Shown: positions 1 to 64,000 of the stretch, piece after piece
Position numbering within the stretch: the stretch's first letter is position 1
Layout: each line of letters opens with the position of its first letter
Source: Candidatus Versatilivorator sp.
GTDB taxonomy: Bacteria > Acidobacteriota > Terriglobia > Versatilivoradales > Versatilivoraceae
Length of the DNA: 64,000 nucleotides
Direction: 5' to 3'
Assembly (NCBI GenBank): GCA_965207735.1
Contig: OZ242296.1
Span: 768,001-832,000, forward strand
Program-made: the position numbers and the translations under genes
Notes under the pieces: model-generated
Databases searched by the model: none
What the model saw: only the letters and a program-made list of their open reading frames with translations
Told to the model about the DNA's origin: nothing

Positions 1-140
1 GTCAGCTGTTGCTCCTTTCCCTGCAACCCAAGGAGAGCAGGAAAGTGGAGCTTGAAGGAGACCCCCAGGTAATCCAGGCACTGGCATCCCTGCCCCGGGC
101 CAGATTGCTTCTCGCCCGGGACAGATCGGGTGAGGATTAG
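1..140 (+). CDS. 3' end of a CDS entering from the left edge (hypothetical)
   Basis: Open frame QLLLLSLQPKESRKVELEGD...RDRSGED ends in TAG at 138-140, convergent with the next gene. Confidence 0.5.
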   Translation, partial: QLLLLSLQPKESRKVELEGDPQVIQALASLPRARLLLARDRSGED

Positions 141-148
141 CCCGCCTG

Positions 149-883
149 TCAGCGGAGCACCTTTGCGACTCGGAAGCCGTAATCGGTATATGTATAGGAG
201 GGGTCCAGGCTGCTGCGGGCCGCACAGCGACTCACCTTGATCTGGTGGCGCCAGGCCCCGCCCCGGGAGGCCCGGCGTAGCGTCTTTGTCCGGTTGACCG
301 GATTGTCTTTGGGGGATCGCTGGTAATAGTCGCGCGCATACCAGTCGAGGCACCACTCGTGAACATTGTCGCCTAGATCGTATAGCCCGAAATCGTTAGG
401 CGGCTGCAGTGCCACCGGATGAGGGCATCGATCCCGCCAACCGGTGCGATACAGCTCATACTCCGAGGGATCTTCGTCTCCCCAGGCATAGAGACGTCCT
501 TCCTTTTTCTGACGAATGGCCCATTCCCATTCAACCTCGGTGGGCAAGCGAAAAGTTTCGCCCGTCCACTCGCTCAGCCAGCGGCAATAGGCATCCGCCT
601 CCAGCCAACTGACCGAAACCACCGGCTGTCGCGGATGACTGAAGCGGGGCTCCAGGAACGATTCGGGCATCCGCCCGCCGGTTCGAGCGACAAAAAATCG
701 GTATTGCTCGTTGGTTACGGTGGTGATGCCCATGGCAAAGGCATCGACCCGGACCCGATGGACCGGTCGCTCGTCCGAACGCCCCCGGTCGCAGCCCATG
801 AGATATTCGCCGGCGGGCAATCCCGCCACGGCCGGAATGTGGCTCGTGATCGTGTCCACAATTTTCAAACGGCTCGAATACAA
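149..883 (-). CDS. FGE-sulfatase (SUMF1/EgtB/PvdO-like) domain protein
   Basis: Motifs YLMG...ERPVH, PVVSVSW..A.AYC.W, RLPTEVEWE, N.FGLYDLGDNVHEWC.D, RGGAW, GFR; start uncertain. Confidence 0.85.
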   Translation of the reverse strand: MYSSRLKIVDTITSHIPAVAGLPAGEYLMGCDRGRSDERPVHRVRVDAFAMGITTVTNEQYRFFVARTGGRMPESFLEPRFSHPRQPVVSVSWLEADAYCRWLSEWTGETFRLPTEVEWEWAIRQKKEGRLYAWGDEDPSEYELYRTGWRDRCPHPVALQPPNDFGLYDLGDNVHEWCLDWYARDYYQRSPKDNPVNRTKTLRRASRGGAWRHQIKVSRCAARSSLDPSYTYTDYGFRVAKVLR

Positions 884-898
884 GCTGTTCCTGTTGGT

Positions 899-945
899 TT
901 TTCTTCGTGTTCCGTCGTCGTTCTTCGTGGCCCTTCGTGGATATC
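899..945. repeat. Short TTCGTG/TTCGTC-rich intergenic repeat (REP-like), related to copies near 17056 and 41300
   Basis: ttcttcgtgttccgtcgtcgttcttcgtggcccttcgtggata shares gtggcccttcgt...ttcgtggat with the other two sites. Confidence 0.6.
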
Positions 946-981
946 GTTTTTGCCTGCTTGTCGATCTGGGGCCGGGTCCGG

Positions 982-3309
982 CTAGGAAGCGGATTCCTGG
1001 GTGCGCTCGAACTCGAAACCGGGATAGGTAATGCGGGCGTGGTAAATGCTGGAGAGAGTCTCGAGGAAGCTGAAGGCGATGCGGTCGATTTCAGCCAGGG
1101 TGATGTCGCACTCCGACAACTGCCCGTCTTCGGTGGTGGTGGCCACGATCTTCTGAATCAATTCCAGCAACTTCTCCTGGGAGTGGTCACTCAGGGTTCT
1201 GGCAGCTGCCTCCACGGCGTCGGCCAGCATGATGATGGCGGCCATCTTGCTTTGCGGCTTGGGCCCCGGATAGCGGAAGCGGGCTTCGTTGACTTCATCG
1301 GGTGCAGCCGCGCTGGCCTTGGCCTTCTCGTAAAAATAGGTCAACAGCTTGGTGCCGTGGTGCTGGGGAATGATGTCGATCATCGAGGAGGGAAGGTTGG
1401 CAGCCCGGGCCATTCGGATTCCCTTGGTCACGTGTCCGACCACTAATTTCACGCTTTCCTCGGGGCTGATGCGATCGTGGATGTTATCGCCCCGCTGGTT
1501 CTCCACGTAGTATTGGGGACGAATCGATTTGCCGACATCGTGATAGAAGCAAGCTACCCGGGCAAATACCGGGTTCAGCCCGATCGCTTCTGCGGCTGCT
1601 TCAGAGAGAGTACCGACAGCAACGCTGTGGTTGTAAGTTCCGGGGGCTTTCAGGATCAGCTCACGTATCAGAGGTAGATTGACGTTGCCAAGCTCCTGCA
1701 ACCTCATCACGGTGGTAACCATGAAAAGCCGTTCGAACAGAGGCAACAAAAAGACCAGCAGCCCGGTGGTGATCGGACCGGACAGCAGCGCCAGCGTAGC
1801 CCCCAGAAGGCCGACCCCCAAGTCGAACGGGGCCAGCTTGGCGTACTGAAGCACCACGAAGAGGCCAATGGCAGCCGATCCGAGCTTGAATCCCGCCCCT
1901 ACAAAGCCGACTCTCTGTACGGCGCTGCGAATGGTGAGTATTCCGATCAGGTGGCACATCAGCACGTAGAAGAAACCATAGATGTCGCTGCTCAGGGCCA
2001 GTACGGCAACAAGGCTAGACAACAGGGAATAAATCAGGGCAGCACGGTCATCCACCAGAATGGTTACCAGCATTGCCCCCAGGGCAAAAGGCAAGGCGAA
2101 GAAGAAGTAAACCTCGTCGTTGTCGGGAAATCCCGCAAAGTTCTGGCTGAGGGCTTCGCTGAGAGCCTCGCCGACAAAGCTGAAGACCTTGAGGACAATG
2201 ATCTGGACGACCAGAACAGTGCTGGCCAGCACCGCCAATCTCATAAAATTCCAGTGGGTCGGCCAGAGATTTCTCAACAAATAGCCGAACACTGCCAGAA
2301 GCGATCCGATGAGAAACGCCAAGCTGACCGTTTGCGCCAGCGACGAGGTCTTCCGGGGAAGGTTTCGGATGGCTTCGATCTGTCTTAGTTGTGCCGGACT
2401 GATTTCGTCCCCTTGGCGAACGATCACCTTGCCCTTTTTGAGGATGACGAAGACCGGGTCCACATCGGCCACCGCTTTCCGTTGCGCCGCTTTTGTGGCC
2501 TGCAGGTCAAAGGAAAGGTTGGGTTGCAGCAAGCCCCTGACCAGCCTGGATACCGGTTGCAACGGGAGTCCGTGGTATCGCAGCAGCTGCGGCAACCAGG
2601 TATTGACCTCTTGCCGGATGCCGTCAAGAGTCTTGACCCGGTCCACCGGGATTGTGGTTCTCTCTTCCGAATCGGTGCTGGAAAGGATGTGGATCCGCCT
2701 CTTCTCACGAATCAAATCCCTCGCGCTCTCAATCACCGGCGAACCATTGGCCTTGCGCAGCGTTTGTTCGAGCGCCTGCTGCAATGGCTGGCTGAATCCA
2801 TTGCTTGCCAGGAATCGGGCGGCGGGTTCCAGCTCCGGCTCCGGCAGCAGTTGCGCCAACTCGGATCTGAAGTTCGCCTGGACTTGCGGAGGGAGTTGGT
2901 TAAGACTCCGGGCTGAACTGGCGGAACGGGTTGGGTTTAGGGGTTTCAGGTGGCTTCTCAACCTGGAAAACAGCCGGCAGATGCGCTCGATTCGTGCCTC
3001 GGCCCGATCGTCGGCATGGCGATATACCGGAAGCGCGGCCTTTTGGGCTTCCTGCTGTCGGATCCTGGTGGCTTCTTCGTCCTGCATCGGGACGTCCGCC
3101 GGGACCAGGATATCGGAGGTGGCAATGTCTCCCACCCCATAGTCCGGCAGGGTGAAAATCTTGTAGGTGGAGGAAAAGAAGGTGAGCACCACCGTCAGCA
3201 ATATCAGGAGCAGGATCAGACCCGGAATGGAGCCGGGACTCACCTGGTCCGACCTCGTCCCCAGGGGATCGTTGGAGCTTCCCTTCGTCCTCAGACTGAT
3301 GACCCTCAT
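982..3309 (-). CDS. 7TM-HD/HDIG membrane phosphohydrolase (PgpH-like cyclic-di-AMP phosphodiesterase family)
   Basis: N-terminal TM, large extracellular domain, about 7 TM helices, then APGTYNHS, YHDVGK, YYVENQ, HHGT, RYPGPKPQS, MLADAVEAA. Confidence 0.9.
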   Translation of the reverse strand: MRVISLRTKGSSNDPLGTRSDQVSPGSIPGLILLLILLTVVLTFFSSTYKIFTLPDYGVGDIATSDILVPADVPMQDEEATRIRQQEAQKAALPVYRHADDRAEARIERICRLFSRLRSHLKPLNPTRSASSARSLNQLPPQVQANFRSELAQLLPEPELEPAARFLASNGFSQPLQQALEQTLRKANGSPVIESARDLIREKRRIHILSSTDSEERTTIPVDRVKTLDGIRQEVNTWLPQLLRYHGLPLQPVSRLVRGLLQPNLSFDLQATKAAQRKAVADVDPVFVILKKGKVIVRQGDEISPAQLRQIEAIRNLPRKTSSLAQTVSLAFLIGSLLAVFGYLLRNLWPTHWNFMRLAVLASTVLVVQIIVLKVFSFVGEALSEALSQNFAGFPDNDEVYFFFALPFALGAMLVTILVDDRAALIYSLLSSLVAVLALSSDIYGFFYVLMCHLIGILTIRSAVQRVGFVGAGFKLGSAAIGLFVVLQYAKLAPFDLGVGLLGATLALLSGPITTGLLVFLLPLFERLFMVTTVMRLQELGNVNLPLIRELILKAPGTYNHSVAVGTLSEAAAEAIGLNPVFARVACFYHDVGKSIRPQYYVENQRGDNIHDRISPEESVKLVVGHVTKGIRMARAANLPSSMIDIIPQHHGTKLLTYFYEKAKASAAAPDEVNEARFRYPGPKPQSKMAAIIMLADAVEAAARTLSDHSQEKLLELIQKIVATTTEDGQLSECDITLAEIDRIAFSFLETLSSIYHARITYPGFEFERTQESAS

Positions 3310-3749
3310 GGAACCCCTTTAGCCGGCTGGGCCTGTCGGCCCAGCCATCAGCGATGTTCTTCGGGACTCTTGCTCTTCCAGAGACTCGAGCTAAGCGACG
3401 ATGTCCGGAAGCTCGGGCATGGGGTTCCGATGGTCGTGTCCTGGCAATGAATGAACATTGGCTCGTCGTCACTGCTTGAAGCCGGCGCGGTTGCGCTCCG
3501 TAAGATGGCAGCCCATTTCCGAGACAGAACACTAGCACCGACGTCCATGACGGTCAAGTTGCGTCCTGTTAACGTGTTGCATCGTGAGCAATCTCTGGGT
3601 CGGGTCTGGCGTCCGGGCGAAGGCGCGGCAATCCAAGATAGTGGATTCCCCTGATCCGATCTTGAATACCCGGCGCCTGACGCGCTATTCTTGGTGACAG
3701 TCCAAATGGAAGAACGTTTGCCGGGCACAAAACCAAAGGAGCCGATACT

Positions 3750-4310
3750 ATGGTCTTGACACCTTCAACCATGCTAGCACTGGGGGCGTCCGCACCCGAT
3801 TTTCACCTGCCGGATGTCGTGTCCGGAGACACGGTCACGCTTGGCAGCTTTGCGGACAAGGAAGCGCTCCTGTTAATGTTCATCTGCCGGCACTGTCCTT
3901 TTGTGGTTCATGTCCAGGAGGAGTTGGCGCGTTTGGGCAACGACTACAAGGCCAAGAGCGTGGGCATTGTGGCCATCAGCTCCAATGACGCCGAGAATTA
4001 TCCGGACGATGCGCCTTCCAACCTCAAGGCCATGGCCGAGGAGCTTGGCTTCACCTTCCCCTACTGCTATGACGAGAGTCAGGAGGTAGCCCGGTCCTTT
4101 CATGCGGCCTGCACCCCCGACTTTTTTCTCTTTGACGGCCGGCGGGAACTGGTCTACCGGGGTCAGTTGGATGGAAGTCGGCCCGGGAACAATGAACCGG
4201 TCACGGGAAGGGATCTGAGGGGAGCCATGGATGCGGTGCTATCGGGGAGCCCGGTCTCGACCGACCAGACACCCAGCATCGGCTGCAACATCAAGTGGAA
4301 ACCCAATTGA
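3750..4310 (+). CDS. Thioredoxin-like / AhpC-TSA family redoxin
   Basis: FICRHCPFV, AACTPDFF, PSIGCNIKW; RBS AAGGAG upstream. Confidence 0.9.
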   Translation: MVLTPSTMLALGASAPDFHLPDVVSGDTVTLGSFADKEALLLMFICRHCPFVVHVQEELARLGNDYKAKSVGIVAISSNDAENYPDDAPSNLKAMAEELGFTFPYCYDESQEVARSFHAACTPDFFLFDGRRELVYRGQLDGSRPGNNEPVTGRDLRGAMDAVLSGSPVSTDQTPSIGCNIKWKPN

Positions 4311-4320
4311 GCGGGTCTTT

Positions 4321-5751
4321 TCAGGGCCTCTCGATGGCGTAGACGTGAGAACGGGTCATGATGTAGAGGGTGTCGTTGGCAACGACCGGAGTGCTGTAGA
4401 CGGTGTTGCCGAAGTTGAATTCGTCGATGAGTCTTTTCTGGCGACTAGCCTCCAGAATGGTGAGGTCACCGTCCTCGTCTCCCAGCAAGACCTTGCCGTC
4501 GACCACGAAGGGGGAGCCCCAGACGGCGGCCAGCATGTCGTGTTCCCAAAGCAACTTTCCTGTCTTTACATCCAGAGCGTGAAAGAATCCACTGAAATTG
4601 GCGGCGTAGAGCACCCCGTCACGGATAGCCACGGTCGAGATACTGCGACGGAAGTCGTGTTGCCAAACAGCCCCAGTCTCGGTGATATCCCCTGACTGAG
4701 TAGCGTCGATGGCCCATAGGTGTCCCACGCCTTCGCCGTGCTCCGGATCCTGTCCCACTGCGATGAAAACCCGGTCGTTGTAGACAACAGGTGTCCCAAT
4801 CAGATTGTTGCGGTCCCCCCTGCCGTTCTTCCACTCGGATCCCTTCGGATTGCAGTCGAACCTCCAGAATTCCTTCCCGGTATGGGCTTCAAAGGCATAG
4901 AGCCAACCATCGCCGCCCGCAAAGATGACCTGGGGCCTGCCGGCGATCTCTCCGTAGCCTGGAGAGGACCACTGGCCATGGAGAACCGCATCCCCGGGGG
5001 CCGAGTTCTCCCAGGCCAACTTGCCGCTGTGGCGGTTCAGAGCCAGGAAACTGGGGGCTCGAGGCACCGGGATGTTGATGTGGCTCTCATCGGTTCCATT
5101 GGAGGTGTTGAGGAAAATCAGGTCCCCGACCATCAGAGGTGAGCTGGTAGCCAGGTTGTGCGGGAAGACCCCCAGTTCTTCAATCATGTCGAAGGTCCAT
5201 ATCACGTCCCCGTCGATCGGGGAGGTGTGCTTTTCGTCCTTGACGGGTCCGTCGTTTTCCCCGTCGAGGAACCCTTCGGTGTCCAGGCTCACGACTTCCG
5301 CCCGGTTGGAAACATAGTAAAGTCGATCTCCAGCCACCGCCGGCGAGGAACAAATGCCCTGCTCAGGCCAGTCGTTGACTCGGCCGGCGGCCAACTTTTC
5401 GTGGGTCATCTGCCAGAGGAATTTCCCGTCCGTCTCGCGGAAGCACATGATGACGCCTCGGTCTCCGGTCTGATTGGGGTTGCGCAGCCTCTGGTTGTTG
5501 GTGCCCACAAAGACCTTACCACCCAAAATGGTGGGGTTTCCATAGGACTGCGAACCGATCTCGGCGACCCACTTGATGTTTTTTCCGGTCTTCAGGTCCC
5601 AGTGGGCCGGAATTCCAGTGGCGTCCGACACCATGTTCCTGTCGGGTCTGCCCCCCCACATGGGCCAGTCCCCTGCCAGACCGGAAATTTTGCTTCCGAC
5701 CGCCAGCAAAAGGACCACTGCTGCAATGACTTTCAGCTTTGACAATGACAT
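4321..5751 (-). CDS. Secreted PQQ-binding-like beta-propeller protein
   Basis: Signal peptide, DWPMWGG, repeated tryptophan-docking motifs (GK.LW, SSP.V). Confidence 0.85.
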   Translation of the reverse strand: MSLSKLKVIAAVVLLLAVGSKISGLAGDWPMWGGRPDRNMVSDATGIPAHWDLKTGKNIKWVAEIGSQSYGNPTILGGKVFVGTNNQRLRNPNQTGDRGVIMCFRETDGKFLWQMTHEKLAAGRVNDWPEQGICSSPAVAGDRLYYVSNRAEVVSLDTEGFLDGENDGPVKDEKHTSPIDGDVIWTFDMIEELGVFPHNLATSSPLMVGDLIFLNTSNGTDESHINIPVPRAPSFLALNRHSGKLAWENSAPGDAVLHGQWSSPGYGEIAGRPQVIFAGGDGWLYAFEAHTGKEFWRFDCNPKGSEWKNGRGDRNNLIGTPVVYNDRVFIAVGQDPEHGEGVGHLWAIDATQSGDITETGAVWQHDFRRSISTVAIRDGVLYAANFSGFFHALDVKTGKLLWEHDMLAAVWGSPFVVDGKVLLGDEDGDLTILEASRQKRLIDEFNFGNTVYSTPVVANDTLYIMTRSHVYAIERP

Positions 5752-5790
5752 GCGTTCCCTCTCAAACCCTCGGCCCCGGCCGGTCCATGC

Positions 5791-8019
5791 TCAATGGTCG
5801 GCTGGAGCGACCGAGACGTTATCGTAGTAAATTTCGGCTGCGGAATAGCCGTAGATTCCGGGACTGCCCTGACGGTGGACGATCGGATCCCGGACCTCGA
5901 TGGTCCACCCTTCCGGCTCGGGCTCATCGCGTTTCCAGACCTTTCCCCGGATCGTTCCCTCGGTTCCCTCCGGAGGGATCTCGACACGAAGCTTCATCCG
6001 GTACCACACCTCGGGGTCCACGCGGTAGTCGATGGTCTTGGAGAAGTGCCCCAGTTCCGACAACCAGCTTCGGATCTGCAGCTTCTGGCGATTGCCCATC
6101 AGGGCCAGGATATAACGCTGGGCGATCAGCCCCATGTCCGGGAGACGCCGGCGCTGTTCCGTGCCCATCATCTCCGCTTGAATCTCGTAACCCGATGTCT
6201 TCCAGTCTCCCAGATACACCATGGTTCGCCAGGATCGAGGGTTGGCGGACAACTTCTTCAGAACCTTGTTGCCGTCCAAGGAAGTCACCACGAATCGGCC
6301 CCGGGCGGAATTCCAGCCTGTAGCCACTGTTCCCTCTTCCAGCCGTTCGAAGTCCTCCTGGAAGGGAATGGCAGGACGGGAACTGACCCGCGCCGTTCCC
6401 TTCAGGCTGCCGACCCGGGCGACGAGCAGGCCACCCTGAGGGATATTGCCGTCACTAAGGGTGAGGCGCCCGCCCGCGGAAACCTTCCCCTGGATTCCCT
6501 CCAGGGACCAGACGGCTTCGCCCGGTTTCGTCCGTCCCCGGGCATCCACGACCCGTGCCGCGAAGGTCTTGGAGGCTCCCGGAGATAGGACGACCTCCCC
6601 AGGCTCCACCAATACACTTCGGGGCGGTCCCTGGAAGGAGTCGGATGCCTCCGGCCGGGGCTTCCCTTCGCCTGGAGCGGTCGGGTCCCGGTCCTCGAGT
6701 CCAATGCAATAAAGCATATTGCGGGTCAGTAGATAAATACGGCCGTTGGCCACGGCAGGCGAGCCGTTGATGGAAACGGCGGATCCGTCGGCATTGGCAA
6801 ATCGTTCCAGGTCCAGTTGTTCAGGGGGCTGGTGGCCGCGCAGTCCCAAGATGTGAAACTGTCCGTCAACATCCGAAACAAAAAGCTTGCCGTCGGCGAC
6901 AACGGGGGAAGCTCGCTGCATGACTCCCAGGTTGTATTTCCAGAGCTGTTTTCCGGTGTCGGCCTGAAAGGCGACCAGATTGGCGGAATTGTCCACGTGA
7001 TAGAGGATGTTGTCGGCCAGGGCGGGAGAGGCATAGCCGGCGGTAAATCCGTCCACCTGCCAGACCAGCTTGGGCTTGCCGTCAACGATCCGGCCGGCGT
7101 CCAGACACACCAGCCGGCCCATGGCCGTGCTGGCGTCGACATTTTCCTCACCGTGGGAAGCGAAAACCCGGCTTCCCTGAACCACCACCGAGGAGTTGAT
7201 TCCTCTCTTGCTGAAGGGGAAACCCCAGACCCTTTCGCCGGTTGCCAGGCTAAGTCCGTAAATCGAGCCGTCGGCGTTGCCGCCGATAAGGAGATCCTGG
7301 CCGTTGATCCGGCGCACCACCGGGACCGTGTAAGTCGTATCCTTGGGAGCCTTGCCGGGAGTCGTCAACCAGACCGTTTCTCCGGTGCGCTTGTCCAGGG
7401 CATAAAAACGGTCCCGTGGAATCGCCGTGGAGCCCCATCCGGCGTTCAGGAAATTGACGAACAGCAGGTTCCCGTGGAGGGTTGGAGTCACTGTCCGCCC
7501 CCCGTAGCCGGATATTCTCCCGACTTCCTCCTTGAGTGATCTCGACCAGACGATCTTACCGTTGCGGTCGAGGCAGTGCACCATTCCTTCGATTCCGTTG
7601 GCGTAGATATGACCGGTTGCAGGATCGGCCGCCAGGCTGGCCCAACCCACCCGGTGGTGGGGGATATCGGTCAGGAATACCTTGTAGCGAAATTCCCATT
7701 CCAGATCCCCGGTCTCAGCGTTGAAACAGGAAATCTGCTCCTGCCAGCGGGGCGGTGTGTCCGGTTCCGCCAGGGTGATGACACAGACCCTTCCGTCCAC
7801 CACAATCGGCGTCGAGCGACCGCCGATGGGGAGTTTCCATCTCAGGTTTTCCCCCTCCGGCGACCAGGTCGTGGGGAGCCCGGTTTCCGCCGAAACACCG
7901 TCGGCGTCAGGGCCGCGCCACATGGGCCAGTCGGCGGCTCCGGCCGAAACCGACAGCCACCCCGCGCTCCAGACGGAGAAAGCAAGCCATGCCTTCAGGA
8001 ACTGTTTAGCTGTCCGCAT
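5791..8019 (-). CDS. Secreted PQQ-like beta-propeller protein with extra C-terminal Ig-like and beta-sandwich domains
   Basis: Signal peptide, DWPMWRGP, TG...W repeats over about 440 aa, then about 300 aa of extra domains. Confidence 0.8.
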   Translation of the reverse strand: MRTAKQFLKAWLAFSVWSAGWLSVSAGAADWPMWRGPDADGVSAETGLPTTWSPEGENLRWKLPIGGRSTPIVVDGRVCVITLAEPDTPPRWQEQISCFNAETGDLEWEFRYKVFLTDIPHHRVGWASLAADPATGHIYANGIEGMVHCLDRNGKIVWSRSLKEEVGRISGYGGRTVTPTLHGNLLFVNFLNAGWGSTAIPRDRFYALDKRTGETVWLTTPGKAPKDTTYTVPVVRRINGQDLLIGGNADGSIYGLSLATGERVWGFPFSKRGINSSVVVQGSRVFASHGEENVDASTAMGRLVCLDAGRIVDGKPKLVWQVDGFTAGYASPALADNILYHVDNSANLVAFQADTGKQLWKYNLGVMQRASPVVADGKLFVSDVDGQFHILGLRGHQPPEQLDLERFANADGSAVSINGSPAVANGRIYLLTRNMLYCIGLEDRDPTAPGEGKPRPEASDSFQGPPRSVLVEPGEVVLSPGASKTFAARVVDARGRTKPGEAVWSLEGIQGKVSAGGRLTLSDGNIPQGGLLVARVGSLKGTARVSSRPAIPFQEDFERLEEGTVATGWNSARGRFVVTSLDGNKVLKKLSANPRSWRTMVYLGDWKTSGYEIQAEMMGTEQRRRLPDMGLIAQRYILALMGNRQKLQIRSWLSELGHFSKTIDYRVDPEVWYRMKLRVEIPPEGTEGTIRGKVWKRDEPEPEGWTIEVRDPIVHRQGSPGIYGYSAAEIYYDNVSVAPADH

Positions 8020-8133
8020 CAAATGGAATCCCCCTGGATCCGGTTACCTCGACGGTTGGACCTCCGGTCCTGCGAGGTCACCGATACTGGTTTTTCATTA
8101 TCAGGCCCAAGGACAAAAAACAACAAGGGCCAA

Positions 8134-9831
8134 TTATGAGTCGGGCTTGCCTGGTCCGTACAAGAATTGCCCCGGCCTGGCGTCGAGGGGACGTCCGGTT
8201 TCGATCACCGGCGTCCCGTTGACGATGACGTATTCGATGCCCTCCGCAAAGCGATGGGGCTCCAGGAAAGTGGCGGGTCCGGCAACCCGCTCGGCGTCGA
8301 AAATGGTGATATCGGCCACCATGCCCACCTGCAGCAGACCCCGGTTGCGGAGCCCCGATTTGGCTGCGTTCATTCCCGTCATCTTGTGAATGGCCTCCTC
8401 CAGGTCCAGCACCCCTTCCTCCCTCACATACTTCCCCAGGACGCGGGCAAAGGCGCCATATCCATGAGGTCCGGGCACTTCCCCACCCGACGGATCGGCG
8501 CCGGCGGCACTGCCGCCGGCGCCCACGGAGACCCAAGGAGCCTGCAGGGCGGAACGCAGGTCCTCCTCGCTCATGAGCGAGTAAAGGACGGCAACCGGAC
8601 CTTCGGTTTCCTGAAACAGATCAAAGAGAGTGCCTTCAGGGCTCTGATCCAGTTCAGTCGCGATCTCCGCGATGCTCTTCCCGGCCAGGGCCTGGTACTT
8701 CCGGGAGTCGGCCTGCAACAGCACCACTCCCGGCCAGCCCCCCGCCGCCAGGAATGAATTAAACCGGCCGGGCCGTTTCCGACGAAGCTCTCTCAGGATG
8801 CGGGCGCGAAGGTCGCTTCTGGAGAGCCGCTTCAACAGCTCCTCTCGTCCGCCCTCGGTAGTCCAGGAGGGCAAAAGATCTGCCAGGTCCGCCCGGGCGT
8901 TTCGATAAGGAGACAAGCTGGCGGTCAGGGTCAGCCCCGATTCCCTGGCCTTCTCGATGGAATCGATCACCTCTTGCAACTGTCCGCGGGCACGGCGGTC
9001 GGTCACCCTCAAGCCTAGAATGTCCAGGGGAACTTGAGCCTGCTCCGCAAGCTGTATGGCTTCCTTTACGGAATTGTGGATGCCGGCGCCGGCATCGATC
9101 TCGGCGGCGTAGACACCGCCACGAACCTTTGCTTCCCGGGCCAACTCGGCAATTTGCTCGCCGCTCAGAATTCCTTCAGTAGCCGGCGGCGGCGAGGTGA
9201 AGAGCCCCAGCGCACCCTCCAGCATGGCCTGTCCGACCCTGTGCTTCATCGCGGCAACTTCGGGCTGGCTGGGTTCCCGCCGATCTTCGCCCAGGACCAG
9301 GCGCCCCACCTCTCCCGTCCGGACGTATGAGGCCACGTTGACGGTGAGTTCCCCCTGCTGTAGCCGACTGAAGGTTTGCTCCCACGGGGTCCGCCCGGCT
9401 GAGACTTCCCGGGGCCCAAGATTGCGCCCGGCGCCGGCCTGGCGGCCATGGCCCGAATTTCCCGCCACCAGGATCTCGGTGGTGATTCCCTGACGCACCT
9501 TGCCGAGGGAGTCGGGATGGAGCATTGTGTCGGGATCGGAACGGCTGTGGATGTCGATGAACCCCGGGGTTACCCACAGTCCCCGTGCGTCGATCACCCG
9601 ACGCCCCTTCTGCTCCCGGTCCTTCAACGTTCCCACGTGAACGATCTCTTCCCCGCGAATGGCGAGGTCTCCTGGAAACCACAGGGAGCCCGAGCCGTCG
9701 ATCAGCTTGCCGCCGGTGATTATCAGGTCGAATTCGTATTGGGGAGATTGCCGGCAGGCGAGCAGGCTGCAGCAAAGAGCCAGCGCCAGTGTGGCCCGCA
9801 TCAGAGAAAGCTGCGGCATCTTTAGAAACAT
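8134..9831 (-). CDS. N-acyl-D-amino-acid deacylase-like lipoprotein with degenerate active site
   Basis: Lipobox LLAC; DLIITGGKLIDGSG, PGFIDIH, HGYGAFARVLG, LEEAIHKMT, RGLLQVGMVADITIFD, VIVNG; metal ligands substituted. Confidence 0.85.
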   Translation of the reverse strand: MFLKMPQLSLMRATLALALCCSLLACRQSPQYEFDLIITGGKLIDGSGSLWFPGDLAIRGEEIVHVGTLKDREQKGRRVIDARGLWVTPGFIDIHSRSDPDTMLHPDSLGKVRQGITTEILVAGNSGHGRQAGAGRNLGPREVSAGRTPWEQTFSRLQQGELTVNVASYVRTGEVGRLVLGEDRREPSQPEVAAMKHRVGQAMLEGALGLFTSPPPATEGILSGEQIAELAREAKVRGGVYAAEIDAGAGIHNSVKEAIQLAEQAQVPLDILGLRVTDRRARGQLQEVIDSIEKARESGLTLTASLSPYRNARADLADLLPSWTTEGGREELLKRLSRSDLRARILRELRRKRPGRFNSFLAAGGWPGVVLLQADSRKYQALAGKSIAEIATELDQSPEGTLFDLFQETEGPVAVLYSLMSEEDLRSALQAPWVSVGAGGSAAGADPSGGEVPGPHGYGAFARVLGKYVREEGVLDLEEAIHKMTGMNAAKSGLRNRGLLQVGMVADITIFDAERVAGPATFLEPHRFAEGIEYVIVNGTPVIETGRPLDARPGQFLYGPGKPDS

Positions 9832-9856
9832 GGTCGCGAGGGGGGTGAGAGTTGGG

Positions 9857-10222
9857 TCAGGTCTGCTGGGAGTGCAGGAACCGTCCAGCCACCTCTTTCA
9901 TCTTTTCCAGTGTCAGTCTCCAGTGGGAATCGTGCCAGAGAACCTTGGAACCGGAAATGAGCAGCAGCTGCGGCGATTCGTGCCCCACCCCCAGTTGCTC
10001 CGTGATCTGATTGGAGAGCGGGCGCTCTTCGATCACTCGGACCAGGGCGCAGGCCCAGGGGCGATTGGCCCCGCCCTGCCGGTCGAATTCGGAGAAGGCG
10101 GAATAGACCTCTGCGCTGATGGGACACTGGCTGCTGTGCTTCAGCAAAAAGACCGCTTCCCGCTCGGAACCTGCGAGCAGTTCCTGCACATCCTCCGGTG
10201 TCTTGAGTTGAATGAGCGACAT
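9857..10222 (-). CDS. ytxJ: YtxJ/BrxC family monothiol bacilliredoxin
   Basis: LKHSSQCPIS, V.E.RPLSNQI, HESPQ, WHDSH motifs; start set at ATG 10222. Confidence 0.8.
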   Translation of the reverse strand: MSLIQLKTPEDVQELLAGSEREAVFLLKHSSQCPISAEVYSAFSEFDRQGGANRPWACALVRVIEERPLSNQITEQLGVGHESPQLLLISGSKVLWHDSHWRLTLEKMKEVAGRFLHSQQT

Positions 10223-10258
10223 GGCGCAAACACTCCCTTCAGAGGACCTGGAATGCAA

Positions 10259-11314
10259 TTACTCCGAGCCGGGTGCGGCGGGGTCCTCAGACGCCGCGTC
10301 GGGCTTGCCGTTGCCGCCTGCCAGATCCGCCCGGGCCTGAGCCAGCAGTTCTTGCAGGCCTTCGAGAGAGTTCTGGTGGGTTGTTCGGTAAAGAGACTCC
10401 AGGTTGCGACGGGAAATCTCCCGATAGCCGCCTTCAAGAAGGGAAGCTCGGGCAAAGGCGTCGATGGCTTGCGGGAATCGCTTCAAGCGGGTGGATACCA
10501 CTCCCAGCTGGAAGTGAACGAACTGGGAACGCGGTTCCTCATTCAGAGATTTGGTGAGATATCCGTATGCCCTGGCCAGATTGAGCGTGGCCAGCCTGGA
10601 ACTGCCGGCTGTTGCGGTTTTCGGACTCTTCGGCTGCTCCCGGTCCGTTCCAGGATCAGCCGGGACGGCAGAGCTCTCTTGCTGCGGTGCAGGCTCCGTC
10701 GGTGCCTGTCGTTCCATCTCATACTTGACCAGATAGGCGTGACCCAACCCGGCCAGACTCTGTGCCATATAGCTGCGGTACTCGGCTTCCCACTGCTGCT
10801 GGTCGGTATTGGCGGGCCGGACGACTCTTCGCAGCCGTCCCAGGGCTCGCGTGGCCAATTGAATGGACCGGTCAGGATCTCCCTTGTCGGAGTGAGCCAG
10901 GGCCATCAGCGCCAGAATCGGAATGTTGTCGGGCGAATGTCGCAGCGTTTTCTGTCCGTGCTCAAACATTTTCTCCGGCTGATTCAGGCTCCGGTAATCC
11001 ATGGTAGCCATGTGGTGAGCCTGGCCCAGGTAGTTGGATTCGGGATACTTCTGTGCGAAGGCTTCGACGAGGCGGGTGCGCACGGCCGGGTCTCCGGTTT
11101 GCTCTATTTGATCGAACTCTTCCCGTTCGACCGGGTCTTGGGCCAGTTGTTCAACGGGTTCCGGAACGTCGTAGATCCGGAGCTTGCCGGTTTCCGAGGA
11201 CGGTGGAGCCTGAGCCAAGAGGCGTGCCGTCCCCAGGCTCCCATACTCCGGCAGGTCCGCCTGAAGGCCTGTAACCGCAAGCAGCAAGCCGATGGAGAGC
11301 GATTTCAAGTGCAT
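10259..11314 (-). CDS. Secreted tetratricopeptide-repeat protein
   Basis: Signal peptide MHLKSLSIGLLLAVTG, helical TPR-like repeats (F.QKYPES.Y, HFQLGVV...AIDAFARA). Confidence 0.7.
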   Translation of the reverse strand: MHLKSLSIGLLLAVTGLQADLPEYGSLGTARLLAQAPPSSETGKLRIYDVPEPVEQLAQDPVEREEFDQIEQTGDPAVRTRLVEAFAQKYPESNYLGQAHHMATMDYRSLNQPEKMFEHGQKTLRHSPDNIPILALMALAHSDKGDPDRSIQLATRALGRLRRVVRPANTDQQQWEAEYRSYMAQSLAGLGHAYLVKYEMERQAPTEPAPQQESSAVPADPGTDREQPKSPKTATAGSSRLATLNLARAYGYLTKSLNEEPRSQFVHFQLGVVSTRLKRFPQAIDAFARASLLEGGYREISRRNLESLYRTTHQNSLEGLQELLAQARADLAGGNGKPDAASEDPAAPGSE

Positions 11315-11434
11315 GGCTGTCTCGAAACCATCTATCCTCTCCCCCTCCCTTCCGCCAGAATAGCAAAAATGGAAATGGCAGGGCACCCTTTTCTGGCAGT
11401 TGCGACCCGCACCGGACGGCGGAGCCCGGCTCTG

Positions 11435-12340
11435 TCAGGACACGATTCGGGCCTCGTTCGTGAGGGTGCCGATTTCCGGAATGGTGATTTCGACGGTATC
11501 TCCCTCCTGCAGGGCAGCCGCTTCCGTCTGAATGATTCCCGTACCGGTCAACAACACGGTGCCATCGGGAACCGGATTGGCATAGAAGAGCCAGTCGATC
11601 AACTCTTGGATGGTTCGTTTCATCATGCTCAGCCGAGTGTCCCCCGAGAATATGACCTGGCTGTTCCTGCGGATCTCGCAGCGGATCGACAGCGCATAGG
11701 GGTCGGGAACCTCATCGGCGGTCAGCAGCACCGGGCCCAGGGAGCAGCATCCGGAATAGATCTTGGACTGGGGAAGGTAAAGGGGGTTTTCCCGCTCGAT
11801 GTCCCAGGCCGAAACATCATTGGAAACCATGTACCCGAGAATCTCGCGTTTGGACGAAAGCAGGACTCCCAATTCCGGCTCCACTGCGGTGAACTTCGAG
11901 TCTTTCCGTATGCCGATGAAGTCGTTGGGACCGGTGCATCGGGTCTCGGTTCCCTTGAAGAAAAGCTCCGGTCGATCGGAAAAATAGACGTAGTCGTAGA
12001 TTCCCGCGGGAGCCTGGGTGTCCCCGTCACGGAATTCGGCGCTCTTCTTGTAGGTCACCCCGCAGGCCCAGACTTCCGGAGGGTGCACGGGGATGGCCGC
12101 ATGGGGCCTTGCCGGGCTCGGCGAGACGTTCAACTCCGACCAGGTCAGGGAAAGGGGTCGGGAGGAACAGTGCCTTTCCACCAGGTCCGCAAGAGAGATC
12201 CCCTCCCGGTCGGCTCCACGGGCGTAGTCCAGCAGCGTGCGCAGTCCGTTGCCCTTTGCCAGGACCGGGTAGACACTCTCATTCTCGACTCTTGCCAGGC
12301 GAAGCCCGGTTTCGGGGTCATGGATTTGGGCCAGTTTCAT
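11435..12340 (-). CDS. Fumarylacetoacetate hydrolase family protein (2-keto-3-deoxy-pentonate dehydratase-like)
   Basis: EVWACGVTY, RPELFFK, EPELG, NDVSAWDIERENPLYLPQSK, LLTGTG. Confidence 0.85.
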   Translation of the reverse strand: MKLAQIHDPETGLRLARVENESVYPVLAKGNGLRTLLDYARGADREGISLADLVERHCSSRPLSLTWSELNVSPSPARPHAAIPVHPPEVWACGVTYKKSAEFRDGDTQAPAGIYDYVYFSDRPELFFKGTETRCTGPNDFIGIRKDSKFTAVEPELGVLLSSKREILGYMVSNDVSAWDIERENPLYLPQSKIYSGCCSLGPVLLTADEVPDPYALSIRCEIRRNSQVIFSGDTRLSMMKRTIQELIDWLFYANPVPDGTVLLTGTGIIQTEAAALQEGDTVEITIPEIGTLTNEARIVS

Positions 12341-12367
12341 GAATGTCTCCTGACTGAAATGAAATCA

Positions 12368-12464
12368 GAGCCTTTTGTAAAATTCCGCAGATAGGGGAGG
12401 TGGAGAGTACTGCAGCGCTGCAACAACACCGCCGGCGCTGCACGACGAAATTTGCAAAAGGCTC
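12368..12464. mobile_element. 97-bp MITE with IS5-like terminal inverted repeats
   Basis: Ends GAGCCTTTTGTAAAATT / AAATTTGCAAAAGGCTC match the IS ends at 45417/46903; 4-bp target duplication ATCA (12364-12367, 12465-12468). Confidence 0.85.
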
Positions 12465-12465
12465 A

Positions 12466-13125
12466 TCAGTAACGTCTCGAGCGCTGCAGGGTGATGTCGA
12501 ATTTGGCCGTATCGGCAGCTGCCATGGCTGCCATGACGCCGGCTTGCACGGGGTCGCTCACGATCAGATCGGCCGCCTCGGGCACGGTTCCGGCCATGTT
12601 GAGGGACAGCACCGTAATTCCCTGTTCCTTGATTTCCTGAACCGCCTGGGTGATTTCTCCCCCCATGATGGCTCCGGCCATGACCAGTACCTTGGCGCGC
12701 GGCAACAGGGCCACCGAGCGCACCGCGGCCGCGATGTCCTCTTCCCCCACCAGCGCGATGGTGTCCACCGATATCCTTTCGCCCCGCAGGTTGTGCCGGT
12801 CGGCTTCGCTGATGGCTCCCAGAGCCACCTGTCCCACCTGGGCCCCGCCGCCGATGATGATGATCCGCTTACCATAGACCTTGAGCAGCGGATCCAGGGA
12901 GTCTACCGAAGTCACCACTTCCAGCGCCCGCAGGTCCCGGATGAGGGCGTCCACCTCCGTAACGTCGCGGAGTTCGAGATAAACGCTGGCCGCATGGGCC
13001 CGCCGTTTCACGATGTCGACCGAGCTGATATTGGCTCCGTGCGTAGCGATAGTCCGGGTGAGTTGAAAAAGAACCCCGGCTCGATCATGGGCCTGGATCA
13101 GCAAGGCGATGGATTCTGTTTTCAT
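12466..13125 (-). CDS. ACT-domain protein, AF1403/COG1707 (DUF5612)-like
   Basis: N-terminal ACT (DRAGVL...IA.HGANI), then YGKRIIIIGGGAQVGQVALGAISEADRHNLRGERISVDT, LNMAG.VPEAADL.V.DPVQAG. Confidence 0.8.
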   Translation of the reverse strand: MKTESIALLIQAHDRAGVLFQLTRTIATHGANISSVDIVKRRAHAASVYLELRDVTEVDALIRDLRALEVVTSVDSLDPLLKVYGKRIIIIGGGAQVGQVALGAISEADRHNLRGERISVDTIALVGEEDIAAAVRSVALLPRAKVLVMAGAIMGGEITQAVQEIKEQGITVLSLNMAGTVPEAADLIVSDPVQAGVMAAMAAADTAKFDITLQRSRRY

Positions 13126-13441
13126 TCGGAGGCACCTCGGAGGTTTTAAACGGGAAAACCTCCAACTTGTCGAATCTAAAGCAAGGCCCAATTCAAGTCA
13201 ACCGCGGCTGGACCGGAGGGCTGCGATGGCAGTGTCCCTGTTTCGCCTGAAACAAAAGAAAAATGAGGTCTGCACAAGGCTCGTTGCCCGATTCCCGATG
13301 CCTGTTGCGAGGTTCCCCCCGAAGCGAGTATTCTCAATTCCGGGAATTGCCGGAAATCGTCGCATACATACGCGAAATCTCGGGATCGAGCCTCAATTCG
13401 ACAGTCGAGGACCGATTTTCGCTGGATTCAAGGGAGCCTCC

Positions 13442-14797
13442 ATGACCCATCAGAGCCGTCGCAACTTCCTGCGCCAGTCCATGGGAATCGCCGGAGTGGG
13501 CGCCTCCGGCTACCTGGCATCCAGTCGGCCTCTCCGGGCGGGGCCTCCGGCGCCTTCCGAAGCACTGGGCGCCAACGACCGGATTCTGGTTGGCCTCATT
13601 GGTTGCGGGGGGAGAGGCCGCAGGTTGCTGGAATACTTTCTCAAGGTGGACAAGGTGCGCTGCACGGCCCTCTGCGACGTGGACGATGGACACATCTCCA
13701 AAGCGCTGCGTACGGTTGAGACTGCCGCCGGCCCCATGCCCTTGCAGACCCGTGACTTCCGGCAGATCCTGGACTTGAAGGAGTTGGATGCCGTCATCGT
13801 GGCCAGTCCCGATCACTGGCATGCCCTCCAGACAGTGGCGGCCTGCCAGGCCGGAAAGGACATCTACGTCGAGAAACCGCTTTCCCTGACCATTCGGGAG
13901 GGTCGAACCATGGTCAGAGCCGCTCGGCTCTACCAGCGAGTGGTCCAGGTAGGGACCCAACAGCGGAGTGCTCCCCAATTCGCTCAGGCGGTGGAATATG
14001 TGAAGTCCGGACAGCTTGGGAGGGTTCGCCTGGTCCGAACCTGGGCCTATCTGGATTGGAAGGCGGCCACCCCCAAGGCTCCCGACCGTCCCCCGCCTGC
14101 CCGGGTGGACTACAACCTGTGGCTGGGCCCGGCCAGGAGCCAACCCTTCAACCCCAACCGGTTCCATTTTACCTTCCGCTGGTACTGGGACTATTCGGGG
14201 GGATTGATGACCGACTGGGGGGCTCACATGGTCGATATCGCCAACTGGGGCATGGGGGTCAAGGCGCCCGCTTCGGCGTTCTCCGCCGGAGGAAAATTCG
14301 CCTACCCCGAGGACGCCATGGAGACCCCGGATACCCAGCAGGTCACCTGGGCCTTCCCCCATTTCACCATGATATGGGAACACGCTCTGGGTGTGGGGCG
14401 CGGACCGGAGGCGCGTGAGCACGGGGTTGCCTTTCACGGAGAAAACGGGGTTCTGGTGGTGGACCGCTTCGGCTGGGAGGTGTTTCCCGAAACCCGGAGA
14501 ATCGACAACAGGCAGCGCACCTACAAGGTCGCGGGGTTGCCCCGGCAGAGGGTCGGGCGGGATTACACTCCCGACCATGTGCAGAACTTCCTGGATTGCA
14601 TGCGCTCCCGAGAAGCTCCGGTGGCGGACGTTGAAATCGGACACAACTCGGTCATTGCCTGCCACCTCGGCAATATCGCCCAGCGTCTGGGACGTCAGAT
14701 CCGCTGGGACGTGGAACAGGAACAGGTGATCGGCGATCCCGAAGCGGAAGCCATGACTGCCGTGAACTATCGGGCGCCCTGGAAGCTGTCGCTATAG
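13442..14797 (+). CDS. Tat-exported Gfo/Idh/MocA oxidoreductase
   Basis: SRRNFL Tat motif, IGCGGRG, SPDHWH, YVEKP, QVGTQQRS, DWGAH. Confidence 0.9.
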   Translation: MTHQSRRNFLRQSMGIAGVGASGYLASSRPLRAGPPAPSEALGANDRILVGLIGCGGRGRRLLEYFLKVDKVRCTALCDVDDGHISKALRTVETAAGPMPLQTRDFRQILDLKELDAVIVASPDHWHALQTVAACQAGKDIYVEKPLSLTIREGRTMVRAARLYQRVVQVGTQQRSAPQFAQAVEYVKSGQLGRVRLVRTWAYLDWKAATPKAPDRPPPARVDYNLWLGPARSQPFNPNRFHFTFRWYWDYSGGLMTDWGAHMVDIANWGMGVKAPASAFSAGGKFAYPEDAMETPDTQQVTWAFPHFTMIWEHALGVGRGPEAREHGVAFHGENGVLVVDRFGWEVFPETRRIDNRQRTYKVAGLPRQRVGRDYTPDHVQNFLDCMRSREAPVADVEIGHNSVIACHLGNIAQRLGRQIRWDVEQEQVIGDPEAEAMTAVNYRAPWKLSL

Positions 14798-14917
14798 CCG
14801 CCAGGCGAAGACTTGTGCGCGCGGGCAGTGCCGCGTTGGCGACGGCGTTCGAAGGCTTCAGGTAGTGCCGTGCTATACTCTTTCCCTTCAATTTGCACCA
14901 CTTACCCGGGGGGCCCC

Positions 14918-15364
14918 ATGGCGGAAGAAGACAGTAATTTCAAGGTTGCCGATCGCCGCAAGTTCACCGAGGACGGGCAGTTGCGAGACTCGGTGGAGGA
15001 GGCCCCAAGCAGAGCTGCCAGTCCTTCCGGCGAATTCGGCGCCGCCCAGGGCCCGGAGAAGGTTGCTGCGAGCGGCTCAGCCCCTGTTGTCGGTCGAGAG
15101 GACCAGGACTCCAAGGTGGACTTCCACACCTTGGTTCTGTCCCTTGCCACTACGGGTCTGTACCAGCTCGGACTGGCTCCCCATCCTGAAACCCGGAAAG
15201 TCGAAAAAGACCTCCCGGGGGCACGACAAACCATCGAAATCCTGGAAGTCTTGCAGGATAAGACCCGGGGAAACCTCAATCCCGACGAGACCCGGCTGTT
15301 GGATCAATGCTTGCACGACCTCAAGATGAGCTTTGTCCAGAGCTCCCGCAGGGTCACCTTGTGA
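14918..15364 (+). CDS. DUF1844 domain protein
   Basis: FKVADRR, DF.TLVLSLAT...LG..P.P, ARQTI..LE.LQDKTRGNL. Confidence 0.8.
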   Translation: MAEEDSNFKVADRRKFTEDGQLRDSVEEAPSRAASPSGEFGAAQGPEKVAASGSAPVVGREDQDSKVDFHTLVLSLATTGLYQLGLAPHPETRKVEKDLPGARQTIEILEVLQDKTRGNLNPDETRLLDQCLHDLKMSFVQSSRRVTL

Positions 15365-15430
15365 TCCATTCCCGGCTCTCTGAGCCGTTGCCTTCCATCT
15401 CAGACGAGTTGCCTTGGCTCTCCATCGAAC

Positions 15431-16951
15431 ATGCCTTCGAACGACTTGAGCATGCCCGATACCGCTGACAGCAGCATTCACCAACGATTTTCGACGCGAT
15501 GGGGCCTTCTTTTCAGCGTCTTGGGGGTGGCGGTGGGGACCGGAAACATCTGGAGGTTCCCCCGTATCGCCGCTCAAAACGGGGGCGAGCACGGTGCGGG
15601 GGCCTTTCTGGTCAGTTGGGTGCTTTTCCTGTTTCTGTGGAGCATCCCCTTGATCGTGGCCGAATACGCCATCGGCCGGCGGAGCCGCAAGGGTCCGGTC
15701 GAAGCCCTGACTGCCATTGCGGGGCGGAATCTGGCCTGGACCGGTGGCTTCGTCGCCTTTGTCTCGGCAGCCATCACCTTTTACTACGCTGTGGTGGTGG
15801 GTTGGTGCCTCTATTACCTGTTTCAGATGGTCACCGCGCCACTGCCGCTGTCCACCGAAGCCGCCTTCTCCACCTGGAACCGCTTCCAGTCCTCCGCCTG
15901 GCCTTCCTTCTTCCATGCTCTCGTCCTGGTTCTGGGCGTTCTGGCGATCTGGCGGGGGATCCGCTCCATCGAACGTCTCAACCGCTGGATGATTCCCACC
16001 CTGCTGGCGATCGTCCTGATCTCGCTGGTTCGTGCCCTGACCCTGCCCGGCTCATCGGCGGGCGTGGTCTATCTGTTCACGCCCGACTGGGAACAGCTGC
16101 TTCAGCCGAGAATCTGGCTGGAAGCCCTCAGCCAGAATGCCTGGGATACCGGAGCCGGCTGGGGGCTCTTCTTGACCTATGCCGCCTACATGCAGCGACA
16201 ACAACCCATCGTCAAGAATGCCCTGTTGACCGGTATCGGGAACAACCTGGTCTCTTTGCTGGCGGCCCTGATCGTTTTTGGGACGGTCTTCTCGATCCTG
16301 CAGTCGGAAATGTCCCTGTCCCGCCAGGAGACTCTCGAGATCCTGCGCTCCAGCGGCCCTGCCTCTACCGGGCTGACCCTGATCTGGATGCCCCAGCTGT
16401 TCGCCCGCATGTCCTTGGGGACTCCCCTCTCCATCCTGTTTTTCCTGGGACTGACGCTGGCGGGCTTCAGCTCGCTCATGGCCATGCTGGAACTACAGGC
16501 CCGGGTGCTGGTGGATGCGGGCTTGACCCGGTCCAGGGCGGTGCTGCTGGTGTCGGTCGTCAGCTATCTGCTGGGCATCCCCTCTGCGCTCAGCCTGTCC
16601 TTTTTCGGGAACCAGGACTTCGTCTGGGGTGTGGCCTTGATGATCTCGGGGGCGCTGGTCGCCTTTGCCGTGACCCGATACGGGTGTGCGCGCCTGCGAG
16701 GAGAGGAACTGCCGGCCATTTCCGGCGATCTGTCCCTGGGGCGGTGGTGGGATGTTTCCATGAAGTACGTGGTCCCGGTGGCGGCTTCCCTGTTACTGTT
16801 GTGGTGGCTGTCGCTGTCGGCCACGGTCTACGCCCCGGATCAATGGCACAATCCCCTGCTTCCCTACAGCGTCATGACCTGCCTGGTGCAGTGGGGAGCG
16901 GTGTTGACGGTGCTGTGGCTCCTCAACCACCGCCTCTCCCGGCGCAGGTAA
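15431..16951 (+). CDS. Sodium-dependent transporter, neurotransmitter:sodium symporter (SNF/NSS) family
   Basis: F.TRWG...GVAVGTGNIWRFP, GAGAFL, about 12 TM helices. Confidence 0.9.
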   Translation: MPSNDLSMPDTADSSIHQRFSTRWGLLFSVLGVAVGTGNIWRFPRIAAQNGGEHGAGAFLVSWVLFLFLWSIPLIVAEYAIGRRSRKGPVEALTAIAGRNLAWTGGFVAFVSAAITFYYAVVVGWCLYYLFQMVTAPLPLSTEAAFSTWNRFQSSAWPSFFHALVLVLGVLAIWRGIRSIERLNRWMIPTLLAIVLISLVRALTLPGSSAGVVYLFTPDWEQLLQPRIWLEALSQNAWDTGAGWGLFLTYAAYMQRQQPIVKNALLTGIGNNLVSLLAALIVFGTVFSILQSEMSLSRQETLEILRSSGPASTGLTLIWMPQLFARMSLGTPLSILFFLGLTLAGFSSLMAMLELQARVLVDAGLTRSRAVLLVSVVSYLLGIPSALSLSFFGNQDFVWGVALMISGALVAFAVTRYGCARLRGEELPAISGDLSLGRWWDVSMKYVVPVAASLLLLWWLSLSATVYAPDQWHNPLLPYSVMTCLVQWGAVLTVLWLLNHRLSRRR

Positions 16952-16969
16952 GTCAAGCCGCGCTGCACG

Positions 16970-17125
16970 GGGCGGATCATACGAGAGTGAAACAATCGGA
17001 AATCGACCAATTCCTTCGCGACCTTGGCAACCCGTCGCGGTTAACCTCAATGCCTTAGTGGCCCTTCGTCGTTCTTCGTGTTCCTTCGTGGATAACTCTT
17101 TTTTTGTTTTTTTTCGTTTGTTTCG
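16970..17125 (+). repeat. Dispersed ~130-bp intergenic repeat, copy A
   Basis: gagtgaaacaatcggaaatcgacc...ttcgcgaccttg...cccgtcgcggttaacctcaatgccttagtggcccttcg is near-identical to the reverse complement of 41275-41404. Confidence 0.8.
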
Positions 17126-17158
17126 AGTAAGTTCTGAATCCGAGCCGTTGGCAGATCC

Positions 17159-18109
17159 ATGGAACGAATCCGCGTCATTGACTCCCATACCGCCGGCGAA
17201 CCGACCCGGGTGGTGGTGGAGGGTGGGCCCGACCTGGGAAGCGGTCCCATGGCGGAAAGACTGATCCGTTTTCGCGACCGTTTCGATCCCTTTCGCTCGG
17301 CGGTCGTGAATGAGCCGCGCGGTTCCGATACGCTGGTGGGAGCCCTTCTCTGCGAGCCCTTCGAAACGGATAGCGCCGCCGGAGCGATCTTCTTCAATAA
17401 CGTGGGCTATCTGAGCATGTGCGGTCACGGCGCCATCGGGATTGTGGCCACCCTTGGCCATCTGGGCCGCATCAAGCCCGGGCGGCATCGTCTGGAAACC
17501 CCCGCGGGCACCATTGCAGCCGGCTTGCAGGCTTCCGGAGAAGTAGTCATCGAGAACGTGGCCAGCTTCCGTTGGTCCAAGGGGGTGGCTTTGGATCTGG
17601 AGACTTACGGCCGCTTGACGGGAGATGTGGCCTGGGGAGGCAACTGGTTCTTCCTGAGTGAGGACCACGGCCTGCGGCTGTCTCCGGACAACACCGACCG
17701 CTTGCTCGACTGTACCTGGAAAATCAGGAGAGAGCTCCGTAAGCGGGGAATCACCGGTAAGGACCGGCGGGAGATCGATCACATCGCACTCTTCGCCCCG
17801 CCGCAGCGCACCGACGCCGACGCCAGGAACTTTGTGCTGTGTCCCGGGGGCTCCTACGACCGCTCACCCTGTGGTACGGGCACCTCTGCGAAAGTCGCTT
17901 GCCTGGTGGCCGACGGCCGTATCGGCCAAGGACAGACCTGGCGTCAGGAGAGCATCATCGGCAGTCTGTTCGAGGCTACGGTCCGCCTCGATCGGGGTCG
18001 CATTGTGCCCGCCATCAAGGGAGCGGCTTTTGTCACCGCCGAGGCCACGCTCCTGCTGCATCCGCGAGACCCACTGAGAATGGGTCTCAGGCCTGCCGCC
18101 AGTCCCTGA
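17159..18109 (+). CDS. Proline racemase family protein, probably 4-hydroxyproline 2-epimerase
   Basis: IDSHTAGEPTR, EPRG, MCGHG and DRSPCGTGTSAK with both catalytic Cys. Confidence 0.85.
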   Translation: MERIRVIDSHTAGEPTRVVVEGGPDLGSGPMAERLIRFRDRFDPFRSAVVNEPRGSDTLVGALLCEPFETDSAAGAIFFNNVGYLSMCGHGAIGIVATLGHLGRIKPGRHRLETPAGTIAAGLQASGEVVIENVASFRWSKGVALDLETYGRLTGDVAWGGNWFFLSEDHGLRLSPDNTDRLLDCTWKIRRELRKRGITGKDRREIDHIALFAPPQRTDADARNFVLCPGGSYDRSPCGTGTSAKVACLVADGRIGQGQTWRQESIIGSLFEATVRLDRGRIVPAIKGAAFVTAEATLLLHPRDPLRMGLRPAASP

Positions 18110-18453
18110 ACTTTCGACCCATTGCCACTGGCAATCCCTCAGCCCCACATTCTTTTTGGTTAGAGGCTCGAGAAAACCTATAATGCCGCAACGGTGGCCG
18201 CATCATGACTCCCCGCGCCGACTGGAATCCTGCATCTCACCGGGGAACATCCAGCAAATTTTTTACCAAGACCTTCACAATAGGGACGCCATAATGCTGA
18301 AAAAGAGAAGCTTGGGATGGTTTGTGCATCGACCTGTCCGGTGGGCAGGGACAAGCTTTAGAAAATGGCGATTCCAAGGACTCGATAACCAAGTGGAGGT
18401 TCGGGCGTTCCTGTAACGGGATCGCACACATCCGATCCTCCGGATCTGACAAT

Positions 18454-20007
18454 ATGTTTTCAGAGCATTTGTTGAGATGGCCCGATCTGGTGGCCATATG
18501 CATCAACTTGAGCGCCATGGTGGTGATTGGCGTCTATACGGCCCGCCGCAACCGTTCTGCCGACGCCTACTTCCTGGCCAATCGCAGCATGCCGGGCTGG
18601 ATCGTCGGATTTTCGCTGATGGCGACCATCATCAGCTCGATGACCTTTCTGGCCATTCCCGGCTTTACCTTCGCCAAGGACTGGCGGTACATGCCGGCGC
18701 ATTTTCTCTATTTCATCCCGGCCATCGTCGCCTATTTCCTGTTCATGCCCTACTTCCGCCGGGGGCACGTCCGCTCGGCCTACGAGTATCTGGAGCATCG
18801 CTTCGGCACCTGGGCGCGGTTGTATGCCGCCGCGGGCTTTCTGGTGTTTCAGATGTTTCGCACCGGAGTGATTCTCTATGCCGTCTGTCTTCCCTTCGGT
18901 CCCATGACCGGTTTTCCCCTGGAATGGGTGATCCTGGTGCTGGGTATCCTGGTGGCCACCTACACCATTCTCGGCGGCTTGGAAGCCGTCATCTACACCG
19001 ACCTGCTTCAGGGAATAGCCCTGATTGTCGGTGGACTCATCTGCGTTCCCGTGGCTCTCGGTCTCATTCCGGGCGGGTTGTCGCAGGTCTTTACCGAAGC
19101 GGTAGCCGACGGAAAATTCGCAATGGGAAGCACCGGCTGGTCCTGGGACGATCAAACCGTCTGGGTGCTCATCATCGTCTACCAGTTCATCTTCTTCCAA
19201 CTGCTTTGCACCGACCAGAACGCCGTCCAACGTTACATTGCCATGAGGACCGACCGGGATGCCAAGCAGGGTTTGGTCCTGTCAACCGTCATGACCATTC
19301 CGGTCTGGCTCTATTTCGCTTTCATCGGCACGGTCCTTTACGTTTATTACAAGCACTTCCCTGCCGCGGAGCTGGAGAGCCTGGTTCCCGAGCAGGCCTT
19401 CCCCTTTTTCGTGCTGACCCAGATCCCGGCCGGTGCGGCCGGTTTCGTCCTTTCCGGGCTGCTGGCCGCGGCCATGTCCACCCTGGACTCCGGCATCAAT
19501 GCTTCGGCCGCCACCCTGACCAATGACTTCTACCGCCGATTCAAGAAGTCGGTGCAAGACGAACGGCACTATCTCAAGTTCGGCCGCTGGGTCTCGGTGG
19601 CCTTTGGTGGAATCATGATCACGGTGGCGCTTTTCATCCATTTCGCCCGCACCCAGACCCTCATGGACTTGCAGACCCTGGTGTTTTCGATCCTCAGCGG
19701 GGGGCTGCTGAGCATCTTCCTGCTGGGGTTTCTGACCGAACGAGTCCACAGCCGGTCGGCGCTGATCGCTGCCATCGTTACCGTTTCAGGGGTTTGCTTC
19801 TGGCTGTTTGCAGACTCGGCCACGGGAACTCGGCTGATGCCCGAGTTCCAGAAAATGCTGCCCGACAAGTTTTGGATCGTGGTGTTTTCGAATATCTTCC
19901 TGTTCGGCCTGGCCTACCTGTTGAGTTTCTTCGTGCGGTCCGGAGAAAGCAAGAATCTGCAGAATTTGACCGTGTGGACCTCCAGGGCCGATAATCTTCC
20001 CGGCTAA
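18454..20007 (+). CDS. Sodium:solute symporter (SSS family)
   Basis: YFLANRSMP, SAYEYLE.RFG, YT..GG.EAVIYTD..Q, DQ..VQRY, AAMSTLDSG.N; start set at ATG 18454. Confidence 0.9.
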   Translation: MFSEHLLRWPDLVAICINLSAMVVIGVYTARRNRSADAYFLANRSMPGWIVGFSLMATIISSMTFLAIPGFTFAKDWRYMPAHFLYFIPAIVAYFLFMPYFRRGHVRSAYEYLEHRFGTWARLYAAAGFLVFQMFRTGVILYAVCLPFGPMTGFPLEWVILVLGILVATYTILGGLEAVIYTDLLQGIALIVGGLICVPVALGLIPGGLSQVFTEAVADGKFAMGSTGWSWDDQTVWVLIIVYQFIFFQLLCTDQNAVQRYIAMRTDRDAKQGLVLSTVMTIPVWLYFAFIGTVLYVYYKHFPAAELESLVPEQAFPFFVLTQIPAGAAGFVLSGLLAAAMSTLDSGINASAATLTNDFYRRFKKSVQDERHYLKFGRWVSVAFGGIMITVALFIHFARTQTLMDLQTLVFSILSGGLLSIFLLGFLTERVHSRSALIAAIVTVSGVCFWLFADSATGTRLMPEFQKMLPDKFWIVVFSNIFLFGLAYLLSFFVRSGESKNLQNLTVWTSRADNLPG

Positions 20008-20054
20008 GGGAGATCTGGGGCCAACCGAACAATAAACGAAAGGAATGCCTGTCC

Positions 20055-20837
20055 ATGTTTCAAAACCGGGTCAAGCAGCTCTTGCAGGCGGGGAAGGCCG
20101 CCTGGGGTGCCGGTCTGGCCGACGCCTCAGAGATTGTGGCCCAGGCGACCATCGAGACCGGCATCGATTTCCTGTGGATCGATCTGGAGCATCGACCCTA
20201 TGAGGTTGATGCCGTACGCTGGATTCCCATCCTCTGCCGCCGCAAGTCATGCGTCCCGCTGGTCCGGGTGGCAGGGCTGGAATCCCATCTCATCAAGAAG
20301 GCCCTGGACATCGGGGCCAGCGCCATTATGGTGCCCCAGGTCAACTCGGCCGCGGAGGCCCAGCGAGCCGTTGAATACTGCAAATACCCGCCGGAGGGTA
20401 CCCGAGGCGTCTCGCCGTTGTGGCCTCTCTTCGAGGGGGTTTCCTGGAGCGACTATCTCCCCCGAGCCAACCAGGAAACACTGGTCGTCGTCCAGATCGA
20501 GACCGCGCCGGGCATCGAGAACCTGGAGTCCATTGCGGAGGTTCCGGGAGTGGATGTCCTGTTTTTGGGACCCACCGACACCTCTGCCGCACTGGGTCAT
20601 ATTGGCCAGATTGAGCATCCCGAGGTTCAGGCGTTCCTTGCCGACTTTCCCCGCCGGGTGGCTCCCTCGGGGAAAGCCAGCGGGATCACCCTGCAATCCC
20701 TGCAGGAGTGCCGGAGGGCCTATGAACAGGGCTATCGCTTTATTGTCTGCGGCAACGTGGTGCACAGCGGCGGGGTGGCTCTGACATCGCATCTCGACCA
20801 TTTGAGGGCCGTGGAGACGCCGGAAGGCTCGCATTGA
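20055..20837 (+). CDS. HpcH/HpaI aldolase family protein
   Basis: WIDLEH, LVRV, KALDIGA, KYPP.G.RG, VQIET, FLGP.D. Confidence 0.9.
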   Translation: MFQNRVKQLLQAGKAAWGAGLADASEIVAQATIETGIDFLWIDLEHRPYEVDAVRWIPILCRRKSCVPLVRVAGLESHLIKKALDIGASAIMVPQVNSAAEAQRAVEYCKYPPEGTRGVSPLWPLFEGVSWSDYLPRANQETLVVVQIETAPGIENLESIAEVPGVDVLFLGPTDTSAALGHIGQIEHPEVQAFLADFPRRVAPSGKASGITLQSLQECRRAYEQGYRFIVCGNVVHSGGVALTSHLDHLRAVETPEGSH

Positions 20838-20854
20838 TCGGCTAGATTTCCATC

Positions 20855-21652
20855 ATGGAGGCCGGCGCTGCCGGTGAAGCGATGTCCACAAACGTCTTCA
20901 TGCGCTATCGGATTGATTCCGCGGACCAGTATGGAATTCTGGAGGGAGATCGTCTCTACCAACTTGAAGGCGACCCGCTGAATACCCAGCAGACCACCGG
21001 GACCATTCATCGGCTTTCCGAAGTCCGAACGCTGGTCCCATGCGAACCCCGCCAGATCCTGGCCGTTGGCCGAAACTACCGGAGCCACCTCAAGGGAAGA
21101 CCGGCGCCCTCGCGCCCGGAAATCTTCTACAAACCCTTCAATTCTCTACAAAATACAGACTCTCCGATCATTGTTCCGACCGAGGCTAATGAAGTTCACC
21201 TTGAAGGCGAGCTGGTTGTGGTGATTGGACGAACAGCCCGAAACGTCTCACTCGAGCAGGCCGAATCGTGCATCTTCGCTCTGACCTGCGGCAACGATGT
21301 CAGTGCGCGAGGGTGGCAGCGGGGACCCGACCAGGACCTGCAGTGGTGGCGCGCCAAGGGGTGCGATACCTTTGGTCCCGTTGGACCGGTAATGGTTCAG
21401 GGGCTGGATCACCGCAATTTGCGACTCGAGACCCGGCTCAACGGCCAGGTGGTTCAGCAACAAACCACGGCCGATCTCATATTCGACTGTGCCACCGTGG
21501 TCAGCTACATCAGCCGGTATCTCACCCTGAGCCCGGGAGACCTGATCTTCACAGGCACCCCGGGAGCTACCGACTGGCTCACACCGGGCGATGTCGTCGA
21601 AGTTGAAATCGAGGGCATCGGGGTGTTGAGCAATCCGGTCGAGGCCGGCTGA
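20855..21652 (+). CDS. Fumarylacetoacetate hydrolase family protein
   Basis: VGRNY..H, EGEL.VVIG, NDVSAR, KG.DTFGP, PGDLIFTGTPG; true start may be 20882. Confidence 0.9.
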   Translation: MEAGAAGEAMSTNVFMRYRIDSADQYGILEGDRLYQLEGDPLNTQQTTGTIHRLSEVRTLVPCEPRQILAVGRNYRSHLKGRPAPSRPEIFYKPFNSLQNTDSPIIVPTEANEVHLEGELVVVIGRTARNVSLEQAESCIFALTCGNDVSARGWQRGPDQDLQWWRAKGCDTFGPVGPVMVQGLDHRNLRLETRLNGQVVQQQTTADLIFDCATVVSYISRYLTLSPGDLIFTGTPGATDWLTPGDVVEVEIEGIGVLSNPVEAG

Positions 21653-21726
21653 AATGGTTCCGACGATATCAATGTCAGCCGGTTTGCAGGCCCTCTTTCC
21701 TTCCCCTTCCCGCCTTCATTGACTTC

Positions 21727-22683
21727 ATGGAGATTACCTACGGCTACAAATCCTATCGGGCAGACCGCCGAAGCTCGCTGACCATCGGCAATTTCGACGG
21801 CTTTCACCTGGGACATCAGCGGATCCTGGATGCCCTGGTCGATGCTTCCAGCACCTCGGGAACCCGGTCGGTCCTGATCAGCTTTCTGCCCCATCCCCTG
21901 CAGCTGCTGATGCCGGAGAAAGCCCCGCGAGCCATCACTCCCCCGGAGGAAAAAATCCGCCTGCTGGGCCTCAGCCGGCTGGAGGTGCTTGCCATCCTGG
22001 ACTTCGACCGGGCTCTGTCCCGAATGACCGGTGAGGAGTTCGTGCGGGAGATCATCGTCGGCGTATTTCGGGCGCGTGAGGTTTTCGTCGGGAGCGATTT
22101 TGGGTTCGGACATCGCCGGACCGGCAACATCGCATTGCTCCGAAACCTCAGCCGGGAGCTCGATTTCCAGGTCCACATCTGCCCACAGGTGATTGTGCGG
22201 GGATCCCGGGTGAGCAGTACCCGGATACGCGAAATGCTCCAGGCCGGGCGTATCAGCAGCGCCAATCGCCTGCTCGGGAGGTTTTTCAGCTTGAAGGGAG
22301 AGGTCGTTTCCGGGCGCGGGCTCGGAAGAGAATCCCTGTTCCCCACCTTGAACCTTCGCCCGGGGTACGAGCTGATCCCAAGACCCGGGGTGTACGTCAC
22401 CCAGGCCTCCATTGGTGGTAAGCCCCATCCCTCGGTCACCAATGTCGGTTGGCGGCCCACGGTCGCCGGCAAGGATCTGACCGTGGAGACCCACCTGATC
22501 GACACCAGCCTGGAGAGCCCACCAGCCCATCTCAGCCTGGCCTTCCTTCACCGCTTGAGAGATGAAGAAAAGTTCGAGTCGCTACGGCAATTGAGAGGTC
22601 AGATCGCCCGCGACTGCCGGAGGGCCCGCCGATTCTTTCGTCTTTTCCGGCGGCTGGGCCGACCGCTGGCGACGGCCGGCTGA
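21727..22683 (+). CDS. ribF: Bifunctional riboflavin kinase / FAD synthetase
   Basis: TIGNFDGFHLGH, G.DF.FG, SSTRIR, FPTLN, NVG.RPTV, VETH, LRDE.KF. Confidence 0.95.
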   Translation: MEITYGYKSYRADRRSSLTIGNFDGFHLGHQRILDALVDASSTSGTRSVLISFLPHPLQLLMPEKAPRAITPPEEKIRLLGLSRLEVLAILDFDRALSRMTGEEFVREIIVGVFRAREVFVGSDFGFGHRRTGNIALLRNLSRELDFQVHICPQVIVRGSRVSSTRIREMLQAGRISSANRLLGRFFSLKGEVVSGRGLGRESLFPTLNLRPGYELIPRPGVYVTQASIGGKPHPSVTNVGWRPTVAGKDLTVETHLIDTSLESPPAHLSLAFLHRLRDEEKFESLRQLRGQIARDCRRARRFFRLFRRLGRPLATAG

Positions 22684-22697
22684 TCGCAGTTCGGCGG

Positions 22698-23615
22698 TCA
22701 AGCACTCCCGGGGGCCCGAGGGGCGACCCGGAAGGCCCCAACCCCGAAGATGCTGGGGATTGCCAGGGGCCATGCACCCTGAGGGGGTCGGTAGCGCTGC
22801 TCCAATTGGGGAAGCGTAAGGTTCTCTACCGTTTCGAAGCCATGAGCGGCCATCAGCGTGTTCATCGACCCCAAGGAATACTGGCTGACCATGGGCTCTC
22901 CCCGTTTGGCTACAAAGGATTTCATTTTCTCCTTCATGAGCAGGTGCTCGGGTCTGGCGGAGTCTTCGTCCAACAGGTAGTCGAGCACCAGGAGGGTGCC
23001 CTCAGGCAGGTTCCTGGAAATGGAATCAGCCGTCTCGCACAGATCTTCGGCGGTGAGGTAGTAAGCAACTCCCATCAGGGTCAGGAAGGTTGGCCGTGAT
23101 GGTTGGAAACCGGAGCCTTCCAAGGCTACAACCGCGGAAGTCTTGCTGAGGTCGACGTGGACGAAATGCAGGCGAGGTGGGATGGTCCAGCCGGCCTGGC
23201 GGATGCGGTCCAGCTTCTGAGCCTGGGTGATGGGATGGTCGATCTCGAAGACATCGATTCGACTCATGAGATCGGGCCTGCGAAAGGCGAAGGAATCCAT
23301 ACCGGCTCCGATGATGACATACTGGTCGATCCCCTTCTCTACGGCTGATTCCAAAGCCTCTTCGGCATATCGTGCCCGCAACAGCACGCAAAGGGTCACG
23401 GGTTCAATCGCTCTCAACACGCCCTTGATCAGAATCCATGAGAGGGGACGCAACCAGATCACCAGGCGCCAGAACCATCCGCACAGATACCTGGCAAAGG
23501 GATCCTCGAACAGCCGCACCGGATTCCTCTGGTGACTGGCCCGTACGGCCGCGGTAAGTTCGGCGGTCGAGGCTCTGCTCTTCTGTTGTAGTCTGGCGGA
23601 CTTCCCGATACTCAT
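22698..23615 (-). CDS. Class I SAM-dependent methyltransferase (LCM / TIGR00027-like)
   Basis: TA...AAVRA, DPFA, QYVIIGAGMDSFA.R, FEIDHP.TQ..K. Confidence 0.85.
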   Translation of the reverse strand: MSIGKSARLQQKSRASTAELTAAVRASHQRNPVRLFEDPFARYLCGWFWRLVIWLRPLSWILIKGVLRAIEPVTLCVLLRARYAEEALESAVEKGIDQYVIIGAGMDSFAFRRPDLMSRIDVFEIDHPITQAQKLDRIRQAGWTIPPRLHFVHVDLSKTSAVVALEGSGFQPSRPTFLTLMGVAYYLTAEDLCETADSISRNLPEGTLLVLDYLLDEDSARPEHLLMKEKMKSFVAKRGEPMVSQYSLGSMNTLMAAHGFETVENLTLPQLEQRYRPPQGAWPLAIPSIFGVGAFRVAPRAPGSA

Positions 23616-23794
23616 CGATCTCCCCTTCCTGAGTTTTGCTGGATTGCCACTTACCGCTCCGGCTCTGCAATGCGGGCCAGGCTGCCCATTATGCCACGCG
23701 CGGCGCCGGCGCCGTTGATTGTTGACTCACTTCGGGTCGCTCGGGTTTGCAAATGTAGAGTCAGGCTGCTAGGATAGCCTTGAGGTAAGCGAGC

Positions 23795-24226
23795 ATGAAA
23801 CGGGCGATTCCCTATTTGTTGCTCTTCCTGTTTACGGCGGGCCAGGCGGAAGGCCTGGTGCGGCTCTGTGCGGAGTGGTTGTGCCCGGAAGGCCGTAAAC
23901 CCGGGTGTTGCCACCAATCCCTGCAGGCAAACAGCGCGCCAAGTGCCGGGTCTGAAGCCGGACACTGTTCGCCGGCGAGAACCGCGACGCCACTCGAACT
24001 GGATCGGGCTCGTTGCTGCGAAAGCCTTTCCCGCGGTACCGAGGGCCTGTTCCTCACGGCAGAACGACTTCCCAAGGAAGCTTTCAGGCAGTTCCTGCTC
24101 TGTTCCGCCCACTCGCCGGGCAGGCTGCACTCTTCGCTCGATTCCTTCTCCGCTGACGATCTCCCTTCGCAATTCCTGCAGGATCCGTCCCCTCCAGACC
24201 TCCACTCTCCGGTCCTCCGTATCTAG
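23795..24226 (+). CDS. Small exported Cys-rich protein upstream of the Cus operon (possible metal-responsive leader)
   Basis: Signal-like N-terminus, CxxxxC, CCH, CC motifs, C-terminal PSPP...VLRI. Confidence 0.55.
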   Translation: MKRAIPYLLLFLFTAGQAEGLVRLCAEWLCPEGRKPGCCHQSLQANSAPSAGSEAGHCSPARTATPLELDRARCCESLSRGTEGLFLTAERLPKEAFRQFLLCSAHSPGRLHSSLDSFSADDLPSQFLQDPSPPDLHSPVLRI

Positions 24227-24367
24227 ACCCTTTTCCATTCCGTTGACCTTTCCCACCCGATGAGGGTGCCGACGTCGCGTCGCGTCCGACCCCGTTCGGA
24301 TGCCCGGCCGCGTTCCACCAACGCCGTCCATGTCCCAGCGTCGACCCTCCAATGGAATGAGGCAGAT

Positions 24368-25705
24368 ATGAAGTCACACCCCAATGGAAGGCGAGGATCG
24401 GGCACCCTGTTCCAGGCAATGCTTGGCGGGATCCTGATCCTGTACGGATCGGCAACCTCAAGGGCTTCGGATCTCTATTCGCACGACGGAGACCCTCGCC
24501 TGAAGGCATTGATCGAGCGGGCGCTGGAGCGCAGTCCCCTGCTCCAGCAGAGCTTGGCGGATTACCGGGCAGCGCTGCAGCGACCTCCCCAGGTCGGCCA
24601 ACTGCCCGATCCGGTGCTGGCCATCACCCAGTATGCCCGCCGCCCCGAAACCAGAGTGGGTCCGCAAACCACCATGATGTCTCTGTCGCAGGCCTTTCCC
24701 TGGTTCGGCAAGCTGAACGATCGGGCGCAGGTGTCGGCGCAGCAATCCATGGTTCTGCGGGAACAGCATCGCGCCCGCGAGGCCGAACTCATCCGTCAGC
24801 TCAAGGAAGCCTATTACAGCCTGGCCTACCTGGATCGTGCCATCGCGATCGCTCAAGAAGAGGAAACCATACTCGAGCACTACGAAACCCTGGCTCAGGC
24901 CCGCTATGCCCAGGGCGCCGGCTCCCTGCAGGAAGTGGTCAAGTTGCAGGCTCAAATCACTCGATCTCAACACCGATTGCAGCTTCTGCGAATCCAGCGG
25001 GTGGATGCGGAGGCCCACTTGAACGGTTTGCTGGACCGGCCGGCGGCCACGCCCGTGGCAGCCGTCGCACTGCCCTCTCCTCCCACTCACTCGGTCGATG
25101 TCGAGAAACTCCTGCAGATGGGACAACTTCGCCGGCCCGAGATTCAGGCGGCGCGTCACCGGATCGAGGCGGGAAAAAAGCGGATCGAGCTGGCCCAAAA
25201 GGGTTACCGGCCCGACTTTAGGTTGGGAGCCAGCTTCGTCAATGTGATCGGGCGTTCCGATCCGTTGGGAAGACTCAACCCCCCGGACCAGAACGGGAAG
25301 AACATCTACGGCCTGACACTCGGAATCAAACTGCCCATCCGTCGCCGGCGCCATGATGCAGCTGTTCGGGAGGCCACCGAAAGCACCATATCCTCCCGGC
25401 GGGCCTACCGCAGCCTGAGCCGACAGGTAGAGGTCTCCATCCGGGCCATGGCCTTTCGTATTCAAACGCTGCAGGACCAGATCGAATTGTTCCAGCGGAC
25501 GTTGCTCCCCCAGTCCGAACAGGTCCTTCATTCCACCGAAGAAGCCTACGCCACCGGCAGGCTCGGAGTGCTGGATCTGCTGGACAGCGAGCGCAGTCTA
25601 TTTCAAGTGCGGATGGGACTGGCCAAATTGATCAGCGACACCATGAAATCCTTGGCTGAACTGGAACGCACCGTCGGCGTTCCCTACGGGGAGGTGAAAT
25701 CATGA
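24368..25705 (+). CDS. TolC-family outer membrane efflux protein (CusC-like)
   Basis: LPDP...SQ.FPWFGKL, R.EI.AA, YRPDF, Y.TG....LDLLD; overlaps the cusB start (ATGA). Confidence 0.85.
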   Translation: MKSHPNGRRGSGTLFQAMLGGILILYGSATSRASDLYSHDGDPRLKALIERALERSPLLQQSLADYRAALQRPPQVGQLPDPVLAITQYARRPETRVGPQTTMMSLSQAFPWFGKLNDRAQVSAQQSMVLREQHRAREAELIRQLKEAYYSLAYLDRAIAIAQEEETILEHYETLAQARYAQGAGSLQEVVKLQAQITRSQHRLQLLRIQRVDAEAHLNGLLDRPAATPVAAVALPSPPTHSVDVEKLLQMGQLRRPEIQAARHRIEAGKKRIELAQKGYRPDFRLGASFVNVIGRSDPLGRLNPPDQNGKNIYGLTLGIKLPIRRRRHDAAVREATESTISSRRAYRSLSRQVEVSIRAMAFRIQTLQDQIELFQRTLLPQSEQVLHSTEEAYATGRLGVLDLLDSERSLFQVRMGLAKLISDTMKSLAELERTVGVPYGEVKS

Positions 25706-27183
25706 AATTCCACGGAGGTTGGATTCTAGGCCTCTTGCTGGCCTTTCTATTGGGTTTGGCGCTGCCGATGCTGATCGAGGGCAACCTGCCGGATTGGGGG
25801 CGGCTGGCCGGCTGGTTGGAGCGCGTGCGGCCTTCCGGCCCCTCATCGGATCTCGGGCGGCAGTTGGCGCAAATGCAGCTCTGGACCTGCGGAATGCATC
25901 CCCAGGTAATTCAGAAGGAGCCCGGCAGTTGTCCCATCTGTCACATGGATCTGGTTCCCGTAAGGGATGCCGAGGGTGAAGCGGAGCCATCCCGGGACGA
26001 ACGCAGGATTCTGCATTGGCGAGCGCCCATGGATCCGGGCTATATTTCGGACAAGCCAGGGCAATCGCCCATGGGAATGGACCTGATTCCCGTCTATGAG
26101 GAACCGGCCCAGAAGCAGTCCGGCGTTCGCGTAGATCCCAATTTCCTGCAAAATTTCTCCATTCGATCCGCCCGGGTTGAAAAAGGCCGGATCCCCCGGC
26201 TGATCAAAACGATCGCCACGCTTCACCACAACCCCAGGACCATGGTGTCGATCAACACCAAGTTCGAGGGTTGGATTGAAACCGCTCACGTCAATTACCT
26301 CGGCCAGCCGGTGCGCAAGGGCGACCTGTTGTTCGAGATTTTCAGCCCTCAACTGCTCACTACCCAGCAGGAGTTCCTGGCGGCGCTCCAATTTCTGAGA
26401 CGACTCCGGGAGCAGGCCCACCCAAAGGCCGTCCAACGGGCTCAGGCCCTGGTGGAGGCCGCCCGCCGGCGATTGCTGTTCTGGGATGTCACTGAGGATC
26501 AGATCGGACGCCTGAAAACCGAAGGCAAACCATTCAGGCGATTGAAAGTCGCCTCGCCGGTCTCCGGGGTAGTGGTCGATCAGGCCGGCGAAACACTCGA
26601 GGGCATGAAGGTCTCCCCGGGTATGAATCTCTACCGGGTAGCCGACCTCTCGACCGTCTGGGCACAGGTTGAAGTTTTTCAACATGAGATGCGGCACCTG
26701 CGAATCGGAAAAAAGGTGCGCGTCAGCCTGGACGCCTTTCCCGAACGGAGGTGGCGAGGCACCGTCGTGTCTCTCAATCCCGAGCTCGACCCCCGAACTC
26801 GAACTCTGGGGGTTCAGGTTGAAATTTCCAATAAGGGCGGGCGCTTGCGCCCGGAAATGGTCGCCGAGGTGGAGCTTGAAATTCCCGGCCCGGCGAATGC
26901 GCTCAAGGTGCCCGAGGAGGCGGTGCTCCATACCGGAGAAAGGAGTGTGGTCATCGTTCAGAAGGAACTTAATCTCTTTGAACCCAGAGAAGTCGAGCTG
27001 GGAGCCACGGGCGGTGGTTTTCAGGAAATCCGGACGGGGTTGAAAGACGGCGAGCGCGTGGTTACCTCTTCCCAATTCCTGATCGATTCGGAAAGCAACC
27101 TGAGAGAAGCCATCAACAAAATCGCGGCACGAGCCCGAGTCTCGGGAGAGGAATGGCAACCGGAGGATTCGGAGAACCATTAG
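25702..27183 (+). CDS. cusB: CusB-family RND periplasmic adaptor with heavy-metal-binding domains
   Basis: WTCGMHP...CPICHMDL and APMDP...PG.SPMGMDL, GWIE, QQEFL, SQFLIDSES. Confidence 0.9.
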   Translation: MKFHGGWILGLLLAFLLGLALPMLIEGNLPDWGRLAGWLERVRPSGPSSDLGRQLAQMQLWTCGMHPQVIQKEPGSCPICHMDLVPVRDAEGEAEPSRDERRILHWRAPMDPGYISDKPGQSPMGMDLIPVYEEPAQKQSGVRVDPNFLQNFSIRSARVEKGRIPRLIKTIATLHHNPRTMVSINTKFEGWIETAHVNYLGQPVRKGDLLFEIFSPQLLTTQQEFLAALQFLRRLREQAHPKAVQRAQALVEAARRRLLFWDVTEDQIGRLKTEGKPFRRLKVASPVSGVVVDQAGETLEGMKVSPGMNLYRVADLSTVWAQVEVFQHEMRHLRIGKKVRVSLDAFPERRWRGTVVSLNPELDPRTRTLGVQVEISNKGGRLRPEMVAEVELEIPGPANALKVPEEAVLHTGERSVVIVQKELNLFEPREVELGATGGGFQEIRTGLKDGERVVTSSQFLIDSESNLREAINKIAARARVSGEEWQPEDSENH

Positions 27184-27203
27184 GCGGTTCGAGGTAGGAG
27201 GGA

Positions 27204-30200
27204 GTGACCATGCTGACGTATATCATCGACTGGTCCATCCGCAACAAAATGCTGGTATTGCTGGGAGCGGCCTTCCTCTCGCTGGCCGGTGTCTACGCGG
27301 TTCAGCAGGTGCCTGTGGACGCCATTCCCGACCTCTCCGACGTTCAAGTCATCGTTTACACCGAATACCCGGGACAAGCACCTCAAATCGTGGAGGATCA
27401 GGTCACCTATCCCCTGACCACCCGAATGCTCTCGGTTCCCTTTACCAAGGTGGTTCGGGGTTACTCCTTCTTCGGCTACTCCTTCGTCTACGTCCTCTTC
27501 GAAGACGGCACCGACATCTATTGGGCGCGCAGCCGGGTCCTGGAATATCTCAACGCCGCCTCCAAGCAGCTTCCCGCCGGCGTCACGCCGACTCTGGGTC
27601 CCGACGCTACCGGAGTTGGGTGGGCATTCATGTACGTCCTGCAATCGGATCGCCATGATCTCAGTCAACTCCGCTCCATCCAGGACTGGTATCTGAAGTA
27701 CGAGCTTACAGCGGTCCAGGGGGTTTCGGAGGTTGCCAGCGTGGGCGGGTTCGTTCGGCAATATCAAATCACGGTCGATCCCAACAAGCTTCGAGCCTAC
27801 AACATTCCCATTTCCAAGATTCGCCGCGCCGTTCAACGCAGTAACAGCGACGTCGGTGGACGATTGCTGGAAGTCGCCGAACGGGAGTTCATGATACGAG
27901 GTCGGGGGTATATCCAATCCTTGGAAGATATCCGCAGCATCGTGCTGGGGGTAGGCGGCAATGGAGCCCCCATCCTGCTGGGGGACCTGGCCAGGGTGTC
28001 GATGGGACCTGAAATGCGCCGGGGGCTGGCCGACTGGAACGGCGAGGGCGAAACCGTGGGCGGCATCGTGGTGGTCCGATTCGGCGCGGACGCATACCAG
28101 GTGGTTCAGGATGTCAAAGCCAAGCTCGAACAGGTACGGCCGGGCCTTCCCGAAGGCGTCCGGATCGAGGTAGCTTACGACCGTTCGGCCTTGATCGAAA
28201 GATCCGTTTCCGGAGTGGCCCGGAGCCTCACCAGGCAGTTGATGATCGTAGGAATTGTGACACTGCTCTTTCTTGCCCACCTCCGCAGCGCTCTGGTGAT
28301 CGTTGCCACCCTGCCGGTGGGAATCCTGATGGCCTTCATTGTGCTCAACTTTCAGGGTCTGACGGTCAACATCATGTCCCTGGGTGGCATCGCCGTCGCC
28401 ATCGGAACCATGGTCGATTCGGGGATCGTGCTGGCCGACGCCGTTCACCGGCGGTTGCAGGAACGGGCCGGAAAGGATCCTCACTGGCGGATTGTCGGCG
28501 ATGCCTGCAAGGAAGTGGGGCCGTCTCTGTTTTTCTCGCTGTTGATCATCACCGTCTCCTTCCTGCCCGTCTTTACCCTGGAGGAGCAGGAAGGGCGTCT
28601 CTTCAAGCCCCTGGCCTTTACCAAGACCTATGCCATGGCCGCGGCGGCGCTTCTCACCGTGACCCTGGTCCCCGTCCTGGTCGGCTATTGCATCGGCGGC
28701 AGGCTCAGGCCCGAGAGAAAAAACCTCCTTCAGCGCTGGTCGACTGCGCTTTATCGCCCGCTGCTGGGCTTCGCCTTCCGTTTCAAGTGGCTGGTGTTGG
28801 TGTTGGCCCTGCTGCTAATGGCGATCAGCCTGCTGCCCTTCTCTCAGTTAGGCTCCGAATTCATGCCCGCCCTCTGGGAAGGCGATCTTCTTTACATGCC
28901 CACCACGCTACCCGGAATCTCCATCACCAAGGCGCGCGAGGTCTTGCAGCAGACCGACAGGATCCTCAAGAGCTTCCCCGAGGTCGATCGGGTTTTCGGC
29001 AAGGTGGGCCGAGCCGAGACCTCCACCGATCCGGCGCCTCTCTCCATGATCGAGACCACCATCATGCTCAAACCGGAGAGCCAATGGCGGGAAGGTATGA
29101 CCCCGGACAAACTCATTGAAGCCATGGATGCGGCCATTCAGGTGCCCGGGCTCACCAATGCCTGGACCATGCCGATCAAGACCCGCATCGATATGCTCTC
29201 CACGGGTATCAAGACGCCGGTGGGAATCAAGATTTCCGGTCCTGATCTGCGGGAACTGGAACGCCTGGGCAAGGAGGTGGAGCAGATCGTCCGTCAAGTG
29301 CCGGGAACATTGAGCGTCTATGCCGAGCGGGTGATGGGAGGCCACTACCTGGATTTCCGGATCGACCGCAATGCGCTGGCGGTCTACGGACTCCAGGTCG
29401 GCGATGTACAGGAGGTCATTCAATCCGCCATCGGCGGCATGAACATCACCACTACTGTGGAAGGCCTGGAACGATACCCGGTGAATCTGCGCTACAGCCG
29501 CGAACTACGGCACAACCTGCCGGCCCTGAACGCCATTCTGGTATCGGCGCCCAGCGGCCGGACGGTCCCCCTGGGCCAACTGGGCAAATTCCGCTATGTG
29601 AGCGGTCCCGCAGGAATCAAGAGCGAGAACGGCAAGCCCAACGCCTGGGTCTACGTGGACATCCGGAACGTAGACATCGGCGGCTACGTGGCCCAGGCCC
29701 GGCAGAGGGTCGATCGGGGGATCCAGGTCCCGCCGGGCTACACCATCGACTGGAGCGGCCAGTTCGAGTCCATGCAGCGGGCTCGCCGTCGACTGATGCT
29801 GGTCGTTCCGCTCACACTGGTCCTCATCTTTGTGATGATCTATGTCAACACCCGTTCCCTGGTGGAAACCGGAATGGTCCTGCTGGGGGCGCCCCTGGCC
29901 TTGACCGGAGCCATTTGGCTGCTATACCTGCTGGACTACAACCTGAGTGTGGCCGTCTGGGTAGGGATCATCGCGCTGGCCGGGCTCTATGCGGAAACGG
30001 CGCTGGTTCTGCTGCTCTACTTGAGAGTGGCCTACCGGCAATTTCAAAAAGATACCCGGCAGCGAGATCGCAACGGCTTGCTTCAAGCTATCGGCAACGG
30101 TTCCACCCAACGATTGCGGCCGATCCTGATGACCATTGCCACCGACGTGATTGGCCTGATGCCGATCATGTGGAGCCAGGAGACCGGAGCCGAGGTGATG

Positions 30201-30347
30201 AAGCGGATTGCGGCTCCCCTGGTTGGAGGGGTGATGACTTCGGGGCTGGTGGTGCTGGTGGTGCTCCCCCTGGTCTATTCCATGTGGAAAAGTCGGGGAC
30301 TGCCCAAGGGAGAGACGTTTACTGCGCTGCATGCCCCCAACGAGTAA
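27204..30347 (+). CDS. cusA: CusA/SilA Cu(I)/Ag(I) RND efflux pump
   Basis: DAIPDLSDVQVI, EDQVTYPL, GPDATGVGW, LYMP, PAPLSMIET, RIDMLSTG, RLRPILMT. Confidence 0.95.
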   Translation: MTMLTYIIDWSIRNKMLVLLGAAFLSLAGVYAVQQVPVDAIPDLSDVQVIVYTEYPGQAPQIVEDQVTYPLTTRMLSVPFTKVVRGYSFFGYSFVYVLFEDGTDIYWARSRVLEYLNAASKQLPAGVTPTLGPDATGVGWAFMYVLQSDRHDLSQLRSIQDWYLKYELTAVQGVSEVASVGGFVRQYQITVDPNKLRAYNIPISKIRRAVQRSNSDVGGRLLEVAEREFMIRGRGYIQSLEDIRSIVLGVGGNGAPILLGDLARVSMGPEMRRGLADWNGEGETVGGIVVVRFGADAYQVVQDVKAKLEQVRPGLPEGVRIEVAYDRSALIERSVSGVARSLTRQLMIVGIVTLLFLAHLRSALVIVATLPVGILMAFIVLNFQGLTVNIMSLGGIAVAIGTMVDSGIVLADAVHRRLQERAGKDPHWRIVGDACKEVGPSLFFSLLIITVSFLPVFTLEEQEGRLFKPLAFTKTYAMAAAALLTVTLVPVLVGYCIGGRLRPERKNLLQRWSTALYRPLLGFAFRFKWLVLVLALLLMAISLLPFSQLGSEFMPALWEGDLLYMPTTLPGISITKAREVLQQTDRILKSFPEVDRVFGKVGRAETSTDPAPLSMIETTIMLKPESQWREGMTPDKLIEAMDAAIQVPGLTNAWTMPIKTRIDMLSTGIKTPVGIKISGPDLRELERLGKEVEQIVRQVPGTLSVYAERVMGGHYLDFRIDRNALAVYGLQVGDVQEVIQSAIGGMNITTTVEGLERYPVNLRYSRELRHNLPALNAILVSAPSGRTVPLGQLGKFRYVSGPAGIKSENGKPNAWVYVDIRNVDIGGYVAQARQRVDRGIQVPPGYTIDWSGQFESMQRARRRLMLVVPLTLVLIFVMIYVNTRSLVETGMVLLGAPLALTGAIWLLYLLDYNLSVAVWVGIIALAGLYAETALVLLLYLRVAYRQFQKDTRQRDRNGLLQAIGNGSTQRLRPILMTIATDVIGLMPIMWSQETGAEVMKRIAAPLVGGVMTSGLVVLVVLPLVYSMWKSRGLPKGETFTALHAPNE

Positions 30348-30359
30348 TCCTGAGGCAGG

Positions 30360-30845
30360 CTAGTTCAGTGGCAGTGCGCTGAAGGGGAGCAGCCTGCCGC
30401 CATGCTGCTGCCTGAAGGTTTCGGCCGCCTGTTGGCTGGAGAATGCCAAGACGCTGGGCGAGCACCGGTCGAACCGCATCGAGGCCGGTTGTTTTTGCGA
30501 GTCCGTGAGTACGGGATGTTGCAGGCAGAGATTGACGTCGCTTCCCTCTACCACGTAGGCCTCTTCGGGCGCAATCCTGGACCCGGTCTCGAAGTCGGTG
30601 AGCTCGACCACCGTGACCGCCTCTCCCGCTTGACGGCCCAATGTCATGGCGCAGGTCGGGCAACAGAAGGCTTCTTGCCGCCCCTGGCTCAGGGCAACCA
30701 CCTGGCTGCCCGCATGCAGGTGGCGCTGGCAGACACGACAGCTATCCGACCCGGAATCCTGCCTCCATTGCCAGGCAGTGTAGGTCAACCCTCCAACCAC
30801 CACCAGCAAGACCAAAAGAACGATTTTCTCGGTCGCGTACTTCAT
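30360..30845 (-). CDS. NosL-like membrane-anchored copper-binding protein
   Basis: N-terminal TM, CRVC, FCCPTC, DF.TG..I..EEAYVV.GSD, LAF.SQ.AA..F...HGG. Confidence 0.7.
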   Translation of the reverse strand: MKYATEKIVLLVLLVVVGGLTYTAWQWRQDSGSDSCRVCQRHLHAGSQVVALSQGRQEAFCCPTCAMTLGRQAGEAVTVVELTDFETGSRIAPEEAYVVEGSDVNLCLQHPVLTDSQKQPASMRFDRCSPSVLAFSSQQAAETFRQQHGGRLLPFSALPLN

Positions 30846-30905
30846 GGCAATGATTCAGGATGCCGGCAGGCGCCGTGCCGTTTCCTATGCATACTACTGG
30901 ACATT

Positions 30906-30994
30906 TGGTGCCCGGGACCGGAGTCGAACCGGTATGGAGGAGAACCTCCGAAGGATTTTAAGTCCTTTGCGTCTACCAATTCCGCCACCCAGGC
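30906..30994 (-). tRNA. tRNA-Leu (anticodon TAA)
   Basis: GCCTGGGTGGCGGAATTGGTAGACGC...GACTTAAAATC...long variable arm...GGTTCGACTCCGGTCCCGGGCACCA. Confidence 0.95.
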
Positions 30995-31250
30995 CTACCC
31001 TCCTGCCCAAAGGGTTGGTGTGCCTTGGCCGATCAGGCAAAGTGATCGAGATATACCACCTTGCGGACGAACCTGTCAATCGAGCCCCAATCGGAACGTG
31101 GGGGATCGGGGTTGACCAAGTGATTGTCGATCCGTGATTAACGTTTCCTCGACAATCTGAAATCTACAATTCAAAATCCGCAATTGGAGTTGCACCCTCG
31201 CCGGTCTTGCCAAAAGGCCCTGCCTTGCCCAATAATTCGGAACAGCCGTT

Positions 31251-32183
31251 ATGCAATCAATCGGGGCGCACGCGATGGAACAAGCTCAGACTCGCTTTCC
31301 CAGGCACCCTCCCTGGCTGAAGGTCCGCTTTCCCGGCGGAGAGAACTACCATAACCTCAAGAAGCTGGTCCGTTCCCACTCTCTGCATACCGTTTGCGAG
31401 AGTGCGCGCTGTCCCAACATCGGGGAGTGTTGGGAAGCCGGTACCGCCACCTTCATGATTCTGGGAGATATCTGTACCCGAAGATGCGGTTTCTGCGCCG
31501 TCCAGACCGGCAGACCGCTGGGGTATGACCTGGCTGAGCCCCTGCGGGTGGCTCAGGCCGTTCGCACGCTCCACCTCAGGCACGCCGTCATCACTTCAGT
31601 AGATCGAGACGATCTGGAAGATGAAGGGTCTCAGGTGTTTGCCCGGACTATTCTCGACATACGCCGGACCAGCCCGACCACCAAGGTGGAGGTACTGATC
31701 CCCGACTTCAAACGAGACTCCGCCAACCTCGATCGGGTCATCGAGGCCAAGCCGGACGTGCTGGCTCACAATCTTGATACCGTGCCGCGGCTGTTTGCCA
31801 AGGTGAAGCCCCGCGGCTCCTACCGCCGTTCCCTCGACTTGTTGAGATACGTCAAGAAACAGGACCCGTCCATCAAGACCAAGGCCGGATTCATGTTGGG
31901 ACTCGGGGAGGAGCTCTATGAAATCGAGCAAGGCATGGAGGACATGCGCTCGGCCGGTGTGGACATCCTGACTATCGGGCAGTACCTGAGGCCTTCAAAG
32001 AAACACCTGCCGCTCTTGAAGTACTATCGGCCGGAGGAATTTCACGAACTCAAGAGGAAAGGGGAGGCGCTCGGAATCCCCCACGTGGAGTCGGGTCCCC
32101 TGGTGCGAAGCTCCTATCACGCCGCCGAACAGGTGGACGATCTTCTCGCCAGAGACAGCCGGCCCTTCAAGATCCTGCAGTGA
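31251..32183 (+). CDS. lipA: Lipoyl synthase
   Basis: PPWLKV, CESARCPNIGEC, CTRRCGFC, GQYLRPS, PLVRSSYHA. Confidence 0.97.
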   Translation: MQSIGAHAMEQAQTRFPRHPPWLKVRFPGGENYHNLKKLVRSHSLHTVCESARCPNIGECWEAGTATFMILGDICTRRCGFCAVQTGRPLGYDLAEPLRVAQAVRTLHLRHAVITSVDRDDLEDEGSQVFARTILDIRRTSPTTKVEVLIPDFKRDSANLDRVIEAKPDVLAHNLDTVPRLFAKVKPRGSYRRSLDLLRYVKKQDPSIKTKAGFMLGLGEELYEIEQGMEDMRSAGVDILTIGQYLRPSKKHLPLLKYYRPEEFHELKRKGEALGIPHVESGPLVRSSYHAAEQVDDLLARDSRPFKILQ

Positions 32184-32184
32184 G

Positions 32185-32850
32185 TTAATCCCGCCGCGTC
32201 AAGAAACCCTCCAGGCCCTCGGAGCGGAGCTTTTCCAGCGCTTCCGTGGCTTTGGAACGACTCGGGAAATCGCCGACCAGGACCCTGTGGAATTCTCCGC
32301 GGGGCGATTGGAAGAGGCTAACCGTCACCGGGTCGTAGTCTCCTTCCAATCTTCTCTTGAGACGCTGAGCCCGGGACTCTTGGGTGAATGAACCCACTTG
32401 AACGGCAAGGCTCTCGGTAACCGTCTCGATTCTCAGGATTTCGAGCCGGACTCTGGCCGTCCCGGGTCGGACCATGTCGATTTCTTCGGCAGCCGCGCGG
32501 GAAAGATCGATGATGCGCCCCTTGACAAAGGGCCCGCGGTCGTTGACGCGTATCTGAACCCTTTTGCCGTTGTCCAGGTTGTGCACTCGAACAACAGTCT
32601 GGAAGGGCAAAGTTCGATGAGCCGCCGTCATGGCTTGCATGTCGTAGACTTCCCCGCTGCTGGTCCTCTCCCCGTGGAAGGGGTCGCCGTACCAGGAGGC
32701 CATCCCGTAGATCTCGGAACGCGCCACCCTCAGATCCGGGGAGCCTGGAACCGGCACCAGGAGCCGCTTCTTCCCGCATCCGGCCGAGAACAGCAACAGG
32801 GCCAAGCCGGCCCACAAGAAACAGCGGCATTGACGGTGGGACCAGCGCAT
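32185..32850 (-). CDS. rlpA: Septal ring lytic transglycosylase RlpA family lipoprotein with SPOR domain
   Basis: Lipobox [43 protein letters not shown] domain; start set at ATG 32850. Confidence 0.9.
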
Positions 32851-33097
32851 TGAACGAGGGCAACGGGAGTTGATTGAATTCAGGAGAGGTCTCTGGCTAG
32901 CCACTGGGTGGATCAACGAGGGAAAGTCCACCCGAGGCGGTGCTTCCCTGCTGTTCGACTTATTACGTGCCCGGGAAACCGGCCACACTATTCCTCGCGT
33001 CTTGGAACTGTACCGAAAAAACTGTTCTTCGGAGCCGACAGACCTGCTCGGGCCGGTTTTTTCCAACGGGCATCAGGGTAGCGACCTGCCGGCCGGG

Positions 33098-33337
33098 CTA
33101 AACTCTGGCATCGTCCAACGGCCAACTGTAGAGCCTGCCCTGGCGACGATCGAATTCCAACTGTCGCTCTTCCCTGTCCATCAGTTCCTGAATGTACTCC
33201 AGGACCTGTTCCTCGCCCCGTTCTGAAATCTGTTCCAGACAATTGATGATAGCGTCACGCAACTGCGTATGATGAGCGCCGGCTTTACCGGCATCCTGCT
33301 GCGAGCAGGATTGGCTCACTGACTTCGAATTTTCCAT
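33098..33337 (-). CDS. Hypothetical 79-aa protein
   Basis: Strong RBS GGAAAGGAG before ATG; helical acidic composition; AT-rich upstream region. Confidence 0.55.
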   Translation of the reverse strand: MENSKSVSQSCSQQDAGKAGAHHTQLRDAIINCLEQISERGEEQVLEYIQELMDREERQLEFDRRQGRLYSWPLDDARV

Positions 33338-33741
33338 TCTCGCTCCTTTCCGTGGGACGGTACCTCAAGTCGCCGGATTTGGGACAAAAAAGACCCTGGT
33401 TGAAGCGCCTTGCAGCGCTTCATCGAGAGGCCACGGAAATCAGGTCTCTCTGCAAAAGATACGGTCAAGAACAGGGCCACTATATTCCGAAATTTGTATT
33501 TAGGCAATACTTGTTTCTGCCTATTTTTTTCTCATTTTCGCGGTCGGAAACCGTCCCGGATTTTTCAGGTTCCTTCTAAGATTAGTTGACTCAATATGTT
33601 GTTAATTAGAGACTTATAGAAACTGTTCCCAAGCCTGAACCCACCGAGCCCGGGTTTTTGGGATCGCCAAGCGGGTCTCGAATGCCGGATAGGCGAGCTG
33701 CCTCGAAACTGCTCGGGCGCCGCATCCTTCCGGAGTTGATT

Positions 33742-35157
33742 TCAAGCCTGTCCGTCCGGCTTCAGTTTTTGCAGAATCTCTCCAACTCGTCTCTTTAGAG
33801 CGGCCTCGTCCAGCGTTGTCACGGTGCCCTGATCGAACAGCACCTTCCCCTCTGCCATGGTCAGGATCACATCCGACGCTCTGGCGGAATGAACGATGGC
33901 AGTCACCGGAGAAAACACCGGCTGGGTGTGGATTCCGGACAGATCGACCGCGATCAAGTCGGCTTTCTTGCCGGCTTCCAGAGACCCGATCGAGCTGGAC
34001 AACCCCAGTGCCTGGGCACCCCCCAGGGTTGCCAGTTGGAGTGCCTGCTCGGCCGCAAAGCCCTCCCGCGTGCTGCCGGCGTCCACCGACCCGTCTCCCC
34101 GGTCGAGCCAGGAGGGATTGAACAGGCCGAATCGCATCTCCTCAAACAGATCCATGCTGTTGTTGCTGGCCACGCTGTCGCTTCCCAACCCTAGCGGGAT
34201 TCCGGCGTGGAACAGCCGTTTCAGGTTCATCGATCCGTGGCCCAGTTTCCAATTGGACTTGGGGCAGTGGGCCACCGAGACGCGGCTCTTTCTGAGCAGG
34301 GGCATGTCGGCGGGCTGCAGCCGAACGCAGTGAACCAGCAGGGTTCCGGGGACCAGGGCCCCAAGACCGTGCAGGTATTGAATCGGACTGCACCCCGGAG
34401 TCGACCACCGGATGCCCCTGGCGCGCAGGGCATCCGCCATCGGTCCCTTGCCCGACTCGATCAGCAGGCTCTCCTCCTCGGACTCGGCCGCATGAATGCA
34501 CACCGGCAGATCTCTGGAGGCCGCCCATTGGCCGACCTTGCGGAACAGAGGCCCGCTCACGCTGTAGGGGGCGTGGGGAGACACTCCCAGAACGATCCTG
34601 TCGGAAAGGCTTCCACTGGATCGAGGCGACTGGTCGGCTGCACTCCCGATTCGCTCTTGCAGCTTCTCCAGTTTTCCCTCCAGGTCCTTTAGCCGCTCAT
34701 CGGCTTCCTCCGGCCTGGGCGAGAAGACCTCCTGAAACAAGACTCCCCGAAGGCCGCTGGCGGTGAGGGCATCCAGGCCGGCGCCCAGATCCATGGCGTC
34801 ACCCAGGGTGGTGACGCCGGCCCGAATGGCTTCGCAGGCGCCCGCCATGGCCGAGACTTCGAGGTCCCGGCGGGTCAGGAGCTCATACTTGGTCCGGGTG
34901 AGGCGCCGGATCCAGTCCCAAAAGGGAAGGTTCTCCAGGTAGCCCCGCAGCAGCGTGAGCTCCAGGTGGGAGTGCACATTGACCAGGCCGGGAAGCAGAG
35001 CCGCGCCCCTGAATTCCCGCACTTCCTGTCCGGGGTAGCTCCTGACCATGTCCGCGGCGGGGCCAAGGTCCTGGATGCGCTCGCCACTAAGGACCACCGC
35101 TCCCTTGGAAATCGGCGGGGAGCTGATCGGGATCACCCAGCTGGCGGAGAGAATCAT
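33742..35157 (-). CDS. Amidohydrolase (MTA/SAH-deaminase / SsnA-like family)
   Basis: PGLVNVHSHLE, SPHAPYS, HAAES, HCV, HCP.SN, GSDS. Confidence 0.88.
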   Translation of the reverse strand: MILSASWVIPISSPPISKGAVVLSGERIQDLGPAADMVRSYPGQEVREFRGAALLPGLVNVHSHLELTLLRGYLENLPFWDWIRRLTRTKYELLTRRDLEVSAMAGACEAIRAGVTTLGDAMDLGAGLDALTASGLRGVLFQEVFSPRPEEADERLKDLEGKLEKLQERIGSAADQSPRSSGSLSDRIVLGVSPHAPYSVSGPLFRKVGQWAASRDLPVCIHAAESEEESLLIESGKGPMADALRARGIRWSTPGCSPIQYLHGLGALVPGTLLVHCVRLQPADMPLLRKSRVSVAHCPKSNWKLGHGSMNLKRLFHAGIPLGLGSDSVASNNSMDLFEEMRFGLFNPSWLDRGDGSVDAGSTREGFAAEQALQLATLGGAQALGLSSSIGSLEAGKKADLIAVDLSGIHTQPVFSPVTAIVHSARASDVILTMAEGKVLFDQGTVTTLDEAALKRRVGEILQKLKPDGQA

Positions 35158-35930
35158 GAGGCCAGTACCCGCGGGCCGAACGGGGCCAGGCGATAGCTGA
35201 CCTTGCCGGGGGAAGAGGCTATTTCAAAACCCGTGACACAAAATCCCCCTCCAAAAAGATCGGTGACCTGTCGCCTGAACTCCTGCTGAATGGCCGCTGT
35301 CCGGGCAGGATCCCCGCTCCGGATTAGCGCAATGTCGGCCGGAAGATGCACGTCCACCGATTCTGCCGGAAGCCGGTTTTCCTCCCGATTCATGCCGCTC
35401 TCAACTCGGGAGCGCACCCGGGGACTGCGCAGGTGCCATTCGGCCACCAGGCGATCGGTGGGAAGGCGGCCGTGCAGGGTGCTGGTGCTGGGGCCGTAGG
35501 CATCGGCCACGTAGCGTCGGCAAATGACTCCCAGACCTTCCAGATTGAAGTTCGCGTTGTGGATTTCCAGCGGATCGAAGGTCCACTCGATGCGGTGAAA
35601 TCCCCGGCGGATGGCCTCCTTACGCTGGGCCAGCTTGAGCGCCCTGCCAATGCCTCTGCGTCGAAACCCGCGCAGCACCCCTAGCATCTGGGAGTGAAGG
35701 TAGGATTCCCCCTCCCGGAAACCGGGGAACGCGTTGATGAATCCGGTGACCCGCCCTCCTCCATCCAGGGCCCCCAGCACCAGGCCTCCGATCTTGTCGA
35801 GGAGCAGCAACGTCCTCAAGGGCAGCAGGTCTTCATCCTTCCAGCCCCAGGTCGCCCGCTGGATCTCGACGCATTGACGCAGTGCCTCAAGCGAGGTCAG
35901 CTCTTCGATTCGAATCTTGGAGTCCGGCAT
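35154..35930 (-). CDS. GNAT-family N-acyltransferase (COG3375-like)
   Basis: GGLVLGA, YLHS.MLGV...R..GIG..LK..QR, WTFDPL...NA..N, LPTDRL.AEW; 4-bp overlap with the amidohydrolase. Confidence 0.8.
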   Translation of the reverse strand: MPDSKIRIEELTSLEALRQCVEIQRATWGWKDEDLLPLRTLLLLDKIGGLVLGALDGGGRVTGFINAFPGFREGESYLHSQMLGVLRGFRRRGIGRALKLAQRKEAIRRGFHRIEWTFDPLEIHNANFNLEGLGVICRRYVADAYGPSTSTLHGRLPTDRLVAEWHLRSPRVRSRVESGMNREENRLPAESVDVHLPADIALIRSGDPARTAAIQQEFRRQVTDLFGGGFCVTGFEIASSPGKVSYRLAPFGPRVLAS

Positions 35931-35973
35931 GGGTTGCTATCGGTGGAGGGGGACCGCCTGAGGTGTCCCGGCG

Positions 35974-36789
35974 TCACTCGCCCACGTAGGTGAGATTGAA
36001 GAAAATGAAGTCTGCCACAAAATGGGAGACCAGGGCTGTCTCGAATCCCGCCCGCCAAAAGATGCCTCCGAACACCATCCCCGCCAGAAAGGCGGTCGTG
36101 AAGCCGAAGCTGCCATGGACCAGTCCGAACAACCAGGCGGACAGAAGAATGGAACCCAGGACCGCGAGCCACCCCAGGCGGGTCCATCCGCGATCCCTCA
36201 GGGGCTGGAGCATGCGAGCCAAAATATAGTAGAAGGCGGTCAACAGGAAGAAGCGAAAGACCAGTTCCTCGGTTGCCGCGGCCCGTAGCGACAGGACGAA
36301 GCTGTCGTAGAAACTGTCCATTTCACGCAAGTAGTACGGGATCCTTGGACTGAAGCGAAAGTGAGCGAACATGCGATGAAACGAAAGGCCGATGGCTGCT
36401 CCCGGAATGACCCCGAAGATCATGAGTCGTCGTCCCTTGCCGAGCCAGCCCGAGGGACGGTTGGCCAGGAAGGGCTGCAGGCCGGTCTTCATAGCGAATA
36501 CCGCTCCCAGAAAGGCGCAGGGCCCGTACAGACAAGACAGCCTCAGGAATTCCCACCAGGGCCAGTCCCGGCTTTGCTGGAGATTCAGGTCCGACAGGCA
36601 TTGGCTGAAGCTGGCCAGAAGACCCAGGACGGCGGCGTATCTGGCGGCCGTACGCCAATCGATTCCCTGAAAGAACCAGGGGGGGTGCCTGGCGGGCGCG
36701 CGGGGCGACCCGGTGGCTGTCGTCGTGTCTGATGGTGAGTCCGGATTCAACGGGTCGCACCCCTTTGCGGGCCGAAACTGCCGACCCAA
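35974..36789 (-). CDS. CPBP (CAAX/Abi) intramembrane glutamic endopeptidase
   Basis: EELVFR, FGLVH, HF..D motifs and TM helices; start uncertain. Confidence 0.8.
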   Translation of the reverse strand: MGRQFRPAKGCDPLNPDSPSDTTTATGSPRAPARHPPWFFQGIDWRTAARYAAVLGLLASFSQCLSDLNLQQSRDWPWWEFLRLSCLYGPCAFLGAVFAMKTGLQPFLANRPSGWLGKGRRLMIFGVIPGAAIGLSFHRMFAHFRFSPRIPYYLREMDSFYDSFVLSLRAAATEELVFRFFLLTAFYYILARMLQPLRDRGWTRLGWLAVLGSILLSAWLFGLVHGSFGFTTAFLAGMVFGGIFWRAGFETALVSHFVADFIFFNLTYVGE

Positions 36790-36857
36790 TGCCCTAAAAC
36801 AAGGTGGCTAGGGCAACGCGAAACCGTCCGAAGCACAGGCCACCCTGTCTCCCCGGT

Positions 36858-38036
36858 TCAGCCCGGGGGGACTTCGACTTCCTGACCGCACCTCTCCGCA
36901 GACAGGTAGGAGGCGTACATCACGGCCAGCGTGTCTTCCGCCAATTCCCCACCGGACTGCGGCTCCCGCCCGGTGAAGACGCACTCCATGAAGTCCTGCA
37001 GCTCTTGCGGGTAGCCGCTCATCCAGTCTTCGTCGGGCGCCGGATGGCTCCAGCCCTGCTTGGTCCCAATTTTCTCCACGATATAGACATCCCGGAGCTG
37101 AACATCCTTGGGGTTGTAGGTGGTAACGGAGTCGGTCGGATTGATATTGCAGCGGGTGCGATGGTTGTTGGCCGTGACTTCCAGCCAGTTGTGCACGCCG
37201 CCCATCACGATCTCGCTGGAGAAGATGTCGGCCACCATGCCGTCCTCGAAGACCACATGCATCTGGCCGTAGTCCTCGACATCCTGGTAGTCGGTCCGCA
37301 GCAGTCCGGCGTCCCGATAGGTGTCCAACCGGGTGATCTCATGGACCCGGGCGCTGACCGAGCGGGGACGCAACGGTCGGCCCAGCCTGGCCAGGCCTTC
37401 CTCCCGCTTGAGGTAGAGCGCTGCCGTCAGGGGGTGGCAACCCTTGCCCACGATGGAGCCTCCTCCCGCCTGGGACCAGTGCCCGTAAGCTTCTGAGTGG
37501 GATCCGCTGTGGGATTCCTCTCCCATTATCCACAGGATTTGACCCTGGCTGGAGCGCAGAATCTCCCGCTCTTTTTGAACGGAGGGCGCGTAGACCCAGT
37601 TCTCGGCATACATGAGCTGCCGCCCCGAGCGGGCGGCTTCCTCCCGTATCCGGCGAGAGCTCGACAAGGCCTCCCGCATCATGGTTTCCCTGGAAAAGCT
37701 GCGGGCATCGAAGGAGTCCTGTCCTGCCCCGAAGTAACCGGTGAGCGGCTTTTCCACAATGACGTGCTTGTTGGCTTTGAAGGCCTCGACAGCCACGGCT
37801 TCGTGCACATAGGCAGGCGCGCAGATATCCACTACGTCCACTGCATTCAACAGGCCCTGCAGGGAGTCGAACGCCGTCAGACCGTGGACACCGGCAAAAG
37901 CCGCAGCGCTTTTCCGGGACCGGGACACGACACCCACCACCTCCAACGGGACGCCAAAGACCTGCTGGTAGCAGGCCAGGTGAAAACGGGCGGCGAATTG
38001 AGCCCCAACGATGCCGACTCGAATTGTTGAATGCAT
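36858..38036 (-). CDS. Gfo/Idh/MocA family oxidoreductase
   Basis: VGIVGAQFAA..H, HVIVEKP, YAENW.YAP, KGCHP, VEDYG. Confidence 0.88.
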   Translation of the reverse strand: MHSTIRVGIVGAQFAARFHLACYQQVFGVPLEVVGVVSRSRKSAAAFAGVHGLTAFDSLQGLLNAVDVVDICAPAYVHEAVAVEAFKANKHVIVEKPLTGYFGAGQDSFDARSFSRETMMREALSSSRRIREEAARSGRQLMYAENWVYAPSVQKEREILRSSQGQILWIMGEESHSGSHSEAYGHWSQAGGGSIVGKGCHPLTAALYLKREEGLARLGRPLRPRSVSARVHEITRLDTYRDAGLLRTDYQDVEDYGQMHVVFEDGMVADIFSSEIVMGGVHNWLEVTANNHRTRCNINPTDSVTTYNPKDVQLRDVYIVEKIGTKQGWSHPAPDEDWMSGYPQELQDFMECVFTGREPQSGGELAEDTLAVMYASYLSAERCGQEVEVPPG

Positions 38037-38101
38037 GGATTCTTGTCCTCCCGTAGGGGGGACACGCGGGTGGCAAGAGAGCCCGGTGACCTTTCGACGG
38101 G

Positions 38102-39298
38102 TTATCGAGGTGTCCCGGAAGTTCCCTTGGCTCCGTCCTCAGCCAGAAAGGTTCCGAGCCTTTGCAGGGCTTCCCGCAGGATGTCTCGGTCGGCCGCGTA
38201 GCAGAGGCGCACCGAGCCTTCCCCTCCGGCCCCGAAGGCCACACCGGGAGCGAACCCGACTCGCATCCGGAGCAGAAACCTGCGGCAGAAGTCGAAAGAG
38301 TCGGACAAGCCCTCGATACGGGGAAACAGGTAGAAGGCTCCCAGCGGTTCGGGAAGCGTGACTCCCGGCATGGCCTCCAGGGCCTGCCGGCAAAAATCGA
38401 GGTTGTCCCGCAGCCGCTCTCGCATCGACTCCAACTCCGATTCCCCGTCCCGTAGAGCCGCTTCTCCCGCTTTCTGAGCCATGGCCGGAGCGTGGGAGAC
38501 CACGAACTCGTTCAGTTCGGTAGACTTTTTGGCCGCATCCCGGCGGGTCACCAGCCATCCCAGACGCCAGCCGGTCATGCAGTAGGTCTTGGAGAAGGAT
38601 TGCACCACCAGCACGGCGTCGTCCCGGTCACACAGGCGCAATATCGACGGGGCCACCTGCCCGCCGTAATAGAGGCGTTCATAGACTTCATCGGCCAGCA
38701 GCCACAAACGGTGGCGGCGGCAGAACTCGAGCAGCGACTCCTGGTCCTGCAAGGAAGCCACCCAGCCCAGCGGGTTGGAAGGCGAGGTATAGAGGAGCAG
38801 CCGGGTTCGCGTGGTGAGGCAGGACTTGAGCCGGTCGAAATCGATCTCGTAACGGGAGCCCCTCAAGACCATCGGCACCTGCCTGGGTTTGGCGTTGAAC
38901 ATCTGCACGATGGCCGAACCGTTGGGCCAGGCCGGAGTCAAGAGCAAGGCCTCGTCCCCCGGATCCAGGGCGCAGCGAATGCCGACATTGAGGGCCTGTA
39001 CCCCGGAGCTGGTAATGACAATCTCCGATCCGGGGTCCAGTTCCACCCGGTGCAGCTCCCGGTACTTTTCCGCCAGGGCCTTTCGCAGGCTGGGAAGACC
39101 GGCGTTTTCGGTATAGAAGGTGTATCCGTCGGCCAACGCCCGGATTGCCGCCTGCTTGATGTAGTCGGGCGTGGGTTGGTCCGACTCACCGAAATAGAGC
39201 TTCAGCACCCCGTCCATGGAAAAGGCGATATCGGCGATCTCGCGAATGCGTGAAGCCGGCACCGCGGCGACCGAAGATGCCAGGGGAGCCTTTTCCAT
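38102..39298 (-). CDS. PLP-dependent aminotransferase class I/II (aspartate aminotransferase-like)
   Basis: YT..AG.P.LR, SPSNPLG, ADEVY, SFSKTYCMTGWRLG, GAFY.F. Confidence 0.92.
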   Translation of the reverse strand: MEKAPLASSVAAVPASRIREIADIAFSMDGVLKLYFGESDQPTPDYIKQAAIRALADGYTFYTENAGLPSLRKALAEKYRELHRVELDPGSEIVITSSGVQALNVGIRCALDPGDEALLLTPAWPNGSAIVQMFNAKPRQVPMVLRGSRYEIDFDRLKSCLTTRTRLLLYTSPSNPLGWVASLQDQESLLEFCRRHRLWLLADEVYERLYYGGQVAPSILRLCDRDDAVLVVQSFSKTYCMTGWRLGWLVTRRDAAKKSTELNEFVVSHAPAMAQKAGEAALRDGESELESMRERLRDNLDFCRQALEAMPGVTLPEPLGAFYLFPRIEGLSDSFDFCRRFLLRMRVGFAPGVAFGAGGEGSVRLCYAADRDILREALQRLGTFLAEDGAKGTSGTPR

Positions 39299-39446
39299 GA
39301 TGGCTTCAGACTGTCCGGGACAGCGGGAAACGTTCTTGTTGAGTTGGGTCGGCACTGTTCGAGCTCGTGGCTGCCACCCAGATCACGGGAAGACCTGCCG
39401 AATTCATTGAAATAGCGGAGAGGCTGTGGTACAAGAAAACTCAAGT

Positions 39447-39523
39447 GGCGCTATGGTGTAATTGGTTAACACGCTGCCCTCTCAAGGCAGAGAGTACGGG
39501 TTCGATCCCCGTTAGCGCTACCA
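39447..39523 (+). tRNA. tRNA-Glu (anticodon CTC)
   Basis: GGCGCTATGGTGTAATTGGTTAACACG-CTGCC-CTCTCAA-GGCAG...GGTTCGATCCCCGTTAGCGCTACCA. Confidence 0.92.
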
Positions 39524-39833
39524 ACCTCCTCAAGCCCTGAAATCCTCTCCTCAATCTTCTGATCCGCGCGAAGGCACCAGGCAACCTGGTGGTCGACGCC
39601 CGATAACGCAGGTTCGATTCCGAACCTGAATTCTATCCAAACAGTATCAGAAGAAGCCACGGGCAGGCGAGTCCTTTGAGATCCACGCTGCCTTCAAGTC
39701 GTTCCCGTTCGATCTCCTCCAGGTTTAGCTGAAGGGTGATGCTGGTTGGACCGCGGAAAACATTCTTTTTGCCCTCCTTTCGATCCAGGCAAAAATCAAA
39801 GAGGAGGGCAGCGGCGCCGGTCGGAATGTTAAT

Positions 39834-39890
39834 GAACATGCATATCATTATCATTATAGTATTGACATCCTTCACCGACGCTCCTATCCT
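39834..39890 (+). promoter_or_regulatory. Fur-box-like site plus sigma70 promoter
   Basis: GAACATGCATATCATTATC (39834-39852) matches 14/19 of the E. coli Fur consensus, with an overlapping second box; TTGACA (39862)-17 bp-TATCCT (39885). Confidence 0.7.
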
Positions 39891-39955
39891 GGCCACTTGG
39901 GTGCGGCAACTGTCATTGTCAGTTTTCGCCGCTCCCCGGGAGGAGGTGTCCCTTC

Positions 39956-41197
39956 ATGTCAGAGAGTCCTTTCGTCCAACGCCTTGGCCGCAGAGCATTT
40001 CTGGGGGCACTCTTTGCCCCGACCGCTCTCGCACTTGCCGACTGGAAGGAGTTCCGCGGAAACGGCTCCAGCTTGCTTGCCGGCCGGGAGCGCCTGCCGC
40101 TGGAGTGGTCGGATCAGACCAATCTCTCCTGGAATGCCACAACTCCCGGGTATGGTCAGTCCAGCCCCGTCATCTTCGATCGACACGTCTTTGTGACCTC
40201 CGTTGAAGGGGCTCGCAAGGATACTCTGATCCTCTCGGCCTTCGACCTTGCCGACGGAAGAGTACTCTGGACCCATCGAGCGGCGCCGGCACAGTCCATC
40301 CAGGAATCGGACATGATCAGCAAGGCGGCGCCCACTCCCATTGCCGATGCCGCCGGTGTCTACGCCTTCTTTGAAACAGGCAACCTCGTGGCCCTCGATC
40401 ACCAGGGACAACTCCGGTGGGAACGCCGGCTGACGGAGGAATTCGGAGAATTCAGGGGAAGGCACGGCATCGGAAGCTCGCTTCGCCTCTGCCAGTCCGG
40501 CGTGATGGCCCTGGTGGCCCACGCCGGGCCTTCCTATCTGATCTGTGTCGATCCGCGGACAGGCAAGACCGTTTGGAAAACGGACCGCCCCAAGAAGGTT
40601 TCCTGGACGACCCCCGCGGTGACGGAGCAGGATGGTCGCGAGTTGGCGCTGGTCAGCGGCGGCGACCGCGTGGACGCCTACGATACAAAGGACGGTTCAC
40701 TGCTGTGGACCCTGGAGGGGTTCGAACGGGCCTCCGTTCCGTCACCCACCCCCACCCCGGGAGGCGCGATCATCGGTTCCAGCAAGAAGGGCTGGACCTC
40801 GGCCATCCGGTTCGGCTCGGCTGCTTCTACAAAGCCCGAGATCGCCTGGAGAGCCGCCGAGGCTACTTCCTATTTCAGCTCTCCCCTGGTGCACCGCTCG
40901 CGCGTGTATATGGTCAACAAGGCCGGCGTCGCCTTCTGCCTGGACCTCGAGACAGGTCAGGAAGTGTGGCATCAGCGGCTCGAGGGGCCCTGCTGGGCCT
41001 CCTCCATCGCGGCCGGCGATTCCCTTTACTTTTTCGGCGTGAATGGAACCGTTGAAGTCTATAGCCCAGCGGACTTTCCTTCGAAGATTGCCGAGAATAA
41101 GCTATCGGAAGAATCACGCCTTTACGGCATTGCCGTGGACGAAGGACAGTTGGTCCTCCGCTTTGGCCGCCGACTCACCTGCATCCGGCAAGCCTGA
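39956..41197 (+). CDS. Exported PQQ-like beta-propeller protein
   Basis: RRAFL Tat-like signal, DW.EFRG, GYGQSSPV, TG..VW repeats; RBS GGAGG. Confidence 0.85.
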   Translation: MSESPFVQRLGRRAFLGALFAPTALALADWKEFRGNGSSLLAGRERLPLEWSDQTNLSWNATTPGYGQSSPVIFDRHVFVTSVEGARKDTLILSAFDLADGRVLWTHRAAPAQSIQESDMISKAAPTPIADAAGVYAFFETGNLVALDHQGQLRWERRLTEEFGEFRGRHGIGSSLRLCQSGVMALVAHAGPSYLICVDPRTGKTVWKTDRPKKVSWTTPAVTEQDGRELALVSGGDRVDAYDTKDGSLLWTLEGFERASVPSPTPTPGGAIIGSSKKGWTSAIRFGSAASTKPEIAWRAAEATSYFSSPLVHRSRVYMVNKAGVAFCLDLETGQEVWHQRLEGPCWASSIAAGDSLYFFGVNGTVEVYSPADFPSKIAENKLSEESRLYGIAVDEGQLVLRFGRRLTCIRQA

Positions 41198-41274
41198 GCG
41201 GCGGCAACACTCTCGGATAGTCCTCCCGCCGTCGCTCCCTGCCATCCATTCCCTTATCTGAAACAATCGACAAC

Positions 41275-41404
41275 CGAAAAAGACAAAAGAAAAAGAGTGA
41301 TCCACGAAGGGCCACTAAGGCGTTGAGGTTAACCGCGACGGGATGTCAAGGTCGCGAAGAGATGGTCGATTTCTGATTGTTTCACTCTATGTAGAATCCG
41401 CCCG
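41275..41404 (-). repeat. Dispersed ~130-bp intergenic repeat, copy B (inverted relative to copy A)
   Basis: ccacgaagggccactaaggcgttgaggttaaccgcgacggg...aaggtcgcgaag...ggtcgatttctgattgtttcactct. Confidence 0.8.
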
Positions 41405-41446
41405 GGCGGGCCGGACTTGCCTGGAGAGTCCGATAGAAAAAATTCA

Positions 41447-41475
41447 TTGCAATTGAAATTCATTTTCATAATAAT
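41447..41475 (+). promoter_or_regulatory. Fur-box-like site within a putative promoter of the TonB-dependent receptor
   Basis: TTGCAA-17 bp-AATAAT enclosing GCAATTGAAATTCATTTTC (13/19 to the Fur consensus). Confidence 0.65.
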
Positions 41476-41575
41476 CTCCTGAGTGAAACGCCCTCCGCGG
41501 GGATTCGCTTCCGGCGCCCCATTCCCAAATCGCCACCTCAAGGAAAATCCGCACGTGCCGAAGAGAAGGAGTCGC

Positions 41576-44035
41576 ATGCTTCAGGTAATGGTCGGCACAC
41601 TCGCCATCGTTCTGGCCTCGACCGTATTCGCTCACACTTCGACACTTTGGATCCGCGGCCGGGTGCTGGACTCCTCCGGCACTCCCATGTCCGACGCTAG
41701 GGTGCAATTGACATCTGGCGATCAGCGTTTTGAGAGAAGCTTCCAGACCGGAGAGGAGGGCCTTTTCCAGTTCGGTGAGTTAAGCCTGGGCAACTATCGA
41801 ATCACTGTTTCCAGCCGGGGCTATCGTACGATTGACCGGATTCTTAGCCTGCCGGAAGATGCGGCGGATGAAGTCCGACTGACCTTGCAACCGGACCCGA
41901 GCTTGACGATCTACGAGCGCATTATGGTGGTTGGCGATCCCGAGCGTTTGGATGAAATCCCCGGTGCCGCCCACATCATCGGACCAAGGGAGTTGAAGCG
42001 ACAAAAGCAGGGGCTAGACGATATCCACCGCATGCTGAGGCAGATCCCTGGAGTCAATATTCAGGAAGAGGAGGGCTACGGGCTGCGGCCCAACATCGGG
42101 ATGCGAGGGACGGGTGTGGATCGAAGCTCCAAGATTACCCTGATGGAAGACGGAGTTCTGATTGCCCCGGCCCCCTACGCGGCCCCCTCGGCCTACTACT
42201 TCCCCACCTCCGGACGCATGCGATCGCTGGAAGTTCGCAAGGGGTCCAGCCAGATCAAGTACGGCCCCAGAACCAATGGCGGGGTCCTGAATCTCGTGTC
42301 CAGCGAAATCCCTCGAGCATTGAGTTTGGAGGGCAAGCTCGGTTTCGGATCGGACTCGGCGGGTCAGGGACACCTCAACCTGGGAGGCACGCACGGCAAC
42401 GTCGGATGGTTGGTGGAAAGCTACCAGGTGAAAACCGATGGCTTCAAGGAACTGGACGGCGGAGGAAACACGGGATTCTATGTCGGCGACTACCTGGCCA
42501 AGCTTCGCTTTCAAACCCCTCTGGATGCCAGAGTTTTTCAGCAATTCGAGGTAAAGCTAGGATCCACCGAGCAGGACTCGGAAGAAACTTATCTGGGCCT
42601 GACCGACGACGACTTTGCCCTCAACCCCAACCGTCGCTACGCGGCTTCTCAGGCCGACCGCTTCGATTCCAATCACCGTCAATATCAGGCCCGGTATTTC
42701 GTTGCCGTTCCGGGTGGCCTGGACGTGACCATGGTGGTTTACCGCAACAACTTCGCCCGGAACTGGTTCAAGCTCCAGAGCATTGGCGGCAACAGCATCT
42801 CGAGGATTTTCGGGGATCCTGACGCGTACGCCGGCGAGTTGGATATCGCCCGTGGGAGAGACAGTGACCCTGACATATTGAAGATCAGAGCCAACAACCG
42901 CCAGTATTTTTCACAAGGCATTCAGTCCGTGTTGGGTCTGCACCGCCACCTGGGAGGGGCTCAACATCGATTTGAATTCGGCTTTCGCTACCACCAGGAT
43001 CAGGAGGCTCGGCTTCAGCACGAGGACGGTTTCCAGATGAGTGGCGGCCGCATGAACCGAACCAGTTTTGGCGCTCCCGGAAGCCAGTCGAATCGACTCA
43101 GTGATGCCGAAGCCCGGTCCTTTTTTTTCCAGGACGAGATTCAATGGGACCGCTGGACGGTCATACCCGGTATCCGTTACGAGAATATCGACCTGACCCG
43201 AACCGATTTCTCCAAAACCGATCCGGGGAGAACCAACCCAACCCGGGTCGGAACCAATGCCGTGGAGGTGGCGATCCCGGGTGTCGGCATCAATTTCGAT
43301 GCCAGTCAAGACGTGCGGCTCTTTGGCGGCGTCCACAAGGGATTCTCTCCACCGGGGCCCGGATCGAACGAGTTTACCGAGGCGGAGAACAGCATCAATT
43401 ACGAATTCGGCTTCGGTCTGGGCCAGCCGGGCTTCAACACCCAACTGGTGGCCTTCTACAGCGATTACGGCAATCTCCTGGGGGCGGATACCTTGGCAGC
43501 GGGAGGACAGGGAACGGGCGACCTCTATAACGGAGGAGAAGCCCGTGTCGTGGGCATGGAGGCCTCGGTATCCTTCGACCCGGTTTCAAACTTGCAGTCC
43601 GGGTTTTCTCTTCCCGTGCAGATGACCTATACGGTCACCCACGGTGAGTTTCGAAACGCCTTCGATAGCGCTTTCGGGCCCTGGGGGGACGTGATCGTGG
43701 GAGACAGGCTTCCCTATCTTCCTCGCCACCAGTTCTATGCAAGCTTTGGAGTGAGAACCGGCAAATGGGATGCAGGTTTCGATACGCACTGGGGGAGCAG
43801 CATGAGAACCGTGGCCGGTCAGGGGCGAGCCCCCCTGCTGGAGCGCACCGACGCCTACGCCGTGCTCAACCTTTCGACAGAGTATGAGCTCTCACAACGG
43901 GCCAGTCTGTTTGCCAACCTGCAGAATGTGACCAACAATCGCTACATCGTGGCTCGCCGCCCCGCCGGAGCTCGACCGGCGCTTCCCCGTTTGTTCATGG
44001 CCGGGATTCACTTCAGGCTGGGCAGCGATCGCTAG
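41576..44035 (+). CDS. TonB-dependent receptor, FecA-like, with N-terminal carboxypeptidase-regulatory-like domain
   Basis: Signal peptide; plug IPGVNIQEEEGYGLRPNIGMRG, LMEDG, APY.AP.AYYFP, EV.KG; C-terminal beta-strands; RBS AAGGAG before ATG 41576. Confidence 0.9.
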   Translation: MLQVMVGTLAIVLASTVFAHTSTLWIRGRVLDSSGTPMSDARVQLTSGDQRFERSFQTGEEGLFQFGELSLGNYRITVSSRGYRTIDRILSLPEDAADEVRLTLQPDPSLTIYERIMVVGDPERLDEIPGAAHIIGPRELKRQKQGLDDIHRMLRQIPGVNIQEEEGYGLRPNIGMRGTGVDRSSKITLMEDGVLIAPAPYAAPSAYYFPTSGRMRSLEVRKGSSQIKYGPRTNGGVLNLVSSEIPRALSLEGKLGFGSDSAGQGHLNLGGTHGNVGWLVESYQVKTDGFKELDGGGNTGFYVGDYLAKLRFQTPLDARVFQQFEVKLGSTEQDSEETYLGLTDDDFALNPNRRYAASQADRFDSNHRQYQARYFVAVPGGLDVTMVVYRNNFARNWFKLQSIGGNSISRIFGDPDAYAGELDIARGRDSDPDILKIRANNRQYFSQGIQSVLGLHRHLGGAQHRFEFGFRYHQDQEARLQHEDGFQMSGGRMNRTSFGAPGSQSNRLSDAEARSFFFQDEIQWDRWTVIPGIRYENIDLTRTDFSKTDPGRTNPTRVGTNAVEVAIPGVGINFDASQDVRLFGGVHKGFSPPGPGSNEFTEAENSINYEFGFGLGQPGFNTQLVAFYSDYGNLLGADTLAAGGQGTGDLYNGGEARVVGMEASVSFDPVSNLQSGFSLPVQMTYTVTHGEFRNAFDSAFGPWGDVIVGDRLPYLPRHQFYASFGVRTGKWDAGFDTHWGSSMRTVAGQGRAPLLERTDAYAVLNLSTEYELSQRASLFANLQNVTNNRYIVARRPAGARPALPRLFMAGIHFRLGSDR

Positions 44036-44082
44036 GAATGGAGGACTGCTTCCGGAGCACCCTTCGACCGCCCGACGCAGTG

Positions 44083-45093
44083 TCATGCCGTCGTTTCAGA
44101 GCCGACCCCAGGTTCTGGACTTTGTGGGCGAGGATTCGAGGAACCGAGTAGGCGATCGCACTCCTGCTGAATCAATTCGCAGTGCTCCAACTCCTCCTCG
44201 GCAAACTTCTGAAAAATGGCCTTGCCTCGGGTGTCGTTGAACTTTTCGGCGTAGCGTTTGAAGAAACGGTGGGCTCCCCGCTCCATGGACAGAGCTAGGT
44301 GTAGAGCTTCTTCCAGGCTCAACTGTTCCAGTTGCCTCTCTTGCAGCTCTTCGGGACTGGGAAACAACCGATTGAGCTCGTTGTAGTCGAAGTGCAGGAA
44401 GACGGGCGCCTTCAGAACCCGCTTGTTCCTCTTGACGAGGGCATCCCACTCACCCTCGAGTTCCCGCAGGTGTTTTTCTTCCTCGGCTGCCATTTCGAGG
44501 AAAGCGTTCCTTCCCCGCGCGTCCGTGGCTGCTTTGGCCAGTGACTGGTAGAAATTGACGCCGTTTTTCTCGGTCTGCAGGGCGATACGGAGGGCGTCGC
44601 GGGCGAAAACCAGGTCTGAGTCGAAATCTTCGTGCTTGGCCGGGCGATGTTTCTGGCAATCCTCACAGACGCCAAACACCTGGAAATGGTGTCGCACCGG
44701 CTGGAAGCGGTAGCGTGAGACCACCTGCTCCTGAAGTTGCTCCAATTCAGGGCTGAGGAACTCAATTGCCTTCTGGCACTCCACACAGATGATGTGGTGG
44801 TGGTGAGGGCGCTTGTAGAGCGGCTCAAATCGGCTGCGGCTGTCCCCCAGGTCGATTTCCCTTGCCAGACCCGCGTCGGTCAGGGCCTTCATGGTTCGCG
44901 AGACGGTGGCATACCCGATAGTCCTGTCCTTCTGCCGGACCTGGTGGTAGAGCTCCTCGGTGCTCAAGTGGCCTTCGGTCTTGAGGAAATTTTCAAGGAT
45001 TACCTGCCGCTGCCGGGTGATCTTGAGCTTTTTCTTCTTCAGATAGGCAGCAAAGATCGCCTTCTGTTCGACCAGCTCTTTGTTAGAGGCCAT
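44083..45093 (-). CDS. Fur-family regulator fused to a ferritin-like/rubrerythrin diiron domain
   Basis: T.QR..IL, HLSTEEL, ATV.R, HHHHIICVEC, GVCEDC; then ALQTEKNG..FY, EEEKH, ALSMERGA..FF, EEELEH. Confidence 0.88.
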   Translation of the reverse strand: MASNKELVEQKAIFAAYLKKKKLKITRQRQVILENFLKTEGHLSTEELYHQVRQKDRTIGYATVSRTMKALTDAGLAREIDLGDSRSRFEPLYKRPHHHHIICVECQKAIEFLSPELEQLQEQVVSRYRFQPVRHHFQVFGVCEDCQKHRPAKHEDFDSDLVFARDALRIALQTEKNGVNFYQSLAKAATDARGRNAFLEMAAEEEKHLRELEGEWDALVKRNKRVLKAPVFLHFDYNELNRLFPSPEELQERQLEQLSLEEALHLALSMERGAHRFFKRYAEKFNDTRGKAIFQKFAEEELEHCELIQQECDRLLGSSNPRPQSPEPGVGSETTA

Positions 45094-45416
45094 TGTCCAG
45101 CCTTTGGAGAGGGCGCCCGTATGACGGTTGGCTTGTAGAGGATCGTGGTTTAGACAGGAACGCTAGCCGGCAGAGTATAGCATCTCCTCGGAGCCGGCCA
45201 CAACCGCGCCCGTAACCGGCCCTTGGCCGTTCGGGTGCATTCTATCTCCAGCCCGAACTTCCCACTCATGCCCCCAGCTTCAGCAAGCGCAGGCGCAGCT
45301 CTTCGTTTGCGTCCTGGCGAAGCGCGTCTCCTGGCCCGTCACCGAAACTCCTGCGGCTAGACGAAGGCGACCGCCGACAGTAGGAGAGGAAAATTCTCTG
45401 GAAAATTCTCTCTTGT

Positions 45417-46903
45417 GAGCCTTTTGCAAAATTCGCAGATAGCGGGAATTTTCACGTGGGGAAAGATCAAGGAGGGCAGGTGGAAGGAGGGGCAAGACCA
45501 CTGTCTGTTGTATCATGAAGGTGTCTGAACCACATGATGAACGGAGGTGGAACTTGCCCCTTAGGGAAACCCTATCACGACACTGGTTCCGGTTTCAACG
45601 AGAGCTGTTTCCCCTGCTGGAGGAAGTTTTGGGGCCTCTGGGAGAGCGTTACCAGCGGCTGGTGCAGGTATTGGAGTTGGTGCGGGTGGAGGAGTTGCTG
45701 CCTTACAGTCGGGGCTGGCGTGGCCGGCCGCTGGAGGATCGGGCAGTGCTGGCGCGAGCCTATCTGGCGAAGTCGATGCTGGAGGTGGCGACCACGCGGG
45801 GATTGGTGGAGCGGCTGAGGAGTGAGGGGAGGCTGCGGCGGCTGTGCGGCTGGGAGAGGGCGTGGGAGGTACCGAGCGAGTCGACCTTCTCGCGGGCCTT
45901 TGCGGAATTCGCTGAGAGCGACCTGCCGGGGCGTTTGCACGAGGCATTGCTGGAGGAGACGCTGAAGGGCCACTTGGCGGGGCATGTGTCGAGGGACTCG
46001 ACGGCGATTGCGGGACGGGAAAAGCCAGCGGCCAAGGCTGCGCCGGAGGCCAAGCGGAAACGCCGGCGGGGCCGGCCGCCGAAGGGCGAGCGACGGCCCA
46101 AGCGGTTGAGCCGGCTGGAGCGGCAGGGGTCGATGACGCTGGAGGAAATGTTGAAGGAGTTGCCCAAGGCCTGCGACATCGGCGTCAAGCGCAACGCCAA
46201 GGGGCATCAGGAGAGCTGGACCGGCTACAAGCTACACCTCGACGCCATTGACGGCGGGATTCCGGTCAGTTGTCTGCTGACCTCGGCCTCGGTGCATGAC
46301 TCTCAGGCAGCCATTCCGCTGGCGACGCTGACGGCAAGGCGGGTCGAGAGTCTCTACGACTTGATGGACAGCGCCTACGATGCGCCGGAGATCCGGGCCT
46401 TCAGTGAGAAGCTGGGGCATGTGCCGATTATTGACGTCAACCCCCGCCGAAGAGCTACCTTGAAAGCCGAGCGGAAGCGGGAGGCACTGGCCCGGCGCTG
46501 TATCGGCCAAGTGACTCCCGAGGCGCGGCGCTACCGGGAACGCTCGACGGTGGAGCGGGTCAACGGACGGCTCAAGGAGGAGTTTGGCGGGAGGCAGGTG
46601 AGGGTTCGCGGCCCCGACAAGGTGAGGTGCCACCTGATGTTCGGCATTCTGGCCCTGACGGTGGATCAGTTGATGCGCCTGACGCTCTGAAGACCGGGTT
46701 GCCACCCCCAACCGCACAGCAGGTTCGCCCGCCTCAAGGCCGGGAGAGGGTAAGCTGTGCCTGCGTCCGGCGACCGCTGGCCATCCGGCCATCAGATTCG
46801 GGCTTTTTCCTTCAAAAGGGTCTTTGCAGCTGGGTAGTCACCGCCGGAACATCACTGTTGCCAGCCCAATGTCATGCCCGATTCCGAATTTTGCAAAAGG
46901 CTC
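45417..46903 (+). mobile_element. Complete insertion sequence (IS5/IS1182-like DDE)
   Basis: 19-bp perfect TIR GAGCCTTTTGCAAAATTCG / CGAATTTTGCAAAAGGCTC; 4-bp target duplication TTGT. Confidence 0.9.
45515..46690 (+). CDS. DDE transposase (IS5-like)
   Basis: PSESTFSR, SRDST, WTGYKLH, SVHDSQ, MDSAYD, R.TVER.N.RLK. Confidence 0.92.
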   Translation: MKVSEPHDERRWNLPLRETLSRHWFRFQRELFPLLEEVLGPLGERYQRLVQVLELVRVEELLPYSRGWRGRPLEDRAVLARAYLAKSMLEVATTRGLVERLRSEGRLRRLCGWERAWEVPSESTFSRAFAEFAESDLPGRLHEALLEETLKGHLAGHVSRDSTAIAGREKPAAKAAPEAKRKRRRGRPPKGERRPKRLSRLERQGSMTLEEMLKELPKACDIGVKRNAKGHQESWTGYKLHLDAIDGGIPVSCLLTSASVHDSQAAIPLATLTARRVESLYDLMDSAYDAPEIRAFSEKLGHVPIIDVNPRRRATLKAERKREALARRCIGQVTPEARRYRERSTVERVNGRLKEEFGGRQVRVRGPDKVRCHLMFGILALTVDQLMRLTL

Positions 46904-46909
46904 TTGTGT

Positions 46910-47279
46910 GAGCCTTTTGCAAAATTCCGTAGGCGACGGTTTTGGGGGTCGGGAGAGGGAACAGGGAATGCGAGGGACAGGTCGGCTCTGTGTCTGAATG
47001 GCCACAAAAGGCACAAAAGCCGGAATCGGCAGGTCTCAAATCTCATGGAGGCATCCGGGTTCAGAGAACACGGCTCTCCGTGGAACGGCCACAAAAGGCA
47101 CAAAAACGGGATTGGGCAAGACTGGAGCCCTGTTTTGTGCTTTTTGTGGTTGAGCCGTTTCCCATTCGCCGGGCAGCGGGACCTTTCCCGGGAGAAGCCA
47201 GTGGAGAGGTCAGTCACGGGACAGGCCGATCCTCTATTGTTTCATGCAAATGCCCCATTCCGCATTTTGCAAAGGCCTC
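46910..47279. mobile_element. 370-bp MITE sharing the IS TIRs, directly adjacent to the IS
   Basis: Left end GAGCCTTTTGCAAAATTC, right end CATTTTGCAAAGGCCTC; target duplication GTGT; internal GGCCACAAAAGGCACAAAA direct repeats plus one inverted copy. Confidence 0.8.
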
Positions 47280-47522
47280 GTGTGTTATCTTTTTTGTGCT
47301 CTGTGCGGGCGCAAGAAGCGAACCGCCAAGGCCCTGACCGCCACAACGGCAAGAAGAGCGGGCTCTTTGGTGATGGCGATACGGGAGGTGCAGCATGAAT
47401 GTGGCCGCCTCGGAAACGTTCATATCAACCATTGTGGGCCGCATCGTGAGAGGCTTCCAGTCTTCGCGGGTCGTCCTATTTGGATCCCTTGCACGGGGCG
47501 TGGCAACCGAACAGAGGAATCC

Positions 47523-47966
47523 ATGGCCAACCAGGTGCAAATCCGAATAGACCAGACGAGCCCGGCGGCCTCCACCACCCAGGTCCGAGGCCATCGGATT
47601 TCAGTGGACCGTCCTTTGGAAAAGGGGGGCGAGGACCGGGGACCCATGGGGGGCGAGCTGATCCTGGTCGGTCTGGGGGGATGCTTTACCAGCAACCTTC
47701 TGGCAGCCATCCGAGCCCGTCAGGCGCCGGTGAGCCGGGTATCCACGACAGTCACCGCCACGCTGGCTGAGAGCCCTTCCCGCTTTGCCGCTATTGATCT
47801 GGCCGTATCCGCCGACTGCAGCGATGCCGCGCTTCTCCAAAAGCTGGTCAGCATCGCCGAACGGGCCTGTATTGCGGCCAATACCCTGCGGGGCGGTGTG
47901 AGTCTGAAGGTTCGTGTCGCCGCAATGGAGCCAGCCGAAGAGGTGTCCTGCCCTAAGAACGCCTAA
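47523..47966 (+). CDS. OsmC/Ohr-family (YhfA-like) protein
   Basis: DRP..KGG.D.GP..GEL.L..LGGC, AE..C...NTL; RBS GAGG. Confidence 0.85.
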   Translation: MANQVQIRIDQTSPAASTTQVRGHRISVDRPLEKGGEDRGPMGGELILVGLGGCFTSNLLAAIRARQAPVSRVSTTVTATLAESPSRFAAIDLAVSADCSDAALLQKLVSIAERACIAANTLRGGVSLKVRVAAMEPAEEVSCPKNA

Positions 47967-47973
47967 TCCCATT

Positions 47974-47998
47974 GTAGGAGTGCCCCTTGTGGGCACCC
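47974..47998. repeat. GTAG-type REP palindrome
   Basis: GTAGGAGTGCCCCTTGTGGGCACCC hairpin just after the osmC-like stop. Confidence 0.6.
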
Positions 47999-48185
47999 AA
48001 TGAGGATGGCTGTGCTTGGACCGTCATATCCGCGGCGGGCTTCCCTCAGGTCCTCTGAAGCAACGTCACGCCATGATCGCCGCGGCCGTCTCGCGGAGGC
48101 AGTTTTGCCTTGCGGCTAAGCCATAAATCCAATAAAATCCGAAGCTTCGGGGCAATAACCGATCCGTGACCGCCCGGACGACCCT

Positions 48186-49409
48186 ATGCCGGTGCTGTCG
48201 GAAGGGATGTTTCATCCACCCATGGCCGTTTATCTGGATTGCGCCGCCACCGCCCCGGTCGATCCCCGGGTGCAACGGGAGGTCATGACCTATCTGGGCG
48301 TTGAATTCGGCAATGCCGGCAGTCGGCACCACGGGTTCGGTTCCAGAGCTCGTAGCGCCGTGGAGAGGGCGCGTGTCCAAGTCGCGGCGGTGGTGGGCGC
48401 CACCCGGGGCGAAATTATCTTCACCAGCGGCGCTACCGAAAGCAACAACCTGGCCCTGCTGGGTTTGGCCGAGCACGGGGCCGGGACCGACAGGTTTCAC
48501 CTTGTCAGCACCAGGATTGAGCACAAGTCCGTATTGGAACCCCTGCGGGCCCTTTCCGGCCGCGGTTTTGAAGTCACCCTGGTGGCTCCGGAGCCCGGCG
48601 GCTGGGTGCGTCCAGGGGCTATCCGGGACGCACTCCGAGAAAATACCCTGCTGGTCTCGGTCATGCAGGTCAACAACGAGACCGGCGTCATTCAGCCCAT
48701 CCTGGAAATCGCCCGGCTGCTCGAGAACCATCCGGCTTACCTGCACGTGGATGCCGCCCAAGGCTTCGGGAAAGAGATCGCATCGCTACGCAACCGTCGC
48801 ATCGACTTGATCAGCATCAGCGGTCATAAGGTCTACGCCCCCAAGGGCATCGGCGCCCTGGTCACCCGCCGGCGGAACGGACAGCGGCCTCCTCTCACCC
48901 CTTTAATGCATGGGGGAGGCCAGGAACTGGGGTTACGTCCCGGGACATTGCCGGTTCCGCTCATCGCCGGACTTGGCAAGGCCTCCGAACTGGCTTTGGC
49001 GGAGCACCAGGAACGCAACACGGTCTGTCGAAGGTTCAAGGAAATTCTCCTGCGGGAATTGCGGATGCTGAAGCCTGTCTTCAACGGGGATCTCGACCGC
49101 ACGGTCCCTCAGATTGTCAACTTTTCCTTGCCGGGAATCAGCTCGGAGGAAGCCATCGAGGCCGTGAGCCAGGTAGCCGCCATCTCCAACGGATCGGCCT
49201 GTACTTCGACCTCCGATAGCTGCAGCCACGTGCTGAGCGCTCAGAAGCTGGACGAGGCCCGCATGGAGGGGGCGCTTCGCCTTTCCTGGTGCCACCTGAG
49301 CCGTCAGCCCGACTGGAACGCCTTCATCCAGGCAGTCGAGGGGATTGGAGAACCGGCTCTCCCCGAAAGCTCAACCGCGGTGGGGATTGGCCAGGCCGGC
49401 GCCGCCTGA
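48186..49409 (+). CDS. Cysteine desulfurase, DndA/IscS-like
   Basis: VYLDCAAT, FGNAGSR.H, FTSGATESNN, EHK.VL, VNNETG, HVDAAQ, SGHK, GGGQE.GLRPGTLPV, SNGSACTS; likely start 48222. Confidence 0.92.
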   Translation: MPVLSEGMFHPPMAVYLDCAATAPVDPRVQREVMTYLGVEFGNAGSRHHGFGSRARSAVERARVQVAAVVGATRGEIIFTSGATESNNLALLGLAEHGAGTDRFHLVSTRIEHKSVLEPLRALSGRGFEVTLVAPEPGGWVRPGAIRDALRENTLLVSVMQVNNETGVIQPILEIARLLENHPAYLHVDAAQGFGKEIASLRNRRIDLISISGHKVYAPKGIGALVTRRRNGQRPPLTPLMHGGGQELGLRPGTLPVPLIAGLGKASELALAEHQERNTVCRRFKEILLRELRMLKPVFNGDLDRTVPQIVNFSLPGISSEEAIEAVSQVAAISNGSACTSTSDSCSHVLSAQKLDEARMEGALRLSWCHLSRQPDWNAFIQAVEGIGEPALPESSTAVGIGQAGAA

Positions 49410-49429
49410 AAGCGGACGACACCATCCGA

Positions 49430-49906
49430 ATGGCACAAGACCGGCAGCAGCACATTCGGTACAAGCGATCCCGGTTTTCAACACGGCTGCCGCTGGACCG
49501 CCGCTATACGGCCTCGCACTTCTGGACTGTCGAGCAGCAAACCGGCCTTTGGCGGGTGGGAATGACCAAATTCGCCACACGGATGCTCGGTGATCTTGTA
49601 GAATTCGAATTCGATGCCAAGCCCGGCCAGCAGGTCAGTGTCGGACAGACCATCGGCTGGATCGAAGCCTTCAAGGCCCTGACCGACCTCTATTGCGTGG
49701 TCGACGGAGTATTCAGGAGTGTGAACCCCCTGATCGAAGAGGATATCAGTCTGGTCGACTCCGATCCCTACGGAAAGGGGTGGCTCTACAGCGCCAGCGG
49801 TACTCCTGAGTCCAAGAGCGTGGACGTGCACGGATACGTGGAGATTCTGGATCTCACCATCGACAAGATGAAAGAGCAGTCGGGAAACAGGGATAGCGAT
49901 GGATAA
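49430..49906 (+). CDS. Glycine cleavage H-protein-like (lipoyl-carrier fold) protein
   Basis: RY..SH.W, RVG.T.FA...LGD.V, IEAFKA (lipoyl Lys kept), VN..I...SDPYGKGWL. Confidence 0.85.
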   Translation: MAQDRQQHIRYKRSRFSTRLPLDRRYTASHFWTVEQQTGLWRVGMTKFATRMLGDLVEFEFDAKPGQQVSVGQTIGWIEAFKALTDLYCVVDGVFRSVNPLIEEDISLVDSDPYGKGWLYSASGTPESKSVDVHGYVEILDLTIDKMKEQSGNRDSDG

Positions 49907-51038
49907 GGCCCGCTACATCATGATCGGTGGGTTTCTGGGGGCCGGCAAGACGACAGCGGTGCTGCGACTGGCCAAGCTCTTGGAAGGCCGCGGGTCGCAA
50001 GTGGGACTGATCACCAACGACCAGAGCCACGGGTTGGTCGATACCGCCCTGCTCGGCTCCAGCGGGTTTCCCGTGGAGGAAATCACCGGCGGTTGCTTCT
50101 GCTGCAAGTTCGATTCCCTGGTGAGCGCCTCCGAACGGCTTTCCCGAGAGCGGCAGCCCGATGTCTTCCTGGCCGAGCCGGTGGGAAGCTGCACCGATTT
50201 GAAAGCCACCGTGGATTATCCCCTGCGCCGCATGTACGGGGAGAACTACTGGATTGCTCCCTTGAGCGTGATGGTGGATCCGGTTCGCGCCCTGCGCATT
50301 CTGGAGCTGGAGCCCGGGAGGTCTTTCTCACCCAAGGTGGTTTACGTCTACCGCAAGCAATTGGAGGAAGCCGACATCATCGTCATCAACAAGATCGATC
50401 TGCTCAGCCCGCAACGCCTGGAGCGGCTTCGCGGGGCCCTGCAGGAGTCCTTTTCCCCGCACCTTGTGTTGTCCGTTTCCGCTCGCCAGGACAAAGGCCT
50501 GGAGGAATGGTTCGAACAGATCACCCAGCCCCGGGCCTGCACACGGGGTGATCTGGCCGTGGACTACGACACCTACGCCGAGGGAGAGGCGCTTCTCGGC
50601 TGGCTAAACTGCAGCTTGCGGGTCGGGGCTGCGGCTCCCTTTGACGGTAACCTTTTTCTGCGGGACGCCATGGCAGCCATCCAGCGACGGATACGATCCC
50701 GGGAAATCGCCCACTTGAAGATGACCTTGACCCCTGACGAACAGGGCCAGGATATCGGGGTGGCCAATCTCACCGGTAGCGATGTCGCTCCTGACCAGTC
50801 CCATGTGTTGCAGGAACCTCTGAGGGCCGGGGAACTCATCGTCAATCTGAGGGCGGAGGCCGACCCGGACGCCTTGCGGACCCAGGTTCAGGAAGCCCTC
50901 GCGGCCCTCCGCCGGGATGGGGGCCTGGAATTCGAGATCGAGCATCTGGAATCGTTCCGTCCGGCCCGGCCCACCCCCACCCACCGGCTGCAGGCGTCGG
51001 AGACCGGGGTCGCGGCCTCACAGTCCGTTTCGGCTTGA
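49899..51038 (+). CDS. COG0523/CobW-like G3E metallochaperone GTPase
   Basis: GGFLGAGKTT, ITND, GGCFCC, EPVGSC, NKIDL; 8-bp overlap with the upstream gene. Confidence 0.88.
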   Translation: MDKARYIMIGGFLGAGKTTAVLRLAKLLEGRGSQVGLITNDQSHGLVDTALLGSSGFPVEEITGGCFCCKFDSLVSASERLSRERQPDVFLAEPVGSCTDLKATVDYPLRRMYGENYWIAPLSVMVDPVRALRILELEPGRSFSPKVVYVYRKQLEEADIIVINKIDLLSPQRLERLRGALQESFSPHLVLSVSARQDKGLEEWFEQITQPRACTRGDLAVDYDTYAEGEALLGWLNCSLRVGAAAPFDGNLFLRDAMAAIQRRIRSREIAHLKMTLTPDEQGQDIGVANLTGSDVAPDQSHVLQEPLRAGELIVNLRAEADPDALRTQVQEALAALRRDGGLEFEIEHLESFRPARPTPTHRLQASETGVAASQSVSA

Positions 51039-51090
51039 ATATGGCGACAACCACCACGTCAGGATACCGGGCCACCCAATGCCGGGAGCG

Positions 51091-51447
51091 ATGATGGCGC
51101 CAGCAGCAAAAATCCTCTATTGTCGTTGCGCCTACGCCAAGGTAATCGCTCCGGAAGTCAAGGACGAGGTCCTTCAAAGGCTCACGCAATCCGGGGTGCC
51201 CTTTGAGGCCGTGCCCGATTTGTGCGAGATGTCTGCCCGGCGCGATCCGGCGCTCAAACGCTTGGCGGCGGAGGATGGAACCAAGATTGCAGCCTGCTAT
51301 CCTCGAGCCGTAAGGTGGCTTTTTTCAGCAGCCCAGTCCCCTCTGCCTAAAGACACGGTTGATATTGTGAACATGCGCGTTGACAGTGCCGAAACCGTCG
51401 CCCAGGGTCTCCTTCAAGAGCATTCGAAAGGAGAAGATTCATCGTGA
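51091..51447 (+). CDS. Small Cys-motif protein resembling the HdrA N-terminal Fe-S domain
   Basis: YCRC, DLC, IAACYPR pattern; 4-bp overlap with the downstream ferredoxin. Confidence 0.65.
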   Translation: MMAPAAKILYCRCAYAKVIAPEVKDEVLQRLTQSGVPFEAVPDLCEMSARRDPALKRLAAEDGTKIAACYPRAVRWLFSAAQSPLPKDTVDIVNMRVDSAETVAQGLLQEHSKGEDSS

Positions 51448-52337
51448 TCGCCCCCAAGCTGCCTCTCCAGATCGGCCTCTACCAGAACGGCGGCCACCAC
51501 CTGCTCGGCGAGGACCGGCAGTACGACCTGACCCGCAGCCTTCTGGACAAGGGCTATGCGGTTTCGGTTATCCGTTCGGACAGTCAAATTGGACAAATCC
51601 GGGAAGGGGCCTGGCTCTTTCTGGGGTGCTTCGGCAAGGAAGAAGCGTTTCCGTCCGTGGGAAACGGGAACGGAGCCAAGCTCTACTTCCGGGACATCGA
51701 TGGTCTGGAAACCTCGCAGATACTGGAGGCCGTGGAGCAGGTGCGCGGTGAAACCGAGCTGCCCGATCCGGGCGGCTGGAAACCCTGGTTTCCGGTGATC
51801 GATTACAACCGCTGCACCAACTGCATGCAATGCCTGAGCTTCTGTCTGTTTGACGTCTACGGTGTACACGAGGACAAGATCCAGGTGCAGAACGAGAGCA
51901 ATTGCAAGACGGACTGCCCCGCCTGCTCCCGAGTCTGCCCCGAGGTGGCCATTCTCTTTCCCAAGTACAAGAGCGGTCCCATCAACGGAGACGTGGTGCG
52001 GCAGGAGGACATTCAGCGTGAGGCCATGAAGGTGGACATCTCGGCCCTGCTGGGCGGGGATCTATACGGGTCCCTGCGGCAGCGCCAGACGGAAGCTCGC
52101 CAGCGTTTCTCCACCGAGCGGGACGAGTCTCGAGCCCTGCTGGAGCGCAAGAAGTGCCTGCGCAAGCTCAAGAAGGATTTTGACATCCCGGACGAGGTTC
52201 TGATGAGCCTGCCTTCGGCCGGCGACATCCAGGAGCGGGCCGAACGGGCCAAGGCAAAGCTGGCTGCCCGCCAGGAGCGCTCCCAGACCGTCAGGGACAC
52301 CCGGCCGGCGCCCACCGAAGACGACTGGGGAATCTAG
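51444..52337 (+). CDS. 2x[4Fe-4S] ferredoxin-domain protein with N- and C-terminal extensions
   Basis: WFPVIDY.RCTNCMQCLSFC and CKTDCPACSRVCP. Confidence 0.85.
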   Translation: MIAPKLPLQIGLYQNGGHHLLGEDRQYDLTRSLLDKGYAVSVIRSDSQIGQIREGAWLFLGCFGKEEAFPSVGNGNGAKLYFRDIDGLETSQILEAVEQVRGETELPDPGGWKPWFPVIDYNRCTNCMQCLSFCLFDVYGVHEDKIQVQNESNCKTDCPACSRVCPEVAILFPKYKSGPINGDVVRQEDIQREAMKVDISALLGGDLYGSLRQRQTEARQRFSTERDESRALLERKKCLRKLKKDFDIPDEVLMSLPSAGDIQERAERAKAKLAARQERSQTVRDTRPAPTEDDWGI

Positions 52338-52340
52338 CCG

Positions 52341-53546
52341 ATGCTCACAACTTTGCTCTCCTTTGGCTACCGCGTGGTTCGAACCACCGATGCCCGTCTG
52401 CTGTGGAAGATCGGCTACAACTTCGGGTACAAGGGCATCCGTTCCGTTCAGCGATTCAAGGCCCGGCTCAAGCAGGGACAGACCTTTCCCCCGTTTCTCT
52501 ATATCTCCATCACCAATAGCTGCAACCTGCGCTGCCAGGGATGCTGGGTGGACGTCGACAAGCCCCAGTCCCTGATCAGCTTCGAGGACATGAACCGCTT
52601 GATCGGGAATGCCAAGCAGCATGGGAACAGCTTTTTCGGGATCCTGGGGGGAGAGCCGTTCCTCCATCCCGACCTCATCGCCATCCTGAAGGCTCACCCC
52701 GACTGCTACTTTCAGATCTTCACCAACGGGCACGCCATCACCGACAAGGTGGCCGCCGAGCTCCGCAAGGCCGGCAACGCCACACCCCTGGTCAGCGTGG
52801 AAGGGACCGAAGCCGTCAGCGACGTGCGGCGCGGCCGCAAAGGAGTCCTGAATCGGACCCTGGCCGGCATCCAGGCCAGTCTTCGGCACCGTCTGATCAC
52901 CGGGGTCGCCACCAGTGTCTGCCAGAGCAACTTCGACGACCTGGTCCGGGAGTCCTGGATCGACAACCTCATCGATATGGGAGTGCACTACACCTGGTTC
53001 CACACCTATCGCGCCGTAGGGCCCGTAGCCAACCCCCAGCTGGCCCTGACCGCCGAGCAGGGGCTCCGACTGCGCCGGTTCGTGCTGGATATGCGCAACC
53101 GCAAGCCCATCGGGATCGTGGATGCCTACTACGACGACCGGGGGGAGGCGCTGTGCCCGGCGGCCACCGGGATCAGCCACCACATCAGTCCCTTTGGCGA
53201 CGTGGAGCCCTGCCCCGTGGTCCAGTTCGCCAACGAGTCCATCCACGACAACCAGGGGGACCTGTTCAAGACCATGACCGAGTCGCCCTTGCTGGAGGAC
53301 TTTCGGCGCACGGCCGCCGGGGCTACCCGGGGCTGCATCGTGCTGGAACGACCCGATCTCCTCAAGCAGGTGGTGGAGCGCAACAGCGCTCAAGACACCA
53401 CCCTGCGGCACACAGCCATGCCGGAACTGGAGCAGATGCAATCCAGGCCCAGCCAGTACAATCCGGGCAACGAGCTGCCGGAGGAGAACTGGGCCTACCG
53501 TTTCGCCAAGAAGCACTGGTTCTTCGGATTTGGAGCCTACACCTGA
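52341..53546 (+). CDS. Radical SAM protein with SPASM/Twitch-type C-terminus
   Basis: CNLRCQGC, GGEPF, FTNG, SVEG, CPA.....HISP.GDVEPCP, GC. Confidence 0.9.
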   Translation: MLTTLLSFGYRVVRTTDARLLWKIGYNFGYKGIRSVQRFKARLKQGQTFPPFLYISITNSCNLRCQGCWVDVDKPQSLISFEDMNRLIGNAKQHGNSFFGILGGEPFLHPDLIAILKAHPDCYFQIFTNGHAITDKVAAELRKAGNATPLVSVEGTEAVSDVRRGRKGVLNRTLAGIQASLRHRLITGVATSVCQSNFDDLVRESWIDNLIDMGVHYTWFHTYRAVGPVANPQLALTAEQGLRLRRFVLDMRNRKPIGIVDAYYDDRGEALCPAATGISHHISPFGDVEPCPVVQFANESIHDNQGDLFKTMTESPLLEDFRRTAAGATRGCIVLERPDLLKQVVERNSAQDTTLRHTAMPELEQMQSRPSQYNPGNELPEENWAYRFAKKHWFFGFGAYT

Positions 53547-53587
53547 AGAGGAGTCCCGCCGCGGGAATCCAGGAGGGAGTCGCCAGC

Positions 53588-55378
53588 ATGATCCGGAAGG
53601 TAGTGGACGATCTCAAGCAGGCGCCGGATTCCGGAAACGGAGTTCTGCTGACACTTCCGGCCAAGGTCCCCAAGCAAGCCTATCGCCCGGCTCAGTCCAA
53701 TATTCCCGACGACAAGCGGGTCCGGGTCTTTCTGAAGAAGGTCGTGGCCGATCATGTCCGCACGGTGGGCGCGGTGCCGCCGCTGACCATGGATGAGCTG
53801 CGGGACCATGCCACCGCCGTATTGACGAAGGCCGGGCTGGAAAGCAAGTACCGGGACTACGCCGCCATTCTGGTCGGCAACGAGTCCTGGAGGGATACCC
53901 TGGCGCAGATTCCCTTCAACCGCCGTCTCCTGCTGCTCCCCAAGTGCCTGCGGGTGGAAGAACGCTGTCCGGCCCCCTTCGACGAGTTCGGGCTGCTCTG
54001 CAAGGAGTGCGGGCTGTGCTCTATCCAGGACCTGTCGGTGGAGGCCGAGAGGCTGGGCTACGCCGTCCTGGTTGCGGAGGGTTCGGCTATCGTGCGGCAG
54101 ATGATCGAGACGGGCAAGATCGAAGCGGTGGTGGGAGTCAGTTGCATCAACGTGCTGGAGAAGTGCTTCCCCCATATGGAAGCGGCAGCCGTGCCGGGAA
54201 TGGCCATTCCGCTGCTTCAGGACGATTGCGTGAACACCACCGTGGACCTGGACTGGGTCTGGGACCTGATTCACCTGACGGCCGACGACAAGACCTATCG
54301 CCTCGACCTGGACGGGCTCAAGAGCGAGGTTCAGAGTTGGTTCCGCAGGGAGGCGTTGGCGGAGCTGATGGGCGCGCCCTCGGAGGAGACGGCTGTCATC
54401 GCCCAGGACTGGCTGGCCAAGGCCGGAAAGCGCTGGAGACCCTATCTGGCCACCTGCACCACCATGGCGCTGCAGAGCCACCGGCAGGAGGCCTCCCCCC
54501 AAGCCTCGGCAGACCTGAAGAAGCTGGCGGTGGCCATTGAATGCTTCCACAAGGCCTCCCTGATCCACGACGACATCGAGGACGGCGACCTGGAGCGCTA
54601 CGGCAGCCAAGCGCTGCACGCCGAGGTTGGAATGCCGGTAGCTCTCAACGTGGGAGACTATCTGCTGGGAGAGGGCTACCGCTTGATCTCCGAGCTTTCC
54701 ATCGATCCGGCCGTTCGGGTGGAGATGCTGCGGCTGGCCTCGGAAGGCCACCTGACCTTGAGTCGCGGTCAGGGGTTGGAACTCTGCTGGGCCAGGAGTC
54801 CCAAGCCCCTCTCCTCCCTGCAGGTGCTGGATATCTTCCGCAAGAAGACGGCGCCGGCCTTCGAAGTGGCGCTGCGTCTGGGAGCCTGCCTGGCAGGCGC
54901 CGACGAAGAAACCCACTCCGTCCTGCGCCAGTACAGCCAATCGCTGGGCATCGCCTATCAGATCCGCGACGATCTGGAGGACTACAACGGAAGCGGCGAT
55001 TCCAACGACCTGGAGGCCCTGCGGCCCTCCCTGATTCTGGCCATTGCGCACAAGCGCGCCCTGCAGGGCCGCGAAAAGGACCTCATTTCCTCCCTCTTTT
55101 GCTTGGAGCGTGGCTATTCCCAGGTCTCGGCTGAAGTGCAGCGCATCCTGGTGGAACGCGGGGTCACCGAGAAGGCCGAAGAACTTCTGGAGGCCTACAA
55201 GGAAGAGGCGGTTCGTTCCTTGCGCTTTCTCTCCAACCCGACGCTGAAGGGATTGCTGCGCCGGGTGGTGGGCAAGATCTTCGGCGAGCAGTTCATCGAG
55301 GGCTACTGCAGTGAGTTTGAGGCTCGAAATGCTGCAGGTCGCGCGCCTGGCCCCCAACCTGTTGCGCGAAGCCACTGA
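53588..55378 (+). CDS. DUF116-domain / trans-isoprenyl diphosphate synthase fusion
   Basis: N-terminal half RRLLLLPKCLR...CPA...CKECGLCSI, VGVSC, PL..DDC; C-terminal half GKRWRP, HDDIED (FARM), GDYL, GQ, KKT, YQIRDDLED (SARM); RBS GGAG. Confidence 0.88.
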   Translation: MIRKVVDDLKQAPDSGNGVLLTLPAKVPKQAYRPAQSNIPDDKRVRVFLKKVVADHVRTVGAVPPLTMDELRDHATAVLTKAGLESKYRDYAAILVGNESWRDTLAQIPFNRRLLLLPKCLRVEERCPAPFDEFGLLCKECGLCSIQDLSVEAERLGYAVLVAEGSAIVRQMIETGKIEAVVGVSCINVLEKCFPHMEAAAVPGMAIPLLQDDCVNTTVDLDWVWDLIHLTADDKTYRLDLDGLKSEVQSWFRREALAELMGAPSEETAVIAQDWLAKAGKRWRPYLATCTTMALQSHRQEASPQASADLKKLAVAIECFHKASLIHDDIEDGDLERYGSQALHAEVGMPVALNVGDYLLGEGYRLISELSIDPAVRVEMLRLASEGHLTLSRGQGLELCWARSPKPLSSLQVLDIFRKKTAPAFEVALRLGACLAGADEETHSVLRQYSQSLGIAYQIRDDLEDYNGSGDSNDLEALRPSLILAIAHKRALQGREKDLISSLFCLERGYSQVSAEVQRILVERGVTEKAEELLEAYKEEAVRSLRFLSNPTLKGLLRRVVGKIFGEQFIEGYCSEFEARNAAGRAPGPQPVARSH

Positions 55379-56195
55379 GCGGGTCGACGACTTCCTGCGG
55401 AACCAGATCAATCCGGACGGAGGATTCCGGGATCGTGTCGGCCAAAGCGATCTCTACTACACCGTCTTCGGCCTTGAAGGTCTGATCGCCCTGCGACAAG
55501 AGCCGCCTTACTCGCGGGTGCGCCCCTTCCTGGAAGGATTCGGGGACGGCGATGGGTTGGACCTGGTCCATCTGGCCTGCCTGGCCCGCTGCTGGGCAGC
55601 TCTTCCTTCCGGCAGCCTCTCTCCCGAAACCTGCCGGTGCCTGGTCGAAAGGCTGGAATCCTTTCGAGCCGGGGACGGAGGATACGCACCCACCCCTGGT
55701 GCCCCCGCGGGCGCCGTTTACCACGGCTTTTTGGTCCTGGGAGCTTACCAGGACCTGGGGGTTCCCATCCCAGACCCTACGGGGTTGGCAACTTCGGTCC
55801 AGGCGCTTCAATTGGACAGCGGGGGCTTTTCCGGCCGCCCCGGCCTACCGGCCCCTTCCACCCCCAATACCGCGGCAGCCCTGACCCTTCTCCGGCAATT
55901 CGGCTCCCCTGCCCTCCCCGGAGGCTCCGACTGGCTCTTGAGCCAGGCCTGCCCCGACGGCGGCTTTCGTGCAGCGGAAGACACGCCCATTCCCGACCTG
56001 CTCTCGACAGCTACCGCCCTGCATGCCCTGGCCGGGCAACAGGTTTCCTTCCAACACCTCAAGGAACCAACGCTGGATTTTCTAGACACCCTCTGGACCA
56101 GCCGGGGAGCCTTCTACGGAAACTGGACCGACGAGGTGGCCGACTGCGAATACACCTACTACGCCTTGCTCGCCCTGGGCCACCTGAGCCTGTGA
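55311..56195 (+). CDS. Prenyltransferase/squalene-oxidase-repeat protein (single alpha-alpha barrel)
   Basis: Q.NPDGGF, SDLYYT.FG, DGGY, SGGF, DGGF, DLLSTATAL, DCEYTYY; overlaps the synthase 3' end. Confidence 0.85.
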   Translation: MSLRLEMLQVARLAPNLLREATERVDDFLRNQINPDGGFRDRVGQSDLYYTVFGLEGLIALRQEPPYSRVRPFLEGFGDGDGLDLVHLACLARCWAALPSGSLSPETCRCLVERLESFRAGDGGYAPTPGAPAGAVYHGFLVLGAYQDLGVPIPDPTGLATSVQALQLDSGGFSGRPGLPAPSTPNTAAALTLLRQFGSPALPGGSDWLLSQACPDGGFRAAEDTPIPDLLSTATALHALAGQQVSFQHLKEPTLDFLDTLWTSRGAFYGNWTDEVADCEYTYYALLALGHLSL

Positions 56196-56206
56196 GACTC
56201 GGTAGC

Positions 56207-56420
56207 CCCGGGAGCGCGGGCATCCCGCCCCCATCCTTATTCCTGCAAATAGTCTCCCGTCCAGGGTCACTCCCTCGCAAAGCGCACCAAACCCACCTTC
56301 ACGGGGTTCTCTTCCATAAGGCGGAAGGTAAGAAATTGCATTGTTTCCGCTTCGTCGAAGTGCGGGAGGTAGCCACGATCGTGCCAATTCCTCTGCGGGC
56401 GGGACGCCCGCGCTCCCGGG
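56207..56420. repeat. Inverted REP pair (24 bp, 23/24 identical) enclosing a RAYT remnant
   Basis: CCCGGGAGCGCGGGCATCCCGCCC (56207-56230) and GGGCGGGACGCCCGCGCTCCCGGG (56397-56420). Confidence 0.8.
56267..56396 (-). pseudogene. Internally deleted REP-associated tyrosine transposase (RAYT, Y1 family)
   Basis: N-terminal WHDRGYLPHFD...QFLTFRL joined directly to C-terminal ENPVKVGLV; the HUH core is missing. Confidence 0.75.
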
Positions 56421-56537
56421 TGGGCCTTGTTGACGGACACCATTGCTTGCACCGCTAAACCAGTCCGAGAAATGATTGCAGTGTAGCCAATGCCCATTGA
56501 AGATAAAATCTCAGGAAATCTCAGGTTTTGGGCTAAC

Positions 56538-58619
56538 CCATCTTTAACACGGCTTCCAAGTATACGTTTATTATCAACAGGTTACAAAAGGCTCAACGCG
56601 CAAGTGGCACTACAAACGCGTTGAAACCGGAGATTTTGGAGGAATCAGACGATCATCTTGCGGATCCCTCCAGGAGAGGGATCGATGCCCAGGGCGTCGT
56701 AGATGGCCCTCTGATCGGGTTCGGCCCGTGTGGCCTTGCGGACGTGCAAGGTCCGCCCGTCCTGACGCCGGAAGGTGACCGTGACCCGCTGCTGTCCTTC
56801 CAGGATGCGCCGCAGCGTGGTCCAACTGGAGGCCTCGCCGCGCTGCTTGAGGCGTTTGCGGATGACCTGCACCAGTTGATAGGCGATGACCGTCAGAAAC
56901 AGGTGACCTTCCGAGCGCACCGGCTTGTGATGATAGATGGGCCGCAGGCCCAGCTCGGACTTCAGGGAGCGAAACACCGCTTCCACGTCGGTCAGAGTCG
57001 TGTAGGTACGCCAGAGACTTTCCTCGTCCCAGTCAGTCTGGTTGCTGCGCAGGCAGTAGACCCCCGGATGGGTGGCCATCGAGCCCTGGCGGGGACGGTG
57101 CTTCCATCTCAGCGCTGTCGCCTTGCGGCCGCTCTCGTCGGTGAGGACCTCGATGCTGTAGTGTTGCCCCACCCCGCGGCTCTGTTCCTTCAGCCGCCCG
57201 ATCCTCTCCCGGACCTTCTCGACGCCTTTGTGAGTCCGCGGCCGGGAAAGCCCCTCGGAGAGTCGGGTGAGCCCCTGCTCGAAGCGCCGGCTGAAGCGCT
57301 CCACGATGCCCTTCTCCTTCTCAGCCCGCTGCTGTGAGCGGCAGTAGAGACGCACTTCCTGCCCGTCGTCGGAGATCTCCTTGTGGAGCTGCAGCTCGGC
57401 CTTGGAAGCCGTCTCCACCGTCACGGCCGCCTCGGCATCGAACTGCCTCCGGCCCTGGCGGCTGGCCACCAGGTAGCGATACCCTTCCTCCCTCAACCAC
57501 TGGATCCGGTCCTCGGTCGCCACCCCCCGATCCATCACCACCAAGGCTCCCCGGGGCGCCTCCAGCGCCTCCAGCATCCCCTCCAGGGTGCGGGGCTCAT
57601 CCACCCTACCGGCAAAGACCTCCGAGCGGCGCACAAACCCCGCCCCGTCCAGCACCAACCCCAGCGTCAGCAGCCGACAGTCGCTGCGCTTGTCCTTCGA
57701 GTGGCCCCGCTCGGCCTTGGGCTGATGGCTGGCCGCCCCTTCGAAGAAGGTGTTGGTCAGATCGAACAGGGTGACGGTCGGCTCCAGATCGAACAACCCC
57801 ATGGCCCGGGTGAAGAGGTGACGCTCGATGGCCTCCCGATGCTTCATCAGCGCGTCCGAGGCCCGATACATCTGCATCAGACTCAGGCTCTCGAAGTCAA
57901 CCTCCAGCAACTCGCCCAAGCCGCTGCGCCGCCTGAGCCAGCCCCAGGTGGCCCTCTCCGAGCCCGGTCGGGCCAGACGGCCTACCATGGCCCCCAACGC
58001 CGCTGCCCGCATCGGTCCGTTCAGCCCTAACTCGGTCAGCAGATCCCCCAGCCCCAACTGCTCCAGCGCCCAGCAACCGACCTGCTCCACCCCCACGCTG
58101 CGCGGACGTGTCAAGGCCACCGAATCCACCTCGACCGTCTGCAGGTCCTCTGAGGCGGCCTCCCCGCCAACGCCGGTCACGTCGGCTTCGCCCTCAAGCA
58201 AGCGCTGGGCCATGCGTTGGGCTTCCTCCTCCAACGGGGTGGAAGCCACCGGCAAGAGAGGCAACTGACCGGTGAGGATCTGATCGAGACGGCGGCACAA
58301 CAAGGGCCAGTCCTCACGGGGGATCGAGAAGTGTCGACCGAGGTTGAGGAGGGTCTGCTGGCGGACCTTGCCACTGACGCGATGGGAGCGGACGAGGCGG
58401 TGGGTGAAGTAGGTCTGTCCGGAATGGAGGCTGCGGGTCTGGGTGCGTCGGATGAACATGGGAGGGACGCTACCAGAGGAGAGAGAGGGGGTCAAGCCCA
58501 TCCCATACGATTATGGCACTACATTCACCTCCTCAACCAAGAATCAACAACTTACGGGTGGTTTTAGGCTAAAATGGGGGTAAAATACCTCAAATCGGCC
58601 GTTTCTTTGTTAAAGATGG
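56538..58619 (-). mobile_element. Complete IS1634-family insertion sequence
   Basis: TIR CCATCTTTAACA / TGTTAAAGATGG; 6-bp target duplication GCTAAC (alternative: ends 56537/58620 with CTAA). Confidence 0.88.
56645..58459 (-). CDS. IS1634 family transposase
   Basis: MFIRR, LV.S.R..GKVRQ.TLLNLG, FDLTNTFFEG, GHSKDKRSD, VVMDRG, VE.VFRSLKSELGLRPIYH. Confidence 0.92.
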   Translation of the reverse strand: MFIRRTQTRSLHSGQTYFTHRLVRSHRVSGKVRQQTLLNLGRHFSIPREDWPLLCRRLDQILTGQLPLLPVASTPLEEEAQRMAQRLLEGEADVTGVGGEAASEDLQTVEVDSVALTRPRSVGVEQVGCWALEQLGLGDLLTELGLNGPMRAAALGAMVGRLARPGSERATWGWLRRRSGLGELLEVDFESLSLMQMYRASDALMKHREAIERHLFTRAMGLFDLEPTVTLFDLTNTFFEGAASHQPKAERGHSKDKRSDCRLLTLGLVLDGAGFVRRSEVFAGRVDEPRTLEGMLEALEAPRGALVVMDRGVATEDRIQWLREEGYRYLVASRQGRRQFDAEAAVTVETASKAELQLHKEISDDGQEVRLYCRSQQRAEKEKGIVERFSRRFEQGLTRLSEGLSRPRTHKGVEKVRERIGRLKEQSRGVGQHYSIEVLTDESGRKATALRWKHRPRQGSMATHPGVYCLRSNQTDWDEESLWRTYTTLTDVEAVFRSLKSELGLRPIYHHKPVRSEGHLFLTVIAYQLVQVIRKRLKQRGEASSWTTLRRILEGQQRVTVTFRRQDGRTLHVRKATRAEPDQRAIYDALGIDPSPGGIRKMIV

Positions 58620-58633
58620 GCTAACCATATCCG

Positions 58634-60550
58634 ATGAATTCAAATACTGTGCTCGATCGCGAAAAACTCAGGCACACCTTGGCTCGCGCCACCCGCAAGC
58701 TGCTGGATTCCCGGGTCCCGGCAGGCCACTGGGAAGGTGAGTTGTCGAGCAGCGCCCTCTCCACCGCCACCGCGGTGCTGGCTTTGGCCCTGCTGCTGCG
58801 GGAGGGAGAAGGGCGTCTGGATCCGAGTCTGGCGGCCACCTGTCGGAATTTGACGGCCAAGGGAAGGGACTGGCTGGTTGAGAACCAAAATCCGGACGGT
58901 GGTTTCGGCGATACAGTCGGGAGCCCCGGCAACCTGAGCACCACGGCGCTGGGCTGGGGGGCCTTGACAGCCGCGGACGGTGGTTGTGACCAGACTCTGA
59001 ACGCTACTCGGGCCTGGCTGACGGCCAGGACCGGAGGTCTGGACGCCGGGGCGCTGGCCACGGCCATTACCGCCCGCTATGGGGATGATCGCACCTTCTC
59101 GGCACCCATCCTGACCGCCTGCGCCCTGGCCGGAGCCTTCGGACCGGATAAAGGCGTCTGGAGCCGCGTCCCTCAGCTCCCTTTCGAGCTGGCCGTCTGT
59201 CCCCCGCAGTGGTTCAAGTGGCTGCGCCTGCCGGTGGTCAGCTATGCCCTGCCGGCCCTGATCGCCATCGGCCAGGTCCGCCACTGCTTCCATGCCACTC
59301 GAAATCCCTTGCTGCGCCTGATCCGCTCCCTGGCACGACGAAGGAGCCTGGAGATCCTGCAGACCATTCAGCCGGCAAGCGGCGGTTACCTGGAAGCGGT
59401 TCCTCTCACCAGCTTCGTGATCATGAGCCTGGCGGCCAGCGGGCAGGCATGCCACCCGGTCGTCTTGCGGGGTGTGGATTTTTTGGCGGCCACCGCTCGG
59501 GCCGACGGATCCTGGCCCATCGATACCAACCTGGCAACCTGGGTGACCACCCAGTCCCTCGCTTCCCTGGCGGCCGGAGGGGATCTCGAATCCCACCTGG
59601 ATGCGGAAGAGCGCCGAGACCTCCGGCGCTGGCTGCTGGATCAGCAATATCACAGCCTGCACCCCTATACCCATGCCGAGCCTGGCGGCTGGGCCTGGAC
59701 CGATCTGCCGGGCGGGGTTCCGGATGCCGACGATACCGCCGGCGCCCTGCTGGCCTTGAGCTACCTGGGACCCGGCGATGTCGAGTCGATTCAAGCCGCT
59801 TCCGCCGGCGTGGAGTGGCTGCTCGATCTGCAGAACTCTGACGGAGGCATTCCAACCTTCTGTCGTGGCTGGGGCCGGCTGCCCTTCGACCGCAGCAGCC
59901 CCGATCTCACGGCCCATGCGCTGCTGGCCTGGTCAAGCTGGCAACAGGCTGTTCCGCTCCGGCTTCGATCCCGCCTGCAGTCGGCCGGGAGGCGCGGTGT
60001 GAACTATCTGTCCGTTTCCCAACGAGAGGACGGCGCCTGGGTGCCGCTCTGGTTCGGTAACCAGGCGGCCCGAGGCGAAGAGAACCCGACCTATGGCACG
60101 GCCCGGGTAGTGCTGGCTCTCAACCGTCTGAGCGACGACGGAGACTTTCCGGTTGAAGGAATGAGGAGTCGAGGCATCGACTGGTTGCTGGCTGCGCAGA
60201 ACGCCGACGGTGGCTGGGGCGGATCTGCAGGAGTGGCATCCACCATCGAAGAGACGGCTCTGGCGGTACAGACCCTGGCGGATGCCCCGGATGTGGCTTC
60301 GCATTCCCTGGACCTGACGAGGAGCCCCGTGGAGGTCGCCATCGCCAAGGGGGTATCCTTGCTGGTCGCTGCCACCCGAGGGGGGCGGGATTTCAAGCCG
60401 TCGCCCATCGGACTCTACTTTTCCAAGCTGTGGTACTTCGAGCGCCAGTATCCGGTTATCTTCTCCGTGGCCGCCCTGGGTCGGGCAGCCTCCACGGATT
60501 ATCGATGCACCCTTTCCAATACCTCGGCCGGCGGAGGCGGAAACAGGTAG
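58634..60550 (+). CDS. Divergent squalene-hopene-cyclase-like class II terpene cyclase
   Basis: HWEGELS, QW repeats (QNPDGGF, QNSDGG, QREDGAW, QNADGGWG), GGWAW...PDADDT (DXDD), PDLTAH. Confidence 0.88.
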   Translation: MNSNTVLDREKLRHTLARATRKLLDSRVPAGHWEGELSSSALSTATAVLALALLLREGEGRLDPSLAATCRNLTAKGRDWLVENQNPDGGFGDTVGSPGNLSTTALGWGALTAADGGCDQTLNATRAWLTARTGGLDAGALATAITARYGDDRTFSAPILTACALAGAFGPDKGVWSRVPQLPFELAVCPPQWFKWLRLPVVSYALPALIAIGQVRHCFHATRNPLLRLIRSLARRRSLEILQTIQPASGGYLEAVPLTSFVIMSLAASGQACHPVVLRGVDFLAATARADGSWPIDTNLATWVTTQSLASLAAGGDLESHLDAEERRDLRRWLLDQQYHSLHPYTHAEPGGWAWTDLPGGVPDADDTAGALLALSYLGPGDVESIQAASAGVEWLLDLQNSDGGIPTFCRGWGRLPFDRSSPDLTAHALLAWSSWQQAVPLRLRSRLQSAGRRGVNYLSVSQREDGAWVPLWFGNQAARGEENPTYGTARVVLALNRLSDDGDFPVEGMRSRGIDWLLAAQNADGGWGGSAGVASTIEETALAVQTLADAPDVASHSLDLTRSPVEVAIAKGVSLLVAATRGGRDFKPSPIGLYFSKLWYFERQYPVIFSVAALGRAASTDYRCTLSNTSAGGGGNR

Positions 60551-60595
60551 CTTGCCGTGTAACCGACGAACAGGTCTGCCATGGTTCGACTCCGT

Positions 60596-62170
60596 TCAAT
60601 AGGTCGGCTTCCCTACCCCGCGGGGAGCATGGAAGCTCCCGCGGGTGAGTCCCCGGCCGGCTTCGATGTAGTCGTCCAGCTTCCGCTTCAGATCCGCCAC
60701 TACATCCGGGTATTGCGCGGCCACATCCGTCAGCTCGTCGGGGTCCTTTTCGCGGCTGTAGAGCTGGGGCGGATAGGTGCCGGAGTATTCGTCCGGATTC
60801 CACACCGCGCTGAAGTTCCATTCAGGGGTTCGCACCGCCCCGATCCATCCGTAGGCCATGACGGCGTGATCGTGAATGCTCCGGGTTTTCCCCGTGACCA
60901 GCGGCCAGAAGTCCTTTCCGGTGACCCGCGGGACCGGCTCCAGTTCCAGTCGTCCCAGCAGGGTGGGAACGTAGTCGGGGATCTGGACGAAGCCGCCCAC
61001 TCGCCGGCCGGCGCCTTCCCTGCCGGGCAGGCGAACCAGCAGGGGCAGATGAGACACTTGGCGGCGAATGCGTTCCGGCCCTTTGCAGAACTGGCCCTGC
61101 TCCCCCAGCAGTGCTCCATGATCAGACATGAAGGCCACGATGGAGTTGTCGAACAGTCCCAGTTCCTCGATCGCCTTGAAGATCTCTCCCAGCCAGTAGT
61201 CCACACATTCGCTTTCGGCGAAGTAGTTGGCTCTCAAGCGTTTGACTCCCTCCTCCGGAACCTCGACATCATCATAGGGCGGCGTGGCCCAGGTGGGTCC
61301 CTTGGCATTGGGCATGTAATTGTCCAGAAACCTCCTGGGCGGGTCCCAGGGCTCGTGGGGATCGAAGGCCTCCATTTGGAGGAAAAAGGGCTTGTGGCCG
61401 TGATTTTCCCTGAGCCAGGCAATGACCTTCCTGGCAGTAATTTCAATCAGGGATTCGCCCTCCTTCAGCCACCGGCTCATGTTCAGCTTACCCTGGTTGA
61501 CTTCCCACCGCAGGTCGGCTCTGGAGAAAGGGCTGAAATTCTCCAAGTAGGCTTCCGGGACCACATCGGTGATCTCCGGCAGTTGGTGAGGCAAGGTGGC
61601 GTAGTAATCGAAGGAATGGCCTCTGACCCAGTCGAAATAGCGGAAACCTCGATGAAAGTTTCGCCCCGGCCGGGTGAAATGGAGAATGTCGGCGATCAGG
61701 GCGGTGGCGTAGCCGGCTTCATGAAGGGTCTCGGCCAGGGTGACATCTTCGAAAAACAATGGATGCCAGCCAGGCATTTGCACCGGATCATGCTGCTGAT
61801 AGTAGTCGAAAGGCACGATTCTTCGTCCGGTCATGAGGTTTCGCCGAATGGGAACCGTCGGCAAGGCCTCCGGGTAGGCATCTTCGAAGATGACGCTGTC
61901 TTGCGCAAAGCGGTTGAGGTTGGGGCAGTCCACCTGGTTACCCCCATAGCAGGCCAGGTTGTCGGCACGAAAGGTGTCCACGTCCAGCAGGATGAGATTC
62001 AGCCGGTTGCCCTTGTCCCTCTGGTCCGGCGGTTTTTCCCAGACTCCGCCGGAAGCATCAGTGTCACTCCCCTCAGGCCGGCTGCCGGCGCAGCCCGCCA
62101 GGCCGACGGCCGCCGCCGAGGCCGGAGCCCGCGTCAGAAATTCCCTTCTGGAGAAATGTTTGGGCGCCAT
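60596..62170 (-). CDS. Tat lipoprotein sulfatase-family hydrolase with Thr at the nucleophile position
   Basis: SRREFL Tat motif, LAGC lipobox, DVDTFRAD, PTVPIRR.LMTGR, DPHEPW, SDHG. Confidence 0.85.
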   Translation of the reverse strand: MAPKHFSRREFLTRAPASAAAVGLAGCAGSRPEGSDTDASGGVWEKPPDQRDKGNRLNLILLDVDTFRADNLACYGGNQVDCPNLNRFAQDSVIFEDAYPEALPTVPIRRNLMTGRRIVPFDYYQQHDPVQMPGWHPLFFEDVTLAETLHEAGYATALIADILHFTRPGRNFHRGFRYFDWVRGHSFDYYATLPHQLPEITDVVPEAYLENFSPFSRADLRWEVNQGKLNMSRWLKEGESLIEITARKVIAWLRENHGHKPFFLQMEAFDPHEPWDPPRRFLDNYMPNAKGPTWATPPYDDVEVPEEGVKRLRANYFAESECVDYWLGEIFKAIEELGLFDNSIVAFMSDHGALLGEQGQFCKGPERIRRQVSHLPLLVRLPGREGAGRRVGGFVQIPDYVPTLLGRLELEPVPRVTGKDFWPLVTGKTRSIHDHAVMAYGWIGAVRTPEWNFSAVWNPDEYSGTYPPQLYSREKDPDELTDVAAQYPDVVADLKRKLDDYIEAGRGLTRGSFHAPRGVGKPTY

Positions 62171-62437
62171 GGAGATACTCCTTTCCCTTGTCGGGAACAC
62201 ACCTGTTTCACTCTGTATCAGCCGCCTCATTATATGGGACGGCAGCGCAGCCGGGTGAGAAGTGAATAGTGGAGAGTGGAGAGTTATTTGACCGGTTGGT
62301 GTTTCACTCTGCATGATTTGCACGCCAGGGCGGTGCTGGACTTGTAGCCGCTGGGCCAGCCGGTGCACGACTTCGCTGAAGAAGGATCGGTTTCGTGAGA
62401 AAATACCATCCCTCACGATGACCATAAAGGAGGCGCC

Positions 62438-63403
62438 TTGAAGAAAATCACTCGTGATCAGGCCAGAAAGTATGCCTTTGATTGGGAAGACGAGCCGCTG
62501 TTGAGAGTCAGGCCCGGCGAGAGCTTCGAAATCGAGACCTGGGATGCCAGCACCGGCTATTTTCGCACCCCGGACGACAAGGCCATTCCAAGCCTGCGGC
62601 CCGGATTCGACCGAGACCCTCCGCTGGCCAATCCCATTGGCGGACCGGTCTGGCTGGAGGGCGCTGAAGCGGGAGACCTGCTCGAAGTGAACATCGAGGC
62701 CATCACGGTGGCGGAGTATTCCTGGACGGCGGTGGGTCCCAACCGCGGACCTCTGGGCGCCTCAACCCGCTGGCCGGAGCTTTCATCCCAATACGCCACC
62801 AGGATCTTCCGTCATGCTTCAGGGCCCAGCGGCACCACCCGGGACGGCACCTTGCATTTCAATCAACGGATCCAGTGGCCCATCACTCCCTTTGTCGGGA
62901 CTCTGGGGGTGGCCCCTGACCGCGAGGTAACTACCAGCGGCGACGGACAGGGCCCCTGGGGCGGCAACCTGGACATCCGTGATCTGGCCCCCGGAAATAA
63001 AATCTATCTTCCCATCTTTCATCCGGGCGCCCGTTTTTACCTGGGCGATATCCACGCCAGTCAAGGGGACACCGAATTCACCGGTACGGCCGCGGAAACC
63101 AATGCCACCGTGCGCCTGAGCCTTGAACTGGCGAAGGGCAAGACCATTCCCTTCATGCGGATCGAAAAGCCCGACTCCATCGTTGCCGTCCACGCCTACC
63201 GGCCCCTGGAAGTTGCCGTGGAGACGGCCACCTTCCACCTGATGGACTGGCTCATCACCGATTACGGATTCACCCCCACCGACGCCTACTGCCTGGTGAG
63301 CGTCTGTCCCGACTTCCGCATCAACGTCTATCAGATGTGCAAGCTGGGAAAGCTGAACTTCGTGGCGGGGGCAGAGATTCCCACCCGCTACCTCGACCGG
63401 TAA
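62438..63403 (+). CDS. Acetamidase/formamidase family protein
   Basis: P.LRV.PGE, NPIGGPV..EGA.AGD.L, PFVGTLGVAP, GGNLD, GD.HASQGD.E; TTG start after AAGGAGG. Confidence 0.88.
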   Translation: MKKITRDQARKYAFDWEDEPLLRVRPGESFEIETWDASTGYFRTPDDKAIPSLRPGFDRDPPLANPIGGPVWLEGAEAGDLLEVNIEAITVAEYSWTAVGPNRGPLGASTRWPELSSQYATRIFRHASGPSGTTRDGTLHFNQRIQWPITPFVGTLGVAPDREVTTSGDGQGPWGGNLDIRDLAPGNKIYLPIFHPGARFYLGDIHASQGDTEFTGTAAETNATVRLSLELAKGKTIPFMRIEKPDSIVAVHAYRPLEVAVETATFHLMDWLITDYGFTPTDAYCLVSVCPDFRINVYQMCKLGKLNFVAGAEIPTRYLDR

Positions 63404-63699
63404 AGGCTTCCTTGGGTCCGGCAGACGGGAATTCTGTGCTCAGTGCGAGCGGTCCAGGCCGCCACGTCCTGGGAGAGCAGGTCGGAAGTTAACGTGAATG
63501 CATCTTGCACCCCGGAAACGCTCCCAGGACGATTTTGGCTCTCTCAGCGGGCACTTTCTCCCCGCCTGTGGGCTATCCGGAATTTCTGTCCCGATCGTCC
63601 GAAAAACGAGGCTGTAGGATTCGCCGTACTGCATCCTCTCGGGGGCCGGCGATCTGGAGCACCTGGAGGCAGGAGGCCGTACGTGATAGGATAGGCTGT

Positions 63700-63933
63700 A
63701 TGAGCCCTGAAAGCATCACTCTCATCGGTATCGGAGTTGCCCTGCTCAGTGCCCTGGTGCTCCTCTTCCGCTGGCTGCGCCGGGACCTCCAGGGTCTACG
63801 CCAGGACATGAGGGACATGGAAGGCCGCCTAAATGCCCGGATCGACGCCTTGAGCTCGCGGATCGACTCGGTCAACTCCCGGATCGACGCTCTCTTTCAG
63901 GCCCTCTTCAGCCGCAAAGACCCCGCAGCGTGA
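63700..63933 (+). CDS. Small membrane-anchored coiled-coil protein (77 aa)
   Basis: TM ITLIGIGVALLSALVLLF followed by heptads RLNARID/ALSSRID/SVNSRID. Confidence 0.6.
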   Translation: MSPESITLIGIGVALLSALVLLFRWLRRDLQGLRQDMRDMEGRLNARIDALSSRIDSVNSRIDALFQALFSRKDPAA

Positions 63934-64000
63934 AGGCTTGGTTCCTTTTCTCTCCCCGTTATCCAACCTCACGTTAAAATCAGGACCCACGGAGATAAAG

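Follow-up and report, generated by a model that had tools for sequence, protein, structure and literature searches.

A conserved candidate terpenoid gene cluster with a predicted relative of the Mss lipid-coupling enzyme in Candidatus Versatilivorator

Organization and conservation of the locus

The window, a stretch of 64,000 nucleotides from Candidatus Versatilivorator sp., carries nine intact, co-oriented genes without internal stops, running from a cysteine desulfurase to a class II terpene cyclase (Table 1). The intergenic gaps among the first eight are 20, -8, 55, -4, 3, 41 and -68 bp, with start codons refined for the GcvH-like protein (49430), the four-cysteine protein (51094) and the prenyl synthase (53588). 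The ORF check and the measured gaps bear out the compact arrangement described in the initial annotation, and the motifs named there also hold: the GcvH lysine, the CFCC of the GTPase, the 2x[4Fe-4S] pattern, CxxxCxxC and the DxDD of the cyclase. The cyclase gene lies 2438 bp beyond the eighth gene, which encodes the barrel, and this interval holds a REP-like repeat, also present in L001-L003, and an IS1634 element. The latter is a recent insertion, having about 12 near-full copies in the genome, an empty site in L001 and its end 13 bp before the cyclase start.

Table 1. Coordinates of the nine genes and of the elements lying before the cyclase gene
Feature	Position	Strand	Basis
IscS/DndA-type cysteine desulfurase	48186..49409	+	PF00266 7e-61
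GcvH-like lipoyl-carrier protein, Lys82 kept	49430..49906	+	PF01597 5e-21
CobW/COG0523-type G3E GTPase, CFCC motif	49899..51038	+	PF02492 6e-24
Small four-cysteine protein, predicted Fe-S domain, ferredoxin partner	51094..51447	+	no Pfam or NCBIfam match
2x[4Fe-4S] ferredoxin, conserved N- and C-terminal extensions	51444..52337	+	Fer4 families
Radical SAM enzyme, putative divergent Mss-family relative; auxiliary Cys 272, 291, 332	52341..53546	+	33% over 338 aa to WP_015739517.1
DUF116 (cysteine-rich) fused to trans-prenyl diphosphate synthase	53588..55378	+	PF01976 4e-36, PF00348 3e-42
Single alpha6/alpha6 barrel, prenyltransferase-beta-like	55311..56195	+	model pLDDT 96.5; without DxDD, without conserved Cys
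REP-like palindromic repeat	56206..56425		196 blastn hits in own genome; not part of the pathway
IS1634 element	56537..58620	-	NF033559 3e-84; terminal inverted repeats
'SHC-like' class II terpene cyclase, divergent, DADD motif, 638 aa	58634..60550	+	PF13243 2e-31, PF13249 1e-14

Regarding genes said to be missing from the window, GcvP/T, DndBCDE and squalene synthase gave no match among 15 ORFs compared with NCBIfam (20055-39355) and 16 compared with Pfam (39956-62425). The statement thus stands for the ORFs scanned from 20055 to 62425, while the genome does have squalene/phytoene-synthase-family genes elsewhere. A comparison with PHROGs returned generic radical SAM matches only, for two of six proteins. 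Two further candidate members were rejected: an upstream OsmC gene, restricted to the 3 closest relatives among 80 loci, and the lipA gene of the window (31251-32183), which is 16 kb distant and not a recurring neighbour.

As seen by a synteny search across genomes, the eight genes other than that of the desulfurase lie together in 33 of 40 well-flanked loci (at least 7 kb on each side), and all nine in 27 of the 40; the cluster spans five bacterial phyla. The nine-gene set is thus a conserved unit, and this synteny also supports the idea of a self-contained terpenoid pathway with radical chemistry; the lack of synteny named in the initial annotation as a refutation is not what was observed. 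The core comparison trims the cluster to five or six genes. The radical SAM gene stands alone in 9 of 26 Planctomycetota genomes seeded by that enzyme; among 33 genomes picked by the prenyl synthase it is found in 32, and the 33rd has a B12-type enzyme in the slot. No characterisation of a pathway with this composition was found in the literature, which agrees with the earlier claim of novelty, but published work had already described the cyclase clade together with a neighbouring prenyl synthase.

Core enzymes and the radical SAM slot

The prenyl synthase keeps HDDxxD in 79 of 79 sequences, and the fusion has seven invariant cysteines in DUF116 plus one at the C-terminus (37 of 37 sequences). 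The 68-nt overlap with the barrel gene was rejected as the cause of this last cysteine because it persists where the genes do not overlap. The initial annotation had counted two cyclase-fold enzymes, which holds for fold only: the barrel is without DxDD, and its modelled fold resembles protein prenyltransferase beta subunits (rmsd 2.8 over 265 aligned residues and Z 25.7 for GGTase-I beta) more than cyclases (SHC, Z 20.1; MstE, Z 18.6). Any DxDD occurs in only 4 of 56 barrel sequences, and no conserved DxD column corresponds to the MstE-type acid. The zinc site of protein prenyltransferase beta subunits, which we take to be an Asp-x-Cys...His ligand pattern, is likewise not seen, with zero invariant cysteines in 37 sequences and variation of the DCEY position to A, V and S; a protein prenyltransferase alpha subunit is not among the recurring neighbours.

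The cyclase is the sole full-length cyclase homologue found by the search of its own genome. DxDD is present in 47 of 47 homologues, and DADD aligns with the DVDD of PDB 1gsz (E 1e-18). In the parts of their papers that treat it, Santana-Molina et al. (PMC7306690) and a later study (PMC12324236) describe an 'SHC-like' or 'unknown function' clade of class II cyclases with a predicted non-squalene precursor, and the former gives a polyprenyl synthase as its neighbour. Matched by this description, the cyclase seems to fit the clade, having the catalytic residues kept, a polyprenyl synthase neighbour, a length within 550-700 aa and hosts among PVC and Acidobacteriota.

The small protein preceding the ferredoxin has four invariant cysteines (C10, C12, C44 and C68 in 26 of 26 sequences) and, in 5 of the first 80 loci, is joined with the ferredoxin in a single protein. 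Its earlier label, HdrA-N-like, is acceptable as a motif resemblance and finds no support from a 26-sequence profile search of the PDB, which gave no HdrA match and designed-protein noise only. The ferredoxin conserves eight cysteines in 57 sequences.

The radical SAM enzyme is, judged by sequence, a divergent relative of the Mss lipid tail-coupling synthase, a relationship newly reported here. Besides its identity to WP_015739517.1 (Table 1), an Mss homologue listed in Table S21 of PMC13159169, it is 31-33% identical to Clostridia Mss-family members; its three auxiliary cysteines align with the family, and in a profile comparison the Mss family reaches an E value of 1e-71, the next radical SAM enzyme encoded in its own genome 2e-13. 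The published criterion for Mss is E of at most 1e-50 with at least 30% identity to the T. ethanolicus or T. maritima enzyme (PMC13159169). The present comparison is anchored on listed homologues such as WP_015739517.1 rather than on experimentally tested Mss enzymes, and in it a mate from the same 90% cluster as that protein gives E 3e-53 and seven other Firmicutes members 1e-41 to 2e-50 (database size 1e11). The host of WP_015739517.1 is marked '?' for membrane-spanning lipids. Judged from the text description, blocks I-IV and VEPC of Mss match, the 'DF' motif reads DAY, and block VI keeps its Cys but one Pro. A quick tree, unfinished and with 53 rows, places the enzyme outside the Mss clade (SH-aLRT 96, 26 rows) in a clade of its own beside it (100, 18 rows); its N-terminus is shorter by about 65 aa. 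Since it has its own clade, a shorter N-terminus and an altered 'DF', its chemistry may have changed.

In other genomes, the slot of the Mss-like enzyme is filled by a B12-type radical SAM, with no blastp similarity between the two. Among 161 Planctomycetota genomes, the 34 with DUF116 in a long frame comprise 26 with the Mss-like enzyme, 7 with the B12-type, none with both and 1 with neither; by simple arithmetic that ignores kinship, 5.4 would have both if they were independent. The B12 gene follows the ferredoxin directly in 6 loci. This strict mutual exclusion, together with the same position, favours one shared job, and the exchange of the Mss-like enzyme for an unrelated B12-type radical SAM is a further new result. 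In searches meant to anchor the replacement to GrsA/B, the PDB gave only RimO and plasmids no match, and the enzyme is classed as a B12-type radical SAM; its likeness to Grs is our presumption, Grs proper being judged by an E of at most 1e-20 to S. acidocaldarius Grs and a place in the Grs tree.

The desulfurase, carrier and GTPase genes

The desulfurase scores 466 bits with TIGR03235, just below the cut-off of 480, and is near the cluster in 28 of the 40 well-flanked loci, upstream or downstream, being missing from 12. No dnd genes recur as neighbours in 80 loci, so that a dndA accompanied by dndBCDE is not what is observed. In the GcvH-like carrier, K82 is invariant in 27 of 27 sequences and, aligned with H proteins from the PDB, falls in the column of their lipoyl-site Lys, and the score is 82 bits against a cut-off of 117. 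A separate canonical GcvH is located elsewhere in its own genome, and a second, canonical-scoring GcvH also occurs in cluster genomes; neither gcvP nor gcvT recurs at cluster loci, where the carrier is thus not seen within a glycine cleavage system. The GTPase conserves GGCFCC and EPVGSCTD in 49 sequences. A lipoate ligase gene adjoins the desulfurase in 10 loci, which suggests an acylated, functioning carrier.

The carrier and the GTPase are not found in the same 4 of 33 genomes, which keep the radical SAM enzyme, prenyl synthase, barrel and cyclase, and neither desulfurase nor carrier is near the cluster in L020, L021, L037, L063, L131, L134, L136, L137, L139 and L140. These three genes appear dispensable for the cluster, which is also new here. 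In a set of genomes hand-picked by carrier status, COX1 was found in 13 of 13 that have the carrier and in 0 of 12 that do not. The anaerobes in this set are probably related to one another, and genes may be missing from the MAGs. As the sulfur and carrier genes track oxygen respiration, they likely protect the machinery instead of donating sulfur to the product.

Proposed pathway and relation to known systems

Considering the observed gene content, motifs, synteny, Mss homology, slot replacement and co-loss, the following chemical steps, order and product may be proposed. With about even chances, in our estimate, the product of the cluster is a membrane lipid of cyclic polyprenoid but non-hopanoid type, made with a radical step that forms a C-C bond, and the cluster carries a support module for Fe-S clusters that is linked to oxygen. 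In favour of this reading, 5 of 33 cluster genomes gave no squalene-synthase-family match and only 8 of 33 have a canonical-scoring SHC; against it stand the squalene-synthase-family genes of its own genome and of most cluster genomes, the lipoate ligase beside the desulfurase and the radical SAM genes that stand alone. A polyprenyl diphosphate would come from the prenyl synthase, the Mss-like enzyme would forge a C-C bond between unactivated carbons of the polyprenyl chain, and the DxDD cyclase would fold the chain into rings. This bond would most likely join two chains, before or after cyclisation, with an extra ring closure as the alternative. The barrel may handle the allylic diphosphate, for head-group transfer or lipid carrying, and the four-cysteine protein, ferredoxin and DUF116 domain could supply the radical enzyme with electrons. 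As an add-on, the desulfurase, carrier and GTPase would build or repair Fe-S clusters in oxygen-respiring hosts.

A more specific form is put forward tentatively, in which a squalene-synthase-independent bacterial route employs an Mss-like (elsewhere Grs-like) enzyme to weld polyprenyl chains and an orphan cyclase to fold them, possibly giving a membrane-spanning bipolar terpenoid, while the carrier, GTPase and desulfurase module enables anaerobic chemistry in aerobes. If true, the cluster would yield a new class of lipid, one that could be considered as a source of orphan molecular fossils.

It is rather doubtful that the same cyclic polyprenoid core is made with the radical step as non-essential tailoring, be it desaturation, adenosylation, methylation or a changed head group, in place of chain coupling, the two radical enzymes then leading to different end products. 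The two slot enzymes are indeed unrelated, hopanoid clusters carry several such enzymes, and genome G322 has the prenyl synthase with neither radical enzyme found. In addition, most B12 radical SAMs carry a methylase annotation (PMC13459092); should the B12-type replacement be one as well, the two slot enzymes would do different tailoring. However, mutual exclusion at the same position points to one job, the nearest family of known function couples lipid tails, and the HpnH model gives the radical SAM enzyme only 42 bits against a cut-off of 225.

It is unlikely that sulfur from the desulfurase is built into the product, be this a terpenoid containing sulfur or a prenyl cofactor that resembles lipoate and is attached to the GcvH-like Lys. 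Both products had been suggested in the initial annotation, and the recurrence of the desulfurase, recruited at two different positions, the invariant carrier lysine with its adjacent lipoate ligase and the thiolated lipid intermediate that Tes yields from its auxiliary cluster (PMC13459092) would agree with them. Neither is supported: 12 well-flanked loci are without desulfurase, and carrier and GTPase were not found in four genomes that keep the rest; the ten loci listed above, the barrel without a conserved Cys for thiol prenylation and the host's own lipA also speak against sulfur in the product.

Use by the cyclase of squalene from genes elsewhere, giving a hopanoid-like triterpene that the neighbours only tailor, is very unlikely. 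Three PF00494 genes, two of them with DTIED, lie outside the cluster in its own genome, where no canonical SHC was found, PF00494 is present in 28 of 33 cluster genomes, and the DxDD of the cyclase is intact. Conversely, 5 of the 33 have no PF00494 match, 8 keep a canonical-scoring SHC besides, and the cyclase is far under the SHC cut-offs (TIGR01507, 94 bits against 431; TIGR01787, 108 against 323); its constant partner is a dedicated prenyl synthase, as in the passages of Santana-Molina et al. on gene neighbours (PMC7306690).

Least probable of all is a genuine Mss with fatty acyl chains as its substrate, for diabolic-type acids or a fatty acid grafted onto the terpenoid. The homology to a listed homologue is about at the published threshold (E 3e-53 for the cluster mate, as above), and Acidobacteria make iso-diabolic acid without a known Mss. 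A role as the missing acidobacterial synthase was nevertheless rejected, since of 201 Acidobacteriota genomes only 7 have the cluster-type enzyme, whereas iso-diabolic acid is common in the phylum; Gemmata, Fimbriiglobus ruber and Singulisphaera make none (the cluster status of those exact strains is outside the comparison), and the neighbour survey found no fatty-acid genes recurring around the cluster.

In the relevant parts of two papers, the interpretation of cyclase evolution and of orphan biomarkers is said to depend on the substrate of the 'SHC-like' cyclases (PMC7306690; PMC12324236), and the cluster offers a full parts list for a direct test. If the preferred polyprenoid reading is true, the family of Mss would include, besides enzymes for fatty acids, a relative that works on isoprenoids, and screening Planctomycetota and Acidobacteriota genomes for Mss or Grs with relaxed criteria may miscount terpenoid enzymes as evidence of branched-GDGT synthesis. 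The carrier module, which tracks oxygen respiration, might represent a new means of keeping radical SAM enzymes functional in air.

Compared to known systems, the cluster shares with hopanoid hpn clusters a class II cyclase and a radical SAM enzyme, but it is without hpnCDE and has its own prenyl synthase, barrel and Fe-S proteins. With the 'SHC-like' clade it shares a divergent DxDD cyclase of 550-700 aa, a nearby polyprenyl synthase and hosts in Planctomycetota, Verrucomicrobiota and Acidobacteriota, whereas the radical SAM, Fe-S and carrier genes have no account in the parts of those papers that treat the clade, although the gene context of Fig. S10 may show some. Protein farnesyl/geranylgeranyl transferase beta subunits are the best fold match of the barrel (Z 23-26), which differs in its 12-19% identity and in being without the conserved zinc-site Cys. 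Tes and GrsA/B of archaea are known for radical C(sp3)-C(sp3) bond formation on isoprenoid lipids, the chemistry proposed here, and Grs is a B12-type radical SAM, as is the slot replacement, but the cluster enzyme is remote from Tes (profile E 3e-6). Tes-type coupling employs an auxiliary cluster, and the same is postulated for Mss (PMC13459092), which is functional in E. coli only in the absence of oxygen (PMC13159169). With Mss (Sahonero-Canavesi et al. 2022, PMC13159169), the radical SAM enzyme has in common CNxxCxGC, GGE, VEPC and the three auxiliary cysteines; it differs in its length (401 aa against 446-482), the altered 'DF' and C-terminal blocks and its separate clade, and it occurs mostly in aerobes, tied to terpene genes, whereas Mss couples fatty acids in anaerobes.

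Layout and conservation of the gene cluster

All nine genes named by the initial annotation are intact and co-oriented on the + strand of the window, the first eight being separated, in order, by 20, -8, 55, -4, 3, 41 and -68 bp. The overlap between the prenyl synthase and barrel genes is seen again in many relatives, and the final invariant Cys of the prenyl synthase, immediately preceding the barrel start codon, is retained where the genes do not overlap. An IS1634 element lies between a REP-like repeat and the cyclase, 13 bp from the cyclase ATG, with CTAA flanking both ends. The same genome (a single 5.26 Mb contig, completeness rated 100%) contains about 12 near-full copies of this element, which is absent from the corresponding site in a close relative (L001) and may uncouple the cyclase from the rest of the operon in this strain. 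The nearest relatives are labelled Terriglobia and Ca. Versatilivorator.

Features located in the window and in other genomes (L, loci in other genomes; G, genomes, G000 being that of the window; C, contig)
Feature	Sequence	Position	Remark
Fur regulator fused to two rubrerythrin-like stretches	window	44083-45093 (-)	adjoins TonB-dependent receptor
IS1182/IS5-like transposase	window	45515-46690	upstream of cluster
OsmC-family gene	window	47523-47966	upstream of cluster; same position only in three closest relatives
Prenyl synthase/barrel overlap	window	55311-55378	
IS1634	window	56537-58620	
Cyclase ATG	window	58634	
Two squalene-synthase-like genes	G000:C1	2041945-2054930	DTIED motif; flank transporter-like genes
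B12-type gene 3' of ferredoxin	L062	8429-9937	
B12-type gene 3' of ferredoxin	L134	7215-8753	
B12-type gene 3' of ferredoxin	L136, L137, L139, L140		
LplA-type lipoate-protein ligase	L042	4707-5525	
LplA-type lipoate-protein ligase	L064, L066, L067, L069, L072, L077, L080, L103, L104		
Mss-family gene on plasmid	L085	3908-5209	Klebsiella, NZ_CP077819.1
Short Mss-like genes	L149 (G377:C2)	41564, 47951	
Short Mss-like gene	L150		
Apparent two cluster copies	G205:C3	2577686, 6979217	Vicinamibacterales; two carriers, two radical SAM genes

With the prenyl synthase as seed, 591 confirmed relatives came from 19 of the genome collection's 64 parts; the best 80, which were analysed, come from Acidobacteriota, Planctomycetota, Verrucomicrobiota, Hydrogenedentota and Gemmatimonadota and are not independent, because many are close kin. 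Gene content was counted at the 40 loci having at least 7 kb on either side, either radical enzyme being accepted in the eight-gene total. Leaving out the desulfurase, the other eight genes occur together in 33 of these loci and the complete nine in 27, which bears out the proposed synteny of the sulfur, Fe-S and carrier genes with the terpene genes. Taken singly, the barrel is present in 36, the GcvH-like carrier in 34, the GTPase in 33, the desulfurase in 28, and the Cys protein, ferredoxin, radical SAM and cyclase in 35 each. In five Verrucomicrobiota loci the cluster genes are scattered, the carrier, radical SAM and a cyclase of similar score being located elsewhere in the same genomes. 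A second, rearranged cluster type has the Cys domain fused to the ferredoxin, its cysteines gone and the carrier Lys retained. With the radical SAM as seed, 27 of 161 Planctomycetota genomes were positive; among the 26 inspected, the prenyl synthase lies within about 10 kb in 16, only other cluster genes are nearby in one, and the radical SAM is solitary in nine.

The radical SAM enzyme and its replacement

A profile search of 1.84 billion representatives with the radical SAM enzyme gave, outside its own family, best matches at E ~1e-73 that are mostly 430-500 aa long; the best PDB entry reaches 4e-18 and the archaeal Tes 3e-6. Tracing these matches led to WP_015739517.1 from Ammonifex degensii, 33% identical to the window's enzyme over 338 aa and entered in Table S21 of PMC13159169 as a homologue of Mss, the bacterial membrane-spanning lipid synthase. 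A Moorella thermoacetica protein is 31% identical, the table's accession being absent among those shown for this match. Relative to the Mss blocks as described in the sections of PMC13159169 consulted, CNxxCxGC, GGE and VEPC are present and three auxiliary Cys align, whereas 'DF' and the last block are altered. A quick 53-row tree sets the cluster enzymes apart in a clade (SH-aLRT 100) next to that of Mss (96), both lying within one unresolved group (90). The enzyme is thus a candidate relative that would work like Mss by homology, the comparison being with listed homologues and not with the two assayed Mss. As the missing iso-diabolic acid synthase of Acidobacteriota it was rejected, because only 7 of 201 genomes carry the gene.

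Mss-family genes also occur on enterobacterial plasmids (Klebsiella, Escherichia albertii), with 39-40% identity to an Mss-clade protein. Short Mss-like genes (frames of about 355-380 aa) occur with no cluster gene nearby; one planctomycete has two of them within 7 kb.

In 34 of 161 Planctomycetota, the open frame that contains DUF116 spans at least 540 aa, the fusion being profile-confirmed in inspected genomes and deduced from frame length for G236, G288, G338 and G353; G356, where a contig end cuts DUF116, and G384, with partial matches, were excluded. Among these 34, 26 have an Mss-like enzyme and seven an unrelated radical SAM of B12 type, about 510 aa long; no genome has both, and one has neither. 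The B12-type gene stands immediately 3' of the ferredoxin at six loci, including L062, from the sole genome without an Mss-like gene among the 33 cluster genomes picked by prenyl synthase. This replacement marks the predicted radical step as near-obligatory for the cluster. The uncharacterised B12-type family also appears in Ca. Uabimicrobium amorphum, Omnitrophota and Sumerlaeota records. We take it to resemble GrsA/B and possibly to be Grs-related, as a lead only; alternatively, the replacement may be a methylase. Grs enzymes are described as B12-type proteins forming C-C rings on isoprenoid chains (PMC13459092), and of 684 Planctomycetota MAGs, 94 are reported to have GrsA matches (PMC11868695).

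Prenyl synthase, cyclase and barrel

Both Asp-rich motifs are intact in the prenyl synthase (HDDxxD in 79 of 79 homologues), and the small residues ahead of the first would fit a product of C20 or longer. Seven Cys are invariant in its DUF116 domain, an eighth being at the protein C-terminus; an electron-transfer role has been proposed for DUF116 (PMC5898192).

Of the two cyclase-fold enzymes initially annotated, a description true of their fold alone, the cyclase keeps DxDD in 47 of 47 homologues but scores well under SHC cut-offs. The single barrel, a high-confidence predicted fold, matches FTase/GGTase beta subunits (Z 25.7, rmsd 2.8, 265 aligned) better than SHC (Z 20.1) or MstE (18.6), and no DxD(D) or Cys is conserved in its homologue alignment, thus indicating neither cyclase nor zinc-thiol chemistry.

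The cyclase is consistent with the 'SHC-like' group. A non-squalene precursor was predicted for this group by Santana-Molina et al. (PMC7306690), and a 2025 preprint still assigned it unknown function in the part consulted (PMC12324236). Squalene is also a possible substrate, since squalene/phytoene-synthase-family genes occur in 28 of the 33 cluster genomes and the window's own has three, no second cyclase being found there. Two squalene-synthase-like genes flank transporter-like genes in this genome, which has no canonical SHC/OSC; the gene labels of that region, including an IspH-like gene beside one of them, are assumed from motifs.

The accessory module and known systems

The cluster-type carrier is present in 29 of the 33 genomes, and the four others, also without a GTPase match to a single-protein query, keep the remaining cluster genes. 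In eight more cluster genomes the carrier is missing from the surroundings of the cluster, and no more than one GcvH match lies elsewhere, GcvH scores separating canonical from rearranged-type carriers incompletely. Cytochrome oxidase subunit I was found in all 13 carrier-containing genomes and in none of these 12 without it, the 25 being chosen by carrier status, with kinship uncorrected and MAGs possibly incomplete. In addition, the carrier Lys is probably acylated, because an LplA-type lipoate-protein ligase gene stands divergently upstream of the desulfurase in ten loci; the window's cluster has none.

As Mss is reported to have worked in E. coli under anoxia only (PMC13159169), the desulfurase, carrier and GTPase would maintain Fe-S clusters in aerobes. 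Such a role speaks against a product that contains sulfur or the carrier, and the sulfur-containing product or carrier-built cofactor initially suggested is disfavoured by the carrier- and GTPase-less clusters and by the carrier following cytochrome oxidase.

The mainly open-access literature searched, with figure-only and bioRxiv supplements outside its scope, holds no characterisation of the gene combination or of DUF116, in agreement with the earlier statement that no such pathway was characterised. Already known are the 'SHC-like' cyclase with a neighbouring polyprenyl synthase (PMC7306690) and the DUF116-polyprenyl synthetase fusion (PMC5898192), as recorded in the parts of both sources consulted. 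Judged from sequence, the cluster is a genuine pathway, so far uncharacterised, that centres on a known orphan cyclase and has a predicted mechanism open to testing.
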